A program made the position numbers and the translations under genes. The notes below the pieces were generated by a model, which saw only the letters and a program-made list of their open reading frames with translations, was not told where the DNA came from and searched no databases. A stretch of 64,000 bases of DNA, taken from an uncultured Gammaproteobacteria bacterium. GTDB lineage: Bacteria > Pseudomonadota > Gammaproteobacteria > SZUA-229. How positions within the stretch are numbered: the first letter of the stretch is position 1; each line of letters begins with the position of its first letter. The stretch lies in contig CAVWXQ010000006.1 in NCBI GenBank assembly GCA_963759005.1, forward strand, positions 17,020 through 81,019. The letters run 5' to 3'. Positions 1 through 64,000 of this stretch are shown here, one piece after another.

Positions 1-46
1 ATATCAGGTTGTTGTAATGCTTTTTTGTATTGTTCGGTTAATGACA
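1..46 (-). CDS. 5' end of an unidentified gene running off the window; N-terminus MSLTEQYKKALQQPD
   Basis: The reverse complement of 1..46 starts with ATG and reads as an open N-terminus. It is too short to identify and has a weak SD. Confidence 0.2.
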
Positions 47-139
47 TGATTACTGGCATAATCCAGGATAGTTTTTTATGTGATTTTATATTAAAAAGAT
101 TAATGATACCGTTTGCTAAATCTATAAATAAAACATATT

Positions 140-245
140 CGGCATCACTGCTGTCCCGCTAACAAAAAGAAATTGCCTAAACAGGCTGATGATGCAGGCC
201 TGGACAAGGATTGCACTAATCCGAGACATGAACCGGGCAGCAGTG
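140..245. repeat. Roughly 100-bp interspersed repeat (family R4), second copy at 53262..53360
   Basis: The two loci share cactg(c)tgtcccgctaacaaaaagaaatt...aaacag(g/c)ctgatg...taatccgagacatgaacc(g/a)g. Confidence 0.6.
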
Positions 246-548
246 ATTCGGTATATAATACTGTCGTCATTCCGGTATGCTTTTGGCCGGAATCCATGAA
301 TACAGGGTTAGATTCCGGGCAAAAGCATAGCGAAATGACGAGTTCATGTGATATCAGTGATTTAAATCAGTGTTTTCATTGTCGCTATTCGCTGATTTTG
401 CTAGTATTGCCTCCCGAGCAGATGAAGTGAATGTATGCATGAATTCTTGAATATATTTCCTGGTTCGGGGCACGTCACTTTCTTCATTCTTAAACTGCTG
501 TATATACTTACTACTGTACCTTACTTACTGCTACCAGGGCTTGTTTTC

Positions 549-2216
549 ATGACCAGATATATTTTTGTTACCGGTGGTGTTGTTTCTTCATTGGGTAAAG
601 GTCTTGCCTCTGCTGCTGTTGGTGCTATTTTAGAAAGCCGTGGTCTGAAAGTTCAGATGATGAAGCTCGATCCCTATATTAATGTGGACCCGGGAACCAT
701 GAGTCCATTTCAGCACGGTGAAGTTTTTGTGACTGAAGACGGTGCCGAGACGGATCTAGATTTAGGACACTATGAACGTTTCGTTAGCACGCGAACAGGT
801 AAATCCAGTAATTTCACTACTGGTAAAGTTTACGAAAGTGTTATTCGCAAAGAACGTCGCGGTGAATATCTGGGCGGTACGGTTCAGGTTATTCCGCACA
901 TTACTGATGAAATCATATCGCGCATTAAAGCCGGTGCTAAGGATGCGGATATTGCTATGGTTGAGATTGGTGGCACGGTTGGTGATATTGAGTCACTGCC
1001 GTTTATGGAAGCGATTCGTCAAATGGGTGTAGAGCTGGGCAGAGAACACGCCATGTTTATGCATTTAACACTGGTGCCATATATTGCGACGGCCGGCGAA
1101 GTTAAAACAAAACCCACCCAGCATTCAGTGAAAGAATTACGCTCCATTGGTATTCAGCCGGACTTATTACTTTGTCGTTCAGAGAAGCTACTAACAGATG
1201 AGCAGCGCAGCAAAATCGCTTTGTTTACCAATGTACCGGCTAAAGCGGTTATCTCAGCAATCGATTTAGATAATATTTATAAAATCCCTAAATGGCTGCA
1301 TGACCATGGCGTTGATGACATCATCGTTGAGCACATGCATCTTGATGTTAAACCCACCGATTTGTCTGACTGGCAAAAAGTGATTGATGTGATGGCTAAT
1401 CCGGCACATGAAGTGACGGTGGGTATGGTCGGTAAATATGTTGACCTGACTGAGTCCTATAAGTCACTTAATGAAGCCCTGTCACACGCAGGTGTGCATA
1501 ATAACGCGCATGTCAATATTCGCTATATTGATTCTGTTGTACTTGAGTCAGGCAATATGACCGCACTAAAGAATCTGGATGCTATTTTGGTGCCTGGCGG
1601 TTTTGGTGATCGTGGTATTGAAGGCAAGATTGCAGCCATAAAATATGCGCGTGAAAACAAAGTTCCCTTTTTGGGTATTTGTCTGGGTATGCAGCTGGCC
1701 GTGATTGAATTTGCACGAAATGTTGCCGGTTTAACAGACGCACACAGTAGTGAATTTGACGCAAACACCATGCACCCTGTTATCGCCTTAATTACTGAAT
1801 GGCAGGATGAAAATGGTCGCTTTGAAAAACGTAATGCGGATTCTGATTTGGGTGGTACTATGCGTTTAGGTGGTCAAAACTGTTTACTGCTGGAAAATAC
1901 GCTGGCACGTTCAGCGTATGGCACAGATTCTGTTGTAGAGCGTCATCGTCATCGTTATGAATTTAATAATCATTATTTACAACAGTTAACCGATGCGGGT
2001 CTGGTGATTAGTGGTAAGTCCAATGATGGCAAATTGATGGAAATGGTGGAGTTGCCACAACAAGGTCAACTGGCGCACCCATGGTTTCTTGGCTGTCAAT
2101 TTCATCCCGAATTTACTTCAACACCGAGAACCGGCCATCCGTTGTTTACCGATTATATAAAAGCAGCATTGGCACATCAGAATAAAACAACAGAAGTGGC
2201 AGAAGTTATTGCGTAA
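549..2216 (+). CDS. pyrG: CTP synthase; glutamine amidotransferase domain present
   Basis: [19 protein letters not shown]-terminus and GICLGMQ class-I GATase motif. The 435 start in the ORF track is a spurious upstream extension; the in-frame ATG is at 549. Confidence 0.95.
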
Positions 2217-2249
2217 TATACTAAATGCACACCCTACAGAGCAAATTTA

Positions 2250-3083
2250 ATGAAATTATGTGATTTTGAAGTTGGTCTGGATAAACCGCTGTTTTTAATT
2301 GCCGGCCCCTGTGTTATTGAAAGTGAACAAATGGCGATGGAAACCGCTACACAATTAAAAGAAATTACTTCTAAATTGGGTATCCCGTTTATCTATAAAT
2401 CATCGTTTGATAAAGCTAACCGTTCTTCGGGCACAAGTTTTCGCGGTCCCGGTATGGAGCAAGGTTTACGCATATTGCAAAAAGTAAAAGATGAAGTCGG
2501 TGTGCCAGTATTAACTGATGTACATGAAGACACAGCAATGGATGAAGTGGCGTCAGTCGTTGATGTTTTGCAGACCCCCGCTTTTTTGTGTCGGCAGACC
2601 AATTTTATTTTGAAAGTGGCGGCCACAGGTAAACCGGTCAATATCAAGAAGGGCCAGTTTCTGGCGCCAGGTGATATGAAAAACGTGATTGATAAAGCAC
2701 GCTCTACGGGTAATCAAAATATTATGGCGTGTGAGCGCGGTGTTTCATTTGGATATAACAACCTGGTATCCGATATGCGCTCGCTAGCGATCATGCGTGA
2801 AAGTAACTGCCCGGTGGTTTATGATGGTACACATTCTGTACAGTTACCCGGTGGCCAGGGTACTTCTTCTGGTGGTCAGCGTGAACATATACCCGTGTTA
2901 GCACGCGCAGCGGTAGCCGCAGGTATTTCAGGTTTGTTTATGGAAACCCATCCAGATCCAGCTAATGCGTTGAGCGATGGCCCAAATGCATGGCCGCTGC
3001 AAAAGATGGGATCACTATTGTCTGTTTTGATGCAAATTGATGCAACGGTTAAAAACAATACAATGCATGAGTTAGAGTTGTAG
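2250..3083 (+). CDS. kdsA: 3-deoxy-8-phosphooctulonate (KDO-8-P) synthase
   Basis: 277 aa, in the conserved pyrG-kdsA-eno synteny, with KdsA-like sequence ([12 protein letters not shown]..). Confidence 0.9.
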
Positions 3084-3212
3084 CTGCGAATAAATAATTC
3101 AGCATAGCCACCGGCTTCACCCCTTTGAGGCTAAGGTGATAAATTGTTCCAGACAATTTATTCGCATCTACACGAAATTAAATAATTTACCAAAATCTAT
3201 AATTTACATTAA

Positions 3213-4529
<1,317 letters not shown>

Positions 4530-4559
4530 GCTGGTTTTTTTTGAGCTGACACCACATCA

Positions 4560-4865
4560 GTGAAAATCATTGCCTTTGTATTACTGGTTTTACTGATCTG
4601 GCTTCAATATAAAATCTGGTTGCAGGATGGGGGCATACCGGAAGTTATACAGTTACAACAGGAAATCGAAGTAGTAAAAACAGAAGTACAGAAATTACAG
4701 GAACGTAATTCGTCACTGGATGCTGAGGTGAAAGATCTTAAAAAAGGCCTGGATGCGATTGAGGAACGTGCGCGCAGCGAAATGGGCATGATAAAAGAAG
4801 GCGAAGTGTACTATCAGGTGATCGAGCCTGAGAAGAATAAGTCTTCCGCAAATACACGCGAATAA
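4560..4865 (+). CDS. ftsB: Cell division protein FtsB
   Basis: N-terminal TM helix LLIWLQYKIW plus coiled coil, conserved eno-ftsB-ispD-ispF order, and a GTG start. Confidence 0.8.
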   Translation: MKIIAFVLLVLLIWLQYKIWLQDGGIPEVIQLQQEIEVVKTEVQKLQERNSSLDAEVKDLKKGLDAIEERARSEMGMIKEGEVYYQVIEPEKNKSSANTRE

Positions 4866-4929
4866 GCGCAAATATGAATTTTAAAATCCACAGATGAACA
4901 CAGATTAATGAATTTTTTTGTTTTTAACA

Positions 4930-5060
4930 TCTGCGTTGACGTGCATGGAAGCACTTATGTCCAGGGACGGACAGTATTTCGCAAGGAGCCAGGAAGGTGG
5001 TGCGATAATGTCGTGGACGCATGGATGCGTAGGAGCGACCATCTGCGTTCATCTGTGGAT
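4930..5060. repeat. Small interspersed repeat, family R1 (GCATGGATGCG core), flanked by a 9-bp direct repeat atctgcgtt
   Basis: Related copies lie at 8318..8400, 10797..10898 (inside mtnP) and 38463..38650. The direct repeat occurs at 4930-4938 and 5041-5049. Confidence 0.6.
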
Positions 5061-5086
5061 AATTGTTTTAAGTCATTTGTGAGTAT

Positions 5087-5830
5087 TTGCGGAAAAATAT
5101 TATGAACCACGCAATATGGGCAATCGTGCCAGCTGCCGGTATTGGCAAACGTATGCAGTCTGATGTCCCCAAACAATATCTTTCGTTAAACGGACGACCT
5201 GTCCTTGAACACACAATAAATACCTTACTGAAAAACATAAATATTTCTGGTATGGTTATTGCCTTACAGCAGGATGATGTCTATTTTGCGGATATAAAAA
5301 TACATACGAATAAACCGGTATTACGTGCAGCAGGCGGCAAAGAACGTGCTGATTCTGTATTAAATGCCTTAGCAACATTATTTCAGCACAATCAATTTGA
5401 TAACAACAAAGATTGGGTAATGGTGCATGACGCGGTTCGTGCCTGTTTACAACAGCAGGATATCGATAGACTGGTAAGCGAAGTGGCTGAGGATAAAAAT
5501 GGTGGATTATTAGCTTTGCCGGTACGTGACACCATGAAAAAACAGAACATGGGCGAATCCATTGCCAGCGTTGCAAAAACCATAAAACGGGAAAACCTCT
5601 GGCATGCGCTGACACCGCAGTATTTTCACGCTGCAAGCCTGAAAAATGCGCTGGAAAAAGCCCGGTTAGATAATATGCCTATAACGGATGAGTCTTCTGC
5701 AATGGAATTTGCCGGTTTTTCTCCGAGACTGGTGCAGGGTTATGAGGATAATATTAAAATTACCCGGCCTGATGATTTACGCCTGGCCAGTTTGTTTCTC
5801 CAGTCACAGAACTGTGATTACGATAAGTAA
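5087..5830 (+). CDS. ispD: 2-C-methyl-D-erythritol 4-phosphate cytidylyltransferase
   Basis: AIVPAAGIGKRM N-terminal motif and its position upstream of ispF. Confidence 0.9.
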   Translation: MRKNIMNHAIWAIVPAAGIGKRMQSDVPKQYLSLNGRPVLEHTINTLLKNINISGMVIALQQDDVYFADIKIHTNKPVLRAAGGKERADSVLNALATLFQHNQFDNNKDWVMVHDAVRACLQQQDIDRLVSEVAEDKNGGLLALPVRDTMKKQNMGESIASVAKTIKRENLWHALTPQYFHAASLKNALEKARLDNMPITDESSAMEFAGFSPRLVQGYEDNIKITRPDDLRLASLFLQSQNCDYDK

Positions 5831-5887
5831 TGCACTGAAATCGTTCCCGACGATTTTCAGTATACACTCCATCCATGGAGATAAAGA
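5831..5887. repeat. Hairpin repeat, family R3, ending in GGAGATAAAGAATG and supplying the SD for ispF
   Basis: tgcactgaaatcgttcccgacgattttcagtatacactccatccatggagataaagaatg, with 3.6 tandem copies at 51121..51305 and a mosaic copy at 9489..9560. Confidence 0.65.
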
Positions 5888-5894
5888 ATGAGTA

Positions 5895-6413
5895 GTGGTG
5901 ATGAATAACAACAGCGACAGTCAATTACCACCATATAGAATTGGCCATGGTTATGATGTGCACCGTTTTGGCGAAGGCGATTTTATTGTTTTAGGCGGCC
6001 AGAAAATTCCACATGATCATGGTTTTATTGCGCACTCTGATGGTGATGTATTAATTCATTCGTTATGTGATGCATTATTAGGAAGCATTGCAGCGGGTGA
6101 TATCGGTCAACACTTTCCTGATACTGATGAACAATATAAAAATATTGATAGTAGTATTCTATTAGAAAAAATAAATCAGTTATTAAAACAGGATCAGTTT
6201 ATGATTGGTAATATTGACATAAGCATCGTTGCGCAAACACCGAAAATGTCACCGCATATACAATCAATGCGCCAGCATCTTGCCAATGTTTTAAACATCG
6301 CACAAACACAAATTAATATCAAAGCAACAACAACCGAAAAGTTAGGCTTTACCGGCAGGCAAGAAGGGATTGCTGTGCACAGTGTTGTAATGGTTTATAG
6401 TATTCCCACTTAA
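5895..6413 (+). CDS. ispF: 2-C-methyl-D-erythritol 2,4-cyclodiphosphate synthase
   Basis: IGHGYDVHRF and HSDGDV motifs. Confidence 0.9.
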   Translation: MVMNNNSDSQLPPYRIGHGYDVHRFGEGDFIVLGGQKIPHDHGFIAHSDGDVLIHSLCDALLGSIAAGDIGQHFPDTDEQYKNIDSSILLEKINQLLKQDQFMIGNIDISIVAQTPKMSPHIQSMRQHLANVLNIAQTQINIKATTTEKLGFTGRQEGIAVHSVVMVYSIPT

Positions 6414-6703
6414 TTGATTAAAAATGCATTTATTACTGTATTTGTAGTAAATTATGCATTTTTTTTTGCAAAAACTATTTACTTTGCTTGATTTAAGCTA
6501 TAAAACATCATCACGGTTTTATTCATTATTTCTTGTCTATAATGATTAGCGCAAATGATGTGTAAATCGGGATACATGTCAGGAAATATAGAAGACAGTA
6601 AGATGGATAAATCTTCACTGATACATAAAAAAAATAACTGGAACAAAGGAACCAGATAAAAATAATTTAAAATAAATATCAATCATCAAAGGGCGAAAAA
6701 ATA

Positions 6704-7129
6704 ATGGTACTAACAAAAAAGAAAGTGATTAAGAAGAAGACGACGACGAAAAAGAAAACGGTAAGTAGGGCTGTAACAAAAGCAGCAGCACCAGTAAAGA
6801 CAGTTAAAGCTATAACTAACGCTTATACCAAAACACAACTATACGCACATATCGCTGAAGACACCGAATTAGCACGTAAAGATATTGCTAAAGTTTTTGA
6901 CTCACTAGGTGATGTCATCCATGGTCATATTAAAAGTCGTGGCATAGGTGAATTTAAAGTACCTGGCTTATTGAAAATTAAAGTGACTAAAAAACCTGCA
7001 ACCAAAGCCAGAAAGAATGTACCAAATCCATTCCGTCCTGGCGAGTTCATGGACGTTGCTGCGAAACCAGCACGCAAGGTTGTTAAAGTTCTGCCATTGA
7101 AAGCACTTAAAGATATGGCTGCTAGCTAA
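6704..7129 (+). CDS. HU/IHF-family DNA-binding protein with a lysine-rich histone-H1-like N-terminal tail
   Basis: N-terminal KKKVIKKKTTTKKKT... tail followed by an HU fold (GEFKVPGLLKIKVTKKPATKARKNVPNPFRPGE..). Confidence 0.7.
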   Translation: MVLTKKKVIKKKTTTKKKTVSRAVTKAAAPVKTVKAITNAYTKTQLYAHIAEDTELARKDIAKVFDSLGDVIHGHIKSRGIGEFKVPGLLKIKVTKKPATKARKNVPNPFRPGEFMDVAAKPARKVVKVLPLKALKDMAAS

Positions 7130-7155
7130 GCTAGCACAAGCTTTGTATGACTTTT

Positions 7156-7193
7156 AAAAAGCCCTGTAAGACATGTTTTACAGGGCTTTTTTA
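7156..7193 (+). terminator. Rho-independent terminator
   Basis: gccctgtaa / ttacagggc stem followed by a T6 run. Confidence 0.7.
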
Positions 7194-7205
7194 TTGACAT
7201 AACCC

Positions 7206-7621
7206 GTCAAAGCTATATTGATGGGTTCGGACCACAGTGGTAGCCGAAGATTGACCAGTCAACATCCATGGCTGTGTTACCTTTCTTGTGAAAGAGCATG
7301 GCCAATCACTGCGAGATGTGGCTCGGCACACCGCTTCGCTGTTTCTCGACAACGGCCTCCTCGGCAACAGCTCCTGCGTTGCCCTAATAAGTTACATCCG
7401 TGTAACGATGCGTTGTCCTAATAAGTTATATTCGTGGACATATACATTGCACAGTACGACCACCATGGATGGTGGAAGTGCAGATATTACATATGTCCAC
7501 GGATGGACGGTAGTAGGGTAATGCAGGAGCAATTACCGAGGAGAAAATATCTGCCCGTCAATCCATGGACGTATTGCCAACTATGCTGACAGATCTACTA
7601 AACCATCAATATAGCTTTGAC
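7206..7621. mobile_element. MITE-like element, 416 bp, with perfect 19-bp terminal inverted repeats
   Basis: gtcaaagctatattgatgg at 7206-7224 and its reverse complement ccatcaatatagctttgac at 7603-7621. The interior carries R1 and R2 repeat modules and several CCATGG-centred palindromes. Confidence 0.65.
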
Positions 7622-7632
7622 AGAGTACTACC

Positions 7633-8223
7633 ATGACAACGCAAAAATTACTTTATTTACATGGCTTTAACAGTTCGCCGCAGTCACTCAAGGCGCAACT
7701 GATTAGTCAGTACATGTCTGACAAACATTGTCTGGATCAATTAATCTGTCCGCAAATTCCTTCAGTACCAGAACAAGCAAGGTTGTTTCTTGAACAACTG
7801 GTCGAAGAAACACTGGAAAATTACCCGCTGAGTTTTGCTGGTAGCTCACTGGGTGGTTATTATGCAACATATCTTGCCGAAAAATATTCCGGATATGCTG
7901 TGCTAATTAACCCATCTGTTAAACCTTATGAAACACTAAGAGCATACCTTGGTGAAAATAAATTTTATTTTGACGAAGGATGCTGGGAATTTGATGAGTC
8001 ACATATTCAGCAACTGGAAGTTATGAAGATTGAAGAAATCACCGAACCGGAACGCTATTTGGTTTTATTACAAACAGGTGACGAGACTCTGGATTATCAC
8101 GAAGCAGAATTAAAATATAAAGATAGCCAATGTATTATTGAGCAGGGCGGAGATCATTCGTTTGTTGGTTTCGAGCGCTATCTTCAGAAAATTTTGCAGT
8201 TTAGCCGAATACCATGTGGTTAA
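7633..8223 (+). CDS. YqiA-like esterase (alpha/beta hydrolase, UPF0227)
   Basis: LLYLHGFNSSPQSLKA N-terminus and a GSSLGG nucleophile elbow. Confidence 0.75.
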   Translation: MTTQKLLYLHGFNSSPQSLKAQLISQYMSDKHCLDQLICPQIPSVPEQARLFLEQLVEETLENYPLSFAGSSLGGYYATYLAEKYSGYAVLINPSVKPYETLRAYLGENKFYFDEGCWEFDESHIQQLEVMKIEEITEPERYLVLLQTGDETLDYHEAELKYKDSQCIIEQGGDHSFVGFERYLQKILQFSRIPCG

Positions 8224-8317
8224 ATATGATTAACAAAAAAAATATTTCACCATAGATGACACAGAGTTTTATTTGTGTGACTGCGCCTGCTGCGCAGTTA
8301 ACACATAAATCTTTTCT

Positions 8318-8400
8318 CTGTGCCCTCTGTGCGACGTGCATGGATGCACTAATGTCGCAGGTGTACGGATACACAAGAGCGACCTCTGTGGTGAGAAGCT
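8318..8400. repeat. R1-family repeat copy flanked by a ctctgtg direct repeat
   Basis: cgacgtgcatggatgcac...agagcgac with ctctgtg on both sides. Confidence 0.55.
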
Positions 8401-8436
8401 TTTAGTTTTTATAAGTAGATTTTATTAGGTGCTATT

Positions 8437-9483
8437 ATGACACTTGGCCCATTGATGGTTGATCTGGAAGGAATAGCCATTAGCGAAATAGAAAGAAACT
8501 TACTATTGAAATCTGAAGTTGGTGGTATTATTCTGTTCACCCGTAACTTCAAGTCAGTCGAACAATTAACCGCCCTGGTTGATGAAGTTCATCAACTGAG
8601 AACGCCGAAATTACTTGTTGCTGTTGATCACGAAGGCGGGCGCGTACAACGATTTCATGAAGGATTTAGTCGAATACCGGCAGCGGCAACATTTGCAAGA
8701 GTGGCAAAAAATGATTTGAAAAAAAGCCGGCAACTAGCTGAAGATGCGGGCTGGTTGATGGCAGTTGAACTGCGTGCCTGTGGCATAGATTTCAGTTTTG
8801 CGCCGGTGCTTGATCTGGCGCATGGATTAAGTGGTGTTATTGGTGACCGCGCGTTTCATAGCAAGCCGTCGACGGTTGCTACACTGGCGTATGCCTTTAT
8901 GCACGGCATGAACAGGGCTGGCATGCATGCGGTAGGTAAACATTTTCCCGGCCATGGCGGTGTTGTAGAAGATTCTCATGTGGCGATGCCGGTCGATCAT
9001 CGTGAACTTGATGAGTTATTACGTACTGATATTGTACCATTTGAAAACATGATAGAAAACAAGCTGGCAGGGATTATGCCCGCACATGTAATATACGATA
9101 AGGTAGATGACAAACCTGCTGGCTACTCATCTTTCTGGATTGAAAACATATTGCGCCAACGTTTTGGTTTCCAGGGGGTTATATTCAGTGATGATTTATC
9201 CATGGAAGCGGCTGGAATAGCCGGTGGTTTTGGCGAACGTGCGGATGCTGCCTTAAGAGCGGGGTGCGACATGGCACTAGTGTGCAATCATTTAGATGGT
9301 GCTATAGAAGCTGCAGAATATATCAAAGGTTATAACAATCCGACATCGCAGCTAAGACTGATTCGTATGCATGGAGAAAAGGATATTAGCTGGACTCAAT
9401 TAAGGCAGGATGAACATTGGCAGCATATATCTGCACGTATTGTGGCATTGAATGATTCACCGGAATTGGAAATGGACGTTTAA
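8437..9483 (+). CDS. nagZ: Beta-N-acetylhexosaminidase
   Basis: VDHEGGRVQRF and KHFPGHGG motifs; 348 aa. Confidence 0.9.
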   Translation: MTLGPLMVDLEGIAISEIERNLLLKSEVGGIILFTRNFKSVEQLTALVDEVHQLRTPKLLVAVDHEGGRVQRFHEGFSRIPAAATFARVAKNDLKKSRQLAEDAGWLMAVELRACGIDFSFAPVLDLAHGLSGVIGDRAFHSKPSTVATLAYAFMHGMNRAGMHAVGKHFPGHGGVVEDSHVAMPVDHRELDELLRTDIVPFENMIENKLAGIMPAHVIYDKVDDKPAGYSSFWIENILRQRFGFQGVIFSDDLSMEAAGIAGGFGERADAALRAGCDMALVCNHLDGAIEAAEYIKGYNNPTSQLRLIRMHGEKDISWTQLRQDEHWQHISARIVALNDSPELEMDV

Positions 9484-9488
9484 TAACA

Positions 9489-9560
9489 GTGCACTGGAAT
9501 CGTTCCTAGGCACACCGCTTCGCTGCTCCTCGCTAACTGCTCCATCCATGGAGATAAATA
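9489..9560. repeat. Mosaic repeat: R3 left half joined to the R2 module (gcacaccgcttcgctg), ending in ccatggagataaa
   Basis: Its halves match 5831..5887 and 7321..7345. Confidence 0.55.
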
Positions 9561-9627
9561 GTGAGAAACACTGCGAAATTATTTATTATTGCCATCCTGA
9601 ATAACTTCTTCAAGACATGAAAAAATT

Positions 9628-9999
9628 ATGAACAAGAAAAAGCTGTTAATTATTATGTCTAATGCAGATCCTTTAAAACCTGAAGGCTGTTATGCGCCAT
9701 TGTTTCAGGCAACAGTCGCTGCAGCTTTATCGCATGATGTAGAAGTTGTTTTTACCGGTATCTCCGCCCAACTGGCGATTGTGGGTAATGCGGAAAGCGT
9801 TGAAATTGATCTGGAGTCACACCGCACCATATATGACATCATTAAGGAGGCATATGGTGCTGGTGTTACTTTTAAAGTCTGTAATACTTCTCTAAAAATG
9901 GCAGGTGAAGGACTGATTACTGAGTTAGAGGAAAGAGTGGGTGCGGCTTATGTTATTGATGAGGCGATGGACGAGAATACGCTTACACTAACTTATTAA
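9628..9999 (+). CDS. DsrE/DsrF-family sulfur-relay-like protein
   Basis: 123 aa with a VCNTSLKMAGEG motif resembling the DsrE family. Confidence 0.55.
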   Translation: MNKKKLLIIMSNADPLKPEGCYAPLFQATVAAALSHDVEVVFTGISAQLAIVGNAESVEIDLESHRTIYDIIKEAYGAGVTFKVCNTSLKMAGEGLITELEERVGAAYVIDEAMDENTLTLTY

Positions 10000-10044
10000 A
10001 GTAAGCGCTGATTAACCATTTATTAAAATAGTAAGGATTTAACA

Positions 10045-10599
10045 TTGTCTGACTTAACATTACCCCCTGACTGTAATCTGATTTTTGACAATCAGGAAAT
10101 AAACGGTGCACTTGATAAGCTGGCGGATAAACTTAACCCGCAGTTAAAAAACGATAACCCTGTAGTATTGTGTGTGATGCAGGGCGGTTTATTATTTTCA
10201 GGTCACCTTATACCCAAATTAAATTGTATGTTGGAGATAGATTACATACACGTCACACGGTACAACAATGAAACCTCCGGTGGAGAGCTTTTATGGAAAG
10301 CGTATCCGGAGACGCCGCTTAAAGATAGAGCGGTGTTGATCCTGGATGACATCCTTGACGAAGGAAAAACACTTCAGGCTATTATTCAATATTGTGAAGA
10401 GCAGGGCGCGGCTAAAGTTGATGCTGCCGTTTTATTAAGAAAAAAACATGATCGCTGTATCGACCATCATCGTACTGATGAAGCACTAACCGATAATATT
10501 GCACTTACTGTTGAAGATAAATATGTTTTTGGTTTTGGTATGGACTATAACGGTTTGTATCGGCAGCTTGATTCAATTTATGCATTAGGCAAGCTCTGA
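10045..10599 (+). CDS. hpt: Hypoxanthine-guanine phosphoribosyltransferase
   Basis: PRTase PRPP motif VLILDDILDEGKT; 184 aa; TTG start. Confidence 0.8.
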   Translation: MSDLTLPPDCNLIFDNQEINGALDKLADKLNPQLKNDNPVVLCVMQGGLLFSGHLIPKLNCMLEIDYIHVTRYNNETSGGELLWKAYPETPLKDRAVLILDDILDEGKTLQAIIQYCEEQGAAKVDAAVLLRKKHDRCIDHHRTDEALTDNIALTVEDKYVFGFGMDYNGLYRQLDSIYALGKL

Positions 10600-10676
10600 T
10601 TTAGTGGTGAACTTACATCCTGTCAGCAAAATGTTTCGTCCAGTCTTAAGCAGACGTTCTCTGGAGGAGTGATAGT

Positions 10677-11537
10677 ATGAAACTGGCAATTATTGGCGGA
10701 AGCCTGTTTAACGAACCGGGTAATTTCATCAGGGTTACAGAAGAACAAATAAAAACACCCTTTGGTGAACCATCAGATATTTTCATTACTGGAACAATAA
10801 CCGCACCGCCGTCCTGGCTCCTTGCTGAATACCGTCCATCCATGGACATAACCGCACCGCCTTCCTGGCTCCTTGCTGAATACCGTCCATCCGTGGGCAT
10901 AAATGATGTTGAAGTGGTTTATTTAAACCGTCATGGTCATTCGCATCATTTAGCACCCCATCAAATTAACTACAGGGCCAACATGTTCGCCCTGAAAATA
11001 CTTGAAGTGACACATATTATTGCAGTCACGGCTGTTGGTGGCATAACTGAAAATATGCCACCGATGAAATGGGTGGTGCCCGATCAAATCATTGATTATA
11101 CCTATGGTCGTATGCAAACCTATAATGACGGCAATGAATCGGAAGTTAAACATATCGATTTTAGCTATCCATTTGATGATTTTTTACGAGATAAATTAAT
11201 TACAGCGCTGGATAAGAAGTCCTGTGCCTATGAAAAGCTGGCAACATACGGGGTAACACAGGGCCCTCGATTAGAATCCATCGCAGAAATTAAACGCATG
11301 CAGCGCGATGGCTGCGATATAGTTGGTATGACAGCCATGCCTGAAGCGGCATTAGCACGTGAACTGGAAATGAACTATGCCACACTCTCACTTGTTGTGA
11401 ACTGGGCCGCAGGTAAAGGGGGGAGTCCAGCACAGCAGGCTGAAGTCATTTCAATGGACGAAATAAAACAACGTATAGTGGATGGTAATGAAATAATTGA
11501 AAAGCTTATAAGCCACGTAGTTTCACTCCTTGGTTAG
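10677..11537 (+). CDS. mtnP: S-methyl-5'-thioadenosine phosphorylase carrying a 34-aa in-frame repeat insertion
   Basis: MtnP-like throughout (RHGHSHH, QINYRAN, GMTAMPEAALAREL). It is 286 aa against about 250 typical, and the excess is two tandem 51-bp R1 units at 10797..10898. Confidence 0.85.
   Translation: MKLAIIGGSLFNEPGNFIRVTEEQIKTPFGEPSDIFITGTITAPPSWLLAEYRPSMDITAPPSWLLAEYRPSVGINDVEVVYLNRHGHSHHLAPHQINYRANMFALKILEVTHIIAVTAVGGITENMPPMKWVVPDQIIDYTYGRMQTYNDGNESEVKHIDFSYPFDDFLRDKLITALDKKSCAYEKLATYGVTQGPRLESIAEIKRMQRDGCDIVGMTAMPEAALARELEMNYATLSLVVNWAAGKGGSPAQQAEVISMDEIKQRIVDGNEIIEKLISHVVSLLG
10797..10898. repeat. Two tandem 51-bp R1 units in frame within mtnP
   Basis: The units are near-identical. 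Their reverse complement matches the 4930..5060 copy (aaggagccaggaagg(t/c)ggtgcg). Confidence 0.75.
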
Positions 11538-11676
11538 CTGTAAATTTCGACTGTCTGTTAACACCCATTCCAGCCATTTTGACTGATATCGCTTTTCGCG
11601 ATATAAGGGGTCGGAGCCCTTTACATGTAAGCCATACAGCAGTAAAGTGTAAAAACCATGAAATAGGGGAAAACGG

Positions 11677-12375
11677 ATGCCAAGAAAACCACGATTTTAT
11701 CTACCCGGTGTGCCAGCACACATAGTGCAGCGCGGGCACAGCCGTGAACCCGTGTTTTTTGAAAGAGAAGATTACCAGGCCTATTTGGGTTGGTTGCAAG
11801 AAGCATCAGCGCGTTATAATTGTAAGGTACATGCTTATGTACTCATGACCAATCACATACATATACTTGCCACACCAGAAGATAAAAACAGCATTAGTTT
11901 AATGATGCAGTATATCGGGCGTCAGTACGTATCTTATATAAACCATACCTATGGTAGTAGTGGTTCGATATGGGAGGGTAGATATAAGTCGAATATCATC
12001 CATGATGAAACCTATTTATTGACCTGTATGCGTTATATTGAACTTAATCCGGTAAGAGCGGGTATGGTTAAATCACCTGGTGCATATCGCTGGTCCAGTT
12101 ATCAAGCGAATGCACAAGGGAAAGACAATGAAATAATAAATTTTCACCCTTTGTACAAATCATTAGGAAAAACCAAAGCACAACGCCTTGATGCTTATAA
12201 ATCATTGTTTAAGTTGCACATTGATGAAAAGCAACTAGATCTCATCCGCGCATCCTGGCAAACGGGGACGCCATTAGGTAATGACTATTTTAAACAGAAA
12301 GTTGAAGCGAAATTGAAATGCAAAGTGGGTCAAGCCAGACGTGGACGCCCTAAAAAGGGCTCTGACTCCATATAG
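11677..12375 (+). CDS. REP-associated tyrosine transposase (RAYT, IS200-like Y1 transposase)
   Basis: HIVQRGH ... MTNHIHIL (HuH motif) ... Y; 232 aa. A REP-like hairpin gatatcgcttttcgcgatat lies upstream at about 11597. Confidence 0.85.
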   Translation: MPRKPRFYLPGVPAHIVQRGHSREPVFFEREDYQAYLGWLQEASARYNCKVHAYVLMTNHIHILATPEDKNSISLMMQYIGRQYVSYINHTYGSSGSIWEGRYKSNIIHDETYLLTCMRYIELNPVRAGMVKSPGAYRWSSYQANAQGKDNEIINFHPLYKSLGKTKAQRLDAYKSLFKLHIDEKQLDLIRASWQTGTPLGNDYFKQKVEAKLKCKVGQARRGRPKKGSDSI

Positions 12376-12527
12376 CTGACCTCATATAGCTACCCCGTAT
12401 AGCTCATATAGCTGCTGATCCCATTACTGGTCGAGACTCCCAACAACGGACTGTCGTGCAGGTCAGATTGTTTAATTTTTAAATATGTTATGATTCGTGC
12501 ATCTGAAGATTATGTAAATATCTATAT

Positions 12528-13049
12528 ATGAATACAGCATGGTTAATATTTAGCGGGTATGGTCTGTGCTTCGTTCTGTCATTAATAACTAATGCTAGTT
12601 ATGCCGATAGCGAGACACCCAATTTTATCGAATACGAAGATGATGAAATTTACATGCGTCTGGTCACACGAACAACAGACCAGCTTTCCGGATTTTATTT
12701 GGCACGCGAATTTCCACAACAGGCCATAAATGAAATACTAAAAACCTGTATTATCACACCTGTTATTCGTAACAATAAATTTGAAGCTTTGCATATCGAG
12801 CCGGATAGCTGGATGTTTATCGCTGATAACAAACCTATAGAACGTATCAAACGTGATTACTGGAAAAAAATCTGGACAAAAATTGCTTTATCCCCTGCTC
12901 ATCAAGCCACCTTTGGCTGGACATTAATGCCAGAAACACGTGACCTACGATTCGATGAAGGCGCGGGTGGAAGCATTGTGATACCTTTGCAGACACATTT
13001 GCTTACACTAAAAGCAAGTTTCAGAACCGGTATGAAAAAGGGATGGTAA
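12528..13049 (+). CDS. Hypothetical secreted protein
   Basis: Signal peptide; no recognisable domain. Confidence 0.4.
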   Translation: MNTAWLIFSGYGLCFVLSLITNASYADSETPNFIEYEDDEIYMRLVTRTTDQLSGFYLAREFPQQAINEILKTCIITPVIRNNKFEALHIEPDSWMFIADNKPIERIKRDYWKKIWTKIALSPAHQATFGWTLMPETRDLRFDEGAGGSIVIPLQTHLLTLKASFRTGMKKGW

Positions 13050-13079
13050 AATAAAAACGGTTATTTTCAGAGATATCGC

Positions 13080-13613
13080 ATGTCCAAAATAATAAATGCA
13101 TTTAACTTAATCATATTAACGAGCTTGCTGACATTTTCGGTTAACGCGACAACCGAAAATAAACTTCCCAAAGGCCTGATGAAATTACAGGAACAAGATG
13201 CACCCGCCCTGATACTAAAAAATCTTGATGACGAAACCTGGGATATAACACAGTCGCGTGGTCATTGGATCTTTCTCCATTTCTGGGCTAGCTGGTGCGG
13301 TCCTTGTCGAGAGGAGATGCCAACCATTCAGGCCATTGTAAATAAGTTTGAAAACTCAGAAATGGAAATTGTTCTAGTTAATACTGCAGAATCCGGGGAT
13401 ACTGTTTTCGAATTTATTGCCGCTGTTGCCCCTGACCTTAATCCGTTAGTTGATGTCGATGGCCAGGTCACCGAACTTTGGCAACCACGCGGGCTTCCAG
13501 CTACCTTTTTTATTGATCCTGATGGCAAGCTACAATACCTGGCGCTGGGCGGGCGAGAGTGGAATGCCCCAATCTATTTAAACTTCCTTAAAAACTTAAT
13601 TCGCAATAAATAG
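13080..13613 (+). CDS. Periplasmic thiol:disulfide oxidoreductase, TlpA/ResA-like thioredoxin
   Basis: WASWCGPC active site with a signal peptide. Confidence 0.8.
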   Translation: MSKIINAFNLIILTSLLTFSVNATTENKLPKGLMKLQEQDAPALILKNLDDETWDITQSRGHWIFLHFWASWCGPCREEMPTIQAIVNKFENSEMEIVLVNTAESGDTVFEFIAAVAPDLNPLVDVDGQVTELWQPRGLPATFFIDPDGKLQYLALGGREWNAPIYLNFLKNLIRNK

Positions 13614-13630
13614 TTACCATAGGCACGGAC

Positions 13631-15208
13631 ATGCTAAAAACATTAAGTTTTGTTTTTTTCCTTATGGGAACAATCTGTATCGGATTATCCGCATGCACTA
13701 CAAACTCACCCTCAGCAACAAGCGAAGAAAATTTTAATGTTATTGAATTAACTATTGCGCAAGCTCATGACGCGTTGCGAACAAATAAAATTACCTGTGA
13801 ACAGCTAACTCGCCGATTCCTGAATCGTATAAAAACTTATGATCAAACGACAAAATTAAATGCCATTATCTACATTAATTTAAATGCAATAAATAAAGCC
13901 AGAGCGCTTGATAAGAAATATGCAGAGCAGCACACGATGAGGAAACTGCATTGTATTCCTGTTATTTTGAAAGATAACTTCGATACCGCTGATATGCCAA
14001 CAGAAGCAGGTTCTATTGCATTGCAGGGCTCAATCCCCTCCGATGATGCTTTTATGGTTAAAAGGCTCCGTCAAGAAGATGCCATCATTATAGCAAAATC
14101 TAATATGGGTGAATGGGCCTTTAGTCCTTATGACACCATCAGTTCAAGTCATGGCGAAACACTTAATGCTTATGATTTAACCCGAGTTCCGGCAGGGTCT
14201 AGCGGTGGCACGGCCTCTGCTATCGCAGCTAATTTTGGAATTATCGGCATGGGTTCTGATACGGGTAATTCAATAAGAGGTCCGGCATCGCATTTATCAC
14301 TGGTTGGCATACGTTCAACCATTGGAGCGACAAGTCGAGATGGCATTGTGCCTCTAGTTTTAAACAGAGATATTGGCGGGCCATTAATGCGGACGGTCAC
14401 CGACACTGCTATTGTATTCACGGTAATTAAAGGTTTTGATCCAGAAGATACGTCGACCAGGCTAAGTATAGGTCGGGTAAAAGATGATTACGAAAAATAT
14501 CTGAAACAGGATGGCCTAAAAGGCGTCCGCCTTGGCGTATTAAGAGAGCTGTATGAAACAGATACTGCAGACGCTGAAGTTTTGCAGTTAATGGTGCAGG
14601 CAATTAACGACCTTCGTCAAGCCGGAGCAATCATAATTGATCCATTTGTTATAGATGATTTTGAACAGCTGAAAAATGCGACTGGATTTTGCAGTCGATT
14701 TTATTATGACCTAAAAAATTATCTCGCAACGCTGGGCAAACATGCACCAATCAAATCACTGGATGATGTATACCAGCAGAAGTTATTTCGTGAACAAAAC
14801 ATGGAAGCGATGCAGTGGGCCTTAGATGAAAAAGGCGATCCGGCTATGCAAAATCCTCCTTGTATCGATGTAGCGGGCGACCCTCGCAGAAAAGCGTTGC
14901 TGTCAGCAGTTATTAATGAAATGAACGATGCCAGGGTAGATGCCATTATCTATCCTTCCTGGAGCAATCCACCGCGTAAGCTGGCAGATAATACAAGCCC
15001 CCATGGCAATAATAGCGCGGCTATAGCACCACATACTGGACAGCCCGCAATCACTGTACCAATGGGTTTCACAAAAGCGGGCCTGCCAGCAGGGTTGCAA
15101 TTCCTGGCACGCCCTTTCGATGAACATAAACTATTTCAGTATGCTTATACTTATGAGCAGATAACCAGGCATCGAAAACCACCAAAAGGCTTTTCACGGT
15201 TACATTAA
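13631..15208 (+). CDS. Amidase-signature family amidase, probable lipoprotein
   Basis: GGSSGGTASAIAA amidase signature and a lipobox LSAC. Confidence 0.85.
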   Translation: MLKTLSFVFFLMGTICIGLSACTTNSPSATSEENFNVIELTIAQAHDALRTNKITCEQLTRRFLNRIKTYDQTTKLNAIIYINLNAINKARALDKKYAEQHTMRKLHCIPVILKDNFDTADMPTEAGSIALQGSIPSDDAFMVKRLRQEDAIIIAKSNMGEWAFSPYDTISSSHGETLNAYDLTRVPAGSSGGTASAIAANFGIIGMGSDTGNSIRGPASHLSLVGIRSTIGATSRDGIVPLVLNRDIGGPLMRTVTDTAIVFTVIKGFDPEDTSTRLSIGRVKDDYEKYLKQDGLKGVRLGVLRELYETDTADAEVLQLMVQAINDLRQAGAIIIDPFVIDDFEQLKNATGFCSRFYYDLKNYLATLGKHAPIKSLDDVYQQKLFREQNMEAMQWALDEKGDPAMQNPPCIDVAGDPRRKALLSAVINEMNDARVDAIIYPSWSNPPRKLADNTSPHGNNSAAIAPHTGQPAITVPMGFTKAGLPAGLQFLARPFDEHKLFQYAYTYEQITRHRKPPKGFSRLH

Positions 15209-15689
15209 GGAAAAATAAGACACCCATAGTTTAAAAACAAAAAAATCCAGGTTTTTCTACTAACCTTTTCACTGCTAATGTCCCGTTAACGGTTAGAGGT
15301 AATCATAGGCCGCCAATATATCCAGGTTAAATCCTCTACAGTAAATGCTTATAGTGTGATGGAATCTTCTCACTTAAAGTACCAGATATATTAACAAAAT
15401 CACGTGTTTAGATATGACTAGATTTACCGCAGATAATGGTAAATGTGTGATGTTTCTCCTATGATTATTATGTCGTAGCGCCATGCTCTAACGCTACTTA
15501 CTATATAATTGCTCAGCGTAATTTTTGCGGAGTGTGCAGGTTGTTGATTTATATGGCATCTGCAACAGGACGATCCAGCAGGGCTTACAGGAACGTAACC
15601 ACACGTTTTATAAATCAATATCCTCTGTCTTTATTTCTAAACACGCTGAAAAATACCTTATAATAAACCTGCTTATATAGATTTGAAAT

Positions 15690-16580
15690 ATGGATACATC
15701 GATTTTTACTACCATCATGTTTGCTGACGTCACAGGCAGTACTACATTGTATGAACAGCTTGGAGACGAACAGGCAAATCGTATTATTGATAGTGTTATA
15801 ACGATGATGTCTGAGCTTACTGAAAAGCATCTCGGAACCGTGGTAAAAACTATTGGTGATGAGATTATGTGCCGTTTTGACAATGCTGATCAGGCATTTA
15901 CTACGGCTCGTATCATTCAGGACAGCTTACAGAAACGTCCCGCTGATGTTGGCGTCAAAATCCATGTTCGTATTGGTCTGCATACTGGTCAGGCTTTAAT
16001 CAGAGAAGATGGTGACGTATTTGGCGATGCTGTAAATGTAGCAGCTAGAGTCGCTGCAATTGCCAGGGGCAGTCAGATCCTTACTACCAAAGAAACGGTT
16101 GACTCACTAATCCCCCTGTTTCAGTCAAGTTGCCGGAGATTTGATAGACTTTCCCTGAAGGGTAAGTCAAAAAAAACGATTATTTGTGAAGTATTGCGAC
16201 AGGACGACGATGTTACACGCATGTCGACAATGATCAATTTCATGGACACCGCCCCTATAGTAAAAAGATTGCATCTGAAACACCGGGATCAAGAGCTCAG
16301 TCTCAACCTGAAATCACCAGCGATATTTCTGGGTCGAGATGCTCAGTGTGATTTTATTATCAATAGCAATCATGCTTCTCGCCTGCATGCCAGAATAGAA
16401 AGCAGGCGTGGTAAGTTTGTTATTATTGATCAAAGTACCAATGGTACCTTTGTTAAAACCAGTGATAGAGAAAAGGTTTATTTGAGAAGAGAAGAGTCAC
16501 CTTTGTTGGGTAGTGGCGTGATCAGCCTGGGTGTAAATCCCGATCAGGAAAATTCCTGTCTGATTCATTTCTCCGTTTAA
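15690..16580 (+). CDS. Class III adenylate/guanylate cyclase fused to a C-terminal FHA domain
   Basis: FADVTGST..GDE cyclase core; the C-terminus has an FHA-like GR...SR.HA motif. Confidence 0.75.
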   Translation: MDTSIFTTIMFADVTGSTTLYEQLGDEQANRIIDSVITMMSELTEKHLGTVVKTIGDEIMCRFDNADQAFTTARIIQDSLQKRPADVGVKIHVRIGLHTGQALIREDGDVFGDAVNVAARVAAIARGSQILTTKETVDSLIPLFQSSCRRFDRLSLKGKSKKTIICEVLRQDDDVTRMSTMINFMDTAPIVKRLHLKHRDQELSLNLKSPAIFLGRDAQCDFIINSNHASRLHARIESRRGKFVIIDQSTNGTFVKTSDREKVYLRREESPLLGSGVISLGVNPDQENSCLIHFSV

Positions 16581-16731
16581 TCCGATATTAACGGATACGG
16601 ATAAAATCACCTGAATGACAGCAGCAAAGTCCAGTGGCTTAAGGAAGCTCAGATCATGTCCAATTATTTTAGGCCAGTTAAAATTGGCTGAAACGGATTG
16701 ACAATGATTTTAAGTTGACTGCGCCGTTTAA

Positions 16732-17238
16732 ATGTATATATTCTTGACTATGGATATTCTTATGAAGCTGAGTAAACTAGTGCAGATTGTATTGATTGCA
16801 TCCACTTTTCTGGTTTATACAGAAGTACTTGCTGAGGAACTGACTAGTTACGCTTTCGTCAATGACGATGCCACATTACGCATCAAGAAGAAAACGATTC
16901 ACCTTTACGGCATTCATATCCCAAAATCAAGTCAGGACTGTAGAACCAGTCAACACCCGCCTGTTTGTGGCTCACGCGCTGTACTGGCTTTAGAGTTTAA
17001 AGTTAAGAGTTTTGTTCGTTGTGAAATCATCAGTGAAAACCCTAACGCAAGCCTGACGGGATTGTGCCGGGTAAATTATTCACATTTTGAAGAAGGTGAT
17101 GATTTAAGTGCTTATTTGCTTGAACGCGGTTGGGCTGTGGCGTTACCTGATGCGCCCATTGAGTATCACACGCTTGAGAAAATAGCGCGGTCACGCGGCA
17201 TGGGTGTTTGGGGTATGGCGGGGGCATACGGTAGATAG
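16732..17238 (+). CDS. Secreted thermonuclease (SNase)-like protein
   Basis: Signal peptide; SNase-like spacing. Confidence 0.5.
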   Translation: MYIFLTMDILMKLSKLVQIVLIASTFLVYTEVLAEELTSYAFVNDDATLRIKKKTIHLYGIHIPKSSQDCRTSQHPPVCGSRAVLALEFKVKSFVRCEIISENPNASLTGLCRVNYSHFEEGDDLSAYLLERGWAVALPDAPIEYHTLEKIARSRGMGVWGMAGAYGR

Positions 17239-17673
17239 ACCATAATGAGTCAGCTTTAAACATCTTTCCAGGTTTTAAAAAAACTGGAGTCTACGTTACT
17301 TCGATTATTAACTTCAGATGTAAGCGCACCATCTCCAAAAAACCATTAAGCTTGCGACAAAAATTCTTGTCCAAAGTTGGTGTGTCATTAGAAAGAGGCG
17401 CAGTTTTTTTGATTGTTGATTTACATTGCGCATTTTTTCTAGGCAGCTTTATACAGAGCGTGTTCTACCATGCTCCCCTGCAGCGGAACAATGCCCACAA
17501 TGTATTGCAGAAGATGTTTTAGTCGAGCTTTTAAGAAAAGCTAAAGGTATGGCGAGTATAATCAGGAATCATCACATAATCACATATAATATCCACGACA
17601 ATGTCGTTCCACTTTTACTGTTGCTTACTTCACCACTGAATATTGTAAAAAATATACAATAGTATCTAAATGA

Positions 17674-19395
17674 TACATTAATAGCATTTTCCCCTTTTTA
17701 ACCTGGTTTAAATTAGTTACAAAAGATTCACTTAAAGCTGACTTTATCGCTGGTCTTACGGGTGCGGTTATCGTCTTGCCACAGGGAATAGCATTCGCTA
17801 CTATCGCAGGTTTACCACCTGAATATGGCTTGTATACGGCGATGGTTACGCCTATTGTTGCTGCATTATTTGGTTCGTCACGTCATCTGGTATCCGGTCC
17901 AACAACAGCTATTTCTATTGTTGTTTTTTCTGCGGTAAGCCATCACGCAGAAGTCGGCACACCTGAATTTGTATTGATGGCATTGACGCTCACCTTTCTT
18001 GCCGGTGTATATCAACTTGGCTTTGGCCTGGCGCGACTGGGTTCGCTGGTTAATTTTGTCTCCCACACGGTAGTGATTGGTTTTACCGCTGGCGCTGCAA
18101 TCCTGATTGCGACCAGCCAGATGAAACATATCACTGCAATAGAGATACCTAAGGGTGAGTCTTTTTTGCATACCTGGGCTGATCTGTTTCAGGGGGTAAG
18201 CGATGTTAATTTATTTGTTATGTCGATAGCTGTGGTGACACTATTTATCGCCATTACCTCTAAGAAATTAATGCCTAAATTACCTTATTTACTGATCGGT
18301 ATGGTTGGCGGCAGTGTGATGGCGCTTTTCCTGAAAGACTATAATGATGGTATCAAGCTGGTGGGCGAGATTCCCGCACATCTGCCGCCACTGTCATCAC
18401 CAGAGTTTTCCATGGACACTATTAGAATGCTGGCACCCGAAGCATTCGCTGTAGCGCTTTTAGGTTTGATCGAAGCAGTATCAATCAGTCGAGCGGTAGC
18501 AACAAAATCAAATCAGCGAATTGATGCCAACCAGGAATTTATCGGTCAGGGCCTTTCCAATATTTTTGGTAGTTTCTTTTCGAGTTATGCCGGTTCCGGT
18601 TCGTTCACGCGTTCAGGTATTAATTATGATGCCGGTGCACAAACACCTCTATCAGCAATATTCGCTGCTATTTTATTAATGATTATCGTGTTACTAATTG
18701 CGCCGCTTACAGCGTATCTTCCGATTGCCGCGATGGGTGGGATCATTCTCCTGGTTGCTTATAATCTGGTCGATTTTCATCATATCAAACAGACATTAAT
18801 TTTCAGTAAATCAGAATCATCTATCTTACTGACAACGTTTTTTGCCACCTTATTTCTTGAGCTGGAGTTCGCCATTTACCTTGGCGTTTTGTTATCACTT
18901 GTTCTTTTTTTAGCAAAAACATCAACACCACATATCCCGACCTTATCCGTGGACGATTCCGACGCTAAAAGAAAATTAATAAATATTCTCAAGAAACCGG
19001 TCAAACAATGCCCGCAATTGAAGATTATCAGAATCGATATGTCTATCTATTTTGGTTCGATTAATCACATTCAAAAACGGATTAGCCAAATTGTAGATAA
19101 CGAAAGAATCTACCATATTTTAATTATTTCCTCGGGTATTAATTTCATAGATCTTGCTGGTGCTGAAGCACTGGTTTCTGAAAATAACCGATTGAAGACT
19201 CAAAATGGCGGCCTGTATTTTGTAGGTTTAAAGTCATCAGTTTATGAGTTTGCGGCAAAATCATGTTTTATTAAAAAGATTGGCAGCAATAATTTCTTCG
19301 ATAGCAAATCTCAGGCTATTCATGGCATTTATCAGCGTCTGGACAGGTCTGTGTGTAAAACATGTAATGCGCTTATATTTGAAGAATGCCAATAA
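17674..19395 (+). CDS. SulP-family anion (sulfate) transporter with a C-terminal STAS domain
   Basis: SulP motifs (DFIAGLTGAVIVLPQGIAFA) and a STAS domain. The conserved N-terminus (SIFPFLTWFKLV) continues in frame upstream of the 17776 ORF-track start back to a stop at 17671. No canonical start codon is in frame there; an out-of-frame ATG lies at 17670. Confidence 0.8.
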   Translation, partial: YINSIFPFLTWFKLVTKDSLKADFIAGLTGAVIVLPQGIAFATIAGLPPEYGLYTAMVTPIVAALFGSSRHLVSGPTTAISIVVFSAVSHHAEVGTPEFVLMALTLTFLAGVYQLGFGLARLGSLVNFVSHTVVIGFTAGAAILIATSQMKHITAIEIPKGESFLHTWADLFQGVSDVNLFVMSIAVVTLFIAITSKKLMPKLPYLLIGMVGGSVMALFLKDYNDGIKLVGEIPAHLPPLSSPEFSMDTIRMLAPEAFAVALLGLIEAVSISRAVATKSNQRIDANQEFIGQGLSNIFGSFFSSYAGSGSFTRSGINYDAGAQTPLSAIFAAILLMIIVLLIAPLTAYLPIAAMGGIILLVAYNLVDFHHIKQTLIFSKSESSILLTTFFATLFLELEFAIYLGVLLSLVLFLAKTSTPHIPTLSVDDSDAKRKLINILKKPVKQCPQLKIIRIDMSIYFGSINHIQKRISQIVDNERIYHILIISSGINFIDLAGAEALVSENNRLKTQNGGLYFVGLKSSVYEFAAKSCFIKKIGSNNFFDSKSQAIHGIYQRLDRSVCKTCNALIFEECQ

Positions 19396-19599
19396 ATTTA
19401 AAATCTGTGCTTCGACAACTGCTCCTGCATTATCGCCGCCAGCGATTGCACTAGCGTTGAAATAAAACAGCGTATGTCAGTAATAGTGTTCGAGATGACA
19501 GGTATGGTTTAGTAAAAGAAGTAGGCAGTGGAGAAAAAATGCTATCATGACCTTAATAAAGTTAAGCGGTTTTATATATCAAATTTGGATAGCATTTTT

Positions 19600-21309
19600 T
19601 TATTTTTCTATTGCGTTAATCTCCGCTTCATCGTCATCGAAGGCCAGTTTAAGACCCAGTGAAACATGATGGAAGCGGCCTTTACTGTAATCATCGTGAA
19701 TCGCAAAGCCTATGTTATACCACTGATCAAGCTCCATACTGATGTCGCCGGCTTTATCTGAGGTGAGTTTTTTGATCAACTCAACCGTCCAGATACCGTC
19801 TTTAAGTTCACCAGTGAAGTTCACGCCCTGACCACCAGTCATTACCCGTTCTGCAAGTATGTAACCATCTTCGGATTCACCGGTGCCAGACTTGTAGCGC
19901 AACAGATCCATGAATGAACCATTCTCCAGTAAGGTCTGAATTTCAGCTTCTTCTTTCAGCTTGTCCCAGCCACCACGTTTCTTGCCGGCTTTACCTTCAA
20001 TTTCGATTTCGCTACGGCTTTCTTTCAGGTACTTGGTGAAACCAGCACTCAGGTCAAGTCGTTTCGACAACGGCCCGTTAAGGGCTGCATCGTCAGCCTT
20101 ATCTGGCATGTAGTTCAGATCGTGATGACATGACTGCCAGCAGCCGGCACGATCTGCAAATTCCACTTTATGATCGTCTTCACTGTCTGTGGTTAGCATG
20201 ATGGCCAGTTTGATCGGGTTCTCTGCATCCATTTTGCCGTCGTCTGCAAATGGGATGTCTGCATGTTCGCCATCTTGCCACTGAAACAGTATATACAGGT
20301 TGTCTGCATCATGCGCAGCTTTAACGTTGAGCATTATACTGCCTCGTTTACCCGGAATGGGTGTGGGTTCAAATTTTTCACCTGAAACGATTTTTTCGCC
20401 AAAATCTACTTCTTCGCCTTCATGGCAATCAAAGCAGCGGTTACCAGTAGTGAAGTCAGGTTTACCAGCATGTTCGCTGCCATTAAGTATCCATTCCAGC
20501 GAAGCCTGACCGGGGTAGAACAGGGTGACTTCACGAGCTTCTATGCCATTCCAGTCGATGTTTGAACCACCTGATACAGCAGGTTTGGCAGCCGCTGTTG
20601 GCTCAGCCTTATCTGCTGTGGCGGTTGCTGCTTCAGTTTTGACAGCACCTTCTTTGCTATCATTAGCAGTAACGAGTTTTTTACCGTTATCGATAAACGC
20701 CTGCCATTGTGGAGCGATAGGCCGTTTGTTTTCAGGATTGGGTCTGGATATTTCCTCTAATTCTTCTGCACTGAGCAGGTTATGAAATTTGCCATGCGCG
20801 ATGCCTTTATGACAGTCGATACAGGTATTGCCATTTTCCATCGCAGTAGCATGTTGTTTGCGTGAGCGTTTTTTCTGCTCCTGAGGGTTCATGAAATCGA
20901 AGTTATGGCAGTTTCTGCACTCACGTGAATCAGTATTTTTCATTGACTGCCAGACATTTTTCGCCATCTGTAAACGCTTTTTATCGTATTTTTCAGGGGT
21001 GTCAATGGAGCCGAGTATTTTGTGGAAGACTTCGTTACTGGCATGAATTTTACGCCTTACCTTGTGTATCCATTTACGGGGCACATGACAGTCGGAACAG
21101 GCGGCACGAACACCACTGCGGTTCGTGTAGTGAATGCTTTTCTGGTATGCATGAAAAATGTTTTCTTCCATTTCATGACATGAAATACAGAATTCGACCG
21201 AATTGCTCGCTTCCATTGCAGTATTAAAACTAGCCCAGAACATCGCGCCGACAATCATAAAAAACAGTGCAGCAACAAGCGAGGTTCCGAGTAGAACTTT
21301 GCGTGACAT
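19600..21309 (-). CDS. Membrane-anchored NapC/NirT-family multihaem cytochrome c with a large C-terminal extension (TorC-like)
   Basis: N-terminal TM helix, four CxxCH in NapC/NirT spacing (CISCH, CSDCH, CRNCH, CIDCH), a fifth CFDCH and an atypical CWQSCH (CX3CH). Confidence 0.8.
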   Translation of the reverse strand: MSRKVLLGTSLVAALFFMIVGAMFWASFNTAMEASNSVEFCISCHEMEENIFHAYQKSIHYTNRSGVRAACSDCHVPRKWIHKVRRKIHASNEVFHKILGSIDTPEKYDKKRLQMAKNVWQSMKNTDSRECRNCHNFDFMNPQEQKKRSRKQHATAMENGNTCIDCHKGIAHGKFHNLLSAEELEEISRPNPENKRPIAPQWQAFIDNGKKLVTANDSKEGAVKTEAATATADKAEPTAAAKPAVSGGSNIDWNGIEAREVTLFYPGQASLEWILNGSEHAGKPDFTTGNRCFDCHEGEEVDFGEKIVSGEKFEPTPIPGKRGSIMLNVKAAHDADNLYILFQWQDGEHADIPFADDGKMDAENPIKLAIMLTTDSEDDHKVEFADRAGCWQSCHHDLNYMPDKADDAALNGPLSKRLDLSAGFTKYLKESRSEIEIEGKAGKKRGGWDKLKEEAEIQTLLENGSFMDLLRYKSGTGESEDGYILAERVMTGGQGVNFTGELKDGIWTVELIKKLTSDKAGDISMELDQWYNIGFAIHDDYSKGRFHHVSLGLKLAFDDDEAEINAIEK

Positions 21310-21585
21310 TAAACCGACTTTCCTGGACGGATCAACCATGAATTATATTCACCCTGAAATAAATTCTTTTGTCTTGCGCAAGAAAACTGTTGTTAAGTCT
21401 TCTCCATAATTTTAATTATTTAAAAGATAGTCAGATATGCAATATCTATCCGCTTTCTATTTTTTTCCTGTTTCATAACCTGAAAAACTCTATACAACCA
21501 TTATGCACACATATGCTGCAGGAAAATTGATCAACGTCAAATAATTGGTTTTTTCTTAAGATATCTCTGATTTATACCTTTAGGT

Positions 21586-22815
21586 TTAACCAGAAAGTAA
21601 CTGAAACAGTAGCAGACTGATACTGGTAATGAATCCTGCGACTGGTATCCAGATAGAAATATTCAGAATACCCTCTACTGGTGGTTGAGTCCGTTTAATG
21701 GAAACCAGGGCGGCATTTACCAGGATAAAAACAATAAGTACCACGTAGCTGGTAGCTTTAGCCAGGGATTCCAAAGGGAACCATAATGCCAGGGCCATGA
21801 TGATCGCAATAACAAGTGAAGTTGCGACCACGGGAGTTTGTGTTTTATTATTGACTTTCGCCAGGCTCTTCCACATCCAGCCTTTTTTTGCCATGCCATA
21901 GAATATACGCGAAGCCATAATTATTTGAATAAGCGCACCATTTACGATGGCGACCATACCAATGATACTGATGATTTTCGGATTGATATTTGATGTTGCC
22001 GATAAGATGTCTGCCAGTGGTGCCTTGCTTGCAGAAAGTGTGTGTTGATCCAGCGCTAAAACTGCAACCAGTGTTACTGTCAGGTACATCACTATGGCAA
22101 TTAATAGTGCAAGTATAATACCGGCAGGCAAGGTGACTTGTGGATTTTTTACTTCTTCAGCGATATTCACCATATCCTCAAAGCCGATAAAAGCAAAAAA
22201 AGCAAGAAATGCACCGAGTAAAATTCCGTTCCAGGCAACGGATTGAAAAGGGGGGAGCAATAAATCAATCTGAGACGGCAGGTTACCCAGGGTGTCTTTA
22301 CCTGCCCAGATGATTAATAACAATCCGAATGTCTCAGCCACGGTCAGCAGGGCAGCAGCGGCAACCGACTGTGATATTCCCCATATAGCCAGTAAACCCA
22401 GAAGTAAAATAATGCCTGTGACAACCAGAAATTCAGAGGCCTGAAAAAAAGTAAAAAAATAGCCGTAAAAACCTCGTGAAATCGTTGCTGCGGACACCAT
22501 ACCGGCAATAGCAATTAACAGCCCGGTTAACCGTGATAAAGCGGATAGATGAAAACCTTCCTCAATATAGACAGCTTCTCCGGCAGATTGTGGATAACGT
22601 GCAGATAACTCACTATAAGAAAAGGCGCTGAAGCCGGCAACAATAGATGCAACTATAAATGCAACCGGGGCATACATCCCTGCTGCACCGGCTATCTTGC
22701 CGATTAATACGTAAATCCCGGCACCAAGAATATTCCCCAGGCCAAAAAATAGTAATAGCGGGAGACCAATTGTTCGCCTAAGTGCGATCACCGGTTTGTT
22801 TATGTGTTCATTCAT
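21586..22815 (-). CDS. APC-family amino acid permease
   Basis: Twelve TM segments and APC-like motifs. Confidence 0.75.
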   Translation of the reverse strand: MNEHINKPVIALRRTIGLPLLLFFGLGNILGAGIYVLIGKIAGAAGMYAPVAFIVASIVAGFSAFSYSELSARYPQSAGEAVYIEEGFHLSALSRLTGLLIAIAGMVSAATISRGFYGYFFTFFQASEFLVVTGIILLLGLLAIWGISQSVAAAALLTVAETFGLLLIIWAGKDTLGNLPSQIDLLLPPFQSVAWNGILLGAFLAFFAFIGFEDMVNIAEEVKNPQVTLPAGIILALLIAIVMYLTVTLVAVLALDQHTLSASKAPLADILSATSNINPKIISIIGMVAIVNGALIQIIMASRIFYGMAKKGWMWKSLAKVNNKTQTPVVATSLVIAIIMALALWFPLESLAKATSYVVLIVFILVNAALVSIKRTQPPVEGILNISIWIPVAGFITSISLLLFQLLSG

Positions 22816-23082
22816 CTGGTTATGTTTGCGCCCTGTCAAAGTGATGTACTTAATCCGTAATTATTACATCGATAGCACACCAGGGTTATTAAAAAAGGTA
22901 AAACCAGGTTTTAATAATTTGCGTTTATTGGTTAAAGTAGGCAGTGAAACATGTATCATACGAAGTTTGAAGAAAAGAAGTGACGTTATATCAAAACAAT
23001 TAGTTTGTGAGAACTTGCTACAAAGTTCTCAGAGTAGAATTAGGGGCACAAGCTATTAATAGCGGCGGCCTAAAGAAAACAG

Positions 23083-23424
23083 GTGGGTTTGATGTCAGAA
23101 ATAATTAATTTAGCAGAAAATATTATTAGCAGGGAAAACCGGGAGCAGTTAGCAAGTTTTGCTGGTCACACGATTGCTCACGGTCGAGCAACGCGGTGGC
23201 ACTGGGATAAAGCCGCCAATGGAGACGATTTTTTTGAGATATTCCGCGGTGGCGCAGACGAGGTGTTGGCGGTACGTATTAGCCGTGATCGAAAAATGGA
23301 TATCTTTAATGCGCATGATGTAACGGGTAAATTGATTGTGGCCGGTAAACTAGACCATGTTATGGCTGAGCTGGAACAGTATTTTATTCAACTGCATGGT
23401 GAGACACCTGATGCAACGGCTTAA
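23083..23424 (+). CDS. Hypothetical protein
   Basis: Open reading frame with an SD; no recognisable domain. Confidence 0.4.
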   Translation: MGLMSEIINLAENIISRENREQLASFAGHTIAHGRATRWHWDKAANGDDFFEIFRGGADEVLAVRISRDRKMDIFNAHDVTGKLIVAGKLDHVMAELEQYFIQLHGETPDATA

Positions 23425-23477
23425 TTAACACCGGTTAATTACCGAGGTTAATTACCAAAGTTAATTACCAAGCATAA

Positions 23478-23966
23478 TTACCAACGGGCATCTTCTATTA
23501 TGCCGCTTATTAAAGTAATGATTTCTTTGATGATAGCTTCAGATCCGGGTCGTCCAACGGGTACTCGATAAGAGACACGAACTATGCCCGGCTCGTTAGT
23601 AAGGCTATAGACGCTTATGGTAAATGGGCACAGGATAATATTATCCGGGTCCTGGCGTGCCAGCTTGTGGGAGATACTGGCGCTGCAAAACTCAAACGTT
23701 CTGGCGTTAGCGTAGGTATTGGTTTGATAGCCGTAAGCAGGTGCGGTGCGCTTTAACATCTCACTAGCAGGTAGCTCATGTGCAATACTTATGCCTTTGC
23801 CAATAATCGCAGTACGGATGTTATTGGCGATGTCATGATAATCCCCCTCAATTCTGCTGGTAACCACGGGGTCATTTGTCGCAACAGCAGCGAGGGAGGT
23901 TAATGATAATAGGGTAAAGAGCAATAGTTGTTTCCAAATTGATCTGGCAGTATTTAAATTTGACAT
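23478..23966 (-). CDS. Hypothetical secreted protein (DUF302-like)
   Basis: Signal peptide. Confidence 0.4.
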   Translation of the reverse strand: MSNLNTARSIWKQLLLFTLLSLTSLAAVATNDPVVTSRIEGDYHDIANNIRTAIIGKGISIAHELPASEMLKRTAPAYGYQTNTYANARTFEFCSASISHKLARQDPDNIILCPFTISVYSLTNEPGIVRVSYRVPVGRPGSEAIIKEIITLISGIIEDARW

Positions 23967-24418
23967 GTTTGTCCCTTCTTAAGGTTTATGGAGCCGCTGA
24001 TTGATTAATTTTAATGCATTTATGTGTATCCGGTCACTGAAAAATTATCTACAGGTTTGTACGTAATTAGCAGAAGATCATACGAAGCATATCTGCATCA
24101 ATAACACGATAACCTTTTTTAATGCCTGATCGTTTTCAGGTATTAAGGAGCTGGAAGAGGGTAGCCAGGCGCAAGTTGAAACTGTGCCAGGTGAAATAAC
24201 CCAAGTATTGTTATCAGGTATTGTTACTAGCGGCAGAGAAGCGCGAGGGTTGTGTAGAATCAGACGAAAATAATAGTTGAGCAGTGTGGATAGTATTCGA
24301 TGATGCTATCACGAGAAATGAATAATGTTATTTTTCTATTATTCTGTGTTTGTGTGAAATTAATCGGAATTGCCCTAAAGAAAAAGCCATCCATGGCAAG
24401 CAGGAGTCCATTCTGTCA

Positions 24419-24625
24419 GCTATGACCTGATCTAGAATACGAACTGTGTCTGCAGAAACACTTCGTCTTCGTCTTTGTTTTCAACACCGTCAAGGTTCTC
24501 ACCCATTCTGTAAGTTAACTGTACTTTGGTATCATGTTTATTGATGAACCAGTTAGCACCTACTGAAGTACGATCCCATGATGTGGCATAACCATCAGCG
24601 TCCTGTGTCTGGTAACCGGCTACAA
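24419..24625 (-). pseudogene. Remnant of a phosphate-selective porin O/P gene; only the C-terminal roughly 68 codons remain
   Basis: The reverse complement reads ...NWFINKHDTKVQLTYRMGENLD...QTQFVF*. The C-terminal Phe is typical of outer-membrane proteins and the sequence resembles OprO/OprP. No start or upstream ORF. Confidence 0.55.
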
Positions 24626-25287
24626 TTTCGATAGTATTTATTTATCATGTAGCCACCTTACTATTACCTCTTAAACTGGATTTACCATAACTTTTTATCT
24701 TTCTTGTACAAAAGCATTCAGCAGCCGATTTCATTAGATACATCAGTAATGTCAGTGCTTATCTCAAATCCAGTCGGCATAAATAATGCCTGTGACTGGC
24801 CAGATAAAACCAGAAGAAGGGTTGCAATAAAAAGTCTAATTAATTTCATAATCGGGCTCGTTTTTTTGTGGTTGTTAAGTATGGTTGTTAATTATGGATG
24901 TTAGTTATTAAAGAGCAAAAGCTGTGCCAGAAAAATAAGTTTATTCCCGACCGTTAGTTAAATGCGCTGGTGATACCTGGAAGCCATTTATAAGGGTATA
25001 TGGCTGATTTTGACTATTACTCATATTGGCCATTATTAAAACAACTGTTGAAACATAGACAAGTGGCGATTAAATAAACGTCAGATTTCGGTCAAAACTG
25101 CCATTAATATGACAGTAGCTAGCTATCGTAGCGACCTGTGAATGACTGTTCTGTATTGGTGACAGGCTACGCACTAAATGCAATCACAGGCAACGTCATG
25201 CCATGAACACTGATATGTTGTACAAATGGCCTGTTCAGGGTGCATGGCGTAACCTGCTGCATGGTTTTTATGTATAAGTTCATCAAA

Positions 25288-25317
25288 TTGTCACATTCTG
25301 TAATAACTTTGTAACAT
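25288..25317 (+). promoter_or_regulatory. Pho-box-like triple direct repeat upstream of pstC
   Basis: TTGTCAC-ATT-CTGTAAT-AACT-TTGTAAC at 10 to 11 bp spacing. It shares TGTAATAACT with the site upstream of pstS. Confidence 0.45.
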
Positions 25318-25407
25318 CGCGTCTATAAACTTCGCGCATGAAAGATCAATCCTTACAAAAGCGATATAACCAGCGGAGCACTAAAAGACCGGCTAACACG
25401 GTATTTT

Positions 25408-27537
25408 GTGGCCGCAGGCGGTATTAGTGTTATTGTCGCTATATTATTGATTTTCTTTTATTTGTTGTACGTTGTTATACCGATGTTTGGTTCGGCTGAA
25501 ATAAAAGAGAAGGTGACGTATACGGCTTCTGCTGAAGCTAGAACATTACATCTCGGGCTTGAAGAGCAGGGTACCATTGGTGTCAGATTTACCGATAATG
25601 CTCACGTTATTTTCTTTAATACCGAAACTGGCGACACCGTTGCTGATGAATTTTTAGATCTTCCGGCAAAGATAAGCAGTGTGGGATCGAATCTGAATAT
25701 TGTCGTGTTAGGTCTTGAAAACGGCTCGGCCCTGGCAGTGCGCTATAAATTCGATTTAAGTTACCCTGATGATGTTCGTGTGCTTACGCCCAGGCTTGAA
25801 TTCCCGTTAGGTGAAGAGCCTTTGTCGCTGGATGAGTCTGGACATGCACTGGCACAGATCGCCATTCAGCTGAGTGAAAATGTTGTCGGTCTGGGGGCAA
25901 AAACAGTCGACCACCGTTTAGTGTTTGCACGTTACCTACGCGAAGAGTCTTTCATTAGTGGCGAGATCACTATTGAACTTGAGTCACGGTCCGAGCTGGA
26001 ATTTGAAGGTAAAATTAGTTCGATTGCCTTGTCTCCCGGACTGGATCACCTTTATGCGGCGGCTGAAGATGGGATTCTGGTAGATTATTCGCTTGATGAA
26101 GATGGTGCTGATGGCGTAGCTAAAGAGTATAAATTTAAACACGAAATCAGTCATCTTAAAATGCTATTGGGCGGTTCTTCATTACTGGTTGGGCTGGAGA
26201 ATGGCGAAGTTCAGCAATGGATGTCAGTACGAAAAGAAGGTGGCAGAGAATTAACATTCATCCGCAACTTTCATGAAAGTAATAACCCGGTTACTTATAT
26301 TGCAACTGAGCAGCAGCGTAAAGGTTTTGCGGTGGCTGACACAACTGGTCAGATTACGCTTTTTTATTCTACCTCGCAAAGAACGCTGGCGAACATCAAT
26401 ACTGCAAATGCTTCGATTGAACAAATGGCGTGGTCAGCTCGCGCTCAAAACCTGCTGGTTGTCGACAGTTCGAATAAGATACATTTTTATGATGTTCATA
26501 ATGAGTATCCAGAAGTATCATGGGATGTACTGTGGGGGAAAATCTGGTACGAGGGTTATGATGAACCGGATTATATCTGGCAGTCATCTGCTTCTACCAA
26601 TGAGTTTGAGCCCAAATACAGTTTAATGCCGCTTGCCTTCGGCACGATCAAAGCCGCTTTTTATGCGATGATTTTTGCTGTGCCTATCGCTATTTTTGGT
26701 GCCATGTTTACCGCTCAGTTTATGGCGCCGCGTATGCGCCAGACAGTTAAACCGGCAATTGAAATAATGGAAGCACTGCCAACCGTTATTCTTGGTTTTC
26801 TCGCGGGCCTGTGGCTGGCGCCGTATGTTGAAACACATCTTGCCGGTATTTTTACGATGCTACTGATATTGCCTGCAAGTTTTATATTATGTGCTTGGCT
26901 TTGGGGATATGTTCCCGGCAAATCAAAATTCGAAGGCTGGGAAGCAGCGTTATTAATTCCGGTAGTATTAGTTCTCATCTGGATTTCATCAAATCTAAGT
27001 TCACCTATTGAATCACTGTTTTTTGACGGCGATCTACGCTCCTACATGAGCAATGAATGGGGGCTTAACTATGATCAGCGCAACGCACTGGTAGTGGGTT
27101 TGATTATGGGTTTTGCTGTTATTCCTACCATATTCTCTATTGCAGAAGATGCACTATTTGGTGTGCCGCAACACCTGGTACGTGGCTCACTGGCACTTGG
27201 TGCAACACGCTGGCAAACCATGACAAGTGTTGTTTTGCCTGCGGCTAGTCCAGGTATATTTTCTGCAGTAATGATGGGTTTTGGTCGCGCTGTGGGTGAA
27301 ACCATGATCGTATTAATGGCGACAGGTAATACGCCATTAATGGACATGAGTTTGTTCCAGGGCATGCGTACACTTGCCGCAAATCTTGCAGTAGAAGTAC
27401 CGGAAGCCGAGGTTTTTAGTACGCACTATCGCGTTTTGTTCCTGGCTGCACTTGTATTGTTTATCTTTACTTTTGTGTTTAATACATTAGCCGAGATAAT
27501 TCGTCATCGATTACGTGAAAGGTATAGCGGCTTATGA
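25408..27537 (+). CDS. pstC: Phosphate ABC transporter permease PstC, long form
   Basis: The EAA-loop region is conserved. The N-terminus appears to begin at ATG 25338 in another frame (MKDQSLQKRYNQRS..), which implies a +1 shift near the A4 run at 25383. Confidence 0.85.
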   Translation: MAAGGISVIVAILLIFFYLLYVVIPMFGSAEIKEKVTYTASAEARTLHLGLEEQGTIGVRFTDNAHVIFFNTETGDTVADEFLDLPAKISSVGSNLNIVVLGLENGSALAVRYKFDLSYPDDVRVLTPRLEFPLGEEPLSLDESGHALAQIAIQLSENVVGLGAKTVDHRLVFARYLREESFISGEITIELESRSELEFEGKISSIALSPGLDHLYAAAEDGILVDYSLDEDGADGVAKEYKFKHEISHLKMLLGGSSLLVGLENGEVQQWMSVRKEGGRELTFIRNFHESNNPVTYIATEQQRKGFAVADTTGQITLFYSTSQRTLANINTANASIEQMAWSARAQNLLVVDSSNKIHFYDVHNEYPEVSWDVLWGKIWYEGYDEPDYIWQSSASTNEFEPKYSLMPLAFGTIKAAFYAMIFAVPIAIFGAMFTAQFMAPRMRQTVKPAIEIMEALPTVILGFLAGLWLAPYVETHLAGIFTMLLILPASFILCAWLWGYVPGKSKFEGWEAALLIPVVLVLIWISSNLSSPIESLFFDGDLRSYMSNEWGLNYDQRNALVVGLIMGFAVIPTIFSIAEDALFGVPQHLVRGSLALGATRWQTMTSVVLPAASPGIFSAVMMGFGRAVGETMIVLMATGNTPLMDMSLFQGMRTLAANLAVEVPEAEVFSTHYRVLFLAALVLFIFTFVFNTLAEIIRHRLRERYSGL

Positions 27538-29198
27538 TGCGGCAGAAAGTGAGTTTGTGGTTTAAAAGTGGTACGCCGTGGATCTGGTTAAATGCAGGGG
27601 CAATTTCAATTGCGCTGGTTGCGGTGTTTGGATTGTTACTTTTAATTATATTTCGTGGTATGAGCCATTTTTGGCCAGCGAATATTGAAGCGTTTTATTA
27701 TGACAATAATGAAAACGCAGTCACCATCATTGCGGAAATTATTGAATCTGAAGCAGTGCCGGTTGATTCGCTTCATGATATTGACAATGCGCAGGGTGAT
27801 GCAGACGGTAATGTAACTCGCTACCTTGTAAAAACCGGTAATCGCGATATTCTCGGTAGTGATTTTAGGTGGTTATACGATATTGATCTGATCAATCGTG
27901 AGCGGCCGGAAAACCTGATGGCGTTAGAGCGTATAGAGTGGGGTAACTTTTACGGTTATTTAAATGCAGTGTATGAAAATGGCGTGTTAGTAACAAGTGG
28001 GGAAGCAGCCTGGCCAGAATTTATTAAACGCCTGCAAAGAACCATCGAAATACGTGAGCAATTGTTACAGCTTGAGCAGGGCGACATTGGTGCGATTAAC
28101 TATAAGCTGGAACGGCTGCGCTTAAAAGAAAAACGCTTACAGATGGATGATAAGTTAACTAATGAAGCCATTGAAAATTTAACAAAGAAACGTAAGCAGT
28201 TAGATCTGGAATATAAGGTGTTATTAAAAGAGACTAAAAAACTCTATACAGAAATTAACCGTGACTCAATTCGAGCTACTGTAATGGACGGCACTGAAGT
28301 ACTTGTGCCGCTGGAAAAAATTGTAAAAGCCTGGCAGCCAAATAAAATGTCTTTGCCAGATAAGCTGGGTTTCTATATGCTTTCGCTGTGGGACTTTATT
28401 ACAGATGATCCACGTGAAGCCAATACGGAAGGTGGTATATTCCCGGCCATTTTTGGTACCGTCATGATGGTGATGTTAATGGCCATATTAGTTACGCCCT
28501 TTGGTGTTATTGCGGCTGTCTATCTGCGTGAATATGCGAGACAGGGTGCACTCATTCGAATCATCCGCATTGCAGTTAATAACCTCGCCGGTGTGCCTTC
28601 CATTGTTTATGGGGTATTTGGCCTGGGTTTCTTTGTGTATTTTCTCGGCGGTAATATTGATGCACTATTTTTTCCGGAAGCCTTACCCGGGCCTACATTT
28701 GGTACCCCGGGGTTATTGTGGTCGTCACTGACACTGGCGTTGCTGACATTGCCAGTAGTAATTGTAGCGACTGAAGAAGGTTTGTCACGTATACCAAGAA
28801 GTCTGCGTGAAGGTAGCCTGGCGCTGGGTGCGACAAAAGCAGAAACACTCTGGCGTGTGGTCTTACCGATGGCAAGCCCGGCAATTATGACAGGACTGAT
28901 TTTAGCGGTGGCGCGTGCTGCCGGTGAAGTTGCTCCACTCATGCTGGTTGGTGTCGTCAAGCTGGCGCCGAGCCTGCCGCTGGATGGTAATTTCCCCTTC
29001 CTGCACCTCGATCGAAAATTTATGCATCTTGGCTTTCATATTTATGATGTGGGTTTTCAAAGCCCCAATGTAGAAGCCGCCAGACCACTGGTCTATGCGA
29101 CTTCATTCCTGCTGGTTGTTGTTATTGTGACACTTAATTTAACGGCCATTAATTTACGAAACAGGTTGCGTGAAAAATACCGCGCACTAGATAACTAA
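27534..29198 (+). CDS. pstA: Phosphate ABC transporter permease PstA, long form
   Basis: PstA motifs; overlaps the pstC stop. Confidence 0.9.
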
Positions 29199-30034
29199 TG
29201 TTGAATGTAATTATGAGTGAATCTATCACAACAAACATTGATCCTTCGTTACTTTCCGGTTCTAATAAAACTGAGAAAAGTGAAGTATGTCTGGATGTAC
29301 ATAATCTGAATTTATTTTACGGTGAAGCACAGGCATTAACCGATATAAGTTTTCAAATGAAAAAAAATCGCGTGACTGCATTTATCGGCCCCAGTGGTTG
29401 CGGTAAATCAACATTGCTGCGTTGTTTTAATCGCATGAATGATCTTGTTGATAGTGTCCGCGTTGAAGGTGAAATTATCCTTGATGGAAATAATATCTAT
29501 GCACCAGATGTTGATGTTACTTCACTTCGCCAGCGTGTAGGCATGGTTTTTCAAAAACCAAATCCGTTTCCTATGAGTGTATTTGAAAATGTTGCTTATG
29601 GCTTACGACTGCAAGGTATTAATAAACGCAGAGTCCTGGAAGAAAAAGTGGAGTGGGCATTGAAAGCTGCTGCTTTATGGAATGAAGTGAAGGATCGTCT
29701 GGACGAAAGCGCACTGGGTTTGTCCGGTGGCCAGCAACAGCGCCTGGTGATTGCGCGTGCTATTGCTATTGAACCGGAAATTTTATTACTGGATGAGCCG
29801 GCTTCAGCGCTTGATCCCATCTCAACCTTAAAAATTGAAGAGCTGATATACGAATTGAAATCGCAGTACACTATTCTTATTGTTACTCATAATATGCAAC
29901 AGGCGGCGCGTGTCTCTGATGAAACTGCCTTTATGTATATGGGTGAAATGATTGAGTTTGGCCAGACTAATACGATATTTACCAACCCTGATAAAAAGCA
30001 AACCGAAGACTATATCACTGGTCGTTATGGCTAA
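29198..30034 (+). CDS. pstB: Phosphate ABC transporter ATP-binding protein
   Basis: Walker [10 protein letters not shown], signature LSGGQQQR, Walker B LLLDEP. Confidence 0.95.
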
Positions 30035-30104
30035 GTATACGATTTAGGCATACAACATAAATCATACGATCAGTAATATTCGACTAAAGCAAAGAGGTTT
30101 ATAT

Positions 30105-30821
30105 ATGGATACCAGTAAGACAAGTCAGCACATATCTCAACAATTTGATGAAGAAATGGAAGCGCTTCGCAACCAGGTTTTAAAAATGGGCGGTTTGGTT
30201 GAGCAGCAAATTAAAGGTGCTATCGAAGCCTTACAGGACACAAATGCGCAAGGTGCTGAAAAGATTATTCTTAGAGATCATAAAGTCAACTCACTTGAGG
30301 TTGCTATTGATGAAGCCTGTACGCAAATACTGGCAAGACGCCAACCTGCGGCCTCTGATTTAAGAATGGTCATCGCCGTTATTAAAACCATTACCGATCT
30401 TGAACGTATTGGCGATGAAGCAGAAAGAATTGCAAAAATGGCACTAAATCTTGCTGAAGATGACGCTGGTTTTCATAGCCGTTATGCTGGTATACGCCAT
30501 CTTGGCGATCAGGTGAAACGCATGGTGCATGATGTGCTGGATGCTTATGCTCGACTGGATGTTGATGCAGCAATTAAAGTGGTTCGTGATGATGATGATG
30601 CAGATAAGGAATATCAGGACCTTATTCGCATGTTAATTACCTACATGATGGAAGACCCAAGAACGATTTCTGAAGTACTTGATGTGATCTGGGCTGCGCG
30701 CGCATTGGAGCGGATTGGCGACCATGCAAAAAACATTGCTGAATATGTAATTTACCTGGTGAAGGGTAAAGATATACGGCATCTCGATTTAGATGAAGTT
30801 GAAAAAGATATATTGTCATGA
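30105..30821 (+). CDS. phoU: Phosphate signalling complex protein PhoU
   Basis: Two PhoU repeats (...ERIGD.A..IA). Confidence 0.9.
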   Translation: MDTSKTSQHISQQFDEEMEALRNQVLKMGGLVEQQIKGAIEALQDTNAQGAEKIILRDHKVNSLEVAIDEACTQILARRQPAASDLRMVIAVIKTITDLERIGDEAERIAKMALNLAEDDAGFHSRYAGIRHLGDQVKRMVHDVLDAYARLDVDAAIKVVRDDDDADKEYQDLIRMLITYMMEDPRTISEVLDVIWAARALERIGDHAKNIAEYVIYLVKGKDIRHLDLDEVEKDILS

Positions 30822-31495
30822 AACATGCAAATATTCTGGTTGTTGAAGATGATCCGGGTATACAGGATATGCTCAAATATTCTTTATCTGCAGAAGGCTA
30901 TACCATGCATTCTGCTTTTACAGTAAAAGAAGGCTGGGGAATAATCGAGAATAAAGCGATAGACCTGGTGTTACTTGACTGGATGTTACCGGATAACAGT
31001 GGTATTGATTTATTACACCGTATTCGAAAATACCATTCAGTATTGCCGGTAATCATGGTTACCGCCAAGGCTGAAGAAGATGACCGAATCCTGGGGCTTG
31101 ATGTTGGCGCAGATGATTACGTAACCAAACCTTTTTCCGTTCGTGAATTAAATTCAAGAATACAGGCTATTTTGCGACGAATTATGCCTGATGAGCAAGC
31201 TTTACAAATTGGTGATCTGTTTCTGGACCCGGCAAGTCATCGAGTAAAAGTTAAGGAAATGCCAGTAGAATTATCACCGACTGAATTTCGTTTATTACAT
31301 TATTTTATGTCACATACTGATCGAGTTTTTACTCGAGCACAGTTACTGGACCAGGTATGGGGAGCACAGGTTTATGTAGAGGAACGTACTGTTGATGTAC
31401 ATATCAGACGACTGCGTAAACAGCTTGCACCGTTTAATTTAGATTCACTATTACAGACAGTTCATGGAAGTGGCTATCGCTTCTCAAAACAGTAA
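30818..31495 (+). CDS. phoB: Phosphate regulon response regulator, OmpR family
   Basis: Receiver domain (D-D-K) plus a winged helix; overlaps the phoU stop. Confidence 0.9.
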   Translation: MKHANILVVEDDPGIQDMLKYSLSAEGYTMHSAFTVKEGWGIIENKAIDLVLLDWMLPDNSGIDLLHRIRKYHSVLPVIMVTAKAEEDDRILGLDVGADDYVTKPFSVRELNSRIQAILRRIMPDEQALQIGDLFLDPASHRVKVKEMPVELSPTEFRLLHYFMSHTDRVFTRAQLLDQVWGAQVYVEERTVDVHIRRLRKQLAPFNLDSLLQTVHGSGYRFSKQ

Positions 31496-31507
31496 TGGTT
31501 AGACAGT

Positions 31508-32791
31508 ATGACACTCAGCTTAAAGCGTGAACTAAGCCTGCTTGCTGCATGGATGGCCTTCCTGCTAATAATAGGCATAGTCAATGATTCAGTTGTTCTA
31601 TTTCTTTTTATTGGCTTACTGGTGTATGTGATATGGAATTTATATAATCTGAATAAACTAAGTAAATGGTTACTTAAACCATCAAAAAAAACGCCTGAAG
31701 TAATCGGTGTTTGGGATGATGTGTATTATCAGTTACATCATTTATACAAACGCCAACGCAAAGCCCGACGTAAGTTAACATCCATCCTCAATCGGTTTCA
31801 AAAATCAACACGGGCATTACCCTATGCCACCATCGTTTTAAATGAATTAAATGAAATCGAGTGGTTTAACCCGGCAGCAAAGCAGATGTTTGGATTACAC
31901 TCTGGCATTGATGTCGGTCAGCGTATTGACAATTTAATCCGTCAGCCCAGGTTCGTAAATTATCTGCTAAAAAAAGATTTTAAAAAGCCGCTTAAGTTTT
32001 CACTTACCCAGAAAGAAATAATTTTATCTATTACACCTTATGCTAGCGGCCAATATCTAATAAGCGCGCATGATGTTACATCACGTAGTCAACTTGATAA
32101 TATGCGACGCGATTTTATTTCTAATGCTTCTCACGAATTACGCACGCCGCTGACTGTTATAACTGGTTACATAGAATTTTTGCAACATAACGCTGATGAG
32201 AAATCAAAAATCCCTTTGCATAAGATTCAACAGCAAGCTGTGCGCATGAACAAAATTATTACTGAGTTAATTGAACTTGCAAGACTGGAATCATCTGCAG
32301 CCGTTGATTTTACAGTTGAAGTAGATACGAATACTTTATTAAATGAAGTCTATAACGAAGCGCTTTCTTTTGATCAAAATAAGCATCATATTAAATTAGC
32401 AATTGAAGCCGACGGCCCGAATAGCAAGCTGACTGTTAATTTGCATGGTAGCTATGACGAATTACGCATGGCGTTATCAAACTTGCTGACAAATGCCATA
32501 CGTTATACACCGGAAGAGGGTGAAATAAAGTTATTTGCTACGGTAAGTGATACCGGTCTTTCTATTGGCGTGCAGGACAGTGGTGACGGCATCAGTTACC
32601 AGCATATTCCTCGCTTAACTGAACGTTTTTATCGTGTTGATGCCGGCCGTTCCAGAGAACGGGGCGGTACCGGACTTGGCCTGGCCATTGTCAAGCATGT
32701 GCTTGACCGTCACCACGCAAACTTGCAAATACAAAGTGAAGTTGGCAAAGGCAGCACTTTTCGTTGTGACTTCCCGGTAGCGCACACATAA
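31508..32791 (+). CDS. phoR: Phosphate regulon sensor histidine kinase
   Basis: PAS, HisKA (SHELRTPL) and HATPase_c domains. Confidence 0.9.
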   Translation: MTLSLKRELSLLAAWMAFLLIIGIVNDSVVLFLFIGLLVYVIWNLYNLNKLSKWLLKPSKKTPEVIGVWDDVYYQLHHLYKRQRKARRKLTSILNRFQKSTRALPYATIVLNELNEIEWFNPAAKQMFGLHSGIDVGQRIDNLIRQPRFVNYLLKKDFKKPLKFSLTQKEIILSITPYASGQYLISAHDVTSRSQLDNMRRDFISNASHELRTPLTVITGYIEFLQHNADEKSKIPLHKIQQQAVRMNKIITELIELARLESSAAVDFTVEVDTNTLLNEVYNEALSFDQNKHHIKLAIEADGPNSKLTVNLHGSYDELRMALSNLLTNAIRYTPEEGEIKLFATVSDTGLSIGVQDSGDGISYQHIPRLTERFYRVDAGRSRERGGTGLGLAIVKHVLDRHHANLQIQSEVGKGSTFRCDFPVAHT

Positions 32792-32867
32792 TTAAAAGGT
32801 TAGGTCTTTCTATAAAGCTTTTTATCCCAAGGTCTGTTCTGTAATTACGAATGATCCTTTAACAATA

Positions 32868-32897
32868 TTGTAATAACTGCTGACATATTAGCGTCAT
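32868..32897 (+). promoter_or_regulatory. Pho-box-like repeat upstream of pstS
   Basis: TTGTAAT-AACTG-CTGACAT-ATTA-GCGTCAT, with an additional CTGTTCTGTAAT at 32834. Confidence 0.45.
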
Positions 32898-32947
32898 AAC
32901 TTTCACCGAGAATATTCATACTTAATTTAACTAGAGTTGAAAAAAAT

Positions 32948-33937
32948 ATGAGACATAAACGTATTACATGCAGGCTGAACACAGCTTTAACAGGTTCATT
33001 ACTGGGTATTGGCTTATTGCTGTCAGGCAGTTCTTCAGCTGTATCCGTTGATGAAGGCATAGCTGAATATAAAGCAGTCAGTGGCATATCGGGTAACTTA
33101 TCCAGCGTCGGTTCTGATACGCTGGCAAACCTGATGACTTTATGGGCTGAGGCATTCAAGCGTTCTTACCCGAATGTGAATATTCAGATACAGGCGGCGG
33201 GTTCATCTACTGCACCGCCAGCGTTAACAGAAGCAACCTCTAGTTTTGGCCCGATGAGCCGTAAGATGAAATCAAAAGAAATTGCTGCTTTTGAAGATCG
33301 TTATGGTTATAAACCAACGGCTATTCCTGTCGCTATTGATGCATTGGCTGTATATGTCAATAAAGATAATCCTGTAAAAGGTATGTCTATTCCAGATGTT
33401 GATGCGGTATTTTCATCAACCAGAAAATGTGGAAATGATAAAGACATTAGCAAATGGGGTGATCTGGGATTGTCAGGTAACTGGAGTAACCGTGATATCC
33501 AGATCTACGGTCGTAACTCGGTATCAGGCACCTATGGTTACTTCAAAAAGAAAGCACTGTGTAAGGGCGACTATAAAAACAATGTAAATGAGCAGCCTGG
33601 CTCAGCATCCGTTGTTCAGTCTGTATCAAGCTCGGTAAATGGTATTGGTTATTCTGGTATTGGCTATAAAACATCCGGCGTGCGTGCGGTACCTTTGACT
33701 AAAAAAGCAGGTGGAAAATTAATCGAAGCGACGCCAGATAACGCAGTAGCAGGAACCTACCCGCTGTCACGTTTTCTTTATGTCTATGTTAACAAGCATC
33801 CTAACAAGGAATTAGCACCACTGGAAAAAGAATTTATTAAACTTGTTCTTTCTCAGCAAGGCCAGGAAGTTGTTATTAAAGACGGTTATATCCCTTTACC
33901 TGCAGAAGTGGTAAAAAAATACCTGGGAAATATTTAG
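32948..33937 (+). CDS. pstS: Phosphate-binding periplasmic protein PstS
   Basis: Signal peptide and PstS-like sequence ([11 protein letters not shown]). Confidence 0.9.
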
Positions 33938-34116
33938 AGAGCCTTGCACGATGTGGATTTTTCGTCATGGCAAGGCAAGCATTGTCGAAAAAGCGCAGTT
34001 TACAAGTAGTAAATGAGCATTTTGAGACTATTTTTAACGCCGCCATGGCGGAAAAGATGCTTCGTGTAAAGTTCTCTAGTAGAAAAAAGTTAATTTAATC
34101 GATTTAATTTAAAGAT

Positions 34117-34146
34117 GATTTAAATAAATGCCGTGCATGCCCGGCA
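34117..34146 (+). terminator. Rho-independent terminator after pstS
   Basis: aatgccg-tgcatgcc-cggcatt stem followed by a T-run. Confidence 0.65.
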
Positions 34147-34887
34147 TTTTTTATTTTTCCAATAAGATAAAAGCAAGAGCGATGCGCTATCGTAGGATGA
34201 ACCATTTCCACCTGGCTAAATGTACGAGTAGTTGACACCAGGTACGCACGGGGCGCTCTGCTATTCATCAAATAGTTACATGATGGATCTGGGCAGGCGT
34301 TGGCGCAGATTAATATTTAGCTCAATCATTCTGTCACAAACATCAGTTTTAAATGATTTCGAAATATTGGAACCATGTAACCTTTTCATGGTGAGCTAAT
34401 GAGTATGTTTACTATGTACAGAGTGCATCGTTTAATGTTGGCAGAACTATTCATTTATATATCTATAATTAATTCAGTCTGCCATTGAGTCTGCCATCAG
34501 CGACAGGTTTAACATGTCATGTGCGACAGGAAATGATACCTGAAATGACAGTTATATTAGAATATTATTATCCGGTTTTAATCTGGTCGTATGGCATGTA
34601 TTTTAATTATTTTTTTACAGTGTAAATAAAATCGACGGTTTTTGTCTGGCAATGGCGCGTTTACGTTAAGTAAACCTATGTCTCTTGTTAAAAAAATCGA
34701 CGGTTTTAAGTTAGAAACTAGAAGAGATATACTCTTTATTGTCATGATTTAAATAAATATAAATTGTTTTTATTTGTCCTTATTAAGGCTATTTGTTACG
34801 CTGAATTAATATGTTGTCAGAAAATTGACATTCGTCACTTTTCGGTGCTATATTTCCCGTCAATTAAGTAATGATGTTACTTAACTT

Positions 34888-35320
34888 ACCTAAATGTCAG
34901 TCGGGGTTCTTCTGGCTGTAAAAGAAATTCAAGGATTTTTAACATGGACATGGATCTATTTATCATGGATTTTTTTATCATAAATATAATTTGAGGAATT
35001 GTTTTCCTCTTATTTAATAGTACCTAAATGTCAGTCGGGGTTCTTCTGGCTGTAAAAGAAATTCAAGGATTTTTAACGTGGACATGGACATATTTAACAT
35101 GGACATGGATCTATTTATCATGGATTTTTTTATCATAAATATAATTTGAGGAATTGTTTTCCTCTTATTTAATAGTACCTAAATGTCAGTCGGGGTTCTT
35201 CTGGCTGTAAAAGAAATTCAAGGATTTTTAACATGGACATGGATATATTTAACATGGACATGGATTTATTTATCACGGATTTATAATAAACATAATTTTG
35301 AGGAATTGTTTTCCTCTATG
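34888..35320. repeat. Three tandem copies of a 134- to 155-bp AT-rich repeat inside a 1.4-kb non-coding leader
   Basis: Units start at 34888, 35022 and 35177. Each contains sub-repeats aacatggacatggat and a gaggaattgttttcctc hairpin. The second unit has a 24-bp internal duplication. Confidence 0.85.
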
Positions 35321-35399
35321 AGTATGGTTATGGCAAAAAGTTTGTGATGTTAATAAATTTTTATAAATTAACTAAAAACAATATTAATGAGGATGTGAG

Positions 35400-38300
35400 A
35401 ATGTTTATAAACACTCTGAAACAATTTCTCCGAAAAGCGACTTTTCTAACTGCTGCTGGTGCAATTATTTTTGCAACAGCAATGGTTACTTCTGTTGATG
35501 CAAGGGCCGGAGATATAGATATAGACCGCGCAAGCTGGAGCAACGACCGTGATCGACTGACAGTGCGTGGTGACAATGCACGAGATAACGATACCGTTAC
35601 TATCAGGTATGGTAAAAAAGAAGATAATGGTGTCGTGATTGGCACTACTCAGGCGGACGGTGATGGTGATTGGGAGTTTCGTATCTCTGCTATCGATCCA
35701 GTGCCGTGTGATGTAACCGCAGTAGACAGTCGCGACGACGATGATAAGGAAGTACGACGTGCACCAAGAGACTGTAGCAACGACGGTGGAGCACCACCAG
35801 CTGCGCAGTGTAACGATGGTATTGATAATGATGGCGATGGACTGACAGATTTTCCAGCTGATCCCGGATGTACGGATGTCAACGACAACGATGAGTTCAA
35901 TGCACCGCCACAACAAGATGCACAGTGTAACGATGGCCTCGATAACGATGGCGATGGCCTGACCGATTTTCCGGCTGATCCCGGATGTACGGATGTCAAC
36001 GACAACGATGAATTCAATGCACCGCCACAACAAGATGTGCAGTGTAACGATGGCATCGATAACGATAACGATGGTCTGACCGATTTTCCGGCTGATCCCG
36101 GATGTGTGGATGCTAACGACAATGATGAAATTGATCCTGTCGCGGTGAACTGTACGCCGCTTACCGGTAAATCCATTAACTCTACCAGCCAGACAGGTTG
36201 TGCAGAACAGGATGTACCCGAGGTTGCCACACTGCTAAATGGCAATTTCCGTGTATTAGCCATCAACGACCTGGGTATGCACTGTGGTGATTACGATACC
36301 CGTATCTCCAGTATCCTGCCACCATTCCAGGTACTGCTAGGCCAGGTGATCCAGCGCGGCGCTACGCCAACGTTGAACCCGGAGGGAGTGAGCCTGTCGT
36401 ACTCTGCGACTTCTAACTCGCAAGATCCTGTCCTGAATCGGATCGGAGCTATACGCGGCCTGAATGACGATGGTACCACTTACAAGACTAACTTCTGGGA
36501 TGCGGTTGCAGGCGGTGCTTATGATCCGTTCTACCCGGCCATTGTTACACCGTTGCTTAATGGACCGTTCCCGGTCATCGCGGACATCGGCCTGCCGGTA
36601 CCCAATGTGGAAGAGCTCTACATCGGTGCAGACGGTGTGGTCAACAGCGGCGACGAGACTCTCAGCGCAGTGCAGCACACCATGCCAGGGCTGAACAACC
36701 CATACTGTCCTCAACGATCCAAAGACGGTCAACGAGCACTATGGCGACAAGCCCTTCTTCGTTAACTTCCCGTTCGGTTATGTAGCTGAGAATGTGAACT
36801 GGTACGAAGGTGCAGGCGTTCCGTTAGCCGCTTATGATGATTTCGGTTATGAGAACTCCTACCCACTGGTTCGCGTTGAAGCCAAGCAGGGCAACACCAC
36901 TGTTGCCACGATTGATACCGTGCTGCCAATCTCCGGTGAGGCAAGCTGCATCAACTGTCACTCCGATCCAGCCGACGTGCAGACCAGCCGTACCAGTCAA
37001 CCAACTGATACGCTGGTTACTGCCGGACTGCCGGTGGCAGTAAGTCTGGATGATCCGGACCAGAACCTGCCTATTGACGTCAGCACCGAATATGCAGCGG
37101 ACATCAACATCCTGCGTTTGCACGATCTGAAACATGGTGCGAACTATGTGGACACCGCTGGTAGCATCAACACCGTGTGACGTTACTGCCAATGCGGGCA
37201 ACGGCGATGCCAACTGCCTGATTAACAAGGCGCTGGTGCAGGGCGAACCGGCGGTCTGTCAGACGTGTCACTACACCCCGGCGCTTGATCTTGCGCAGGT
37301 TGGTCCTGTAGCCGGTGCTGTTGGTACCGATGCCAATGGACGTAACCAGGTGGCGCATTCAAGTAACTCCAACGTAATGCACAGCCACCACGGTGGTCTT
37401 GGTAACCTGTTCCCGCCAATGCCGGCACCGATTCAGAACGGCTGATGGTACTATCACCAACCAGACCGATCGTCTGGCGGTGTTAGAAGATACCTGTTAC
37501 CAGTGTCACCCGGGCACCACCTCGCAGTGTCTGCGTGGCGCGATGTTCAACGGTGGCATGCTGTGTAACGACTGCCATGGCAGCATGGAGCAGGTCGGTG
37601 CTGACTTCTCCGCTGGTGTCTCTCCACAGAACCCGGGTGCGTTTGTGCTGGGCGGCAACTTCTATGACCCTAACGACCCGCAACCGCGTGTGCCATGGGC
37701 CAACGAGCCGGGTTGTGGTTCATGCCATACCGGTGACGTCCGCGACAACATGGCGGGTACAGCCAATACTATAGCCAATACACGTGATGTAGACGGCAAC
37801 GTCGACAATCTGCGTCTGCGCGTGGCGTACGTAGCGGATCCGAATGACCCGACGGTCAATCCGAAGGCCGCGCCTATCGTACCTACCAACAAGCGCTTTG
37901 CTGAGCCAGCCGTTCCGGCTACGTTTACTAACGCTGACGGCAGTACGTTTGCCAACCCGGGTGCGGGTAATCCGCAGCTGTACCGGGTGAGTACCGGTCA
38001 CGGTGGTGTCATGTGTGAAGGCTGTCATGGTGCAACCCATGCGGAATGGCCAAATGCCAATCCGGCATCCAACGACAATGTCACGGCAGATCAGTTCCAG
38101 GGTCACACCGGCCCTATTATCGAGTGCGGCGAGTGTCATACCGACATCAACGCTCTGGGTACTAACGGTTCTACCAACAGCCTGCAGGGACCACACGGCA
38201 TGCATGTAGTGGGTAACACAAGCTTCGCTGACGGTGGCCATCAATCAAACCTCAATCGCAATGCCTGTCGCGACTGTCATGGTCAGAACGGTGAAGGTTC

Positions 38301-38403
38301 GGTGTTATCACGCACTGCCGCTGACCGTAACCTGCCGGATGTTGGTTTTGTGGCTAAAGGTACACCTATCACCTGTGATATGTGTCACGGACAGGAGCTG
38401 TAA
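35400..38403 (+). pseudogene. Secreted fusion of thrombospondin-type-3-like repeats with a nonahaem cytochrome c domain, roughly 1000 aa, interrupted by three frameshifts
   Basis: Signal peptide MFINTLKQFLRKATFLTAAGAIIFATAMVTSVDA. There are three roughly 40-aa repeats QCNDG.DNDGDGLTDFPADPGC.D.NDNDEFNAPPQQD that are near-identical at the DNA level. Nine CxxCH motifs run across frames (CINCH, CQTCH, CYQCH, CNDCH, CGSCH, CEGCH, CGECH, CRDCH, CDMCH). The frame switches near 36700, 37150 and 37425. Confidence 0.8.
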
Positions 38404-38440
38404 CAGCTAAACTGACGGCAGGACGCTGTCTTTAATCAAA

Positions 38441-38471
38441 GGCCTCACCGGGAAACCGGTGGGGCCTTTTT
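38441..38471 (+). terminator. Rho-independent terminator
   Basis: ggcctcaccgg-gaaa-ccggtggggcc stem followed by T5. Confidence 0.75.
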
Positions 38472-38650
38472 ATGTACAGGATGTACGGTATGCCGCGGGC
38501 GCATGGATGCGCAGGAGCGGTGAATGTACAGGATGTACGGTATGCCGCGGGCGCATGGATGCGCAGGAGCGGTGAATGTCAGGATGTACGGTATGCCGCG
38601 GGCGCATGGATGCGCAGGAGCGGTGAATGTCAGGATGTACGGTATGTCTA
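38463..38650. repeat. Roughly 3.3 tandem copies of a 57-bp R1-family unit
   Basis: caggatgtacggtatgccgcgggcgcatggatgcgcaggagcggtgaatgt(a) repeated. Confidence 0.85.
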
Positions 38651-38865
38651 AAAGAGCCATGGATGGAGGTGAGACGAATGCCAATTTATGGGAGGTATAC
38701 TCTTGCCTAAGAGTCAGAACGGCTTAAAGACAGTAATAAACGAGTGTATAGAGATATCTGGGATGCTCAATGCATTATTTTCTTTCATAAACCTAAAAAA
38801 ATCAGTTAACCCTACCGAGTTGATAAAACAGGCATAAATTCTGCTTTTTTGTCTCCCGCCTAGTT

Positions 38866-40416
38866 TTACCCCGATTCAGGTGCTAACTTTTGTGCATAAT
38901 CAGCCACTGAGTCAGCAAATTCATCCATTATTTTTGCCAATATTTGTTCCCAACAGGATGTAGATGTTAACTGCGGAGCAGTTGATTTTAACGTGGCAAA
39001 AAATGTGGACAACCGCTTATAGCTTGCCTGGATATGTTTTAATCTACCGTGGCTACTGGTGACGACCATGCGCTTCTGGCGACCCGATTGTGTGAGCCTA
39101 CCAATGCTGGTTAACATTAATGGTCGACTGGTGATGGCTTCTAATCTTTTGCCGGGGTTGGCTAGCCGGACAAATAAACTCCACCAGTTGTAAACCAATG
39201 CGATGATTCGGGATATGAGCTGGCAACTTGTTAGATCTTGTGTGGTAAAGCCAGCCCATCCCCATTGGTTTTTCATTTCATCAAACGTATTTTCACAATC
39301 GGCTCGGTCTCTGTAGTGTTGAAGGATGGTGATTTCTTCATCTTGTAAACTGGTGACAAGCACGGCGTATTCATACGCACGTATATCTTCAGGGCCATCG
39401 ATAAATGCCAGCTGTTTCTGGTTGTTTACTTCGTATTCCATGCCAATGATACTGTCACTGTTGAGGCGTCTGCGGACAATGACAACACGTCTTGTTTTTT
39501 CCCAGCTTTGTAATTGTAAAGTATCTGATTTCACCTCCCAGCCTTCATTGAAATAATTCCACTCACCGAGGCAATGGTGCTTGTATATGAGTTCTTTTAC
39601 GTACTTTGATTTTTTAAGCTTGAACAAATAGTCCTGCTTTCTTGTTTCTAACTGGGTCATCACATGATCACTGCCCCAGTCACAATCACCACGCACAAAA
39701 CGGGGCTGGCAATCATCAGGAAGCCTGTCAAGTAAACGGATCAATCCGGGCAGTGAGTAGGAGGATTGCGTTTGTATACCTGACTGGACTTCAACTTCAA
39801 GAACTAACCTCAGATTGCTCATCATGTAAGTATGATACGTATGAGAGGGTCGGCCAGGCTTGTGTGGATTGTAACCAATGTCAGCGCCTTGCTGGTGGCC
39901 GTAAAGCGGTTTAACGGTCACATCAGTATCTAATATCCATGGCTTTTTTAGCAATGGTTCATAACTGATTTGCAGGTGTTTTTGTAACCATTGTATGCCG
40001 TCACTTTCCTCAATCTTTTTTAATGCACGCCGAGCGGAATCATCGCTGACTATTTTACTCATGCCCAATAACCCACAATTAACTTTATCGTTAAGCAGGC
40101 TTGTTATATGTGAATAACGTTTGTGCCCTGACAATACTGATAATAAAAAAGTACCCAGTATGTCAATTTTTTCCGGCGCATTGTTACTTTTGTAAATCAA
40201 AGGACAATCATTCACCCAAGGCGTGAATAAATGGCCAATTTTTAAAAACTCGATAAAAAAAGGCAATTGACCAAGAGGGGTAACGGCAGCATCTGGATCC
40301 CATTCTACAAATACTTTCCCATCAAAGGTTTCGACTTCTATCGCTTGTGAAAGTGCTTTTTTGGGTGGGTTTGTGACTTCACCTTGTGGATGAATGATTG
40401 CAGGAGGTAAAACCAT
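38866..40416 (-). mobile_element. IS1380-family DDE transposase gene (insertion sequence)
   Basis: 516 aa with GYNPHKPGRPSHTYH and RADCENTFDEMKNQ blocks typical of IS1380-family transposases. The IS ends were not resolved. Confidence 0.75.
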
Positions 40417-40957
40417 TAATTTTCTCTCTGGAGTCAGGTAGTTATAGCTTTATACTCTCTTTTAACTGATTTTTTAAGGATAAAGATATAAAAGAGCGAC
40501 TGAATGCCGCTTTTTTTGTATACCCTGTGACTAAAGAGGGGGGGCTTTTAGTCCCTTTTCTAGTCCAGCAACTTTAAGCCAGTGGTGGTTAAGTTTTTTT
40601 TAAGGTTTGGCAGTATTTTTTTCATTATAATCTTGCGTAGTATATGAAAACGATATTTTTCGCTTAGCATGCTTGGTGATCAGAAGTGCATAGGGGCATC
40701 GGGATGGATGTTTCTATGCGTTTTTTTACTTACATATAAACAGTATATTACCTGTCTGGTCCGAAAATCCTTCAGAGAAAACGCCTGACTCAACCCTGCT
40801 TTCTGCATTTGACATCCATGGATGAAGGCAATGCAGCTGGATTATAGGGACAATCCTTGCCATGCAGTCGTGTGCTTAAAAGTCAGCAAAACTCTATGGT
40901 GATTAATTAGAGTGACCTTGATCAGTTTTCATTGCATCTAATCTAATCTAATCTGGT

Positions 40958-41501
40958 TTATTGTTTAGTGCTGTCAGCTTTTCCAGTCTCTTTGATGAGT
41001 TTTTTTATTTGATTAATAATCTGCTCATCATTCCAGTCAGGATTGCCGCGCAAGCGGTAGCGAGTATGGCCTTCACCATCAAGCAGAAAACTGGTGGGCA
41101 GTATTTTAATGTCCCAGCTGTGGAAGACTTTACTGGATGGGTCGAGGAGTACCGGCAAATTGAAATTCATTCGTTTTGCAAAGTGTTTCACCTTGTCTTT
41201 CGCCTTCACCGACATTGAGTGCAAGGATCTCAAATGGCTGGTCAGCCAGTTGCTTTTTAAGTTGTGTTAGATCTGGCATTTCCTCAACGCAGGGTAAGCA
41301 CCAGCTTGCCCAGAAGTTCACTAACACCACCTTGCCTCTGTAGTCCGACAGTGAGTGTGTCTGTCCTTTGAGATCGGGCAGGTTGAATTGTTTATCAACA
41401 GCACCGGTATATGGCTCCAGCTGTTCACCATAAACCAGTAATGGTGATAACAGGCAAGCCAGCATTAACATGGTCGAACTTTTTAATGTTCTGTATTTCA
41501 C
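40958..41501 (-). pseudogene. Second TlpA/ResA-like thioredoxin (paralogue of 13080..13613) with a frameshift near 41200
   Basis: The N-terminal part carries WASWCLPC. The C-terminal part (KVKHFAKRMNFNLPVLLDP...LLDGEG) continues in another frame. Confidence 0.65.
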
Positions 41502-41540
41502 TATACTAATAACCAGATTCGATAATTAAGTTAAACCGGG

Positions 41541-42546
41541 TTAACCGCCGGTCATGCTCATCAAACGAACAACCTGGTCAGGTTTATCTTTAAATTCGTG
41601 TTTTTCTGGTTTTTGCCTGATTGCATCTATCAGAACATTTTTTAATTCATCGTCACTAATTCCATTGCGTAACAGCGGACGTAATTCAACTTTGTCATCC
41701 TGCCCCAGGCACAGATAAAGTGTGCCATCGACTGATAAACGCACGCGGTTACAGGTCTCGCAAAAATGCTGTGAAATAGGAGTAATAAAGCCAATGCGTA
41801 AATTCGTGTTTTTAATTTGAACGTATCGAGCAGGTCCGCCACCGGACATGACACCGGTAATAAACTCATAACTTTTAGACAATTGCTTCTTAACAGTCTG
41901 TAAGTCGAGGTAGTGGTCTGTCGCATCGTTAGCCGGTAGCGCCCATAGGCATGGTTTCGATAAAGCGTAAAGTAAAATCATGTTCCAGACAAAATTCAAT
42001 CATGTCTGCAAATTCATCATCATTAATGCCTTTCATGGCAACCATGTTGATTTTGATGGGTGAAAAACCTGTCTGTTTTGCTGCCATTAAGCCATCTAGC
42101 ACCGGTTGTAGCTGACCACCAGTAATAGTTTTAAACCTTTCCGCCTGTAAACTATCCAGACTGACATTGATTCTTGAAACACCGGCGTTTTGTAAAGCGT
42201 TTGCCTGTTTATCAAGTAACACCGCGTTGGTGCTGAGTGATAAATCGTTCAGACCGGGCAGGGCGGTAAGACGTTGTGATAGTTCAGCAACGTTTTTTCT
42301 AAGCAGCGGTTCGCCACCCGTAAGTCTGACTCGGGCAACGCCAAGTTCGGTGAAGGCTTTTATAATGCGTTCAATTTCATCAAAAGTGAGCCAGTGCTCA
42401 GGCTGTTCAAAATCCCTGAAGCCTTTGGGCATGCAGTAGAAACAACGTAAATTACATTTATCCGTTACTGATAGACGCAGATACTCTATTCGACGGCCGA
42501 AAGGGTCGATGAGTGCAGCGTCGTTTTGTGTGCCTGTGTTATTCAT
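41541..42546 (-). pseudogene. moaA: GTP 3',8-cyclase MoaA (radical SAM) with a single frameshift near 41935
   Basis: CNLRCFYC radical-SAM motif in the N-terminal part and GVMSGGGPARY...FCETCNRVRL in the C-terminal part. The two ORFs overlap at 41929-41999 in different frames. Confidence 0.8.
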
Positions 42547-42835
42547 ACCATGTTTAGATGGTAACCCTGGATAAAGATTTAATCAATGCCGCCTTTGGGT
42601 CACGGTAAATAAGGCACCACCACCTGTATTGAGGATACAGGTGGTGGGGTTTATAAATTGCCTACTAATTAAATGGTTAAATTGCACCAATCGAAGAACT
42701 CGGATCTACATCGTGCATATCAGGTAATTTCGTGGGCAATACCTTTGTGACAGTCAATACAGGTTTTACCTGCATTAAGGCCTTCTAAGCAAGCAAAAAA
42801 ATATAGCATTACGTTATGCGATTAGGCCTATTGAT

Positions 42836-43177
42836 ATGGTAGAAATCGATTATGAAGACTCGCATAACTCAGCGCCAGAACCCAATCATTTATTCCCGAT
42901 GTTATTTCAGAGTTTAATTTCTGATTTTTCAAACGGCGGTAACAGCCCTGCAAATGAATATTCAGCGCAGGAGACTAAAGCCAGGTTCAATGCAGATTGG
43001 GCAGCTGTTGCGCTAATGGATGTGACGCGGGATTTTTCAGATCAATATGCTCAGCTACTATTGCTGGCCCTGCATAAAAATAATGCATCGGATGCCTATG
43101 TACTTGTACTGTTCGATGATTACCAGGCGGTTAAGCCCGAAATCAACTCTGTTCTGAACAGCCTTAAATTTAAATAG
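42836..43177 (+). CDS. Hypothetical protein
   Basis: ORF only. Confidence 0.3.
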   Translation: MVEIDYEDSHNSAPEPNHLFPMLFQSLISDFSNGGNSPANEYSAQETKARFNADWAAVALMDVTRDFSDQYAQLLLLALHKNNASDAYVLVLFDDYQAVKPEINSVLNSLKFK

Positions 43178-43874
43178 CTGCTTTACTGTGGGAATTTTTG
43201 CTGCCGTATTTAGCGGCATTAACCATAGCGGTATTTATCTTAGCGGTAAAAACCAGGTATCGTAAAGTACCACCAGCCGTTAGTGCATCGAAGGGGTAGC
43301 AGGTGACTAATACTAGTGTCGGGTAATCTACATTCGGCTGTAACGACACTAGTTTACTATCAACAATTTGCAGCTTATAAACCTGGTAGGCAAAGGTTTT
43401 GTCTGGTGTTTCAATATAGATTGTATCGTTTACTTTCAGCTCTTTGAGAAAGTTAAAATGCGTGTCACGGTGAGCACTGATCATTGTTGTCCCTGCTGTA
43501 TTTGGCCTGGCACTGGCAAAAGAATAACCCGGTCCGAAAGCCAGGCTGTTACCGTTATCACCGGCGAGAATTATCTGTTCGATGTTGTGCTCGGGTACCA
43601 GAAGTTTTGCTACAGGCCAGGTGTCAGCCCATGGCCAGGGTTTATTAATACTGCCTTGTTGGCCATTATTTTTATATGAGTCATTTAGGGTTTGCTTCCA
43701 GGCATAATTAAGCAGTTGTTGTGCAATGATGGCTTTTCCCTGTATCCAGCCTGCCGAAGCAAGTTGCCACAGGCTGAGGCTGAGTAATAAAACAATAATA
43801 ACGGGTGTAACTTTTCCTGCATATTGATGGAACAACGTAGACATAAATCTTACCTGCATTATCGAAAAGGGCAC
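43170..43874 (-). CDS. Sortase, proteobacterial (marine) dedicated type
   Basis: Sortase fold with catalytic TLVLVTCYPF (a TLxTC-type motif) and an N-terminal TM anchor. Confidence 0.8.
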   Translation of the reverse strand: MPFSIMQVRFMSTLFHQYAGKVTPVIIVLLLSLSLWQLASAGWIQGKAIIAQQLLNYAWKQTLNDSYKNNGQQGSINKPWPWADTWPVAKLLVPEHNIEQIILAGDNGNSLAFGPGYSFASARPNTAGTTMISAHRDTHFNFLKELKVNDTIYIETPDKTFAYQVYKLQIVDSKLVSLQPNVDYPTLVLVTCYPFDALTAGGTLRYLVFTAKINTAMVNAAKYGSKNSHSKAAI

Positions 43875-46106
43875 TTAGTTAATAGCGTTTGCTCTGCTTT
43901 GATCAGTTATTAAACTTTTCCAGACGTACAACAATATAGCCGTGATAAAAAGGATTAAGGCCAGTAGTAAGTTTAGTTTTGAGCTGCTTGCTGTTTGTGC
44001 AAGCATAAGTCCATTAGTTGCGACTGAATTTTTCCAGCCATGCGGCAGGTTATTTTTCAAACGTTGACGATATAACATACCGTCAGCATTTACCGGTGTT
44101 ACGTCAACAGCCACCAGGCTGGTATAACGGCTAACCAGGTGATGTTCCAGCGCGGTAGTCGTTACTTCGTTTTTTATCGCATCACGTTCATTTTCGGTTG
44201 TTGATTCATGTTGCAGGGTCATTAGTGAGGCGATTTTTTCACGCGCCCAGGCAATTCGAATGCCACTTTGTATTGTGCCTGTTGGTTCGCTGGTAGTCTG
44301 CCACTCGCCATTTCCATAGTCGCCTTTTACTGTAATGTTACCCGGTAGCTGTTTACCTTTAATCAGGATAGTTGCTGTTTCACCTGCATATAAATCGGGA
44401 ATGATCTTCGGGAACACTTCATAAACATTTTTATCAGTTGTATTTGAGCTTATAGCTAATTCAATATTAATTAATGCTGGTGTTTCAAGTTTTTTAAACA
44501 GCGTTATGGTTTTTTCCTGGACTTCGTTAATATCGCCAATATAGGTAAATGTACCACGTCCTTTACTGGCAGCTTTAGACATAAAGTATGCGTTAGGCGC
44601 AGAACCAATGCCAATAGTGAACAGGCGGTTGTTTCCTAATTGCCTATCTATAACATCAAATAGTTCTGCTTCATTACTGATGTTGCCATCCGTTAAAAAT
44701 ATTACCTGTCTAAAGCGCGAGAATTCTTCATCATCTGATAATGCAAGTTTCAGAGCAGGTAACATTTCTGTACCGCCATCAGCCTGTAGGTTCTCAATAA
44801 AATGTTTTGCCATGTTTTTGTATTGCCTGGTAGCGGCAACAGCTGTGGAAAATAAACGATCAGTTTCATCGTTAAACCAGATGATATTAAATCGGTCAAT
44901 TGCATTAAGGCCATCAAGTGCGGTTATTAACGAAGCTTTTGCCTGGTTTATAGAGGTGCCGGACATAGAGCCTGATATATCAAGAACAAACACCACGTCA
45001 CGTTCCTGTACTTTTTGTTGTAAATGACTGAGCTCAGGTGGTAACAGGGTAAGCATCGTATAATGTTCAGCATTGATGTTGTTATCTGTGCTTTCACTGA
45101 AGCCGGACAGCTGTGGCTGGTTATTTAGCTGTGGTTTCCATACCAGCTCAAAATCGCGATCAGCAGCAATGTTTTCGCCGATGGTGGCAATGCTGTAACG
45201 TGTTTCACTGGTCTGATTGATATTGATACCATGATAAGAACTGCTCAGGTCATAAAGGCTGACTCCTGCATCAAGTAATACATGAATACGTACCCGGTTT
45301 TCTGTGTTGTTTAGCAAATCAGTTTCCGTGTAAACGCTGGTTTCATCGTGCGCAGGATCAGGTGGACTCTGGATTGAAGCCTGGTTGGTATGATTCTGTG
45401 CGCTGTGATAGCGGGGGCCAACAACCATTGGAAAACGTAATCGGTAACTGTTATTCTTATAATCAAGAACTTGCTGGAATTCAAATTCAACAGTAATTTC
45501 TTCACCAGGTGCAATATTAGCAAGCGAGGTAGTAAAAACATTAGGCCGTTGCTGTTCAATCAGGCTGGTTTTTTTACCTGCTTTTTTTGCACTTTCATAA
45601 CTTTTTTTAGCTAAAATACGTTCTTTTATCTGACCTTCAATAACACGTTCGCCAATGATCATTCTAAAATGATCAACCGCTGCATTTTCTGGTAACGGGA
45701 AAACATAAATACCTTCAACCCACAGTGAGCTGCTGTTTTTAAATCGCTGCTTAATTTTTGCCCGGGCAATGGCACCGGTTATTTCATAATCAACGTCGGT
45801 TTGCATTTGCATGGCTTCAATATAGTCACCATTGTCAGCTAGCATCCAGACAGAGCCGTGTTGGGATTGATAAGGGTCGAAACCCTTATCGCTAATGCTG
45901 GCATAAACATGCTGGAATAACAGCCCGAATACCAGATACACGCTCATTACAACCAGTACCTTATGAATAATAGTCAGTGTTTTTGAACAGGCCTTTAGTT
46001 TTATATTGTTTTGACTATTTTTAATGCGATGAAAATAATAATTATTCATGGTGTTCATATAACCACTCCTGCTGGCAGCACACGATGTGTGTGCCAGCAT
46101 TATCAA
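43875..46106 (-). CDS. Proteobacterial sortase target protein with VIT and vWA domains
   Basis: vWA MIDAS motif VVFVLDISGSMSG. The C-terminal sorting signal is LAQTAS, then the TM segment LNLLLALILFITAILLYVW and a basic tail. Confidence 0.8.
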   Translation of the reverse strand: MIMLAHTSCAASRSGYMNTMNNYYFHRIKNSQNNIKLKACSKTLTIIHKVLVVMSVYLVFGLLFQHVYASISDKGFDPYQSQHGSVWMLADNGDYIEAMQMQTDVDYEITGAIARAKIKQRFKNSSSLWVEGIYVFPLPENAAVDHFRMIIGERVIEGQIKERILAKKSYESAKKAGKKTSLIEQQRPNVFTTSLANIAPGEEITVEFEFQQVLDYKNNSYRLRFPMVVGPRYHSAQNHTNQASIQSPPDPAHDETSVYTETDLLNNTENRVRIHVLLDAGVSLYDLSSSYHGININQTSETRYSIATIGENIAADRDFELVWKPQLNNQPQLSGFSESTDNNINAEHYTMLTLLPPELSHLQQKVQERDVVFVLDISGSMSGTSINQAKASLITALDGLNAIDRFNIIWFNDETDRLFSTAVAATRQYKNMAKHFIENLQADGGTEMLPALKLALSDDEEFSRFRQVIFLTDGNISNEAELFDVIDRQLGNNRLFTIGIGSAPNAYFMSKAASKGRGTFTYIGDINEVQEKTITLFKKLETPALINIELAISSNTTDKNVYEVFPKIIPDLYAGETATILIKGKQLPGNITVKGDYGNGEWQTTSEPTGTIQSGIRIAWAREKIASLMTLQHESTTENERDAIKNEVTTTALEHHLVSRYTSLVAVDVTPVNADGMLYRQRLKNNLPHGWKNSVATNGLMLAQTASSSKLNLLLALILFITAILLYVWKSLITDQSRANAIN

Positions 46107-46112
46107 GCTGCG

Positions 46113-46499
46113 TTAGAATTTTTTGATTCGTTTGTAACGATGACCAACGGTAACAATGTGGTCACCAGCGATTACCAGGTAGGCATTCATCAGGCCAGAT
46201 AAACGTCGGATGACGACGTTTCCAACATCTGATGAAATAAGCCGCAGACTCTTTTTATCGAAGTAACACAAAATGGTTCCGTTGCTGCTTCGTTTACGCG
46301 AACCGTACTGACACAACCAGTGAATGATGAGCGGTGGAATACCACGTTGCTGTGACCTTTCCAGTGCGTGGTTTGTCATGCGAAAACCAGATGTTTTACT
46401 GAAAATGTTCATCGAAATCATATTCACACCGCTTAACGTCCTGATGTTCATGGTATTAATACTCGAGTCCGTCATCGTTACTGTTTCATTCGTTTTCAA
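46113..46499 (-). CDS. DUF4258-like small protein
   Basis: HALERSQQRGIPPLII motif. Overlaps both neighbouring genes in an operon-like arrangement. Confidence 0.4.
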   Translation of the reverse strand: MKTNETVTMTDSSINTMNIRTLSGVNMISMNIFSKTSGFRMTNHALERSQQRGIPPLIIHWLCQYGSRKRSSNGTILCYFDKKSLRLISSDVGNVVIRRLSGLMNAYLVIAGDHIVTVGHRYKRIKKF

Positions 46500-47461
46500 A
46501 ACCGGGTGCCTGCATCAGCAACCACAGGATCGGTTTTTTCAGTATCCAGATCGGAGAGTGCGGTAGTCATGGACTGAATTGAGTCTGCAGCGGTACGCTC
46601 AAATCGAATTACGACTTTACGGTCAAAGGTATAAGCTTCAAGATCGCCTGCACTGGAAACCATTTTCATTTCACCATAGGCTTTACTGATAATGCGATGC
46701 TCATTGACACCTGCACTGATCAGTTGTTCGCGTACTTTTTCGATACGCTCGTTTGCCAGTGCAATGTTCTTTGTTTTGTTGCCGCGTCGGTCAGAGTAAC
46801 CATCAAGGTGTATCTCTAATGTATTCATGGTCTTCATAAGATCAGCGATAGCAGCCAGGCGAGCAGGGTAGAAGGACTCGATAGTCGTACTTCCAGAACG
46901 GAAATAAATATCAAGGCTGAGGTCAGCAGTAAGAATATCCATCAGAGTGTGCTGCAGAGTCTCGCTTGAGTCATCGACAATAGTATTCATCTCACCTGAT
47001 TGAGCGACCTGGATACCATGCTGGTTCGTGTTTTGTACTGTAGACTCAGATAGAGGGTTGTTTTCACTGAGGTCGTTTTGCGTGCCATCAGAAAGGTGGA
47101 TATCTTCTTGTGCAGTATTTTCAGTCAGAGTAGTGCCTGATTCAGATCCTGACGGTACCTCCTGGTTAGAGCCTGCAATGGCACCAATTATGCCACCGAC
47201 AAGCAGACCAACGGGGCCGGCAATAAGCGTGCCGGTAGCTGCTCCAATACCCATGCCCGGGTACATATAGGTTTCAGTTGACTTGTCGTTACTGCTAATA
47301 TTGTCAGTAATGAGCCCGTCAATAGCAGTCTGATCCTCAGCATAAACCTGAGTTGACAGAACTGAAACGGTAAATACGGCGCTGCCAAGTGCCATGGTTA
47401 CTGCAGTATTTAATAACGATTTTTTCATTGTTTTCTCCAGGTGATTTATAAAAGTATTCAT
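46496..47461 (-). CDS. OmpA-family protein with an N-terminal glycine-zipper segment
   Basis: Signal peptide, GMGIGAATGTLIAGPVGLLVGGIIGAIAG segment, and a C-terminal OmpA peptidoglycan-binding domain (LDGYSDRRGNKTKNIALANERIEKV). Confidence 0.7.
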   Translation of the reverse strand: MNTFINHLEKTMKKSLLNTAVTMALGSAVFTVSVLSTQVYAEDQTAIDGLITDNISSNDKSTETYMYPGMGIGAATGTLIAGPVGLLVGGIIGAIAGSNQEVPSGSESGTTLTENTAQEDIHLSDGTQNDLSENNPLSESTVQNTNQHGIQVAQSGEMNTIVDDSSETLQHTLMDILTADLSLDIYFRSGSTTIESFYPARLAAIADLMKTMNTLEIHLDGYSDRRGNKTKNIALANERIEKVREQLISAGVNEHRIISKAYGEMKMVSSAGDLEAYTFDRKVVIRFERTAADSIQSMTTALSDLDTEKTDPVVADAGTRF

Positions 47462-47689
47462 GTGTTTCCACGTTGTTATTAAAACAATTACTAAAACTTC
47501 AATCTTTGGCAGTGCATGGAGGAAATATGGAGAAAAAGTGGAGATGACCGGTGAATCACGTAATATTGATGATTACGCGTTAAAATTGTTTATTTATTAG
47601 CCAGGTCACGGAACACGTTTTCACGCGAGCCCTGAAGAGGTGAGGCATATGGAGTTTCTGCATAAACATATTCCGCGCTTTGGCCAGAT

Positions 47690-48439
47690 ATGAAAACCAG
47701 AGAAGAAATAACAGGAAAACAGGTGAAGCAAACAATAGCTATCGTAGAGGATGATGCGCAGCAGCGACTTTATTATGCTGATGCGTTAAGGTCCAATGAC
47801 TACAATGTTGAGGAATACGAAGACCGGCAGCAGGCAATAGATGCATTTGAAAAAGAACTGCCTGATCTGGCACTTCTTGATATTGCGCTTAAATCAGATG
47901 TCGGTGGCGGATATGAAATATGTCGATACCTGAAGCAGCGTGATGCAAGGCTGCCGGTTGTTTTTCTTACCAGTCGCGGTGATGAGTTAGATAAAATATA
48001 TGGATTGCAATTAGGTGCATGGGATTATCAAACTAAACCAGTTTCACTGGAATATTTAATAGTACGTATTGAATCTTTTTTTCAAATTAAACAGTTATCG
48101 TCGGATGCAAATAATAACAATTTGAATGGCAGCTATAACAGTATAAAAAATAAAAAATCCGGTGATTTAACTATCAATAAAAAATCGATGCAGTGTTTCT
48201 GGAAGGAAAAAGAAGTTAATTTAACACCAACCGAATTTTCAATATTAACAGCGATATCCGAGGTCAATGAAGCTGTCAGTATGGATGAGTTAATGAAAGC
48301 AACACATCAGGGTGTGGTTGAAGATAATACAATCAATACGCATATTTTACATATACGAAAAAAGTTCAAAAAAATCGATGCGCAATTTCAGTGTATCAAA
48401 ACACGTTATGGTTTTGGCTACCAGTGGTTGAGTGAATGA
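47690..48439 (+). CDS. OmpR-family response regulator of the dedicated sortase system
   Basis: Receiver domain plus a winged helix, with an Asn-rich linker. Confidence 0.8.
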   Translation: MKTREEITGKQVKQTIAIVEDDAQQRLYYADALRSNDYNVEEYEDRQQAIDAFEKELPDLALLDIALKSDVGGGYEICRYLKQRDARLPVVFLTSRGDELDKIYGLQLGAWDYQTKPVSLEYLIVRIESFFQIKQLSSDANNNNLNGSYNSIKNKKSGDLTINKKSMQCFWKEKEVNLTPTEFSILTAISEVNEAVSMDELMKATHQGVVEDNTINTHILHIRKKFKKIDAQFQCIKTRYGFGYQWLSE

Positions 48440-48449
48440 GGTTGTCTGA

Positions 48450-50423
48450 ATGAAGCTGGGTACCCGTTTGCTGGTCTTTAGTTCGATATTTTTAGTGATG
48501 CTGCCATGGCTCGGTTATCATTTTATTCAAAAAATCGAGTCTTCTTTATTGCAGGGGCAGGAAGAAGCGCAATCAATGTCTGCATCTGCAATTGCTGCAG
48601 TGTTAAATGGCTATACCGGCCTGTTTGATACCGATGAACATGCATTGTATGTTTATCCGTTTAAACAAAGCATTAATATTGATGGCTATGATGAAGACTG
48701 GGACCAGCTTAAACAGCAGTTTACATCGTATGCAAATAATGCGTTTTCGTTATTACTGGCCAATAATGAACTAGTGGATGATGCGCAATATTTCTATGTC
48801 TATTTAAAAGTAACAGATAATAATATTATTTATCGAAATCCGCGATACAGTTCATTAGACACCAGTGACCACATAAGGCTTGAATATCTTGATCCGCATA
48901 ACAATCGGAAACGTCTCATCTTACTCACTGCGGGGCAGGGTAGTGTCAGTGTTTATGAGGTAAAGGAAAACTGGACAGACTGGAAAAATGGCAACCATGT
49001 TAATGCCGTTTATGGTGTGTGGCGCGAGACAGGCTCAGGTTACGATGTTGAAATACGCCTGCCGGGAGAATGGCTGGAACCTAAGCGGCGATTATCTGTA
49101 AGTGTTGTTGACGTATTTAATGAGAATGAACGTAATATTGATACTATTGTTTCAACACACACTCTTGACAACAACACCTTGAATCCATTGTTATTTCAAT
49201 CACATGAAATCAGCAGTGTGATTAAAAATTTAAGTGAATCTGATTCGCAAATATGTGTCATCGACAGGTATCGCCGAGTACGCGCGGTGACTGGTGGCCA
49301 GGCATTACAGGCTTCACTTTGTCATGCGATAGATAAGGTTAGTGAAAGCCTGGTAGATAAAGTCTTACTGGGTAAGGTACAGGTAAAGCGCATTGAAGAA
49401 GAGGGTGAAACAATAATAGTTGCGGCGCGCCCTGTTTTTGATGGTGATGAAGTAATTGGTGCAGTACTGGTCAGCAAAAATAGCCGGCAGATTCTATCGC
49501 TACAGCGCGACACATTAAATGATGTCGTGCTTGCTACGCTGGGTATTTTCTTTCTAGTCTTTATTAGTTTGCTTTTCTTTAGTTCATGGCTCGCGTTTCG
49601 AATTAATCGACTTAAAAAACAGACTGCATCACTTATCGATGATAGTGGCCGTTTTATAAATCATATTAATTTGTCAGATACAAATCATCGCGATGAAATA
49701 GGGGACTTATCACGTAGCTTTTCATCAATACTGGATAAGTTAAATCGTTACACCTGTTTTCTGGAGACTGTGCCGCGTATGTTACGGCACGAAATATTAA
49801 ACCCAGTGAATACCATCAGTATGTCACTACAGAAGCTCCAGCAGCAAAATGATGCAGCAGACATTGCCACAGCCTGTAACGCGATCAAACAGCTACAGCT
49901 TATTGTATCGAGTTTAACTGAAGCTGCGAATATTGATGAGGCATTGATTCAGGATGAGGTTGAAATAATTGATATTGCTGCGTTACTCAGTGAGTATGTT
50001 AATAACTCACAGCGTAAACATCCAGATGCAAAACTGCGTTATCATGGCAAGAACAACGGGGTTTTTGTGCAGGCTAATGATATCCGAATTGTTCAGCTTC
50101 TTGATAAGGTTAAAGATAATGCACTGGATTTTGCACTGGCCGAAACGGAAATTTTATTTCAACTTGATGTGAGTCAGGGCAACGAAGCCATTATTCATGT
50201 AAAAAACGAAGGAGAATTTATTCCACAGGAACAGCAGGATTTCCTTTTTCAGGGAATGATTTCTCATCGACCTGTAAAGTCTGATATACCACATTTAGGT
50301 ATCGGACTATATGTAGCGTTTCAAATTGCTAAATTCCACCAGGGATTGTTGAAAATAGCTAACCGTAGGGATAAACAGGGTGTTGAAGTTGTAATAATAT
50401 TACCTTTGGCAAATACTATGTAG
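48450..50423 (+). CDS. Sensor histidine kinase of the dedicated sortase system
   Basis: Periplasmic sensor between two TM segments, with HAMP, HisKA (RHEILNP) and HATPase domains. Confidence 0.8.
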   Translation: MKLGTRLLVFSSIFLVMLPWLGYHFIQKIESSLLQGQEEAQSMSASAIAAVLNGYTGLFDTDEHALYVYPFKQSINIDGYDEDWDQLKQQFTSYANNAFSLLLANNELVDDAQYFYVYLKVTDNNIIYRNPRYSSLDTSDHIRLEYLDPHNNRKRLILLTAGQGSVSVYEVKENWTDWKNGNHVNAVYGVWRETGSGYDVEIRLPGEWLEPKRRLSVSVVDVFNENERNIDTIVSTHTLDNNTLNPLLFQSHEISSVIKNLSESDSQICVIDRYRRVRAVTGGQALQASLCHAIDKVSESLVDKVLLGKVQVKRIEEEGETIIVAARPVFDGDEVIGAVLVSKNSRQILSLQRDTLNDVVLATLGIFFLVFISLLFFSSWLAFRINRLKKQTASLIDDSGRFINHINLSDTNHRDEIGDLSRSFSSILDKLNRYTCFLETVPRMLRHEILNPVNTISMSLQKLQQQNDAADIATACNAIKQLQLIVSSLTEAANIDEALIQDEVEIIDIAALLSEYVNNSQRKHPDAKLRYHGKNNGVFVQANDIRIVQLLDKVKDNALDFALAETEILFQLDVSQGNEAIIHVKNEGEFIPQEQQDFLFQGMISHRPVKSDIPHLGIGLYVAFQIAKFHQGLLKIANRRDKQGVEVVIILPLANTM

Positions 50424-50504
50424 TTCCATCCGTCATTATCAGGTTGATAGAGTACTAGTGAGTAAATACACGGATAAATTATAATTTAAGAGAAGTAGAC
50501 TGTT

Positions 50505-51023
50505 ATGAGTGAAAAAAAAATTGTGCCAATAAAAATTGTGATATTAACCGTCTCAGATAGCCGAACTGATGCGGATGATACCTCGGGTGATGCGCTGGTC
50601 GAACGCCTGACTCAGGCTGGGCACATTCTGGCTGAAAAAATGATTGTGTCTGATGATAAATACAAAATTCGGGAAGTCGTTTCGCGCTGGATTGCTGATA
50701 AAGATGTTGATGTGGTTATCAGTACTGGTGGTACCGGGTTAACTGGTCGCGATATTACGCCGGAAGCGGTCAAACCTTTGTTTGATAAAGAAATCGAAGG
50801 TGTTGGTGAACTTTTTCGCTGGGTCTCATATCAGGAAATTGGCACTTCCACTATTGCATCACGTTGTATTGGCGGTCTGGCTAATGGTACCTTTATCTTT
50901 TGTTTGCCTGGTTCTACCGGAGCCTGCCGAACCGGCTGGGATAAGGTTATAGCGCCTCAGCTTGATTGTAATACATCACCCTGTAATATTGTTGCGTTAA
51001 TGCCCAGGCTGCTGGAAAAGTGA
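50505..51023 (+). CDS. moaB: Molybdenum cofactor biosynthesis protein B (MoaB/MogA family)
   Basis: GGTG motif (VVISTGGTGLTGRD). Confidence 0.8.
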   Translation: MSEKKIVPIKIVILTVSDSRTDADDTSGDALVERLTQAGHILAEKMIVSDDKYKIREVVSRWIADKDVDVVISTGGTGLTGRDITPEAVKPLFDKEIEGVGELFRWVSYQEIGTSTIASRCIGGLANGTFIFCLPGSTGACRTGWDKVIAPQLDCNTSPCNIVALMPRLLEK

Positions 51024-51120
51024 TGCCAGCGGTAATGAATGGTGGATACCAACAAGGCTATTTGTCATCTCGATCAGCAGGATTGTTACATGGATGTAGG
51101 AAGTGCAGAAAATGCAGGAG

Positions 51121-51305
51121 CAATTTTCAGTCACTACATCCCTGGAGATGCACTGAAATTGTTCCAGACAATTTTTAGTATACACTCCATCCCTGGAGAT
51201 GCACTGAAATTGTTCCAGACAATTTTTAGTATACACTCCATCCCTGGAGATGCACTGAAATTGTTCCAGACAATTTTCAGTATACACTCCATCCCTGGAG
51301 ATAAA
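51121..51305. repeat. 3.6 tandem copies of a 51-bp R3 unit, ending in CCCTGGAGATAAAAAATG and supplying the SD for moeA
   Basis: ccctggagatgcactgaaattgttccagacaatttttagtatacactccat repeated three times. The ORFs in the track that translate the repeat are artefacts. Confidence 0.85.
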
Positions 51306-51307
51306 AA

Positions 51308-52579
51308 ATGCGAGATATAGAAATAAAAACAGTTGATTGTTGTGCTTCGCCCGGATTGATATCGGTTGAGCAGGCGCTTGAGAAGGTTCTTGCTCAGGCT
51401 TCGCCTGTCGAGCAAGTTGAGCAGGTAAATATTCTACATGCATTAAACAGGGTGCTTGCTGAGGACTTACATTCAACCATAGATGTACCGGGTTATGATA
51501 ACAGCGCGATGGACGGTTATGCTGTACGCAGTGAAGATTGTCAGACTTCTGGTTCTGACTTACCCGTGTCACAACGCATAGCTGCCGGTCAGGTTGGTAC
51601 ATTCCTTGAACCAGGCACTGCTGCACGTATTTTTACCGGGGCACCTGTACCTGAAGGTGCTGATGCAATTGTTATGCAGGAAATGTGTGAACAACATGAT
51701 GAAGCTCAGCTAGAAAAGAATCAGGGTGGCCGGGTAATTATTAATACGGTTGTTAAAGCAGGCGCTAATATTAGAAGTGCCGGTGAAGATATAGCCAGGG
51801 GGAATACCGTACTAAAAGCAGGCAAACGGTTACGTCCACAGGAGCTTGGTTTACTGGCATCTGTTGGTCTCGCTGAAATCAAGGTAAAAAGAAAATTAAA
51901 AGTTGCCACGTTTTTTACTGGTGATGAAATTATAACGCCGGGACAGGCATTAGCTGACGGACAAATTTATAATTCTAATCGCTATACACTAACCGGTTTA
52001 TTACAGGCAATGGACTGTGAGATTGTCGATTTAGGCATAGTGCCTGATACCCTGGAGGCAACGTTAGAAGTGTTGGAACAGGCTGCTTCAGGTGCTGACC
52101 TGGTGATTACCAGTGGCGGGGTTTCTGTTGGTGAAGAAGATTATGTTCGAATCGCTCTGCAGAAACTTGGCGAGTTAACAATGTGGCGTATTGCAATGAA
52201 ACCGGGAAAACCGGTAGCATTTGGTAAGGTTAAAAATGCGCTGTTTATGGGGCTGCCAGGCAACCCTGTTTCTGTCTTTGTAACTTTTTTGCTATTTGCA
52301 CGCGCCTTGATTTTGAAGCTGCAGGGCGCAGAAGATTGTCTTGTTAAACGTGTTTCTGTCATTGCTGATTTTGACTGGCCAGAAATAAAACGCCAGGAAT
52401 ATTTACGTGTTCGCCTTGTGGAAAAAGATAAGCAGACGGTTGCCCAACTATTTCCTCACCAGGGTTCTGGCGTATTAAGCTCTGCAAGTTGGGCCGATGG
52501 GCTAATAGAGGTATTTATCGGTCAGCAAATCAAACAGGGAGACAAAGTAAGTTACCTGCCATTTGAAGGTTTGTATTAA
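51308..52579 (+). CDS. moeA: Molybdopterin molybdenumtransferase
   Basis: DVPGYDNSAMDGYAVR and GGVSVGEEDY motifs. Confidence 0.9.
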   Translation: MRDIEIKTVDCCASPGLISVEQALEKVLAQASPVEQVEQVNILHALNRVLAEDLHSTIDVPGYDNSAMDGYAVRSEDCQTSGSDLPVSQRIAAGQVGTFLEPGTAARIFTGAPVPEGADAIVMQEMCEQHDEAQLEKNQGGRVIINTVVKAGANIRSAGEDIARGNTVLKAGKRLRPQELGLLASVGLAEIKVKRKLKVATFFTGDEIITPGQALADGQIYNSNRYTLTGLLQAMDCEIVDLGIVPDTLEATLEVLEQAASGADLVITSGGVSVGEEDYVRIALQKLGELTMWRIAMKPGKPVAFGKVKNALFMGLPGNPVSVFVTFLLFARALILKLQGAEDCLVKRVSVIADFDWPEIKRQEYLRVRLVEKDKQTVAQLFPHQGSGVLSSASWADGLIEVFIGQQIKQGDKVSYLPFEGLY

Positions 52580-52907
52580 TGAAGAGCACCTTTGTCGTGA
52601 GTAGATCAGAGTGTCATTAGCTTTCTCTCATCGTGTTTTAGTAGAGCGGTGAGTATGTTTACTGGCCCAACTATTTCTATGTGGCACACTTATGATTAAC
52701 ATCCAGGTCGTTTTTTAATTCAGATCTAGCGGCCTGGATATTGTGGCTACTTCGGTTTCTCTGTAAATAAGCCACATAATTATTTAAAACACTAACGATT
52801 GACGCAGTAAGCCTAATGACTGGCTTATATTGTCAACATCTGTATGGTGTTTATTGGCAATATATTACGCTCAGGAGGCATGAAGCACAAACGCATTAAA
52901 TAACTAA

Positions 52908-53240
52908 ATGAGCAAGATAAATATGGCATTAGATATAGCGTTAATCTTGAAAAAAGAAATGCCAGGTATCGGTTTCTGCAACAAGGCTAAACGTCTACAG
53001 GTATTTATTGTTATTTCTAATCGTGCGGAGAAATTAGCAGGTTATGACACTGAATTAGCAATAGAGGCTTTAACAATATTGGGTTACATGTCGAATGCAT
53101 ATCATAAAGCAACGGCGATGGCAGCTAAAAATATTAGTCGTTTTTCGTTTGGTACTTTATATGCTTCTGGATGGACGATAGCGAATATTCTAGCAATTCG
53201 TGAAGGGTTTACACCTCATCGCTTATTTAAAATGAACTAA
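52908..53240 (+). CDS. Hypothetical protein
   Basis: ORF only. Confidence 0.3.
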   Translation: MSKINMALDIALILKKEMPGIGFCNKAKRLQVFIVISNRAEKLAGYDTELAIEALTILGYMSNAYHKATAMAAKNISRFSFGTLYASGWTIANILAIREGFTPHRLFKMN

Positions 53241-53261
53241 AATACCGTTATCAGCACTAAA

Positions 53262-53360
53262 AAAATCACTGTCCCGCTAACAAAAAGAAATTATTTAAAC
53301 AGCCTGATGTAGCAAGCTTTGATAAGGGTTGCGTTAATCCGAGACATGAACCAGACGCAG
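53262..53360. repeat. R4 repeat copy, paired with 140..245
   Basis: See the 140..245 entry. Confidence 0.6.
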
Positions 53361-53471
53361 GCTAGTATGTGTATCACCGAGAGATACATAACCTTTCTCC
53401 CATAGTGGGTGATAAGGTAATTTATGTTTCTTTAAGTAGTGATATACATGTCAGGTATTATTAAAAGTTAC

Positions 53472-54107
53472 CTAGAGTGCTGACATGGAGGGATGTGCTT
53501 CTAAATGGGCTGGGGTAGTTTTTATCCCACTCCATAAACTTGTAAGTAACAGGTCAATAAAATCAACTAGCGGCTTTTCTATTACACCGTCCAGTCGCAA
53601 TTGAATCATCCTTATTGCACCTCCAAATATTATTGAAGTTGCTACATATATATCGATATCTTTAAGCTCACCGTTTTTAATGGCTTGAGCGGTAATATTT
53701 CTAATTTTTATAAAAGGGGCAGCGTTACATATTAACGGTTCATCGGATAAAAAATCAGCATGCTTCGTATGAAAGACGAAGGAGATTATTTTTTTATGAG
53801 TCTCCGTATGCTCGAAGAGCTGCTTAATAATTTCCTCAAGTTGTTCTATGGGTGTATTAATATCCCTGGTGACACCATCAATCATCTCATCAACTTCATT
53901 GAGTATGTGATTATAAAGCGTCTGCGCTATTCCTTCTTTTCCTCCAAAATGTTTGTAGATTGAGCCAATACTAACATTTGCCTGTTTCTGCACCTCGTGA
54001 ATTGACACATTGTGATAGCCTTTATCAACAAAAAGGTCTAATGCAGCCGTTAATATTTTACAGTCAATCGATTCAGGAGAAGGAGCTGGTCTGTTTAGGT
54101 AAGGCAT
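53472..54107 (-). CDS. TetR-family transcriptional regulator, divergent from frmA
   Basis: N-terminal HTH (GYHNVSIHEVQKQANVSIGSIYKHF). Confidence 0.8.
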   Translation of the reverse strand: MPYLNRPAPSPESIDCKILTAALDLFVDKGYHNVSIHEVQKQANVSIGSIYKHFGGKEGIAQTLYNHILNEVDEMIDGVTRDINTPIEQLEEIIKQLFEHTETHKKIISFVFHTKHADFLSDEPLICNAAPFIKIRNITAQAIKNGELKDIDIYVATSIIFGGAIRMIQLRLDGVIEKPLVDFIDLLLTSLWSGIKTTPAHLEAHPSMSAL

Positions 54108-54474
54108 ACTGTTTATCAGGTTAAAAATAAGTTGTTAGTAGTTTCATTGTAATACACCACAAATTAATGTCTTTAGTGAATAAAAGCGTCAATATGGAGT
54201 TTTCGTCAATTCCCTGAACTTAATAACTGCTTGCTTATTATATATGCCGGTTATTTAAAATCATCGCGGATGATAAATCGGCAAGCTCTAATCCACATTC
54301 TCTCCTGTTTTAAGCCGGAAATAAAATTATAGCAGAAACAGAAACAAAAATGAACATTCATTCTGTTTTTCGTTTATAATTTATATCTCAGTAGTAAATC
54401 GCCAGTCGGACTAACCTATCCAGACGGGCTGAGTTAATTTAAAGACATTAAAAACTTGTGAGGAGTAGCAAAAA

Positions 54475-55584
54475 ATGAAAGCTAAAGCAGCCGTTGCGTG
54501 GGAAGCACAAAAACCCCTGTCTATCGAAGAAGTAGACGTTATGGGTCCTAAGGAGGGAGAAGTATTATTAAAAGTTATCGCTTCCGGGGTTTGTCATACT
54601 GACGCGTTTACACTGTCGGGTGATGATCCAGAAGGTTCTTTCCCCTGTATTTTAGGCCATGAAGGTGGCTGTGAAGTGGTTGAGCTGGGGCCCGGTGTTA
54701 AAGATTTAAAAGTTGGGGACCATGTTATCCCACTGTATATCGCCGAGTGTGGGGATTGTGAATATTGTAATTCAACTAAGTCTAACCTTTGTCAGACTAT
54801 CGCTCCAACTATCTGGACGGGTTATATGCCTGATGGCACGCGCCGATTCTCTCAGAATGGTAAGGATATTTTCCACTATATGGGGTGTTCAACCTTTTCT
54901 GAATACACCGTAGTCCCTGAAATCGCATTGGCAAAAATTAATAAGGCAGCACCACTTGATAAAGTGTGTTTGTTAGGTTGTGGCGTGACCACGGGCATTG
55001 GCGCAGTACTCAATACTGCCAAGGTAGAGCCAGGATCAACGGTTGCAGTCTTTGGCCTGGGTGGCATTGGCCTGGCATGTATTCAGGGTGCTGTAATGGC
55101 GGGGGCAGAGCGCATTATCGGTATCGATATTAACCCCGATAAGTTTGAGTTTGCAAAACAACTGGGGGCTACAGATTTTGTTAATCCCAAGGATCTTGAA
55201 GGCTCATTTGTTGAATACATGCAGGATACCTTTAACGGCGGCCCTGATTACTCCTTTGAATGTATTGGTAATATTCATGTTATGCGTGATGCACTGGAGT
55301 GTACACACATGGGCTGGGGCGTTTCTACGGTGATTGGTGTAGCCGGTGCGGGTCAGGAAATTTCAACACGTCCGTTTAACCTTGTGGTTGGCCGCACCTG
55401 GAAAGGTTCAGCATTTGGTGGCGTAAAAGGTCGCACAGAACTACCGGGATATGTTGATCGTTATATGGCAGGCGAGATTGAACTGGATGGTTTTGTAACA
55501 CATACCATGCCTTTGGAAGACATCAATAGAGCATTTGACTTAATGCATAGTGGCGAAAGTATTCGTTCCGTCATTATCTTTTAA
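54475..55584 (+). CDS. frmA: S-(hydroxymethyl)glutathione dehydrogenase (class III alcohol dehydrogenase)
   Basis: GVCHTD, GHEGG and GLGGIGL motifs; 369 aa. Confidence 0.9.
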
Positions 55585-55739
55585 GTAAGGCCATAAACAC
55601 GTATTCTGCAAGTAGTTACATTCTGTCTGTGTATCTACTTGCAGATCAGGTAAGCGAGATAAATACCTCAGCGTATGGTGAAAAAAGGGCTGTATTTATA
55701 TAAAAAACATCATGTACATTTAATATTTTTGGGAAAACA

Positions 55740-56588
55740 ATGACTATTCAACAAATTGAAAGCATTAAAGAATTTGGCGGCTTGCTTAATCGCTATACAC
55801 ATCAGTCCACAGTACTGAATTGTGAAATGACCTTTTCTGTTTATCTGCCGCCGCAGGCAGAAAAAGGCAATGTACCTGCTTTATACTGGTTATCTGGTTT
55901 GACCTGTACTGACGATAATGCACGTACCAAAGCTGGTGCACAGCGTTATGCAGCAGAGCAGGGTATTGCATTAGTATTCCCTGACACGAGTCCGCGTGGT
56001 GATGATGTAGCCGATGAGCCAGACCGCTATGACCTGGGTAAAGGCGCAGGATTTTATGTTAATGCTGTGCAGGCTCCCTGGGTTAATCATTATCAGATGT
56101 ATGACTATGTGACTAAAGAATTACCTGCATTAGTGGAAGCTGATCTGCCGTTAATTCCAGGTCTTAAGTCGGTTTCTGGCCACTCCATGGGCGGCCATGG
56201 TGCATTAATCTGTGCACTTAAAAATCCGGATGCCTACAAATCTGTCTCTGCATTTTCACCCATTTGTAACCCTATCAACTGTGGTTGGGGCAAAGGCTGT
56301 TTTGGAGCTTATTTAGGAGACGATACAAAAACATGGCAGGCTTATGATGCGACGGCTCTGGTTGAGTCGGGTGCAAAAGTTGCTGATATATTAATCGATC
56401 AGGGTTTGGCTGATGAGTTTTATGATGAGAAACAGTTGTTATCCGAAAACTTCCAGGCCGCCTGTGATAAAGCAGGACAAGCCGTAACGATTCGACTGCA
56501 GGAAGGCTATGACCATAGCTATCATTTTATAGCGACATTTATTGGTGAGCATATTGCCTATCATGCAAAGGCATTGAAAAGTTCCTGA
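55740..56588 (+). CDS. frmB: S-formylglutathione hydrolase (esterase D)
   Basis: GHSMGGHGA nucleophile elbow; 282 aa. Confidence 0.9.
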   Translation: MTIQQIESIKEFGGLLNRYTHQSTVLNCEMTFSVYLPPQAEKGNVPALYWLSGLTCTDDNARTKAGAQRYAAEQGIALVFPDTSPRGDDVADEPDRYDLGKGAGFYVNAVQAPWVNHYQMYDYVTKELPALVEADLPLIPGLKSVSGHSMGGHGALICALKNPDAYKSVSAFSPICNPINCGWGKGCFGAYLGDDTKTWQAYDATALVESGAKVADILIDQGLADEFYDEKQLLSENFQAACDKAGQAVTIRLQEGYDHSYHFIATFIGEHIAYHAKALKSS

Positions 56589-56639
56589 GAAACCTTAGCT
56601 GAATCATTTATTTATGAACATTTACTATGAAAGGTTCTA

Positions 56640-58314
56640 AAAAAACAAACATAAGTATTTTTCAAGAGGTCGTCGAGTCGATGCTCAATCGCTACAGGTA
56701 GTAAATGACCTGCTGGGCACTCAAGCGCTACAGCGTGATTTATTAATCGAATACCTGCATCAGATCCAGGATAAGTTTAAGCATTTATCTGCTAATCATT
56801 TAACGGCATTAGCTGATTTAATGAAGATTTCTGTAGTGGAAGTCTATGAGGTTGCCAGTTTTTATCACCATTTTGATGTCATTGATGAAAATGAATCCGC
56901 TCCCCCGGCATTGACTATTCGTGTATGTGATTCCATCACCTGCCAGATGAAGGGAGCCGATGAATTAATACAGGCCCTGGAAAGTGATAATAACAATACT
57001 GTCAGGATTCAGCGCGTACCTTGTGTGGGCCGTTGTGATAAAGCTCCCATTGCCGTTGTTGGTAAGAATCCTGTTGAGTCGGCTGATTTGGAAAAAATAA
57101 AAGCCGTCATTTCGAGCAATTTTTATGAGGCGCCAGTTCCTGCTGTATCTGATAATGAGAAATTACAGGGGCAGAGTGCATATGCTTTTATTACCCGCTT
57201 ACAAAAGGACTTTGATGATGCAAAGAAAGAAAGCATTATCAGTGAACTGGAATCGTCAAATCTAAGAGGACTGGGTGGAGCGGGTTTTCCAGTGGGTCAA
57301 AAATGGCGCATTGTGAGTGCGCAATCGGCACCACGGACAATGGCGGTCAATATCGATGAAGGTGAACCGGGAACCTTTAAAGACCTGCATTACCTGGAAA
57401 CTGACCGCATGTCGATTTCTGGAAGGTATGCTGATTGCGGCGTTAACGGTGGGCATTGATGTGATCTATATTTATCTGCGCGATGAATATCCTGCCTGTC
57501 ATGAAATGCTGCAAACAGAGCTGAATAAACTACGCGCCGCCCCTCCATACAGGTTGCCTGAAATTCATCTGCGCCGTGGTGCGGGTGCTTATATTTGCGG
57601 CGAAGAATCGGCAATGATTGAGTCCATCGAAGGCAAACGCGGCATGCCGCGCTTGCGTCCACCTTATGTGGCCGAGCGCGGTGTGTTCGGCCGGCCCACG
57701 CTGGTACATAATATGGAAACACTCTGCTGGGTACGCGACATAGTCGCAACAGGGAATAGACTGGTTTACTTCGCAGGGTCGTCATGGTCGCAACGGGCTT
57801 ACGTTCATTTTCAGTCAGTGGTCGTGTTAATAAACCGGGAGTATATTTAGCACCCGCAGGAATTACCCTGCAGGAGCTGGTAGATGAATACTGTGGTGGC
57901 ATGCAGCACGGACATAAGCTGTATGGCTATCTGCCTGGAGGTGCTTCAGGCGGTATTTTGCCCGCAAGTATGGCGAATATCCCACTTGACTTTGATACCT
58001 TAAGTGAACACGGTTGCTTCATCGGTTCAGCGGCGGTAATCGTGTTTTCAGAGGCCGATTCAGCACGACAAATTGCACTCAATGCCATGCAGTTTTTTGA
58101 GCATGAATCCTGTGGTCAGTGCACACCCTGCCGGGTAGGTACAGCAAAAGCCGTAAAGTTGATGCAGCAGGAGGTGTGGGATACAGAGCTGATGCAGGCG
58201 TTATCGACGGTGATGCAAGATGCGTCTATTTGCGGGCTTGGTCAGGCGGCACCAAACCCGATGGATTGTGTAATCAGGTACTTCCCTGAAGAAATCGGCG
58301 GGAACAAATCATGA
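56640..58314 (+). pseudogene. NAD-dependent formate dehydrogenase NuoE-like/NuoF-like (FdsG/FdsB) coding region, broken by at least three frameshifts
   Basis: NuoE-like CDSITC...VGRCDKAP, then NuoF-like GLGGAGFPVGQKW, FLEGMLIAA and CGQCTPCR, spread over three frames (56821.., 57317.., 57784..). There is also an upstream shift near 56700. Confidence 0.7.
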
Positions 58315-61031
58315 GTATCAAATTCAGCCTGAATGGCGAAACCATAAACGCCAAAGAAAACGAGACCATATTTAATGCAGCGCACCGACATGGCGTAGAA
58401 ATCCCGCATTTGTGCTACCGGTAAGACCTGGGCGAAGTCAGGAAACTGTCGATCCTGTATGGTAGAGATTGAAGGTGAACGCGTACTTGCGCCTTCCTGT
58501 TGTCGCAAACCCGCCGCTGACATGAAAGTTCATAGCAATAATGAACGTGTCTTAAAGGCGCAGAGAATGGTGCTGGAATTATTACAATCCGATATGCCTG
58601 CAAACGGTCTACACGCCTGACAATGAATTACAGCAATGGGCGGATAAATTAGGCGTTAAGGCATCTCGTTTTGAGGCTCGAACTGAATAAAGTGGCCAGG
58701 GATGAATCTCATCCAGCGATGACAGTAAATCTCGATGCCTGTATTCACTGCACTCGCTGTTTACGCGCCTGTCGTGATATACAGGTCTATGACATTATTG
58801 GGCTTGCCAAACGTGGCTCTAGAACCAAAGTTGTTTTTGACCTTGATGATGTCATGGGTAAGAGTGCCTGTGTGGGCTGTGGTGAATGTGTACAGGCCTG
58901 TCCAACGGGTGCACTCATGCCAGCGGGTGGTGTTGGCCTGATTGAACCAGATAAAACCGTAGACTCGGTTTGTCCCTATTGTGGTGTGGGTTGCCTGCTT
59001 AACTATCATGTGAAAGACAATAAAATTCTTCACGTGAAGGGACGAAACGGTCCAGCAAATAAAGGGCGTCTGTGTGTAAAAGGTCGCTTCGGTTTTGACT
59101 ATATCCACCACCCTGAACGTTTAACAAAACCATTGATTCGCCGCAGTGATGTGCCAAAGTCTGCCGAGCTGGATTTTGACCCAGCCAATCCATTGGCAAT
59201 ATTTCGTGAAGCTAGCTGGGATGAGGCACTGGACTTTGCTGCACAGGGTTTAACAAAAATAATTAAAAATGACGGCAAATATGCACTGGCCGGTTTAGGT
59301 TCCGCCAAAGGCAGTAGTGAAGAAGCTTATTTATTTCAGAAACTAATTCGATTAGGCTTTGGCACGAATAATGTAGATCACTGTACTCGCCTGTGTCATG
59401 CCTCTTCGGTAACAGCGCTACTGGAAGGCCTTGGTTCGGGAGCGGTATCCAACTCAATGGCCGATGTTTGTCATTCTGATGTCATTATTATTATCGGTGC
59501 CAACCCGACGGTGAATCATCCTGTCGGTGCGACATGGATGAAAAATGCGATTAAGAATGGTACCAGGCTTATTTTGATGGACCCCCGGGGTTCTGAGCTT
59601 ATTCGACATGCCACCCATTTTGTGCGATTTAAACCCGCCTCTGATGTTGCCTTGCTCAATGCCATGATGAATGTCATCGTAACAGAAGGACTTGTTGACC
59701 AGAATTATATCGATTTTCACACCGAACAATACGACCAGCTCAGCTTGCACTTGCAGCCTTATACACCAGAGGCTATGGAAGATATTTGCGGTGTGACGGC
59801 AAAGCAAATTCGAGAAACTGCACGTCTTTTTGCAACCGCTAACAACGCGATGATTCTATGGGGTATGGGGATATCGCAACATGTTCATGGCACTGACAAT
59901 GCGCGTTGCCTGATTTCCTTATGTTTGATTACGGGACAGATTGGTCGTCCTGGTACGGGACTTCATCCTCTGCGCGGGCAAAATAATGTGCAGGGCGCAT
60001 CAGATGTGGGATTAATTCCAATGGTTTTCCCCGATTATCAACCAGTGGATGATCCTGCTGTACAAAAGCGATTTACTCAGTTATGGAATGTAAATGTGCT
60101 GGACAATAAAGCGGGGCTAACCACCGTCGAGATGATGAATCACGCCTACGAAGGCTTGATTAAGGGCATGTATATTGAAGGCGAAAACCCGGCTATGTCA
60201 GACCCTGATGTACTTCATGCGCGAACTGCGCTGGCAAAGTTGGAGCATCTGGTGGTACAGGATTTATTTCTCACCGAAACGGCTTTTTATGCTGATGTTG
60301 TATTGCCAGCTGCAGCAAATCCGGAAAAGACCGGCACCTATATCAATTCTGACCGTAGTGTGCAGATGGGTCGGCAGGCGGTTACACCACCGGGTGATGC
60401 ACAACAGGATTGGTGGATTATTCAGGAAATAGCCTGTCGCTTAGGTCTGGACTGGACATATTCAGGACCTGAAGAGATTTTTAATGAAATGCGGCTGGCG
60501 ATGGATTCAATAGCAGGAATAACATGGTCGCGTTTGGAGCAGGAAAGTGTCACCTACCCTTGCCATGAAGAAGGTGACCCCGGTGAGCCGATAATCTTTA
60601 AAGATGGCTACCCAACTCCGTCAGGGCGAGCAAAACTTGTACCAGCAGATATTGTGCCGCCCGATGAGGTACCTGATGAAGACTACCCCTTTATTTTAAT
60701 TACCGGAAGGCAATTAGAGCATTGGCACACAGGCAGCATGACGCGTCGTGCAACCGTGTTAGATGCATTAGAGCCTGAGCCCTGGATCGCTGTGAATGTA
60801 CGAGATGCATTGACTCTGGGACTGGAAGAAGATGATTTTTTGTCGTTGCAAACCCGTCGTGGTCAGCTTAAGGCAAAAGTTAGATTGAGTGATAACTCGC
60901 CTGCTGGTACTGTTTTCATGCCGTTTTGTTATTTTGAGGCAGCTGCTAATGTGCTGACAAATGCCGCGCTTGACCCGCAGGCAAAAATTGCTGAGGTAAA
61001 GTATTGTGCTGTTCGACTGTCGCCATCTTAG
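58312..61031 (+). pseudogene. NAD-dependent formate dehydrogenase alpha subunit (FdsA-like, molybdopterin), with four frameshifts in the N-terminal 400 bp
   Basis: N-terminal 2Fe-2S region MSIKFSLNGETI..LCY / GNCRSCMVEIEGER / ELQQWADKLGVKASRF in different frames. An intact 786-aa remainder runs from 58671 with CIHCTRCLRAC, CVGCGECVQACP and molybdopterin domains. Confidence 0.75.
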
Positions 61032-61169
61032 GGCCAGGGCAATAATCTCGAGAGGTTTTAGTTTGTTATTATCTACAGAAAAATTTCTACTGATAAATTA
61101 CAAGCTTGTAGTTCTGGCATTTCTCTTTGTTATTCTGCTATCAAGCATAAAGTGTTATAGCTGATTCCT

Positions 61170-61866
61170 TATCCATTTTACAGGCCAAATTCACAGAATC
61201 TGCCTCTGTTACTGCGTTAGGTCAAGCCGCAGTTCAATCTGCAGTTATAGCGAAACAGTCACCCGCAGATTTCAGTGGCGCCAATACGCAGGAAGATAGT
61301 CATGATATGTGGCTAGCATTGAGGGAACAGTACTTTTTGCATAGACCGATTATGGAAAGTGAAAATAATCGTATTTGAATACACGCGCCTGGCAGGGCTG
61401 AAAACGATGCTTTAGTTCCTGTTCTAATTGAACTTAAGGAAAATACTATAAATTCAGTCGACCCCTTTCAAAAAGTTTACCTGATTGTCGATGCAAATCC
61501 AGTTCCGCTAGGTGGATTGTTTACTCTATAAAACGCATGGGTAAAATACGTTTCAAACAGATTGAGTACGACACCAGCAGGCGTTCACAAAGCTTATGAT
61601 TGATTGTTTCGCACCCGAATAATACCGGTATGCAAAGGGATCAGCTCAGCACCTTGATTATCCCTGAACACTATGTGACAAATGTTAAAGTTACTTTTAA
61701 TAAGGAGCTTGTGTTAGCAGCAGATACTAGCTTCACACTCAGTGAAAACCCAAATTTTACATTCACTATCGACCCTGAAGAATCAGGTATCCTTCGCGCT
61801 GACCTCACCGATAATCTGGATAACTTTTTTAGCCTTGAAACTTATATAAATGGGCATACAGAATAG
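61170..61866 (+). pseudogene. SoxYZ-like sulfur-carrier remnant split over three or more frames
   Basis: A SoxZ-like C-terminal ORF runs 61600..61866 (IIPEHYVTNVKVTFNKELV...). Upstream pieces sit in other frames with internal stops. Confidence 0.4.
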
Positions 61867-62285
61867 AAAGCTTAAAAGATAGGGCAGGCTGAGTTTCAAT
61901 TTATAACTATAGCTTGCTTTGCGGTTTTTAGTCATAAGTCTGCCAGACCTAAGCCAGGCAAGAAATCAGTGCGTGTACTGCCATGGGTTAATCCGACAGT
62001 ACACGCCTGTTAAGACAAACCAGGTTATCTATTTTACGCCAATGCGCCAGATGCTTTAGCGGTATGCGTAGCGATAGTATCCATCAGTGGAGGGGATAAA
62101 CAGTCATATGTTATCAATGACTTAAAGTAAATATTAACAAGAAATGCTCATGCAGCAAACTAGTAACTAATCACTAACAATGAGAATGGTCGTGTGACAT
62201 AGGATATTTACTCTGCTTAAACTGTTAATGAATCGGCGATATAGCGATGATAGTTAACTTGATTATTGTGTTTATAGGCAAAACA

Positions 62286-62927
62286 TTAGACCTTTTTCGG
62301 CGGGTATTGCTGCCAGTAATAAATCAGCAGAAAACCAAATAACATACCACCCAAATGGGCGAAGTGTGCAACCCCCGCTTCGGTACCGGTGACCCCAAAT
62401 ATCAGCTCAACCAGACCGTAAATTATCACAAACCATTTCGCCTTAATTGGCATAGGGGGAATCAGCAGTAACAATATCTGGTTAGGGAAGAACAAACCAA
62501 ATGCCAGCAATACGCCAAACACACCGCCACTGGCACCGATGGTCGGGTAATAATGACCCATCATATCAGCTACTATTAATTGTGTCAGCGCTGCACCCAG
62601 GACACAAAAAAAATAATAAATTGCAAATGTTCTTGAACCCCACAAATTTTCTAAGGCCATGCCAAATAACCAAAGAGCGTACATGTTTAGAAAAAGATGC
62701 GTCACACTGCCATGCAGGAAGGCGTAACTGATTAACTGCCAGAGCATGAACTCATGCATTTGCTGGCCTGGTGTCAGCACAGGGTTAGCAGTCGGCGGCC
62801 AGAGTGCAAAATTACCCAGTAAGGTATTAGCATACGATGTCTCAAGTAAAAAAATAATGCTATTGGTAATCAGTAATAGTTTTATCACTGGTGGTAGCAT
62901 TGAATAATGATGTTTTATCGCGGCCAT
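62286..62927 (-). CDS. Rhomboid-family intramembrane serine protease
   Basis: GASGGVFG catalytic Ser motif and a His in the AHLGGMLFG TM segment. Confidence 0.75.
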   Translation of the reverse strand: MAAIKHHYSMLPPVIKLLLITNSIIFLLETSYANTLLGNFALWPPTANPVLTPGQQMHEFMLWQLISYAFLHGSVTHLFLNMYALWLFGMALENLWGSRTFAIYYFFCVLGAALTQLIVADMMGHYYPTIGASGGVFGVLLAFGLFFPNQILLLLIPPMPIKAKWFVIIYGLVELIFGVTGTEAGVAHFAHLGGMLFGFLLIYYWQQYPPKKV

Positions 62928-63377
62928 TAGATCAGTTTGAACGATGTGAACATTTGCGACAGAACAATGGGAGCATATAAATATAAGCTGGTCCAGTAAA
63001 CAAGATGATGGTCATCAATACGAGTCGATGGACGTGTAATACAGCGAAGTCGTTTTTGCATTTTTCCGATTTCTTCAGCTTTAAAAATTATAAGTTACTC
63101 AACATTCTTATTTTCGATCAGGTATTCAGGTCTAAAAGAGGAACAAAGATGCTTCTTCCGCCGCTGAGCTGACCCATTCCAGTTCATTTCCCATAATCGT
63201 TGTCAAAAAAACTGACATAAATAAATATGCCATCCCAACTGTCTGTTATCAGGCTTTTTATTATATAAGAATTTAGTCATGTAGATGCACTATCCTGCTT
63301 ATGATGTGTAACAATTCTGTTATTATATGCGGTTATATGTATCAAAAATTGTTCTTCGGTGAAACAGAATAGATTAT

Positions 63378-64000
63378 ATGAGTAGTTCATTTTTACCACT
63401 TTCAAAGCCTTCTATAGCTGAAGATGAGATAAATGCAGTTGCGGACGTTCTGCGTTCGGGCTGGATAACGACCGGTGCGAAAAATGCAGAGCTCGAGCGA
63501 CTTGTGTGTGAGATCACCGGTGCCAGGTATGCAGTCGCATTGTCTTCTGCTACCGCCGGTATGCATTTATGTCTTAAAGCGCTGAATATTGGCCCCGGTG
63601 ACGAGGTGATTACACCTTCGATGACCTGGGTATCAACGGCCAACCAGATAGAATTATGTGGCGCTACACCGGTATTTAGCGATATTAATCGTGATACCCT
63701 GATGGTTGAGGCAAAGATGATTGAGCCTTTGATTACTGAGCGGACTCGACTGATTGTGCCGGTTCATTATGCTGGTGCTGCACTGGACCTGGATGCTTTA
63801 CGTGCACTTGCTGAACGTCATGCAATACCGCTGGTTGAGGATGCCGCACATGCTATGGGCACAAGCTATAAAAATCAACCGATCGCGCAATCGGGGACAG
63901 CAATTTTTTCATTTCATCCGATTAAAAATATTACCACCGGTGAAGGTGGTATGTTCTGCACCGATGATGCCGGACTGGCTGAAAAAATTCGTCAGTTACG
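63378..64000 (+). CDS. arnB: UDP-4-amino-4-deoxy-L-arabinose--oxoglutarate aminotransferase-like (DegT/ArnB family), 5' partial running off the window end
   Basis: [45 protein letters not shown]. It matches ArnB-type sequences closely along the whole visible length and is absent from the ORF track because it is open-ended. Confidence 0.8.

Follow-up and report, generated by a model that had tools for sequence, protein, structure and literature searches.

Correia elements are bounded by 26-bp inverted ends and accompanied by a TA duplication, BOX elements consist of the boxA, boxB and boxC modules of streptococci and ERIC is a 127-bp palindrome of enterobacteria. In the case of IS608, the cleavage or target site is located next to a hairpin. 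Small dispersed repeats (SDRs) of 21-27 nt reportedly occur in heterocyst-forming cyanobacteria, and the Rickettsia palindromic elements (RPEs), with a length of about 100-150 bp, are known only from Rickettsia. PMC3733652 summarises the latter as palindromic elements residing in protein-coding genes. In a 64,000-nucleotide stretch of DNA from an uncultured gammaproteobacterium (the window), the repeats termed R1, R2 and R3 together with their hybrids constitute, with high confidence, a single superfamily of non-coding, non-autonomous DNA repeats. A search of the literature found no paper describing this family, and it apparently has been undescribed so far.

The repeats resemble the REP/BIME elements of Enterobacteria and Pseudomonas (REPINs), which have RAYTs of their own, as short imperfect palindromes that are mostly intergenic and commoner between convergent than divergent genes, and they share with them the mosaic modules, the tandem arrays, a GTAG-type head preceding hairpin A on the complementary strand and the occasional intragenic copy. 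In contrast to these elements, they are fixed two-hairpin modules with conserved tetraloops, whose stems diverge widely between copies whereas REP copies within one genome are near-identical, and they are conserved across orders instead of being species-specific, with no RAYT gene flanked by units. A further difference is that the units are arranged head-to-tail or nested and do not alternate in orientation. With RPEs they have in common that palindromic repeats occur both between genes and in frame within functional coding genes and that several frames are free of stops, but RPEs, judged by description, are not known to form tandem arrays or to nest in one another. SDRs, likewise judged by description, are equally tiny mobile repeats without target duplication or linked transposase, nested in repeats or MITEs and occasionally genic, whereas the two-hairpin design with covarying stems and conserved loops and the nesting site GCTCC^TGC are specific to the units described here; SDRs also differ in their size and bacterial phylum. 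The palindrome-associated elements derived from IS200/IS605 (PATEs), with the Y1 'peel and paste' mechanism, are similar in containing hairpins in their ends or body and in that the unit has no terminal inverted repeats and target duplication is absent, and the recurring site beside a hairpin is, as in IS608, consistent with nesting at GCTCC^TGC without duplication. They are distinguished by the fact that no TnpA is linked to the units, that no one target tetranucleotide fits all junctions and that the units are unbiased in orientation relative to genes, the latter being a weak proxy for replication direction. A reading of the window from its sequence only (the sequence-only reading) had likened the repeats to REP/BIME, Correia or BOX systems, of which the first likeness has held, whereas the other two are poor analogies: Correia/NEMIS, BOX and ERIC elements are likewise small repeats scattered over intergenic spaces and open to co-transcription with the genes beside them, but no features or sequences of Correia, BOX or ERIC were found in the repeats of the window.

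The units are 48-57 nt long and contain two hairpins each, whose tetraloops are conserved and include TCC and whose stems covary. In canonical units, the 'TCCA' strand reads CGGYAAY-TGCTCCTGC-RTTRCC (hairpin A, in effect a TCCT tetraloop closed by GC), CTACTACC, NNNCA-TCCA-TGNNN (hairpin B) and ATAT. On the complementary strand, hairpin A corresponds to GCAGGAGC and is preceded on its 5' side by GTAGTAG, and each hairpin B becomes CA-N-GGA-UG with GGA in the loop. Loops and linker are conserved, while the stems are free to vary yet remain complementary, which is reflected in the pairing of 94.9% of cells compared to 77.7% after shuffling and 31-37% in slid controls, and in 228 double-change cells compared to 87. 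In stem B, whose outer positions were unconstrained in the search pattern, 3.6 of 4 outer pairs are formed (1.74 with shuffled partners) and more than 25 different stem sequences are found. DNA folding yielded z-scores of -2.3 to -4.1 in six of eight units, the window contains 13 NNNCA-TCCA-TGNNN hairpins compared to 2.4 +/- 1.5 in shuffles, and the complementarity between the two flanks of canonical units exceeds that of controls (-12.4 versus -9.7 kcal/mol, P = 2.6e-9).

R3, R4, the MTAP-type unit and R1 represent sub-families with other stems and linkers. A covariance model derived from 104 units, all from genomes other than that of the window, matches the window with E = 9e-20, 7e-16, 8e-8 and 3e-4 and its R3, MTAP-type and hybrid units with E = 7.5e-4 to 9e-3, and it also detects units in the relatives L001, L003 and L007. 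R1, R3, the R2/R3 hybrid, the MTAP repeat and the modules making up the composite at 7206-7621 are variants of one unit. R1 as a whole shows no significant match to the canonical model, with its hairpins alone matching at E of about 0.5, and its membership is based on the shared architecture, the GCAGGAGC motif and the canonical units that are nested at that motif.

The motifs named in the sequence-only reading (R1, R2, R3, hybrid and composite) were all located at or near the places it had assigned to them (Table 1), and its description of small REP/BIME-like repeats that are interspersed and mosaic and have modules in common was borne out, including the fusion of an R3 left half to R2. The repeat pattern extends beyond the region 4930-10898; the in-frame location of the repeat at 10797-10898 within a gene, the nested unit at 4956-5006 and the arrays at 38472-38680 and 51080-51302 had been overlooked.

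Table 1. Repeat units and the RAYT gene in the window, with positions counted from its first letter.
Feature	Position	Strand	Remark
Isolated R3 first hairpin (aaattgttccagacaattt)	3141..3159	+	Same place conserved in L001
R1 composite, 102 nt	4938..5039	-	R1 parts 4938-4955 and 5007-5039, nested unit between
Single R3 unit, ispD-ispF spacer	5832..5882	+	Covariance model E = 0.0048
MITE-like composite block	7206..7621	.	Inverted ends of ~20 nt (GTCAAAGCTATATTGATGG)
Single 51-nt R1 unit	8332..8382	-	In right arm of second host palindrome
Hybrid unit	9489..9558	+	Covariance model E = 0.0088
Two tandem 51-nt MTAP-type units	10797..10898	+	In frame in MTAP/MTIP phosphorylase gene 10677-11537
RAYT gene (Y1_Tnp; NCBIfam REP_Tyr_transpos)	11677..12375	+	Pfam Y1_Tnp 4.8e-14
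Degenerate canonical-unit fragment	19410..19448	+	Covariance model E = 2.6e-4
R1-type tandem array, ~4 units, period 51-52 nt	38472..38680	-	
Further family module (gacatccatggatgaaggcaatgcagctggattatagggacaatccttgccatg)	40805..40880	.	Common to loci L024 and L044; weak model match
R4-type unit	51080..51132	-	Covariance model E = 8e-8
R3 tandem array, 3.4 units, period 51 nt	51132..51302	+	

Within the R1 composite at 4938-5039, a complete 51-nt MTAP-type unit (4956-5006) is nested 1 nt 3' of the hairpin gtgcaTGGAagcac; the composite is 84% complementary to 10797-10905 and is placed between two CATCTGCGTT decamers of a host palindrome (4928-4937 and 5040-5049). The R3 unit of the ispD-ispF spacer, consisting of the hairpin ctgaaatcg/cgattttcag, tataca, the hairpin ctccaTCCAtggag and at, is missing in L003 and L005, where the spacer measures 4-5 nt. 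The MITE-like composite contains canonical units at 7359-7411 (+) and 7489-7541 (-), which account for the E-values of 9e-20 and 7e-16, TCCA/TGGA hairpins at 7391-7406 and 7460-7475 and, at 7325-7341, the R2 motif GGCACACCGCTTCGCTG, which recurs at 9509-9525 in the hybrid. There it is preceded by the R3 left half (gcactggaatcgttcc) and followed by the hairpin ctccaTCCAtggag and ataaa; the equivalent spacer in L003, L005 and L007 holds different elements, with the unit of L007 in opposite orientation. The fragment at 19410-19448 has retained hairpin A with its loop TGCTCCTGC and lost hairpin B, and the R1-type array begins directly after a hairpin and T-run resembling an intrinsic terminator. 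The R4-type unit, with the stem gaaaat/attttc, the loop TGCTCCTGC, the linker tgcacttcc and the hairpin tacaTCCAtgta, shows, without a nested insert, the host unit of Methylobacter-type composites, and units of its kind are nested in the MTAP gene of L001 and in L089.

Units stack head-to-tail in tandem arrays, and whole units have inserted into the hairpin-A loop of another unit at GCTCC^TGC or beside or inside hairpin B, besides loops of unrelated host palindromes, positions following terminators and genes. Comparison of the MITE-like composite with its ortholog in L001 has revealed indels of 33, 47 and 12 nt, of which the 47-nt indel corresponds exactly to a single whole unit that has stems of its own and is placed in a hairpin-A loop, and more nested cases were found. 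The two nested insertions beside hairpin B, at 4956-5006 and in MTAP of L001, depart from the GCTCC^TGC rule, no single target sequence was found that covers all junctions and no preference of R1 for sites 3' of hairpins was detected. The junctions of nested insertions are ambiguous by 0-1 nt. Since ready-made composites could spread as blocks, nested arrangements might not all reflect independent insertions. The direct repeats claimed to flank the R1 copies at 4938-5039 (CATCTGCGTT) and 8332-8382 (CCTCTGTG) do exist, but target-site duplication is not a property of the element: among the matches listed, 58 of 76 distinct solitary R1 copies are devoid of flanking repeats and resemble controls, and the 18 with abutting direct repeats of at least 5 nt are all placed between the decamers or octamers that two families of host palindromes carry in tandem. 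The empty ftsB-ispD site of L007 already contains the tandem CATCTGCGTT. The only copy resembling a true 8-bp duplication relative to an empty site is the one at 8332-8382, with CCTCTGTG at 8324-8331 and 8383-8390, for which L007 provides a clean empty site (59-nt indel). Insertion has proceeded without general target duplication.

The two units in the MTAP gene encode ITAPPSWLLAEYRPSMD and ITAPPSWLLAEYRPSVG. In relatives, this gene harbours zero, one, two or three units or short remnants (21-24 nt in L003 and L007), with homologs of 252, 269, 286 and 303 residues following 252+17n, and in L001 a different 51-nt unit is nested in the array. Pfam matches confirmed copies lying in frame within genes of five protein families, and hosts elsewhere include HsdM, a helicase, an HTH protein and IS91-type transposases. 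Genic copies occur in both orientations, several reading frames of the unit are free of stops, and only in-frame, stop-free copies have survived in genes. The motifs are not unique to the window: the canonical unit was found in at least 113 genome stretches of many gammaproteobacterial orders (about 3 expected by our own estimate), whose hosts include Methylococcales, Thiotrichaceae, Methylophaga, Sedimenticola, Kangiella, Pseudoalteromonas and others, and R1 in at least 120 metagenome stretches, with 24-mers that are near-identical between soil and marine metagenomes. At orthologous loci, units are present or absent at the same sites among relatives.

These empty sites are evidence of mobility, and the units are probably REP/BIME- and RPE-like non-autonomous DNA that is moved as single-stranded hairpins by a trans-acting enzyme. 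Such an enzyme would recognise the hairpins as folded single-stranded DNA, and if of the HUH/tyrosine-transposase type, it would operate by cut-and-paste without duplication. The enzyme class is a tentative assignment, and the entire proposal, combining one superfamily with its mode of multiplication and the enzymatic mechanism, appears to us somewhat favoured. No association of a transposase or nuclease with the units was established. The sequence-only reading had proposed MITE/REP families that duplicate their target and are mobilised by the neighbouring RAYT, which we consider highly unlikely. Judged by its Pfam and NCBIfam matches (REP_Tyr_transpos, 82 bits versus a cut-off of 80), the gene is a genuine REP-associated tyrosine transposase, and this model would also account for the 8-bp duplication at 8332-8382, for the resemblance of GTAGTAG to GTAG-tagged REPs (PMC3733652) and for locus L036, where a GTAG-headed hairpin, its loop being GGA/TCC, comes after a distant RAYT-like gene and precedes a canonical unit. 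However, the gene, the sole tyrosine transposase of the window, is flanked not by inverted unit copies but by its own inverted repeat at about 11604-11626 and 12352-12372 (GGGGTCGGAGCCC / GGGCTCTGACTCC); this repeat, GGGGTCRGAGCCC, is conserved in four of four RAYT loci examined and unrelated to the units, and the homologs bracketed by repeats of its type are 70-95% identical. No unit is found within 3 kb of RAYT or its homologs in the loci examined, RAYT is missing in all four syntenic loci that keep the repeats, a homolog is nearby in only 2 of about 113 unit-bearing loci, and nested and genic insertions show no duplication, as do most solitary R1 copies. The adjacent RAYT is not demonstrably the mobilising enzyme.

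Equally, a link of the units to IS91-family rolling-circle (Y2 HUH) transposons, whose transposases would mobilise them or whose single-stranded intermediates would be preferred for their integration and hitch-hiking between genomes, is rather improbable. Y2_Tnp genes are present in 13 of the 120 R1 loci listed and 2 of the 113 canonical-unit loci listed, the unit in every case lying within the gene, at four different in-frame sites including one within the HUH motif (NIH-[17 aa]-HML), and an uninterrupted copy exists (L178, HYH). By inspection, flanking codons differ mostly synonymously and the inserted R1 copies are nearly identical, and the missing target duplication fits HUH chemistry, but the window and the surroundings of most unit loci contain no Y2_Tnp gene, insertion within the HUH motif should abolish activity, and the enrichment may stem simply from the multiplication of one or a few transposon copies that had been hit. 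If there were no dedicated mobility, the repeats would expand and be reshuffled solely by slippage during replication, by template switching that hairpins induce and by gene conversion among copies, which we regard as unlikely. The differing tandem copy number among relatives, the mosaic junctions at hairpins, the MTAP remnants pointing to internal deletions and the want of both target duplication and linked transposase would be in line with such processes. Slippage, however, is unable to put an entire unit, with compensating stems of a different sequence, into the loop of another or to seed unrelated sites such as MTAP, HsdM, helicase and HTH genes, and it leaves the R1 24-mers shared across metagenomes unexplained. 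It is also quite improbable that the units are functional RNA modules binding CsrA/Rsm, with arrays acting as CsrB/RsmZ-like sponges and dispersed copies placing genes under CsrA. Hairpin B, as CA-N-GGA-UG with GGA in its loop, equals the CsrA/Rsm binding consensus, and hairpins, exemplified in the window by gtaCAGGATGtac and gcgCATGGATGcgc, exactly match CANGGANG and RUACARGGAUGU (Schubert 2007 and Dubey 2005, as quoted in PMC6849547). Conserved loops on covarying stems are typical of protein-bound RNA hairpins, the distribution is gammaproteobacterial, the array at 38472-38680 offers three GGA per 51 nt, and both in the window and at several loci, arrays in GGA orientation begin immediately behind terminators. 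In contrast, no Rfam family matches the units, Csr/Rsm sRNAs and TwoAYGGAY included, no promoter/terminator pair delimits the arrays, coding-sequence copies occur in both orientations, and G-T wobbles in stem A, at a single position only, favour folding of the TCCA over the GGA strand. Among the matches listed, orientation relative to transcription is unbiased, with 19 sense versus 24 antisense canonical units and 17 versus 10 for R1, which favours a DNA-level over a sense-RNA element.

At the distal end of the window's repeats, the R3 array stops 7 nt before the ATG (51308) of a downstream moeA-like ORF, and its last hairpin arm therefore provides GGAG.

The elements in the window are units of two hairpins with conserved loops and covarying stems, which have multiplied in tandem and by nesting at a recurrent junction. 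They turn over among relatives and are found in frame inside genes, with neither a general target duplication nor a linked transposase. All motifs that the sequence-only reading had listed for its repeat families R1, R2 and R3 were found, including the direct repeats flanking R1 copies, and the same families extend beyond the range it had assigned to them, in an R1-type array, an R3 array, an R4 unit (a further variant) and fragments (table).

Genes and repeat elements of the window, with E-values of the covariance model
Feature	Position	Strand	E-value
ftsB	4560-4865	+	
R1	4938-5039		
ispD	5087-5830	+	
R3	5832-5882		
ispF	5895-6413	+	
HU-like	6704-7129	+	
Composite with inverted ends	7206-7621		
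R2 (GGCACACCGCTTCGCTG)	7325-7341		
UPF0227	7633-8223	+	
R1	8332-8382		
nagZ	8437-9483	+	
Hybrid	9489-9558		9e-3
R2 (GGCACACCGCTTCGCTG)	9509-9525		
DsrE-like	9628-9999	+	
hpt	10045-10599	+	
MTAP/MTIP phosphorylase	10677-11537	+	
Y1 transposase (RAYT)	11677-12375	+	
R1-type array, ~4 units, 51-52 nt	38472-38680		
R4 unit	51080-51132		8e-8
R3 array, 3.4 units, 51 nt	51132-51302		
Fragment	3141-3159		
Fragment	19410-19448		3e-4
Fragment	40805-40880		
First MITE-internal unit			9e-20
Second MITE-internal unit			7e-16
R3 matches			7.5e-4 and 5e-3
MTAP-type unit			5.5e-3

Common to all families in the window is a 14-nt hairpin, either NNNCA-TCCA-TGNNN or the complementary form with TGGA in the loop, found 13 times compared to 2.4 ± 1.5 times in shuffled sequences, with stems that differ and yet remain complementary (acgca/tgcgt, ctcca/tggag, gtcca/tggac, gtgca/tgcac, gcgca/tgcgc and ccacca/tggtgg). 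A context alignment places upstream of this hairpin B a second one, hairpin A, with the loop TGCTCCTGC (TTCCAGA in R3), followed by a short linker (CTACTACC, GTATACA or ATACC). Canonical units carry CTACTAC on the 3' side of hairpin A (in the opposite strand GTAGTAG), a motif that was part of the search pattern, and R1, R3 and MTAP-type units of the window have GGTAT or TGTATAC in its place; in REPs, a conserved GTAG or CGTC tetranucleotide marks one end of the palindrome. Folded as single-stranded DNA, six of eight units adopt both hairpins, with z-scores ranging from -2.3 to -4.1; the remaining two, the MTAP-type unit (z = -1.0) and the hybrid (z = -1.7), fold no better than shuffles. In stem A, at sites left free by the search pattern, 5.66 of 6 positions are paired, and in the outer stem B 3.60 of 4, compared to 1.74 with shuffled partners, across more than 25 different stem sequences. 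In an alignment of 104 distinct units, 94.9% of the cells are paired, the corresponding figures being 77.7% for shuffles and 31-37% for slid controls, and double-change cells number 228 versus 87. A covariance model trained on this alignment, which contains units of foreign genomes only, recovers the window copies with the E-values listed in the table and matches R1 through its hairpins only. The two-hairpin plan and the motif GCAGGAGC are common to R1 as well, and it is exactly at this motif that canonical units occur nested. Unit lengths are not confined to multiples of three: periods of 34, 48, 51, 52 and 57 nt occur, and the requirement to stay in frame applies to genic copies only. As a separate observation, the last hairpin arm of the R3 array contributes the GGAG that lies 7 nt ahead of the start codon (ATG) in a moeA-like ORF at 51308-52579 (51297-51310), and the motif GGAGATAAA also ends the R3 copies at 5867-5892 and 9540-9565, where short ORFs follow.

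The repeats are not unique to the window. A scan of one genome per species with the pattern TGCTCCTGC-N6-CTACTA-N4-6-CATCC, in which only loops and linker are fixed, found the canonical unit in at least 113 genome stretches, where by our own estimate about 3 would be expected by chance. The matches listed come from Methylobacter, Methyloglobulus, Methylocucumis and Methylotuvimicrobium, from Thiotrichaceae, Thiothrix, Methylophaga, Sedimenticola and Kangiella, and from Pseudoalteromonas, Endobugula, Cellvibrio, Arenicella, Granulosicoccus and many further Gammaproteobacteria; among them, about 88% of the canonical copies lie outside long ORFs. With the covariance model, more than 15 units are detected in the 64 kb of the window. 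A search of limited reach of the literature, by sequence strings and by topic, retrieved no description of the unit, and the Thiomargarita MITE and RepeatModeler consensus sequences proved unrelated to it. A metagenome scan with the 24-nt 5' end of R1 yielded at least 120 stretches, which define a consensus of 51 nt, (T)GACGTGCATGGAYGCACTAATGTCGCGGGCGCAGGATGCGCAGGAGCGAC, whose second hairpin has a covarying stem. Sites in which R1 is found repeatedly are the space separating tandem repeats in two host palindrome families, the position immediately behind terminator T-runs (there often as arrays, e.g. window 38472), the loops of other hairpins and coding sequence. A general preference for sites just 3' of hairpins or terminators was rejected, as upstream folding energies equal those of controls (-5.13 vs -5.22 kcal/mol, P = 0.88), which leaves anecdotal cases only.

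Among the R1 matches listed, 31 of 128 fall within reading frames that are free of stops for 40 codons or more to either side, and Pfam confirms in-frame hosts in five families, namely IS91-family Y2_Tnp, HsdM methylase, SF1 helicase (AAA_12), an HTH_3 regulator and an HlyD-type protein. The Y2_Tnp genes hold in-frame units at four different sites (site 1 in L126, L147, L168, L199, L212, L225, L227 and L239; site 2 in L210 and L215; site 3 in L204 and L212; site 4 in L063 and L086, all loci from our collections), one of which falls within the HUH motif (NIH-[17 aa]-HML) that is uninterrupted in L178 (HYH); flanking codons differ mostly by synonymous changes, and the inserted R1 copies are nearly identical. 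The MTAP protein of the window contains 34 extra in-frame residues, equivalent to two units of 17 residues, and its close homologs of 252, 269, 286 and 303 residues align with 0, 1, 2 or 3 units at one site. In one relative, a different 51-nt unit of R4 type has inserted into MTAP in opposite orientation, 1 nt 5' of the resident hairpin, and other relatives retain unit remnants of 21-24 nt.

Comparison with the syntenic loci L001, L003, L005 and L007 reveals similar turnover between genes: R3 between ispD and ispF is missing in L003 and L005, L007 contains neither R1 copy, and the elements in the nagZ-DsrE spacer differ from lineage to lineage. Relative to its ortholog in L001, the composite shows indels of 33, 47 and 12 nt. 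The 47-nt indel corresponds to an entire unit that has compensating stems and a hairpin B of its own, placed in the hairpin-A loop of the resident unit with the junction GCTCC^TGC on the TCCA strand. The same junction, recurrent among nested canonical units, accounts for multilayer structures in many genomes and for apparent three-way junctions in Methylobacter-type copies, which are R4-type units hosting a canonical unit; the R4 unit of the window is the uninterrupted form of this host. Some junctions differ, and the longer R1 copy of the window consists of a 51-nt R1 that encloses an entire MTAP-type unit (4956-5006). The flanks of canonical units are mutually complementary (-12.4 vs -9.7 kcal/mol in mismatched-partner controls, P = 2.6e-9), so that units are often located in the loops of various host hairpins. 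The inverted ends of the composite contain AGCTATAT, and its right end CCATCAATATAGCTTTGAC (7600-7632) is kept upstream of UPF0227 even where the composite is largely or wholly absent from a relative (HU-UPF0227 spacers of L003 and L007); the composite is either old and eroded in those relatives, or its right end is native sequence.

The direct repeats around R1 had been taken as a sign of insertion with target duplication. Among the 76 distinct solitary R1 copies listed, 18 have abutting direct repeats of at least 5 nt, all of them in ctctgtg or catttgcg host palindromes, with arms that are tandem repeats in their own right; the other 58 show 0-4 nt of flanking identity, as do controls. Judged by the criterion that the sequence-only reading had itself set, target duplication fails as a general property. 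Between ftsB and ispD, the empty site of L007 already contains the tandem CATCTGCGTT, which renders this case uninformative on duplication. Between UPF0227 and nagZ, the occupied site exceeds the empty one by a further CCTCTGTG, a single case that is compatible with an 8-bp duplication. MITEs of the DDE type, such as Correia elements, have inverted ends and fixed-length duplications; the units show no general duplication and no terminal inverted repeats, inverted ends being confined to the composite. The host palindromes, with tandem decamer or octamer arms (CCACAGATGAAC.../...CATCTGCGTTCATCTGTGG and CCACAGAGGACACAGAG.../...CTCTGTGNCCTCTGTGG; window 4888-4937 with 5040-5058 and 8253-8331 with 8383-8391), belong to a REPIN-like family of their own, which is found again in relatives and metagenomes and often harbours R1.

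The transposase at 11677 is a genuine REP-associated tyrosine transposase, with homologs 70-95% identical across Gammaproteobacteria, but its proposed role as mobiliser finds no support. Rather than by inverted copies of the units, the gene is bordered, in the window as in three other loci, by GGGGTCRGAGCCC inverted repeats (ATAAGGGGTCRGAGCCCTTTACA and AAAAAGGGCTCTGACCCC) unrelated to them; the covariance model detects no unit within 3 kb of it or of three homologs, it is missing in all four syntenic loci, and tblastn places a homolog nearby in only 2 of the about 113 unit loci listed. One suggestive case is L036, in which a GTAG-headed hairpin with a GGA/TCC loop comes after a distant RAYT-like gene and is in turn succeeded by a canonical unit. 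In the extra ~80 nt right after the stop codon of the window RAYT, four tandem 13-14-nt CATATAGCT-like repeats (12362-12412) are found, which are missing at the 95% identical RAYT locus L123.

Of the likenesses drawn previously, those to Correia and BOX elements do not fit, and that to REP/BIME holds in part; the known systems most similar to the units are REP/BIME, Rickettsia palindromic elements and cyanobacterial SDRs. As in REP/BIME, the units are mosaic palindromes of many copies that are mainly extragenic; strict membership fails on the RAYT flanks and on orientation, as REPs in BIMEs alternate with linkers whereas the units lie head-to-tail (periods 48, 51 and 57 nt) or nested, and the repeating entity is a hairpin pair of 48-57 nt instead of an imperfect palindrome of 20-40 nt. 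Rickettsia palindromic elements share the in-frame insertion into functional ORFs (0-3 units in MTAP, R1 in five families), the hosts here being Gammaproteobacteria, and cyanobacterial SDRs are likewise tiny nested repeats without duplication. Non-autonomous elements of the IS200/IS605 type (Y1 HUH) are characterised by hairpin-dependent recognition and by insertion beside a specific short sequence without duplication; the units here show no general duplication and, among nested canonical units, the recurrent junction GCTCC^TGC, with different junctions elsewhere and no linked enzyme.

Whether the units act as DNA or as RNA bears on any mechanism. In a minority reading, they would be CsrA/Rsm-binding RNA modules, as suggested by the striking resemblance of the complementary strand of hairpin B, CA-N-GGA-UG, to the consensus CANGGANG; hairpin A reads GCAGGAGC on that strand, and each unit presents two to three GGA loop motifs on one strand. 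A discrete strand-specific transcription unit is, however, at odds with the lack of orientation bias relative to co-directional neighbours among the matches listed (19 sense vs 24 antisense for canonical units, 17 vs 10 for R1) and with genic copies in both orientations inside ORFs, which together favour a DNA-level element. Searches against Rfam returned only rRNA, tRNA and 6S at gathering score in the window and 18 unit-bearing loci, and no relevant family, including CsrB/RsmX/Y/Z and TwoAYGGAY, at E <= 10 over 4800-11000. G-T wobble asymmetry, considered as strand evidence, occurs at one position of stem A only and is not decisive.

For the DNA-level element, we infer that folded single strands are recognised by a trans-acting enzyme, perhaps of the HUH type, which would cut and paste the units without duplication. 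A further, speculative scheme, which we ourselves judge unlikely to be correct, is a self-targeting single-stranded-DNA system. In it, a widely conserved HUH-type enzyme would excise the ~50-nt hairpin units and re-insert them without duplication into TCC-containing loops of their own kind and into other transiently single-stranded DNA, and IS91-type genes would ferry units between genomes. If true, this would explain the recursive nesting and the repeated matches in rolling-circle IS91-type transposase genes, and, given that each hairpin reads as a consensus CsrA/Rsm site on its complementary strand, spreading units would scatter CsrA-binding hairpins through transcriptomes. On the questions of how REP-, BIME- and RPE-like repeats move and why they persist inside genes, a fixed two-hairpin unit with conserved loops, a defined self-nesting junction, filled and empty sites among close relatives and in-frame copies in several protein families offers unusually clean handles, also in the culturable and genetically tractable methanotrophs Methylotuvimicrobium buryatense 5G and Methylobacter tundripaludum SV96. 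In practice, the units disrupt assemblies, give rise to spurious ORFs and lengthen annotated proteins by inserts of 16-19 residues; the annotation of gammaproteobacterial genomes and MAGs would benefit from a model of them.

Other repeats were observed alongside. An 84-nt repeat CTGTCCCGCTAACAAAAAGAAATT... at 151-234 and 53269-53352 (85% identity) is found reversed just upstream of RAYT in L123, and a MITE-like repeat of ~135 nt, AGAGCCTTGCACGATGTGGATTTTTCG...GCGGAAAAGATGCTTC, at 33938-34070 recurs in L007 (5442-5589) within the DsrE-hpt spacer, which is empty in the window. The ORF at 35344-36765 is preceded by a 155-nt tandem repeat (2.5 copies, 34801-35320) rich in AACATGGACATGGA and contains a 117-nt in-frame tandem repeat (2.8 copies, 35792-36142). 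In the more distant relative L005, the heptamer tandem repeats TAAGTTA, AAAACTT and GTGAAAA surround a different palindrome, GTTCCCACGC...GCGTGGGAAC, at 2665-2991, 4626-5024 and 8801-9044, and occupy with it the same intergenic positions. Finally, intergenic 13-nt tandem repeats, TTAATTACCAAGG and TGGTTGTTAATTA, are located at 23421-23484 and 24869-24908 of the window.

Follow-up and report, generated by a model that had tools for sequence, protein, structure and literature searches.

R3 is one subfamily of a large, cross-genus family of structured repeats of which we found no description in Rfam or in the searchable literature. Its hairpins vary in sequence while remaining paired, which strongly supports the view that selection keeps them as a folded single strand. 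The repeats came to light in a 64-kb stretch of DNA from an uncultured Gammaproteobacteria bacterium (the whole of which we call the window), where R3 units lie between ispD and ispF and between moaB and moeA. Probably, R3 belongs to the dispersed, non-coding structured repeats, and is most like REP/BIME sequences or like very small non-autonomous mobile DNA.

R3 units and their wider family

An R3 unit is 51 nt long and consists of hairpin 1 (10 bp, bulged, with loop TCCNG), the linker TATACA, hairpin 2 (CTCCA-TCCN-TGGAG) and a final AT. The sequence-only reading had placed R3 copies at both gene junctions, and both were recovered by pattern search and by a covariance model, R1 (5832-5882 and 51132-51302; Table 1). 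The first locus holds one unit (5832-5882) and, from 5831 to 5890, reads T-GCA-CTGAAATCGT-TCCCG-ACGATTTTCAG-TATACA-CTCCA-TCCA-TGGAG-AT-AAAGAATG. The second holds three tandem 51-nt units (51150-51302), or 3.4 units with a period of 51 when the partial head is included (51132-51302), and terminates in CTCCATCCCTGGAGATAAAAAATG. A 43-nt R3 consensus pattern matched four times in the window, compared with no match in 100 shuffles. The two loci had also been read as ending identically, which is incorrect: the ispD-ispF copy ends in CCATGGAGATAAAGAATG and the moaB-moeA array in CCCTGGAGATAAAAAATG. They differ as well in the hairpin-2 loop, with TCCA at ispD-ispF and TCCC at moaB-moeA.

Table 1. Positions of repeat units and associated gene features in the window
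Feature	Position	Strand	Details
Family unit, ftsB-ispD spacer	4957-5009	-	R1 22.4 bits; GGA-loop strand on +
Single R3 unit	5832-5882	+	R1 71.6 bits, E 1e-19
Hairpin 1 of the ispD-ispF unit	5835-5860	+	CTGAAATCGT / loop TCCCG / ACGATT(T)TCAG; 10 bp, one bulged T; RNA fold and covariation
Hairpin 2 of the ispD-ispF unit	5867-5880	+	CTCCA / TCCA / TGGAG; about -4.4 kcal/mol as RNA
A-rich, heptamer-like tail	5883-5900	+	AAAGAATGAGTAGTGGTG; arrived with the unit, from comparison of filled and empty sites
Mini-ORF, six codons (MSSGDE*)	5888-5908	+	Read from the sequence; ATG 7 nt after GGAG; identical in L121
ispF, 170 aa, true start	5901-6413	+	Identical 170-aa protein on record; Pfam YgbB in relatives' gene calls
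X-type unit, 48 nt	7361-7408	+	Nested in hairpin-1 loop of another unit (after ..CTCC)
Family unit, opposite orientation	7493-7542	-	R1 17.9 bits
Family unit	8334-8386	-	Weak R1 match, 8.7 bits; clear CATGGATG hairpins
Family unit	9490-9555	+	Hairpin 2 and tail as in R3 (CTCCATCCATGGAGATAAATAGTGAG), hairpin 1 different; 17.7 bits
Two 51-nt units in frame in MTAP-like gene	10797-10898	+	R1 26.9 and 19.8 bits
About four tandem 51/52-nt units	38472-38680	-	GGA-loop strand on +
Probable family unit	40814-40863	-	R1 15.1 bits, E 0.012
Related unit, reversed, head-to-head with R3 array	51085-51134	-	TACATGGATGTA ... CAGAAAATGCAGGAGCAATTTTCAG; R1 7.5 bits, weak
Partial R3 unit heading the array	51132-51149	+	Degenerate hairpin 2 CTACATCCCTGGAG and AT; 9.5 bits, model positions 36-51
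Three tandem R3 units	51150-51200, 51201-51251, 51252-51302	+	R1 66.2, 53.1 and 70.1 bits
GGAG-ATAAAAA-ATG	51297-51310	+	GGAG of last unit 7 nt before moeA start
moeA	51308-52579	+	No start codon in frame before ATG 51308

Units of the wider family are all built alike: hairpin 1, of 10 bp with loop TCCNG and a 3' bulge of 1-2 nt, is followed by a linker, CTCCA-TCCN-TGGAG and AT. The linker is GCATACA or GCATTCA, with (G/T)CATACA as its conserved form. The top of hairpin 2 is conserved as CA-TCCN-TG (complement CA-NGGA-TG) between complementary flanks that vary, and the stems of hairpin 1 are free to change, with arm pairs such as CCGCGCCCGT/ACGGGCTTGCGG, CCGAGATTGT/ACAATCTTCGG and CAGGCAATGC/GCATTGCTACTG. 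Such units occur in Methylobacter, Methylophaga, Stutzerimonas, Azorhizophilus, Pseudomonas, Shewanella, Gilvimarinus and gammaproteobacterial MAGs. Our scan of the genome collection used the hairpin-2 pattern, whose 15 specified bases yield many chance matches, and at least 35-38 of the matches listed are real units; an independent metagenome sample was collected with a stricter 20-base pattern. The pseudomonad units form part of a longer repeat, of ca. 300 nt.

The window itself is rich in these sequences, with at least 14 core hairpins having three or more extra pairs, where chance alone predicts 0.14 in 64 kb. At least 13 matches to R1 were found in it, on both strands (5831+, 51149-51302+, 9490+, 10802+ and 10853+; 4957-, 7493-, 8334-, 38472/38524- and 40814-), and most units lie in spacers. 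Rfam scans at gathering scores, covering the window and 15 loci, matched no family, and the repeat is absent from Rfam 15. Likewise, a text search of 8 million papers for the hairpin-2 sequence gave no match, and nothing relevant was found on REP together with CsrA or on Methylococcales together with palindromic repeats.

Units occur singly, in tandem arrays and in both orientations. Head-to-head composites are formed by 51085-51134 with the sequence from 51150 onward and by 7263-7542, and also occur in L116, L013 and L063; the composite of reversed unit and R3 array that starts at 51085 is shared with L126, L129, L116 and L013. Direct tandem arrays with a period of 51 are no rarer than these composites, and neither are singletons. 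A further kind of unit, which we call X-type, is 47-48 nt long (TCGGCAAYWGCTCCTGCRTTGC-CTAMTAA-GTKACATCCRTGTMAC-GA) and is found inserted in the hairpin-1 loops of other units. X-type units are almost always preceded by (Y)TCCTC, instead of which R3-type units have A/T-rich RTG left flanks. One nested X-type unit is polymorphic, being present in L121, a relative with 96% identity, and absent from the window, and indels of whole modules separate the window from this same relative.

Neighbouring genes and the complementary strand

The R3 unit begins directly 3' of the ispD stop codon (TAA, 5828-5830). The spacer between ispD and ispF is 70 nt long in the window and in L121, as opposed to 5-6 nt in L123, L124 and L257, relatives with IspF proteins 89% and 86% identical in which the R3 unit is absent. 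Because the spacer of these relatives is so short, the unit of the window is read as an insertion; judged from this comparison, it is a recent one, of about 65 nt, into a tight and presumably coupled junction. The empty sites of L123 and L257 have C-rich spacers of 5-6 nt, an ancestral junction with the two genes overlapping in TAATG was accordingly rejected, and no target-site duplication could be defined when filled and empty sites were compared. Tails like AAAnAGTGAAnAGTGAA, resembling the A-rich tail of this copy, come after many copies of the family. In L254-256 the same junction is occupied by a different repeat, REP-like and of the GTAG type.

It had been proposed from the sequence that the GGAG of the repeat is the ribosome-binding site of both ispF and moeA, a proposal that is plausible for moeA and fails for ispF. 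At the latter gene, the ATG at 5888-5890 is out of the ispF frame and opens instead a short reading frame (ATG AGT AGT GGT GAT GAA TAA), the stop codon of which (5906-5908) overlaps codons 2-3 of ispF (ATGAATAAC). Nearly all of the 120 ispF homologues listed are ca. 170 aa long, with full coverage and 73-96% identity. The GGAG, at 5877-5880 in the 3' arm of hairpin 2, is 20 nt upstream of the genuine ATG at 5901, and so too far away for a normal Shine-Dalgarno (SD) sequence. The insertion would have broken the tight ispD-ispF junction, leaving a GGAG that can serve only the six-codon mini-ORF; more speculatively, the overlap of the mini-ORF stop with the start of ispF could re-couple translation of the latter.

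At the moaB-moeA junction, the GGAG at 51297-51300 precedes the ATG at 51308 by 7 nt, inside the 5-9 nt range of SD sequences. This start is genuine and conserved: the moeA-like N-terminus MRDIEIKTVDCCASPGLISVEQ matches MKNIETKTVDCCASPGLISVEQ of the homologues in full-length alignment, with the conserved N-terminus MKNIETKTVDCC. The junction ...TGGAGATAARAAATG is kept in L126-L129, with MoeA products 87-95% identical, and L130 has the same kind of junction with a spacing of 13 nt. In relatives with MoeA identities of 95%, 88%, 87% and 79%, the spacer ends in a family unit, reading ...TGGAGATAA(A/G)AAATG; L131, with 80% identity, is without the unit, and the sequence upstream of its gene is a different one. 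What precedes moeA varies among the window, L126, L128, L129 and L130, being one unit, composites or three tandem units. Since the unit and the junction are common to relatives and the content upstream is variable, the insertion at moeA appears to be old, its array dynamic and the GGAG-ATG arrangement kept. From its position and conservation, the GGAG of R3 very probably serves as the SD of moeA, and would have been co-opted after an old insertion had brought it to a distance of 7 nt from the ATG. This SD belongs to the 3' arm of hairpin 2, a hairpin of about -4.5 to -5.7 kcal/mol, and is thus probably sequestered in part.

Donation of an SD to downstream genes, which had been claimed for the repeat as such, does not extend to the family: the start of a long ORF is found within 13 nt in just four of 113 independent clusters (ca. 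3%), only two of which seem to precede genuine genes, and both orientations occur. Nevertheless, the unit preceding a 190-codon ORF in L063 and L013 shows a GGAG-start arrangement like that of moeA (the N-terminus of this ORF, ...RIIGG, we take to resemble that of RsmD), and the same is seen before ORFs in L032, L186 and L194. Elsewhere, units lie in a 23S-5S spacer (L075) and beside a tRNA gene (L021). The two units within the MTAP-like ORF (10677-11537) contribute 2 x 17 in-frame codons, that is, a 34-residue insertion where PDB 3ozb has a short turn.

In spacers between co-directional genes, the strand with TCC loops is the sense strand in a ratio of 16:6 in the first sample, 16:12 in the metagenome sample and 32:18 in total, and mismatches on this strand are overall more often G.U than A.C (55 vs 32), although as means of assigning the functional strand both orientation and mismatch asymmetry are weak, non-significant trends. 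Together, the G.U excess and the sense excess hint at some selection at the RNA level. Convergent spacers outnumber divergent ones in the metagenome sample (16 vs 4). REPs likewise favour convergent over divergent spacers.

These data bear on the possibility that the unit is a cis-acting mRNA element, in which hairpin 2 is an anti-SD:SD pairing (CUCC:GGAG) that acts with hairpin 1 to control or supply translation initiation or mRNA stability. The GGAG-N7-ATG of moeA and its retention in relatives agree with this, as do the similar arrangements in L063, L013, L032, L186 and L194, the mild sense preference, the predominance of G.U over A.C on the TCC strand and the sequestering of the SD by a hairpin of about -5 kcal/mol. 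We nevertheless consider it unlikely, given that a start codon adjoins only four of the 113 clusters, that the ATG on the ispF side is out of frame, that internal units of tandem arrays have no downstream gene and that many units are antisense or lie between convergent genes, within an ORF, in the 23S-5S spacer or beside tRNA genes.

The complementary strand could instead be the functional one. It carries GGA in the loops of every unit, as CA-NGGA-UG in hairpin 2 and as CNGGA in hairpin 1. PMC6849547 quotes the Rsm consensus 5'-CANGGANG-3' and the CsrA SELEX consensus RUACARGGAUGU; the complementary strand of hairpin 2 equals the former and is near the latter, e.g. in GUACAGGAUGUAC at 38476-38488. 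Units would in this case be CsrA/RsmA sites, and arrays such as that at 38472-38680 would be sponges like CsrB and the Rsm RNAs. The TwoAYGGAY RNAs (RF01731), whose AYGGAY loops are proposed to bind CsrA (PMC4333381), offer a parallel, because the hairpin-2 loop AUGGAU fits that motif; it is the only loop of the unit that does, and no Rfam match to TwoAYGGAY appeared in the R3 array, scanned to E = 10, or in the other regions scanned. Permissive Rfam scans of three regions gave only weak matches, which belong to the CsrB/Rsm clan (CL00106) and fall exactly on the GGA-loop strand, to RsmY (13.7 bits) and CsrB (11.3 bits), far under the gathering scores of 57 and 71 bits, respectively. Unlike CsrB/Rsm sRNAs, which are discrete genes running from promoter to terminator, the units are dispersed and occur in both orientations. 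The arrays showed neither promoter nor terminator signals, for which reason an independent sRNA gene was rejected there, and the array at 38472 comes immediately behind a terminator-like hairpin. Moreover, the GGA strand is less often the sense strand (18 vs 32), the mismatch asymmetry favours the TCC strand and the variable loop base is not limited to purines. Altogether, we regard a CsrA-binding role as the basis of the family as quite improbable.

Conservation of the folded hairpins

Hairpin 1 differs between the two R3 loci, being CTGAAATCGT...ACGATTTTCAG in one and CTGAAATTGT...ACAATTTTTAG in the other. The change from CTGAAATCGT/ACGAT to CTGAAATTGT/ACAAT amounts to one C-G to T-A double change, and two of the three tandem units additionally show a G-C to G-T wobble. 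The sequence-only reading took this for a compensatory change, and a larger set of copies bears it out: in 23 distinct R3-type hairpins the pair is C-G in 16, T-A in 7 and mismatched in none, for which the calculated exact probability is ca. 4e-6. A second R3 pair, at stem position 4, covaries without exception between A-T and G-C (12:11). RNA folding predicts that both hairpins form. A single copy of 90 nt, however, folds no better than its shuffles (z = -0.99, not significant), so that the case for structure rests on covariation.

We evaluated covariation in three sets of sequences. In a hand-checked alignment of 22 members, 98.4% of positions are paired, vs 32-40% in slid controls, with double-sided change at 9 of 10 hairpin-1 pairs, and the observed covariation score was reached by none of 500 shuffles. 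The R1 matches from the window and the genome loci (77 members) are 94.9% paired (controls 32-43%), with double-sided change at 13 of 15 pairs overall. The independent metagenome sample (131 members) is 94.6% paired (controls 30-39%), and all 10 hairpin-1 pairs show double-sided change. These values come from model-fitted alignments as raw counts that ignore phylogeny, and conservation of hairpin 2 is partly built in, all members having been collected by its pattern. Selection on structure, also proposed from the two window loci, is thus upheld by 95-98% pairing against some 35% in the controls across the 22, 77 and 131 members. Since the stems are kept by compensatory change, the element would be selected as a folded single strand, a conclusion that these alignments strongly support.

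This type of conservation is also what sets our reading apart from one in which the units are duplex or cruciform DNA sites for a conserved host protein, nucleoid-associated or gyrase as proposed for BIMEs, with the 51-bp period arising from protein or helical phasing and with no current mobility. Such sites would account for a period of exactly 51 bp in subfamilies unrelated in sequence, for the conservation of the linker and hairpin-2 module across orders and for units working in either orientation. But the covariation, the tolerated G.T wobbles and the conserved bulge point to a folded single strand rather than to a duplex motif, close relatives differ in the presence and nesting of units, a sign that these still move, and no candidate protein was identified, all of which makes this explanation very improbable. 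We can practically dismiss the idea that the compensatory change is chance or shared ancestry of two diverged duplicates with no structure selected, since the single double change between the window loci and the z of -0.99, which would be in its favour, are confronted by the perfect covariation of 23 R3-type copies and by the covariation of 9-10 of 10 stem pairs in three independent samples.

Relationship to known repeats and significance

REP, BIME and REPIN elements are mobilised by RAYT (TnpA-REP) Y1 transposases (PMC3733652, PMC3116915, PMC8266576). Like them, our units are short imperfect palindromes (hairpin 1 has 26 nt) present in high copy number and mostly extragenic, with convergent spacers commoner than divergent ones. 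They also occur alone, as head-to-head pairs and in tandem clusters whose linkers are conserved, their stems are kept by compensation, they turn over between relatives and a RAYT-like gene lies in the same window. Unlike REPs, they are bipartite, with two different hairpins joined by a fixed linker, they follow a strict 51-nt period, and their hairpin-2 module is conserved across orders, whereas REP modules are lineage-specific. None of the three family alignments has a GTAG/CGTC tag at a fixed position, and a scan of the window for GTAGGAGC-type heads found no typical REP. The cross-order conservation of linker and hairpin 2, which is unusual for REPs, could mean that a conserved host factor or cellular function is involved.

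The RAYT-like ORF (11677-12375) matches Pfam Y1_Tnp (4.8e-14) and NCBIfam REP_Tyr_transpos (82 bits, cut-off 80). On either side of this ORF lie inverted repeats of 21 nt that are unrelated to the units, R1 finds no unit there, and the same applies in L042; a link between this gene and mobilisation of the units is therefore unsupported. The situation resembles that of the RAYT-like genes flanked by terminal inverted repeats (TIRYT) described in PMC3733652.

Other classes of small mobile DNA were considered. At the ispD-ispF junction, comparison of filled and empty sites revealed neither terminal inverted repeats nor a target-site duplication, and identity as a MITE was rejected on these grounds. 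Protein-coding genes can carry in-frame insertions of Rickettsia palindromic elements (RPEs) and of Coxiella MITEs, element types treated in PMC5896051 and PMC10969869, a behaviour, and only that, matched by the palindromic units within the intact MTAP-like gene. Compared with those elements, our units are far shorter, have neither terminal inverted repeats nor target-site duplications, and lie mostly between genes and in tandem. There is also some likeness to the 'peel and paste' transposition of IS200/IS605 elements and their miniature derivatives, in which subterminal hairpins are the features recognised: the X-type units are inserted in loops after (Y)TCC(TC), much as if they entered 3' of a short fixed target that is not duplicated. 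The conserved left flank of the X-type may, however, simply belong to the unit.

Units spread to new sites, usually intergenic and sometimes in frame within genes, multiply in tandem at a 51-nt period, insert in one another's hairpin loops, and come and go between close relatives while compensatory change keeps their stems. The mechanism that we favour is that of REP/BIME-like or very small non-autonomous mobile DNA. By analogy with IS200/IS605 and with REP-RAYT systems, where Y1/HUH transposases recognise the REPs, the strand under selection would most likely be single-stranded DNA recognised during propagation, and tolerance or a stabilising role as RNA may add a second constraint. Effects on neighbouring genes would then be by-products of insertion, with a unit occasionally co-opted.

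A bolder and rather unlikely extension is that these structured mobile elements make up a cross-order family not described before, with a conserved cellular factor reading the module GCATACA-CTCCA-TCCN-TGGAG-AT. If this were true, one version would be that hairpins with an exact CsrA/Rsm consensus (CANGGAUG) allow a mobile repeat to scatter CsrA sites and sponge-like arrays; in another, a built-in SD (GGAGAT-AAAAA-RTG) and a length of 17 codons would spare expression when units land at gene starts, in operons or within genes.

The family is abundant, spans several gammaproteobacterial orders and shows very strong structural covariation, yet it is missing from Rfam 15 and from the papers found. 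Its insertions appear to have altered operon architecture, separating the presumably coupled ispD and ispF, replacing the RBS of moeA and adding 34 residues to an MTAP-like enzyme, and such units will mislead gene callers as well as non-coding RNA searches. Neither the fixed period of 51 nt, or 17 codons, nor the conservation of one hairpin across orders follows from present knowledge of REPs. Finding what recognises the module, be it a transposase, CsrA or another factor, would make the persistence of these repeats testable.

Repeat units in a coding sequence, a tandem array and other genomes

The MTAP-like phosphorylase gene (ORF 10677-11537) is intact and contains, in frame, two of the 51-nt repeat units (10797-10898), which contribute the peptides ITAPPSWLLAEYRPSMD and ITAPPSWLLAEYRPSVG; when its product is compared with PDB 3ozb, these two units appear as a 34-residue insertion. 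Elsewhere, four 51/52-nt units are arranged in tandem at 38472-38680, directly behind a terminator-like hairpin (38441-38472) and between convergent genes, with hairpins that expose GGA loops on the + strand (GUACAGGAUGUAC, GCGCAUGGAUGCGC and GCAGGAGCG). This array scored only 11.3 bits with the Rfam model of the sponge sRNA CsrB, whose gathering score is 71 bits.

Among the loci from other genomes, those of the pseudomonads Stutzerimonas, Azorhizophilus and Pseudomonas (L016, L072, L023, L044 and L117) carry the 51-nt unit within a conserved repeat of ~300 nt, the first bases of which are TAGGGTCTGTTGACGTTTCG; two copies of this larger repeat occur in one genome, and L117 contains an inverted pair. 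A unit of the 51-nt family is also located in the 23S-5S rRNA spacer of a Gilvimarinus genome (L075, 1259-1310), and in a Methylophaga MAG (L021, 1077-1160) a unit ends 5 nt upstream of a tRNA gene.

The RAYT-like gene and other repeats

The window includes a gene for a RAYT-like (REP-associated) Y1 transposase at 11677-12375, whose match to NCBIfam REP_Tyr_transpos is barely over the cut-off. Its left neighbour is the MTAP-like gene in the window versus SpoVR in the relative L252. The repeats around this gene are listed below with others from the window.

Repeated sequences and their positions
Feature	Position	Remarks
84-nt direct repeat	151-234 and 53269-53352	copies 85% identical, 53 kb apart
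Heptamer runs	5883-5900, 9556-9565	also in the flanks of L059, L091, L026, L113 and L128
21-nt inverted repeats	11602-11622 and 12354-12374	around the RAYT-like gene; without relation to the 51-nt units
14-nt tandem repeats, three (CATATAGCT..)	12362-12404	after the RAYT-like gene
155-nt tandem repeat, 2.5 copies	34801-35317	upstream of ORF 35344-36765
117-nt in-frame tandem repeat, 2.8 copies	35792-36142	D/N/G-rich; within ORF 35344-36765

Intergenic spacers

Units of the R3 type are set in runs of heptamers, either (A/T)AGTGAA or AATGAAT, which flank them on one side or on both, and the start codon that is sometimes present 5 nt after GGAGAT is the ATG or GTG of these flanking heptamers.

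The HU-type DNA-binding protein encoded at 6704-7129, whose counterparts in relatives carry the gene call Bac_DNA_binding, has a lysine-rich, histone-H1-like N-terminal extension. The spacer between its gene and UPF0227 (7100-7650) is a mosaic with units in both orientations, and differs from that of L121 (2705-3275), a 96% relative, by indels of whole modules, including a 47-nt unit nested within a hairpin loop.

At the ispD|ispF junction, a 90% relative (L254-L256) carries a GTAG-type REP-like sequence, CCGTAGGAGCGGAACTTTATTCCGCG, unlike the R3 unit found there in the window. This junction is a hot spot of repeat insertion.

Follow-up and report, generated by a model that had tools for sequence, protein, structure and literature searches.

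We describe a gene for a predicted S-methyl-5'-thioinosine phosphorylase (MTIP) that carries an in-frame insert of 102 bp (34 residues), within a 64,000-nucleotide stretch of DNA from an uncultured gammaproteobacterium (hereafter, the window). The insert very probably consists of two copies of a lineage-specific, dispersed hairpin repeat of 51 bp (17 codons), tolerated as passenger DNA and not forming a domain. Its repeat origin, its restriction to one lineage, its copy-number polymorphism, the 51-bp quantum found in several genes, the hairpin signature and the purifying selection on the host gene are directly supported.

The insert and its host enzyme

The two 51-bp units lie head to tail at 10797–10898 of the window, in frame in the open reading frame (ORF) at 10677–11537 (plus strand). 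Tandem Repeats Finder delimits the repeat as 10797–10902 (period 51, 2.1 copies, 94% matches, score 191), and the unit, at up to three mismatches, matches twice in the window sequence, versus 0 matches expected from 100 shuffles. The units translate as TAPPSWLLAEYRPSMDI and TAPPSWLLAEYRPSVGI, the same peptide that the initial annotation had read from two tandem in-frame units. Comparison of filled and empty sites shifts the biological phase rightwards by 3 nt: ATA at 10797–10799 is the Ile41 codon of the host, and the insert spans 10800–10901 (residues 42–75; Table 1). The units abut directly, without the unique spacers that characterize a CRISPR array. In the alignment, the insert falls between G7-G8-S9 and N84-R85-H86-G87, motifs that are nearly invariant or invariant.

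Table 1. Coordinates of the host gene, the insert and related modules in the window.
Feature	Position	Strand	Evidence or remark
S-methyl-5'-thioinosine phosphorylase gene (MTIP; MTAP/PNP_UDP_1 fold)	10677..11537	+	NF006599, 3OZB; 286 aa including insert
Unit 1, 51-bp module A (ACCGCACC...GGACATA)	10800..10850	+	Encodes TAPPSWLLAEYRPSMDI, residues 42–58; phase from filled versus empty sites
Signature hairpin in unit 1, GTCC-ATCCAT-GGAC	10834..10847	+	Family hairpin
Unit 2, module A	10851..10901	+	Encodes TAPPSWLLAEYRPSVGI, residues 59–75; 3 mismatches to unit 1
Degraded hairpin in unit 2, GTCC-ATCCGT-GGGC	10885..10898	+	Counterpart of unit 1 hairpin
Module A copy, reversed, intergenic (enolase/ftsB region to ispD)	4956..5006	-	blastn 86% over 50 bp; pattern match
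Single D-type module (GCACTGAAATCGTTCC...CTCC-ATCCAT-GGAG-AT), ispD-ispF spacer	5830..5884	+	Sequence
Intergenic mosaic of related hairpin modules, including partial B-type unit	7380..7570	.	Rearranged relative to L001
Related module with end CTCC-ATCCAT-GGAG-AT, spacer nagZ/dsrE-like gene	9490..9557	+	Sequence
Intergenic array, about 4 copies of 51-bp C-type module	38472..38680	-	RNA fold z = -4.7
Intergenic array, 3.4 copies of 51-bp D-type module	51132..51302	+	Fold z = -3.6

The initial annotation had named the host gene mtnP. The MTAP/PNP fold is upheld, but the strict assignment is not, because the protein scores 233 bits against TIGR01694 (MTAP), under the cut-off of 274.85. The NCBIfam model NF006599 matches the whole protein with 301.7 bits (cut-off 223), and the gene is best called a predicted S-methyl-5'-thioinosine phosphorylase. 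A phmmer search against the PDB aligns it with 3OZB (the characterized P. aeruginosa enzyme PA3004; E = 1.4e-57), where the 34 residues of the insert have no counterpart; orthologues that lack them are 252 aa long. The same entry is the top Foldseek match of the AlphaFold model (target-normalized TM 0.79). The upstream neighbour encodes hypoxanthine-guanine phosphoribosyltransferase (NF006605), which fits hypoxanthine release by the predicted MTIP. The AlphaFold model, a single chain built from a 21-sequence alignment, is of moderate quality (mean pLDDT 67). In it, residues 46–74 are coil with pLDDT below 50, flanked by strands 36–42 and 77–84. The loop position between the glycine-rich region and the RHGHSHH motif, as originally proposed, is therefore seen here as low-confidence coil at a beta-hairpin tip.

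An assembly error that placed the repeat in the gene, or a dead gene, has next to no probability as an explanation. Short repeats do cause mis-assemblies in metagenomes, and the related sequences are mostly from metagenome-assembled genomes (MAGs) or metagenome contigs; however, independent assemblies from NCBI, ENA, JGI and Logan all have inserts in frame at one and the same codon, and the gene is continuous on both sides. The ORF is intact, the catalytic and phosphate-binding columns are invariant in the homologue alignment, and pN/pS of the host gene relative to its relatives is 0.15–0.25. By this measure the host gene is under purifying selection, in keeping with the earlier view that a housekeeping enzyme tolerates the insert.

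Unit number varies among close relatives

The insert proved lineage-specific, as had been supposed: the MTIP site is empty in 111 of 121 homologues, and the 10 carriers, all of them nearest relatives, hold 51, 34, 34, 17, 17, 8, 8, 7, 7 and 7 aa. The reading frame is kept in every one. One homologue record, P0020, starts within the insert. At the DNA level, empty sites read GGAACATTA/AATGATG and GGAACCATT/AATGATG (the slash marks the insertion point), and the insert of a one-unit relative is exactly 51 bp. A three-unit insert is present in L001, a syntenic relative with 95% identity; in both L001 and L003 a second 51-bp module is nested after GAATAC. MurD shows the same behaviour, with alleles of 17 or 34 aa at one site.

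Such in-frame polymorphism, with the MTIP genes of close relatives holding 0, 1, 2 or 3 units and the MurD genes 1 or 2, is what is seen in coding VNTRs. The tandem, in-frame duplication and the differing unit numbers would both be expected if a native coding sequence had been duplicated locally, its intergenic look-alikes being unrelated or derived. Yet most homologues, the solved structure 3OZB included, lack the segment altogether, and copies of the 51-bp unit are present at over 100 unrelated loci, which are largely non-coding and show it in both orientations and in four frames. Unlike the unit of a coding VNTR, it is not native to the gene but a dispersed element common to non-coding DNA and other genes, and we consider a local origin extremely improbable.

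Carriers of the insert are scattered over the host-gene tree. L058, whose site is empty, is nearer to the window (pS 0.215) than are L003 and L005, which bear inserts (pS of about 0.35), and the carrier P0018 is placed in a different clade. A single old insertion is thus not enough; judging from the tree, it has to be supplemented by precise loss, by repeated insertion at a hot spot or by recombination.

The module is dispersed and inserted in frame in other genes

A search with the pattern CGCACCNCCNTCCNNGCTCCTTGC returned 48 loci, spread over about 14 MAGs whose labels are Thiotrichaceae, Thiotrichales or Gammaproteobacteria, and 58 more metagenome contigs; the viral contigs searched with it gave no match. 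More than 100 module loci are present in Thiotrichales-labelled MAGs and metagenomes, mostly non-coding and often as 51-bp tandem arrays. A repeat origin would have been hard to maintain had the module been absent from the rest of the genome, but further copies were found there. The earlier report of intergenic copies in the opposite orientation was likewise confirmed by the reversed copy next to ispD (Table 1) and by others in related loci.

In uncultured relatives of the sulfur-bacterium type, the module is also present in frame in at least 10 further genes, among them those encoding MurD, KsgA, RecO, SbcC, FlhF, RseA, BamA, Sat/CysC, an AAA_22 protein and a SPOR protein; one family thus lies in frame in several unrelated genes. 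These coding copies use four reading frames and both orientations. Alignment of MurD with 8DP2 leaves a gap of exactly 17 residues, as does that of KsgA with the E. coli protein (7AFO_Y), and relative to its closest empty-site relative the KsgA gene has exactly 51 bp extra. Describing the MTIP insert as a rare example therefore holds for bacteria generally but not for this lineage, in which at least 10 other genes carry the module in frame.

These data also bear on whether the 17-residue units were exapted, for instance as a new interaction or regulatory segment, and so became a functional surface loop that selection maintains. Inserts or their remnants do persist, always in frame, across relatives whose synonymous divergence reaches about 0.35 substitutions per site. 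However, near-identical genes have from 0 to 3 copies, and relatives retain remnants of 7–8 aa or precisely empty sites. Between unit 2 of the window and the L001 unit we count 3 non-synonymous and 0 synonymous differences, very small counts that give an insert pN of about 0.08, against a host pN of 0.014 and a host pS of 0.09. Insert residues change freely (W/G/S/L, M/V, D/G), the segment is low-confidence coil in the AlphaFold model, and in genes for other proteins this DNA is read in four different frames, so that no particular peptide is selected. Exaptation, which the initial annotation had entertained, finds no support here and we regard it as very improbable.

Within the window, GC-rich short stem-loops occupy several spacers between 4.9 and 9.6 kb, and the reversed module A copy sits within a chain of four small hairpins (4940–5045). 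The C-type module is homologous to A and combines GCGC-ATCCAT-GCGC with GTAC-ATCCT-GTAC; the array of D-type modules stops 5 nt upstream of the moeA start codon. Among arrays with a period of at least 20 bp, 10 of 27 have a period of 51 bp, across several module types. In the co-directional block at 1–12 kb, intergenic ATCCAT loops are sense in 2 cases and antisense in 5, which amounts to no orientation bias, and an RNA-level function based on loop orientation was dropped. Scanning the whole window against Rfam at gathering cut-offs matched no known RNA family. At 59184, within a molybdopterin oxidoreductase gene, lies a further ATCCAT hairpin, which was set aside as a chance occurrence, the other module features being absent.

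Ends and hairpins of the unit

The unit has fixed ends (5'-A[C/T]CGCACC...GGACATA-3') but no terminal inverted repeats: the ends are not complementary and the unit folds without pairing between its termini. Its hexaloop, ATCCAT, is conserved whereas the 4–5-bp stems vary: the window has 7 different stem sequences and the loci have 18. We do not ascribe a strong secondary structure to the single unit (RNA fold -10.3 kcal/mol, z = -0.9) or to the dimer (z = -1.2), both of which fold like their shuffles; clear structure is confined to the A+B composite (z = -2.1) and the other array types. Five of the six frames of the unit are free of stop codons. We rejected stop-codon avoidance as a design feature, since by our own estimate a 51-bp sequence of about 59% GC has five of six frames open with a probability of about 0.18. 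The MTIP insert is flanked on both sides by ATA/TAA. At the KsgA junction (TTTTT/unit/ATTGCG) no phase yields a target-site duplication, and no one phase fits both MTIP and KsgA, the only two filled/empty pairs, whose empty sites are diverged.

A gene for a REP-associated tyrosine transposase (RAYT; ORF 11677–12375; NCBIfam RAYT model, 82 bits versus a cut-off of 80) lies immediately downstream of the MTIP gene, and the module could be a REP or REPIN substrate that this RAYT put into the gene. The small hairpins of the module fit such an origin, and single-strand transposition of the HUH/Y1 kind predicts the lack of a consistent target-site duplication in the two filled/empty comparisons. Against this, the RAYT gene has a 21-nt inverted repeat of its own (TATAAGGGGTCGGAGCCCTTT) on its two sides. 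This repeat bears no relation to the module and is found in the window only there, and the module is absent from the RAYT flanks. The gene is missing from L001, which nevertheless has its three-unit insert, and no homologue was found within 363 kb of module-bearing loci. Moreover, REPs have conserved stems and GTAG or CGTC tags (PMC3733652), whereas the module has a conserved loop and variable stems. We rejected the link with this RAYT, which we judge unlikely.

Comparison with known repeat families

The module was initially described as REP- or MITE-like. As a description of behaviour this stands; as a class assignment it does not, since defining features of both families are missing. REPs, whose conserved stems measure 5–13 bp, are mostly extragenic and form BIME mosaics of several motif types, with occasional intragenic units (PMC3733652). 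The module shares with them small GC-rich stem-loops in an AT-richer genome, a mainly extragenic location, mosaic clusters and a RAYT gene in the window. It departs from REPs and REPINs in its short, variable stems around a conserved hexaloop, in having a different repeat at the flanks of the RAYT gene, and in units fixed at 51 bp in both length and tandem period. Intragenic bacterial MITEs include ERIC/RU (PMC2759123) and Coxiella QMITE1 (PMC5896051), and are reviewed in PMC10969869. Like these, the module is a small non-autonomous repeat that gives in-frame fusions or insertions in host ORFs; unlike them, it lacks terminal inverted repeats and a duplication fitting both filled/empty pairs, and its unit is much shorter (enterobacterial RU units are 103–168 bp; PMC2759123).

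In behaviour, the module resembles the Rickettsia palindromic elements (RPEs). As far as the account in PMC10969869 goes, RPEs are short non-autonomous repeats found in frame in many unrelated housekeeping genes and also in intergenic DNA (Ogata et al. 2000 Science 290:347), translated as extra peptides at fold-compatible positions and read as selfish DNA within genes. The 51-bp module likewise lies in frame in many housekeeping genes as well as between genes, and would be translated as extra segments. In the same account, RPEs measure about 100–150 bp, are palindromic throughout, mostly occur as single insertions and are restricted to Rickettsia. The module, by contrast, has a 51-bp, weakly self-complementary unit, forms head-to-tail arrays even within genes and is read in four frames; its hosts are free-living, Thiotrichales-labelled gammaproteobacteria, a comparison made with the description of RPEs only. 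Set apart by these descriptions, it would constitute a different, undescribed repeat family.

Discussion

Taking the insert as a tolerated passenger repeat, we propose that a unit entered the MTIP gene directly after Ile41 (codon ATA) and before the next codon, AAT. The entry point would be a beta-hairpin tip, with the phosphate-binding NRHG motif about eight residues downstream, in a turn where the strand opposite the active site ends. The array would then have varied among close relatives, from 0 to 3 units and also in composition, through a nested, reverse-oriented B unit and deletions leaving remnants of 21–24 bp. The enzyme would tolerate the insert because the unit is a multiple of three, is largely free of stop codons and lies in a turn; the translated product would be a disordered loop, and the DNA a selfish or neutral passenger. 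We infer that some enzyme recognizing small hairpins in single-stranded DNA moves single units without target-site duplication, and that arrays grow by slippage, by unequal recombination or by insertion beside an existing unit end.

A more specific reading, which we put forward only tentatively, is that the modules form a new class of mobile 17-codon single-strand elements, recognized by small hairpins that combine the conserved ATCCAT loop with free stems. A putative enzyme would move them, and perhaps excise them precisely, without target duplication. Landing beside their own ...CATA end would give exact 51-bp arrays, the 3n length would make them frame-neutral, and recurrent length polymorphism would result at hot spots of essential enzymes, MurD, KsgA, BamA and MTIP among them.

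In-frame colonization of essential genes by short repeats has been documented mainly in obligate intracellular Rickettsia. Similar behaviour is seen here in an uncultured lineage represented solely by sediment, cold-seep and other environmental assemblies, with a much smaller, tandem-forming unit. For annotation, such inserts split HMM matches in two, and gene callers may be led astray by them. A hairpin with a constant loop and changing stems, together with a quantum fixed at 51 bp, points to a specific mechanism of mobilization or maintenance. MTIP, MurD, KsgA, RecO and BamA, all well understood, provide a natural series of loop insertions of 17 residues or multiples of that length, in which the tolerance of proteins to insertion and the origin of new segments can be studied.

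A two-unit insert in methylthioinosine phosphorylase

Two copies of a 51-bp (17-codon) unit, hereafter module A, lie head to tail within the host gene. The unit has two matches at ≤3 mismatches in the window, where none is expected from shuffled sequence, and both copies are in frame, reading TAPPSWLLAEYRPSMDI-TAPPSWLLAEYRPSVGI (residues 42–75). Repeat detection and ORF translation thus reproduce the coordinates, reading frame and peptide of the initial annotation. Because antisense frames of the repeat lack stops, spurious ORFs arise opposite the gene, and in a 225-aa homologue (P0020) the gene call starts within the insert; such modules can misdirect gene callers.

Features of the window
Feature	Position	Description
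Enolase gene	3222-4529	435 aa
Enolase indel	3983-3995	net 15 bp (5 codons), in frame
Reversed module A copy	~4956-5006	intergenic; 86% over 50 bp
Antisense ORF	10646-10900 (-)	84 aa
Host gene (MTIP)	10677..11537 (+)	286 aa
Antisense ORF	10786-10956 (-)	56 aa
Module A repeat	10797-10902	period 51 bp, 2.1 copies, 94% matches, score 191 (Tandem Repeats Finder)
Inverted repeat, left	11602-11622	TATAAGGGGTCGGAGCCCTTT
RAYT ORF	11677-12375	82 bits, cut-off 80
Inverted repeat, right	12354-12374	AAAGGGCTCTGACTCCATATA
Direct repeats	12362-12404	short, CCATATAGCT-like
Tandem repeat	34938-35317	155 bp, 2.5 copies, 95% matches
Repeat-bearing ORF	35344-36765	
In-frame repeat	35802-36129	117 bp, 2.8 copies
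51-bp array	38472-38680	C-type, 4 copies
DDE transposase gene	38866-40416	PF13701/PF01609
51-bp array	51132-51302	D-type, 3.4 copies

The host protein matches PNP_UDP_1 (Pfam). It scores 301.7 bits against NF006599, the NCBIfam equivalog for S-methyl-5'-thioinosine phosphorylase (curated cut-off 223), and 233, below the cut-off of 274.85, against TIGR01694, the MTAP equivalog. The nearest solved structure is P. aeruginosa methylthioinosine phosphorylase (3OZB; sequence E=1.4e-57, fold TM 0.79), and the upstream gene encodes hypoxanthine-guanine phosphoribosyltransferase, which fits a hypoxanthine-releasing enzyme. Because of these cut-offs, the 3OZB match and this neighbour, MTI phosphorylase (MTIP) appears the better name; the earlier label mtnP had the superfamily right.

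Outside the insert, MTIP codons have a pN/pS of 0.15–0.25 against six relatives, insert-bearing or not, and the phosphate-binding and catalytic columns are invariant in the homologue alignment. The gene is kept under purifying selection, and the insert is, as had been proposed, tolerated in a housekeeping enzyme. Differences within the insert are mostly non-synonymous. On small counts (three non-synonymous and no synonymous between window unit 2 and the unit of L001, a syntenic relative), its pN of ~0.08 is near the host pS (0.09) and six times the host pN. All HMM and PDB alignments are interrupted here, query residues 34 to 79 corresponding to just 10 residues of 3OZB. In an AlphaFold2 model (mean pLDDT 67, shallow alignment), residues 46–74 are coil with pLDDT <50 between predicted strands 36–42 and 77–84, which would place the insert at a β-hairpin tip, in keeping with the loop location first suggested. 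N84-R85-H86-G87 terminates the second strand, and the tip would be the strand end distal to the active site.

Insert states among relatives

Among the best 120 homologues and the window, the insert site is empty in 111 of 121, most of them 252 aa long and reading ...G-T-I/N-D-V-E-V-V... (slash, insertion site). Only ten carry any insert, and the segment is found in no unrelated taxon, so orthologue alignment upholds its lineage specificity. In DNA, the empty sites of two relatives read GGAACATTA/AATGATG (L058) and GGAACCATT/AATGATG (L057), and a one-unit relative (L004) has exactly 51 additional bases, ACCGCACC...GGACATA. In L003 and L001, a second module of 51 bp but of different sequence, B (GACCCACATGGACGTGGG...CAATTTTCAGCC), is nested behind GAATAC. 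L005 and L007 retain remnants of 24 and 21 bp, respectively, which look like internal deletions of one unit. Although 95% identical to the window across 9 kb, L001 has the B unit and the window does not. Unit number and composition therefore vary between close relatives.

A neighbour-joining tree of the host protein intermixes carriers with empty-site sequences (P0018, a carrier, is in a separate clade), and pS to the window is lower for empty-site L058 (0.215) than for carriers L003 and L005 (~0.35). This pattern requires precise loss, recurrent hot-spot insertion or recombination. One metagenome record, GCA_003704855.1 (L001 and L006), contains two MTIP alleles: one encodes 303 aa and has three units, the other 260 aa and has a remnant of 8 aa. 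Related populations of differing insert state thus coexist in one sample. Enolase is also longer than in most homologues (426 aa), and differs from L001 by an indel in a surface-like region that bears no relation to the 51-bp modules.

A lineage-wide module family

An intergenic, oppositely oriented copy is present, in line with the initial annotation, and related modules are found in several of the spacers in the 4.9–9.6 kb region. A degenerate module A pattern (20 specified bases) matched 48 loci in ~14 MAGs titled uncultured Thiotrichaceae, Thiotrichales or Gammaproteobacteria, as well as 58 additional metagenome contigs; none was found in viral contigs. One further match, on a Bacteroidota contig where the rest of the module is absent, is apparently due to chance. 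Exact 51-bp spacing is frequent: of 27 arrays with a period of at least 20 bp, 10 repeat every 51 bp, and they span several module types. The module is thus abundant at other loci, as a repeat origin of the insert implies, and its units build exact head-to-tail pairs, triplets and longer arrays.

A multihaem cytochrome gene borders the C-type array on one side; on the other is the DDE transposase gene, with its 3' end towards the array and on the opposite strand. The D-type array occupies the whole interval from a MoCF_biosynth gene to moeA and stops 5 nt short of the moeA ATG, with CTCC-ATCCCT-GGAG-AT at the end of every unit. The last hairpin pairs a Shine-Dalgarno-like GGAG with CTCC, an arrangement repeated at 5867-5890, and an influence on translation initiation is possible. 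Elsewhere, the 155-bp repeat lies just upstream of an ORF (no match in Pfam) whose D/G/N-rich, DGDGLTD-like repeat suggests calcium binding.

Insertions in other genes

Stop-free stretches around every module copy were scanned and compared with Pfam and PDB, revealing copies in further genes.

Module insertions in coding sequences
Protein	Location	Size or reference
MTIP, P0001		51 aa
MTIP, window and P0003		34 aa
MTIP, P0002 and P0018		17 aa
MTIP, P0004 and P0005		8 aa
MTIP, P0008, P0010 and P0011		7 aa
MurD	within Mur_ligase_C	gap exactly 17 residues vs 8DP2
KsgA/RsmA		gap exactly 17 residues vs E. coli 7AFO_Y
RecO	within RecO_C	two alleles
SbcC	between N- and C-terminal ATPase motifs	two units
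FlhF	N-terminal region	
RseA	internal, in frame	
BamA	between apparent N-terminal hydrophobic signal segment and POTRA-matched region	
Sat/CysC	within ATP-sulfurylase domain	
AAA_22 protein		3-4 units
SPOR-domain protein	internal, in frame	

The module has five open frames, of which genes use four, in both orientations (...APPSWLLAEYRPSMD..., ...NRTAVLAPCEIPSIPGH..., ...MSMDGRYSARSQDGGA... and ...YVHGGTVSRKEPGRRCD...); coding copies are invariably 3n and stop-free. The KsgA insert occurs in 2 of 120 homologues, and the difference from the nearest relative with an empty site is exactly 51 bp. Read along the module strand, that relative has GTAATTTTT/AATGCCGGG, where the insert-bearing gene has GTAATTTTT[ATCGCACC...GGACATA]ATTGCGGGG. 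The unit ends are identical in KsgA and MTIP; whichever phase is chosen, the two events do not both show a target-site duplication. Unrelated sites have thus gained a discrete unit of 51 bp whose ends are constant.

In further MurD alleles, the identical site holds 17 or 34 aa. MurD (L085, L087, L072, L052) and RecO (L068, L015) show MTIP-like, site-specific length polymorphism, in which one site is occupied either by a single unit (17 aa) or by an A+B composite (34 aa); these comparisons suggest that several essential genes have hot spots for insertion, or else old insertions that undergo turnover.

Hairpin anatomy and known elements

The module types have a common skeleton and, most notably, small hairpins in which the loop is conserved and the 4–5-bp stem is free in sequence (GTCC-ATCCAT-GGAC, CTCC-ATCCAT-GGAG, GCGC-ATCCAT-GCGC, CACC-ATCCAT-GGTG, GTAC-ATCCT-GTAC). 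Perfectly complementary 4-mers flank 10 of 65 ATCCAT hexamers (15.4%; seven different stems) in the window, a stretch not chosen for this feature. The figure is 76 of 326 (18 stems) in loci matched by the module A pattern, and 0–1.7% for nine control hexamers. Such covariation, with varied stems and kept pairing, indicates that structure is maintained and not stem sequence. By folding energy, a lone A unit is unremarkable as a hairpin (z = -0.9); the A+B composite forms a stem of 9 bp (z = -2.1), and structure is stronger in arrays C and D (z = -4.7 and -3.6). Rfam gave no match.

Nearest in behaviour are the Rickettsia palindromic elements, described in PMC10969869 (citing Ogata 2000 and 2002) as selfish DNA inserted in frame into many housekeeping genes; the 51-bp unit is too short and too weakly palindromic by comparison. 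Nearest in anatomy are REP/BIME mosaics, for which intragenic units are recorded (PMC3733652). However, the module conserves its loop instead of the tagged stem of REPs, and is not the RAYT-flanking repeat. It is therefore a member of neither family. Of the 'REP- or MITE-like' description, the REP/BIME-like anatomy holds, whereas REP membership does not, nor are there the terminal inverted repeats of a MITE. MITEs and introns disrupt genes in Thiomargarita (PMC4853749); in literature on such elements in large sulfur bacteria we found nothing resembling the 51-bp family.

Mobility and status of the insert

The ORF beside MTIP exceeds the cut-off of the NCBIfam model for REP-associated tyrosine transposases (RAYTs), which are paired with their REPs by a flanking criterion. 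It is bracketed by a 21-nt inverted repeat that is unrelated to the module and occurs nowhere else in the window; short direct repeats follow. The RAYT is absent from L001, though L001 has a three-unit MTIP insert; there an SBP_bac gene is next after MTIP, and the RAYT unit appears to be a recent arrival or synteny breakpoint. No RAYT homologue was found in 363 kb of module-bearing loci. These results argue against a link between the RAYT and the module: by the flanking criterion the RAYT is unsupported, and it is probably not the mobiliser.

Units may instead be moved by an enzyme reading the small hairpins on single-stranded DNA without target duplication, as HUH/Y1 enzymes leave none. Arrays could grow by slippage or by unequal exchange; alternatively, they could grow because preferred left flanks (...AATA in MTIP, ...CATA in MurD) look like the unit's own ...CATA end. 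Insertion would be essentially random as to frame, selection purging out-of-frame or stop-containing events, and the MTIP site would be tolerant as a surface turn. The insert is real, and its initial reading was essentially right. Neither an isolated curiosity nor an exapted domain, it is best regarded as passenger DNA that the gene tolerates, one instance of a new family of 51-bp hairpin modules spread across the lineage.

What the first reader, a model, noticed from the sequence alone, without database searches (positions are those of the whole stretch)
33960..38700. Secreted protein fusing TSP3-like repeats to a nonahaem cytochrome c, behind a tandem-repeat leader and next to an IS1380 element
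A single transcription unit encodes a signal peptide, then three near-identical roughly 40-aa Cys/Asp-rich repeats (QCNDGxDNDGDGLTDFPADPGC). These resemble thrombospondin type-3 calcium-binding motifs. It continues into a roughly 480-aa C-terminal domain with nine CxxCH haem sites. The bounds are a good SD at 35386 and a clean terminator at 38441. This architecture, a cell-surface-type repeat domain plus a multihaem c domain, is what an extracellular electron-transfer or mineral- or sulfur-interacting cytochrome would look like. I do not recognise it as a described family. It sits behind a 1.4-kb AT-rich leader with three roughly 135-bp tandem repeats, which could be a regulator-binding array or a phase-variable promoter region. 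The coding region is interrupted by three frameshifts, near 36700, 37150 and 37425. It is followed by 57-bp tandem repeats and an IS1380 element, so the current allele may be inactivated or phase-variable.
Basis: partly seen in the sequence, partly recalled or inferred. Interest (0 to 1): 0.85.

Follow-up and report, generated by a model that had tools for sequence, protein, structure and literature searches.

The report
Secreted nine-haem cytochrome, unnamed family
The gene is real and belongs to a large, conserved but unstudied family of secreted nine-haem cytochromes found mainly in sulfur-oxidising Gammaproteobacteria; its three "frameshifts" are most likely long-read sequencing errors, not inactivation or phase variation.

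Summary
One + strand unit (35401-38403) encodes a signal peptide, an Ig-like domain, three 39-aa acidic Cys/Asp repeats and nine in-frame CxxCH sites, once three single extra bases are removed.

The interpretation needs correcting.
- The repeats match NCBIfam NF033662 (acidic double-disulfide repeat), not Pfam TSP_3.
- The last ~745 aa are a highly conserved module found in over 2,600 database proteins, labelled only "PKD domain-containing protein" or "cytochrome C". Named sources are mostly sulfur-oxidising Gammaproteobacteria and symbionts.
- The same architecture exists intact, including at the same locus in a 95%-identical relative.
- No Pfam or NCBIfam model, solved structure or paper describes the module.
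- The frameshifts are probably consensus errors. Four other conserved genes or gene pieces in the window are also shifted, and the repaired protein keeps all 201 invariant family residues. The same gene is broken at different sites in two other "contig_N" assemblies but is intact in the short-read-style contigs examined.
- The IS1380-like element is a clean recent insertion, about 390 bp past the stop codon.
- The downstream repeat has a 51-52-nt unit, not 57. It forms covariation-supported hairpins with GGA loops and recurs after homologous genes in 10 other loci.

Function is inferred only: an extracytoplasmic electron-transfer protein or enzyme.

The parts
34126..34158 (+). Terminator-like hairpin plus T run after pstS. 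It separates the pst-pho operon from the cytochrome unit.
   Evidence: stem 34126-34149, then a T run; sequence.
34825..34854 (+). Promoter-like site TTGACA-18-TATATT with an extended TG. It is conserved upstream of the orthologues in L082 and L086, and more loosely in L034 and L085.
   Evidence: 11 of 12 matches; conservation seen. Not shown to be functional.
34888..35320 (+). Tandemly triplicated leader unit (about 133, 155 and 140 bp). Each unit holds 21-nt sub-repeats (TTTAACATGGACATGGACATA) and a GAGGAA-ttgtt-TTCCTC hairpin. There are 11 CATGGA motifs, all on the + strand.
   Evidence: Relatives carry 1-2 units and 2.2-4.3 sub-repeats.
35401..38403 (+). Gene for the modular nonahaem cytochrome c. 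It gives 999 aa after removal of three single extra bases.
35401..35502 (+). Sec-type signal peptide, aa 1-34, ending VDA.
   Evidence: Read from the translation. The same N-terminus occurs in P0001, L082 and L034. No predictor was run.
35503..35790 (+). N-terminal beta-sandwich (Ig-like) domain.
   Evidence: The equivalent residues 40-125 of P0009 have pLDDT above 90 and are all beta-strand. It is 88% identical to L086 and 51% to L082.
35802..36129 (+). Three 39-aa acidic Cys/Asp repeats (QCNDGxDNDGDGLTDFPADPGC).
   Evidence: TRF 117 bp x 2.8. NCBIfam NF033662 E 5.5e-19, three stretches. Pfam TSP_3 gives no hit.
36157..36946 (+). Conserved non-haem beta-rich domain with the invariant motif NDLGMHCGD. 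Boundaries are approximate.
   Evidence: Invariant columns. The model of P0073 is beta-rich over residues 69-305. There are 474 clusters at 50% identity among 1.84 billion representatives.
36947..38400 (+). Nine-haem domain: CINCH, CQTCH, CYQCH, CNDCH, CGSCH, CEGCH, CGECH, CRDCH, CDMCH.
   Evidence: Eight motifs are invariant and the ninth is at least 90% conserved across 127 homologues. Generic Pfam hits are Cytochrome_C7 and Cytochrom_c3_2; Mtrc-MtrF_II-IV scores 29.3 bits against a cut-off of 30.
36706..36708 (+). Frameshift 1: one extra base (CCATAC T/G TCC). No homopolymer or simple repeat.
37162..37164 (+). Frameshift 2: one extra base (GCTGGT A GCATCA).
37437..37441 (+). Frameshift 3: one extra base within CAGAACGGCT.
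38441..38472 (+). Intrinsic terminator of the cytochrome gene.
   Evidence: Sequence; folded; conserved in L034, L085, L086, L082 and L108.
38472..38680 (+). Tandem 51-52-nt structured repeat of about 4 units. Each unit holds the hairpins GUAC-AGGAU-GUAC and GCGC-AUGGAU-GCGC inside an outer CCGC/GCGG stem.
38792..40479 (-). IS1380-like insertion sequence, 1,688 bp. Its inverted repeats are CCTAAAAAAATCAGTTAA and CCTTAAAAAATCAGTTAA. A 5-bp target duplication (ATAAA) lies at 38787-38791 and 40480-40484. The transposase gene is 38866-40416.
   Evidence: It is 99.94% identical, without gaps, to two other copies in the same ENA assembly.
40480..40957 (.). Remainder of the conserved downstream intergenic region, split off by the IS. 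It contains CATCCATGGATG at 40813-40824 (the window's CATGGA hit at 40817 lies inside it).
40958..41500 (-). TlpA/ResA-like thiol:disulfide oxidoreductase gene, a recurrent neighbour of the family. It carries one extra base at about 41205.
   Evidence: The L082 orthologue hits ResA/TlpA models below their cut-offs. Such a neighbour occurs in 19 of 83 loci.

Best explanation
Window 35401-38403 encodes a secreted, modular nine-haem c-type cytochrome. It belongs to a large, strongly conserved but uncharacterised family whose named members come mostly from sulfur-oxidising Gammaproteobacteria.

Domain order (shown): Sec signal peptide; Ig-like beta-sandwich; three acidic two-cysteine repeats carrying a DxDxDG motif; a conserved beta-rich domain of about 250 aa with the invariant motif NDLGMHCGD; and a domain of about 485 aa with nine CxxCH haem sites.

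Domain roles (inferred): the repeats probably bind Ca2+ and act as a stalk. The variable N-terminal modules (PKD, ASH/Ig and cadherin-like domains in relatives) hold or expose the conserved C-terminal redox module outside the cytoplasm. There the haem chain carries electrons between the cell's periplasmic redox pool and an external or periplasmic substrate met at the non-haem domain. That substrate could be solid sulfur or a metal sulfide, or a soluble sulfur or metal species.

The three frameshifts are most likely single-base insertion errors in a long-read metagenome consensus, so the real allele is probably intact.

The gene has its own conserved promoter-like site and a long leader. The leader's unit is duplicated to different degrees in different strains.

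The gene is followed by its terminator and then by a conserved array of 52-nt structured repeats with GGA-loop hairpins.

An IS1380-like element has recently inserted into that downstream non-coding region without touching the gene.
For: Gene and motifs.

Family:
- 2,613 hits at E <= 0.001. The best are 82-88% identical over the C-terminal ~75% of the protein, with differing N-terminal domains. A second search from the L082 allele gave 1,985 hits.
- 201 columns are invariant among 50 members, and the repaired window protein matches all 201.
- The same architecture is intact in P0009. An intact gene lies at the syntenic site in L082, whose flanks are 95% identical at the DNA level.
- Named sources include Chromatiaceae, Candidatus Thiodiazotropha, tubeworm and Solemya symbionts, Thiorhodococcus and Arenicellales.

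Absence from curated and solved resources.

Repeats: NF033662.

Frameshifts as errors:
- There is exactly one extra base at each site against seven intact homologues.
- None of the sites lies in a repeat tract.
- At least four further shifts occur in the redoxin gene, moaA and the fdsB-like gene of the same window.
- The other IS copies of this assembly sit on contigs named contig_N, the Flye style.
- The homologous gene is shifted at different places in L034 and L085, which are also contig_N records. It is intact in the short-read-style contigs examined (NODE_ records and similar).

Neighbours: a two-component system lies upstream in 37 of 83 loci, and a TlpA-like redoxin is present in 19 of 83.

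Leader conservation.

IS.

Downstream repeat.
Against: - No reads were available, so the frameshifts cannot be proved to be errors.
- Three shifts fall in 3 kb of this gene, while 8.5 kb of the adjacent pst-pho genes and three 1.7-kb IS copies show none. A uniform error rate does not explain this.
- The sites are not homopolymers, which are the usual nanopore error context.
- That the assembly is nanopore-based is inferred from contig names and from my own recollection of the Microflora Danica project. It was not read from the record.
- The functional statement rests only on domain content, signal peptide, taxonomy and neighbours.
- No outer-membrane porin or MtrAB-like partner is conserved nearby. 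Whether the protein is periplasmic, on the cell surface or released is unknown.
- The very high conservation looks more like an enzyme, or a protein with fixed partners, than a simple electron wire.
Confidence: 0.7

Rival explanations
1. The frameshifts are real. The allele is a recently inactivated pseudogene in a genome that is undergoing IS expansion and gene decay. The redoxin gene, moaA and fdsB would be decaying as well.
For: - The IS copies are 99.94% identical, which points to recent transposition.
- Five of the shifts cluster within 6 kb around the IS.
- The shift sites are not homopolymers.
- Adjacent operons and the IS copies are free of indels.
Against: - The repaired protein matches 201 of 201 invariant family columns and has no in-frame stop codon.
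- Three independent indels in one gene without any other damage is improbable under neutral decay. From general knowledge, substitutions outnumber indels roughly ten to one.
- Six of the seven shifts seen in the window are +1 insertions, whereas bacterial decay is biased towards deletions.
- The same gene is broken at other positions in other contig_N assemblies and in none of the short-read-style contigs examined.
Confidence: 0.2
2. The shifts are functional: phase variation, or programmed +1 ribosomal frameshifting, controls expression of a surface protein.
For: All three shifts are +1, so together they restore the original frame. Copy number of the leader repeat varies between strains.
Against: - No simple-sequence tract or slippery or stall motif occurs at any site, and the three sites share no sequence.
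- Homologues, including the syntenic one, are single ORFs.
- Unrelated housekeeping-type genes in the window carry the same kind of lesion.
Confidence: 0.02
3. The module is not an electron conduit to solids. It is a periplasmic enzyme of sulfur metabolism, oxidising or reducing a soluble or stored sulfur species. The active site would be built from the invariant His-Cys of NDLGMHCGD and a second invariant extra Cys (CLRGAM), feeding the haem chain. This concerns function only and can hold together with the best explanation.
For: - Named members are almost all from sulfur oxidisers.
- Conservation is at enzyme-like levels, with 201 invariant columns.
- There are invariant non-haem Cys and His residues.
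- A thiol:disulfide oxidoreductase is a recurrent neighbour.
- No porin partner is conserved nearby.
Against: - The variable adhesin-like N-terminal modules (PKD, cadherin-like, Ig) are typical of exposed or secreted proteins.
- No similarity to any known sulfur enzyme was found.
- The model coordinates could not be inspected for the geometry of an active site.
Confidence: 0.3

Closest known systems
MtrC/OmcA/UndA outer-membrane multihaem cytochromes (Shewanella type)
   Same: Both are secreted multihaem c-type cytochromes that combine beta-rich non-haem domains with haem domains. There is a weak hit to Pfam PF22113 (MtrC/MtrF domains II/IV) over haems 6-9. A role in extracytoplasmic electron transfer is plausible for both.
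   Different: - It has nine haems in one block, not 10-11 in two pentahaem domains.
- It has no lipoprotein signal.
- The PF22113 score is 29.3, below the cut-off of 30.
- No mtrA/mtrB-like neighbours are conserved.
- No sequence or fold match to solved MtrC, OmcA or UndA entries was returned.
- It is much more strongly conserved in sequence.
NCBIfam NF033662 acidic double-disulfide repeat proteins (with thrombospondin type 3 repeats as a looser analogue)
   Same: The three 39-aa repeats score above the NF033662 cut-off. By eye, they share the DxDxDGxxD calcium-loop pattern with TSP3.
   Different: Pfam TSP_3 gives no hit. Here the repeats form only a short linker in front of a cytochrome module. 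In most relatives the same position holds PKD or ASH/Ig domains instead.
Nonahaem cytochrome c (NhcA/9Hc) of Desulfovibrio and OcwA of Thermincola
   Same: Each has nine CxxCH haem sites. The C-terminal piece hits the generic c3/c7-type Pfam models.
   Different: This comparison rests on my own knowledge of those proteins. They have about 300-500 aa and lack the conserved 250-aa non-haem domain. Neither appeared in the PDB sequence or fold searches.
IS1380 family insertion sequences
   Same: It has a DDE transposase (PF13701 above its cut-off). The best NCBIfam hit is transpos_IS1380. It is 1.7 kb long, its terminal inverted repeats start with CC, and it makes a 5-bp target duplication.
   Different: The NF033539 score is 125 bits, below the curated cut-off of 180, so it is a divergent member.
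CsrB/RsmY/RsmZ-type RNAs, and REP/BIME extragenic repeats
   Same: The downstream 52-nt units carry AGGAU and ANGGAU in the loops of small hairpins whose stems co-vary. From my own knowledge, this is the look of CsrA/RsmA binding sites. Like REP elements, related hairpins are scattered through other intergenic regions in both orientations.
   Different: - There is no Rfam match.
- No promoter or 3' terminator of its own was identified.
- The array lies after the gene's terminator.
- No csrA gene is in the DNA at hand.
- Nothing shows that it is transcribed or bound.

Membership tests
Unnamed nonahaem cytochrome family (database labels 'PKD domain-containing protein' or 'cytochrome C') | Full-length similarity of the C-terminal module of about 745 aa, including the NDLGMHCGD domain. 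| tested here: met
   82-88% identity to P0001, P0006 and P0008 over about 75% of the query, E = 0. All 201 invariant columns are matched.
Unnamed nonahaem cytochrome family | Nine conserved CxxCH motifs in register. | tested here: met
Unnamed nonahaem cytochrome family | Covalent haem attachment and redox activity. | not testable with these tools
   Needs haem staining, mass spectrometry or spectroscopy of an expressed member.
MtrC/OmcA/UndA decahaem outer-membrane cytochromes | Pfam PF22113 pentahaem domain above its gathering score, present twice. | tested here: not met
   One stretch only, 29.3 bits against a cut-off of 30. For P0073 the score is 25.4 bits.
MtrC/OmcA/UndA decahaem outer-membrane cytochromes | Lipoprotein signal and an adjacent MtrA/MtrB-type periplasmic cytochrome and porin. 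| tested here: not met
   The signal peptide has no lipobox cysteine. No such neighbour appears among the conserved clusters in 83 loci.
MtrC/OmcA/UndA decahaem outer-membrane cytochromes | Fold similarity to solved members. | tested here: inconclusive
Thrombospondin type 3 repeat (Pfam TSP_3) | Match to the Pfam TSP_3 profile. | tested here: not met
   No Pfam family at E <= 1 for the 473-aa N-terminal piece.
NCBIfam NF033662 acidic double-disulfide repeat | Profile score above the curated cut-off, in tandem copies. | tested here: met
   67.6 bits against a cut-off of 41, three stretches. P0009 scores 60.4 bits.
IS1380 family | Transposase match to the family model. | tested here: inconclusive
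   NF033539 is the best hit (E 2.2e-36), but its 125 bits fall below the cut-off of 180. Pfam PF13701 scores 74.3 against a cut-off of 34.7.
IS1380 family | Terminal inverted repeats and a short target-site duplication that bound a discrete mobile copy. | tested here: met
   The ends were defined by two further copies at 99.94% identity. The inverted repeats are 18 nt long and start with CC, and the target duplication is ATAAA.
Pseudogene (real inactivation) | Lesions present in the organism's DNA, accompanied by signs of relaxed selection. | tested here: not met
   No sign of relaxed selection was found, and the lesion pattern fits assembly error. Whether the lesions are present in the reads is not testable here.
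Phase-variable gene (slipped-strand type) | Frameshift located in a homopolymer or short tandem repeat tract. | tested here: not met
   The sequence contexts are CATAC-T-GTCC, GGT-A-GCA and AAC-G-GCT.
Csr/Rsm-type CsrA-sequestering RNA | Multiple GGA motifs presented in hairpin loops. | tested here: met
   There are 12 GGA in 209 nt, all on the + strand. The hairpins are supported by covariation: 93% of cells paired, five pairs changed on both sides, and 0 of 500 shuffles reached the observed score.
Csr/Rsm-type CsrA-sequestering RNA | A discrete transcript with its own promoter and terminator, similarity to a known family, and a csrA gene in the genome. | tested here: inconclusive
   No Rfam hit. 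No promoter or terminator was assigned. No csrA was found in the 2 Mb fetched, but the genome is not available.

The most novel reading that the evidence does not exclude
Two readings remain open.

1. The conserved 745-aa module, made of the NDLGMHCGD beta-domain and nine haems, may be a new kind of extracytoplasmic redox enzyme or conduit specific to sulfur-oxidising Gammaproteobacteria, including chemosynthetic symbionts. It would link their sulfur metabolism to an external or stored solid substrate. Its exposed N-terminal modules would be swapped by recombination between alleles.

2. The gene may be tied to a previously undescribed class of tandem 52-nt GGA-loop hairpin RNA repeats. These would act after transcription, as a CsrA-type sponge or as a 3'-end element.
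Probability: 0.3. Interest if true: 0.75.

Novelty: new variant of a known kind. Interest (0 to 1): 0.45.

Why it matters
Sulfur-oxidising Gammaproteobacteria drive sulfur and carbon cycling in sediments and in chemosynthetic symbioses: free-living Chromatiales, and the symbionts of lucinid clams, Solemya and tubeworms.

A secreted nine-haem cytochrome that recurs across these groups, sometimes in more than one copy per genome, is an obvious candidate for an unassigned redox step. It is conserved at 50-88% identity between the members compared here, yet it is absent from Pfam, NCBIfam, the PDB and the searchable literature. Possible roles are contact with solid sulfur or metal sulfides, extracellular electron exchange, or periplasmic sulfur chemistry.

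The work here supplies intact representatives that could be expressed (P0073 as the minimal form, P0009 with the same architecture as the window). It also supplies a confident structural model.

Two smaller points are of practical use. This gene is repeatedly fragmented in long-read metagenome assemblies, so automated annotation will under-count it. The conserved GGA-hairpin repeat after the gene is a testable candidate RNA element.

Tried and rejected
- **TSP3 assignment:** rejected. Pfam gives no hit.
- **Recent horizontal transfer inferred from the GC excess** (0.53-0.58 against 0.42): not accepted as such. The gene is richer in GC than its flanks in most of the loci checked, including L082, L034 and L003.
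- **First structure prediction** (P0009 with 50 sequences): pLDDT 54, so it was not used for fold search.
- **PDB sequence and profile searches:** only the PKD parts of relatives hit.
- **Looking for the window's own record:** two look-ups found nothing on record. The genome contigs and metagenome-contig scans found no allele closer than 84-86%. A direct comparison with an independent assembly of the same strain was therefore impossible.
- **Literature:** seven searches found no description. The closest paper, PMC6850669, concerns other multihaem cytochromes that were picked up with Pfam PF09699 and that cluster with Candidatus Tenderia electrophaga and Leptothrix sequences.
- **Rfam** on 33800-41000: only two chance-level sRNA hits.
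- **A sequence motif shared by the frameshift sites** (methylation-type systematic error): none seen by eye.
- **Pho box in the leader:** only a partial resemblance by eye, so it was dropped.
- **csrA** in the fetched DNA: none.
- **Organism name:** only "Gammaproteobacteria bacterium" labels were obtained.

Full report
**What is in the sequence**

Four + strand ORF pieces cover 35344-38403, in frames 1, 2, 0 and 1. The real start is ATG 35401, seven bases after GAGGA. Joining the pieces gives about 1000 aa.
- The protein begins with a Sec-type signal peptide.
- A domain of about 95 aa follows. In the equivalent part of homologue P0009 it is a confident all-beta sandwich.
- Three 39-aa acidic repeats follow, encoded by a 117-bp repeat in 2.8 copies at 35802-36129.
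- A stretch of about 250 aa without haem sites comes next.
- The last 485 aa carry nine CxxCH motifs, all in frame.
- A + strand terminator lies at 38441-38472.

The repeat periods needed correction: the upstream unit is 155 bp (three units of roughly 133, 155 and 140 bp at 34888-35320), and the downstream period is 51-52 bp, not 57.

**What the protein is**

- *The repeats.* Pfam finds nothing in the N-terminal 473 aa, so TSP_3 is not supported. NCBIfam identifies the repeats as NF033662, the acidic double-disulfide repeat (E 5.5e-19, above its cut-off).
- *Pfam hits in the haem domain.* The C-terminal piece hits only generic multihaem models. The MtrC/MtrF domain model falls just below its cut-off.
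- *Size of the family.* A search of 5.8 billion proteins returned 2,613 hits. The best are 82-88% identical over the last ~75% of the query, and their N-terminal parts differ: PKD, ASH/Ig-like, cadherin-like or none.
- *Names and sources.* The only names are "PKD domain-containing protein", "cytochrome C" and "hypothetical". Where the source organism is named, it is nearly always a sulfur-oxidising gammaproteobacterium. Examples are Chromatiaceae, Candidatus Thiodiazotropha, symbionts of Solemya, Lamellibrachia and Escarpia, and Thiorhodococcus. Arenicellales MAGs also appear.
- *Paralogues.* Several MAGs and the Lamellibrachia barhami endosymbiont genome appear twice in the locus list, so some genomes carry more than one copy.
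- *Conservation.* Fifty members share 201 invariant columns. These include NDLGMHCGD in the non-haem domain, eight of the nine haem motifs and ten further histidines.
- *The window's architecture exists intact.* P0009 has the N-domain, two acidic repeats and the module.
- *The non-haem domain alone* finds 474 clusters at 50% identity among 1.84 billion representatives.
- *A distant paralogue* with an ELGMHC motif lies nearby in 9 loci.

**Is the family described?**

- No PDB chain matches, either by sequence or by profile, apart from the PKD domains of relatives.
- Haem-free models compare poorly with holo-cytochromes, so this is absence of evidence, not proof of a new fold.
- Seven full-text searches found no paper on the family (paper read).

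The family itself is common in databases, and the domain combination is not exceptional within it.

**The frameshifts**

- *Nature of the lesions.* DNA alignment with seven intact homologues shows exactly one extra base at each site: about 36707, about 37163 and 37437-37441. None lies in a homopolymer or short repeat. This excludes classical phase variation, and there is no slippery or stall motif.
- *No decay.* The repaired protein agrees with all 201 invariant columns. Real family members, when left out in turn, miss 0.78 on average.
- *Other genes are hit too.* The window has further single-base shifts in the neighbouring redoxin gene, in moaA and twice in an fdsB-like gene. Complex1_51K, for example, is split across two ORFs.
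- *Source of the contig.* The window comes from a 101,066-bp contig held by NCBI and ENA. Its IS copies lie on records named contig_11529 and contig_67978 in ENA ERZ25039508, the naming style of long-read assemblers.
- *Other assemblies.* In two other contig_N records the homologous gene is also shifted, at different places (L034 once, L085 three times). L085 also has split PPDK and VgrG genes. In the short-read-style contigs examined (L001, L082, L086, L091 and others) the gene is intact.
- *Conclusion.* I take consensus error as the likely cause, at about 75%.
- *Points against.* The shifts are unevenly spread: there are none in 8.5 kb of pst-pho genes, nor in three IS copies. They are not in homopolymers. 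A real, very recent pseudogene remains possible, at about 20%.

**The locus in relatives**

- *Synteny.* L082 comes from a genome whose pst-pho operon is 95% identical in DNA to the window. It has an intact 947-aa gene at the same place, followed by the redoxin gene and no IS.
- *Divergent alleles at one locus.* The two alleles are only 49% identical in the module and 51% in the N-domain. The leader, the signal peptide and the 3' flank are conserved at 85-89% DNA identity.
- *Mosaic origin.* The window's N-domain and module resemble L086 (88% and 85% identity). Its acidic repeats resemble L082 (75-77%), whereas L086 has ASH/Ig domains in that position. The locus therefore carries mosaic, exchangeable alleles.
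- *GC content.* The gene is richer in GC than its flanks in most of the loci checked. The GC excess is not evidence of a recent transfer.

**Flanking non-coding DNA: upstream**

- After the pstS terminator (34126-34158) there is a conserved promoter-like site at 34825-34854.
- The triplicated leader unit follows. Relatives have one or two units and 2.2-4.3 copies of its 21-nt sub-repeat.
- The leader has 20 GGA on the + strand against 4 on the - strand. Its 11 CATGGA motifs are all on the + strand.

**Flanking non-coding DNA: downstream**

- *The unit.* Each 51-52-nt unit folds into GUAC-AGGAU-GUAC and NNNN-ANGGAU-NNNN hairpins inside an outer stem.
- *Covariation.* Across ten distinct units from seven sources, 93% of cells pair and five pairs show changes on both sides. 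The loop GGA is invariant, while the N before it takes all four bases. None of 500 shuffles reaches the observed score.
- *Distribution.* A covariance model finds 35 matches in 2.05 Mb. Of these, 32 lie immediately downstream of the homologous cytochrome gene, in the window and 10 other loci, including genes only about 52% identical with a different terminator. One lies upstream of the gene in L085. Two weaker matches lie elsewhere in the window, at 4967-5041 and 8334-8385.
- *Dispersed relatives.* Related single hairpins occur in other intergenic regions of the window, in both orientations.
- *Reading.* This looks like a dispersed REP-like family whose loops resemble CsrA/RsmA sites (my own knowledge), strongly enriched after this gene. 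Rfam has nothing like it. Whether it acts as RNA is untested.

**The IS**

- Its ends are fixed at 38792-40479 by two other copies that are 99.94% identical and gap-free.
- It has 18-nt inverted repeats that start with CC and a 5-bp duplication, ATAAA.
- It is IS1380-like, although the NCBIfam score falls below the cut-off.
- It sits inside the conserved downstream non-coding region, about 390 bp after the stop codon. It interrupts neither the cytochrome gene nor the redoxin gene.

**How it probably works**

- *Shown:* the signal peptide, the modular extracytoplasmic-type N-terminal domains, nine conserved haem sites, a conserved non-haem domain, and a distribution dominated by sulfur oxidisers. 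Also shown are frequent upstream two-component systems (37 of 83 loci) and TlpA/ResA-like redoxin neighbours (19 of 83).
- *Inferred:* the protein works outside the cytoplasm as an electron-transfer protein or enzyme, and the haem chain links the cell's redox pool to a substrate met at the non-haem domain.
- *Open:* whether that substrate is solid (sulfur, sulfides, an electrode-like acceptor) or soluble cannot be decided.
  - The lack of a conserved porin partner and the enzyme-like conservation favour a periplasmic or secreted enzyme.
  - The adhesin-like modules favour surface contact.

**Verdict**

The gene is a real and almost certainly functional-type member of an uncharacterised but widespread cytochrome family. 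The inactivation and phase-variation story is probably an assembly artefact. The family and its companion hairpin repeats are worth experimental attention, but the instance in this window is ordinary within its family.

Noticed in passing
window 41541-42546 (-), 40958-41500 (-), 56821-58314 (+): moaA is split into a Radical_SAM piece and a Mob_synth_C piece. The TlpA-like redoxin gene is split once. An fdsB/NuoF-like gene is split into three ORFs. With the cytochrome gene, that makes at least seven single-base frameshifts in 64 kb, and six of them are +1.
   Followed up: partly
window 38472-38680; also L053:12186-12644, L058:6822-7075, L060:12261-12520, L142:4523-4626, L085:10605-10758, L034:13441-13899, L108:2954-3136, L091:4003-4195, L052:12322-12423: A 52-nt tandem unit with two GGA-loop hairpins follows the terminator of homologous cytochrome genes in the window and in many other loci. 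These include alleles only about 52% identical. The stems co-vary and the loops are AGGAU and ANGGAU. They resemble CsrA/RsmA sites, but Rfam has no match.
   Followed up: yes
window 4940-5045, 5870-5885, 7200-7600, 8330-8390, 9540-9555: Related single hairpins (for example GTGCATGGATGCAC and CACCATGGATGGTG) and GCTCCTCGGCAAC-type modules occur in several other intergenic regions, in both orientations. This suggests a dispersed REP-like repeat family in this genome.
   Followed up: partly
window 35401-38403 compared with L082:12063-14906 and L086:1724-5044: Two genomes that are 95% identical in their flanking DNA carry alleles only about 49% identical in protein at this locus. The window allele is a mosaic: its N-domain and module resemble L086, and its acidic repeats resemble L082. 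Leader, signal peptide and 3' flank are conserved, which suggests cassette-like allele exchange.
   Followed up: partly
window 25408-27537 (+): The first pst permease gene encodes a 709-aa protein. A WD40-like beta-propeller region lies in front of the BPD_transp_1 membrane domain. The same arrangement, at 732 aa, is conserved in L082. This is an unusual PstC architecture.
   Followed up: no
window 43170-46106 (-): A sortase gene lies next to a gene for a 743-aa VIT/von Willebrand factor A protein. This is a sortase-substrate-type pair in a Gram-negative genome.
   Followed up: no
L013:18033-20204 and equivalent ORFs in 9 loci: A distant paralogue of about 720 aa lies within a few kb of the family gene in 9 loci. 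It has an ELGMHC...LPPYN motif, several CxxCH sites and the LHD..HG motif. This suggests a wider superfamily.
   Followed up: partly
L090 (Solemya velum symbiont, GCA_002020415.1) 12435-17297: In the Solemya velum symbiont, the family gene lies about 2 kb from a cluster of other multihaem cytochrome genes (NapC/NirT-type, Cytochrome_C554-like, Multi-haem_cyto) and a cytochrome b gene.
   Followed up: no
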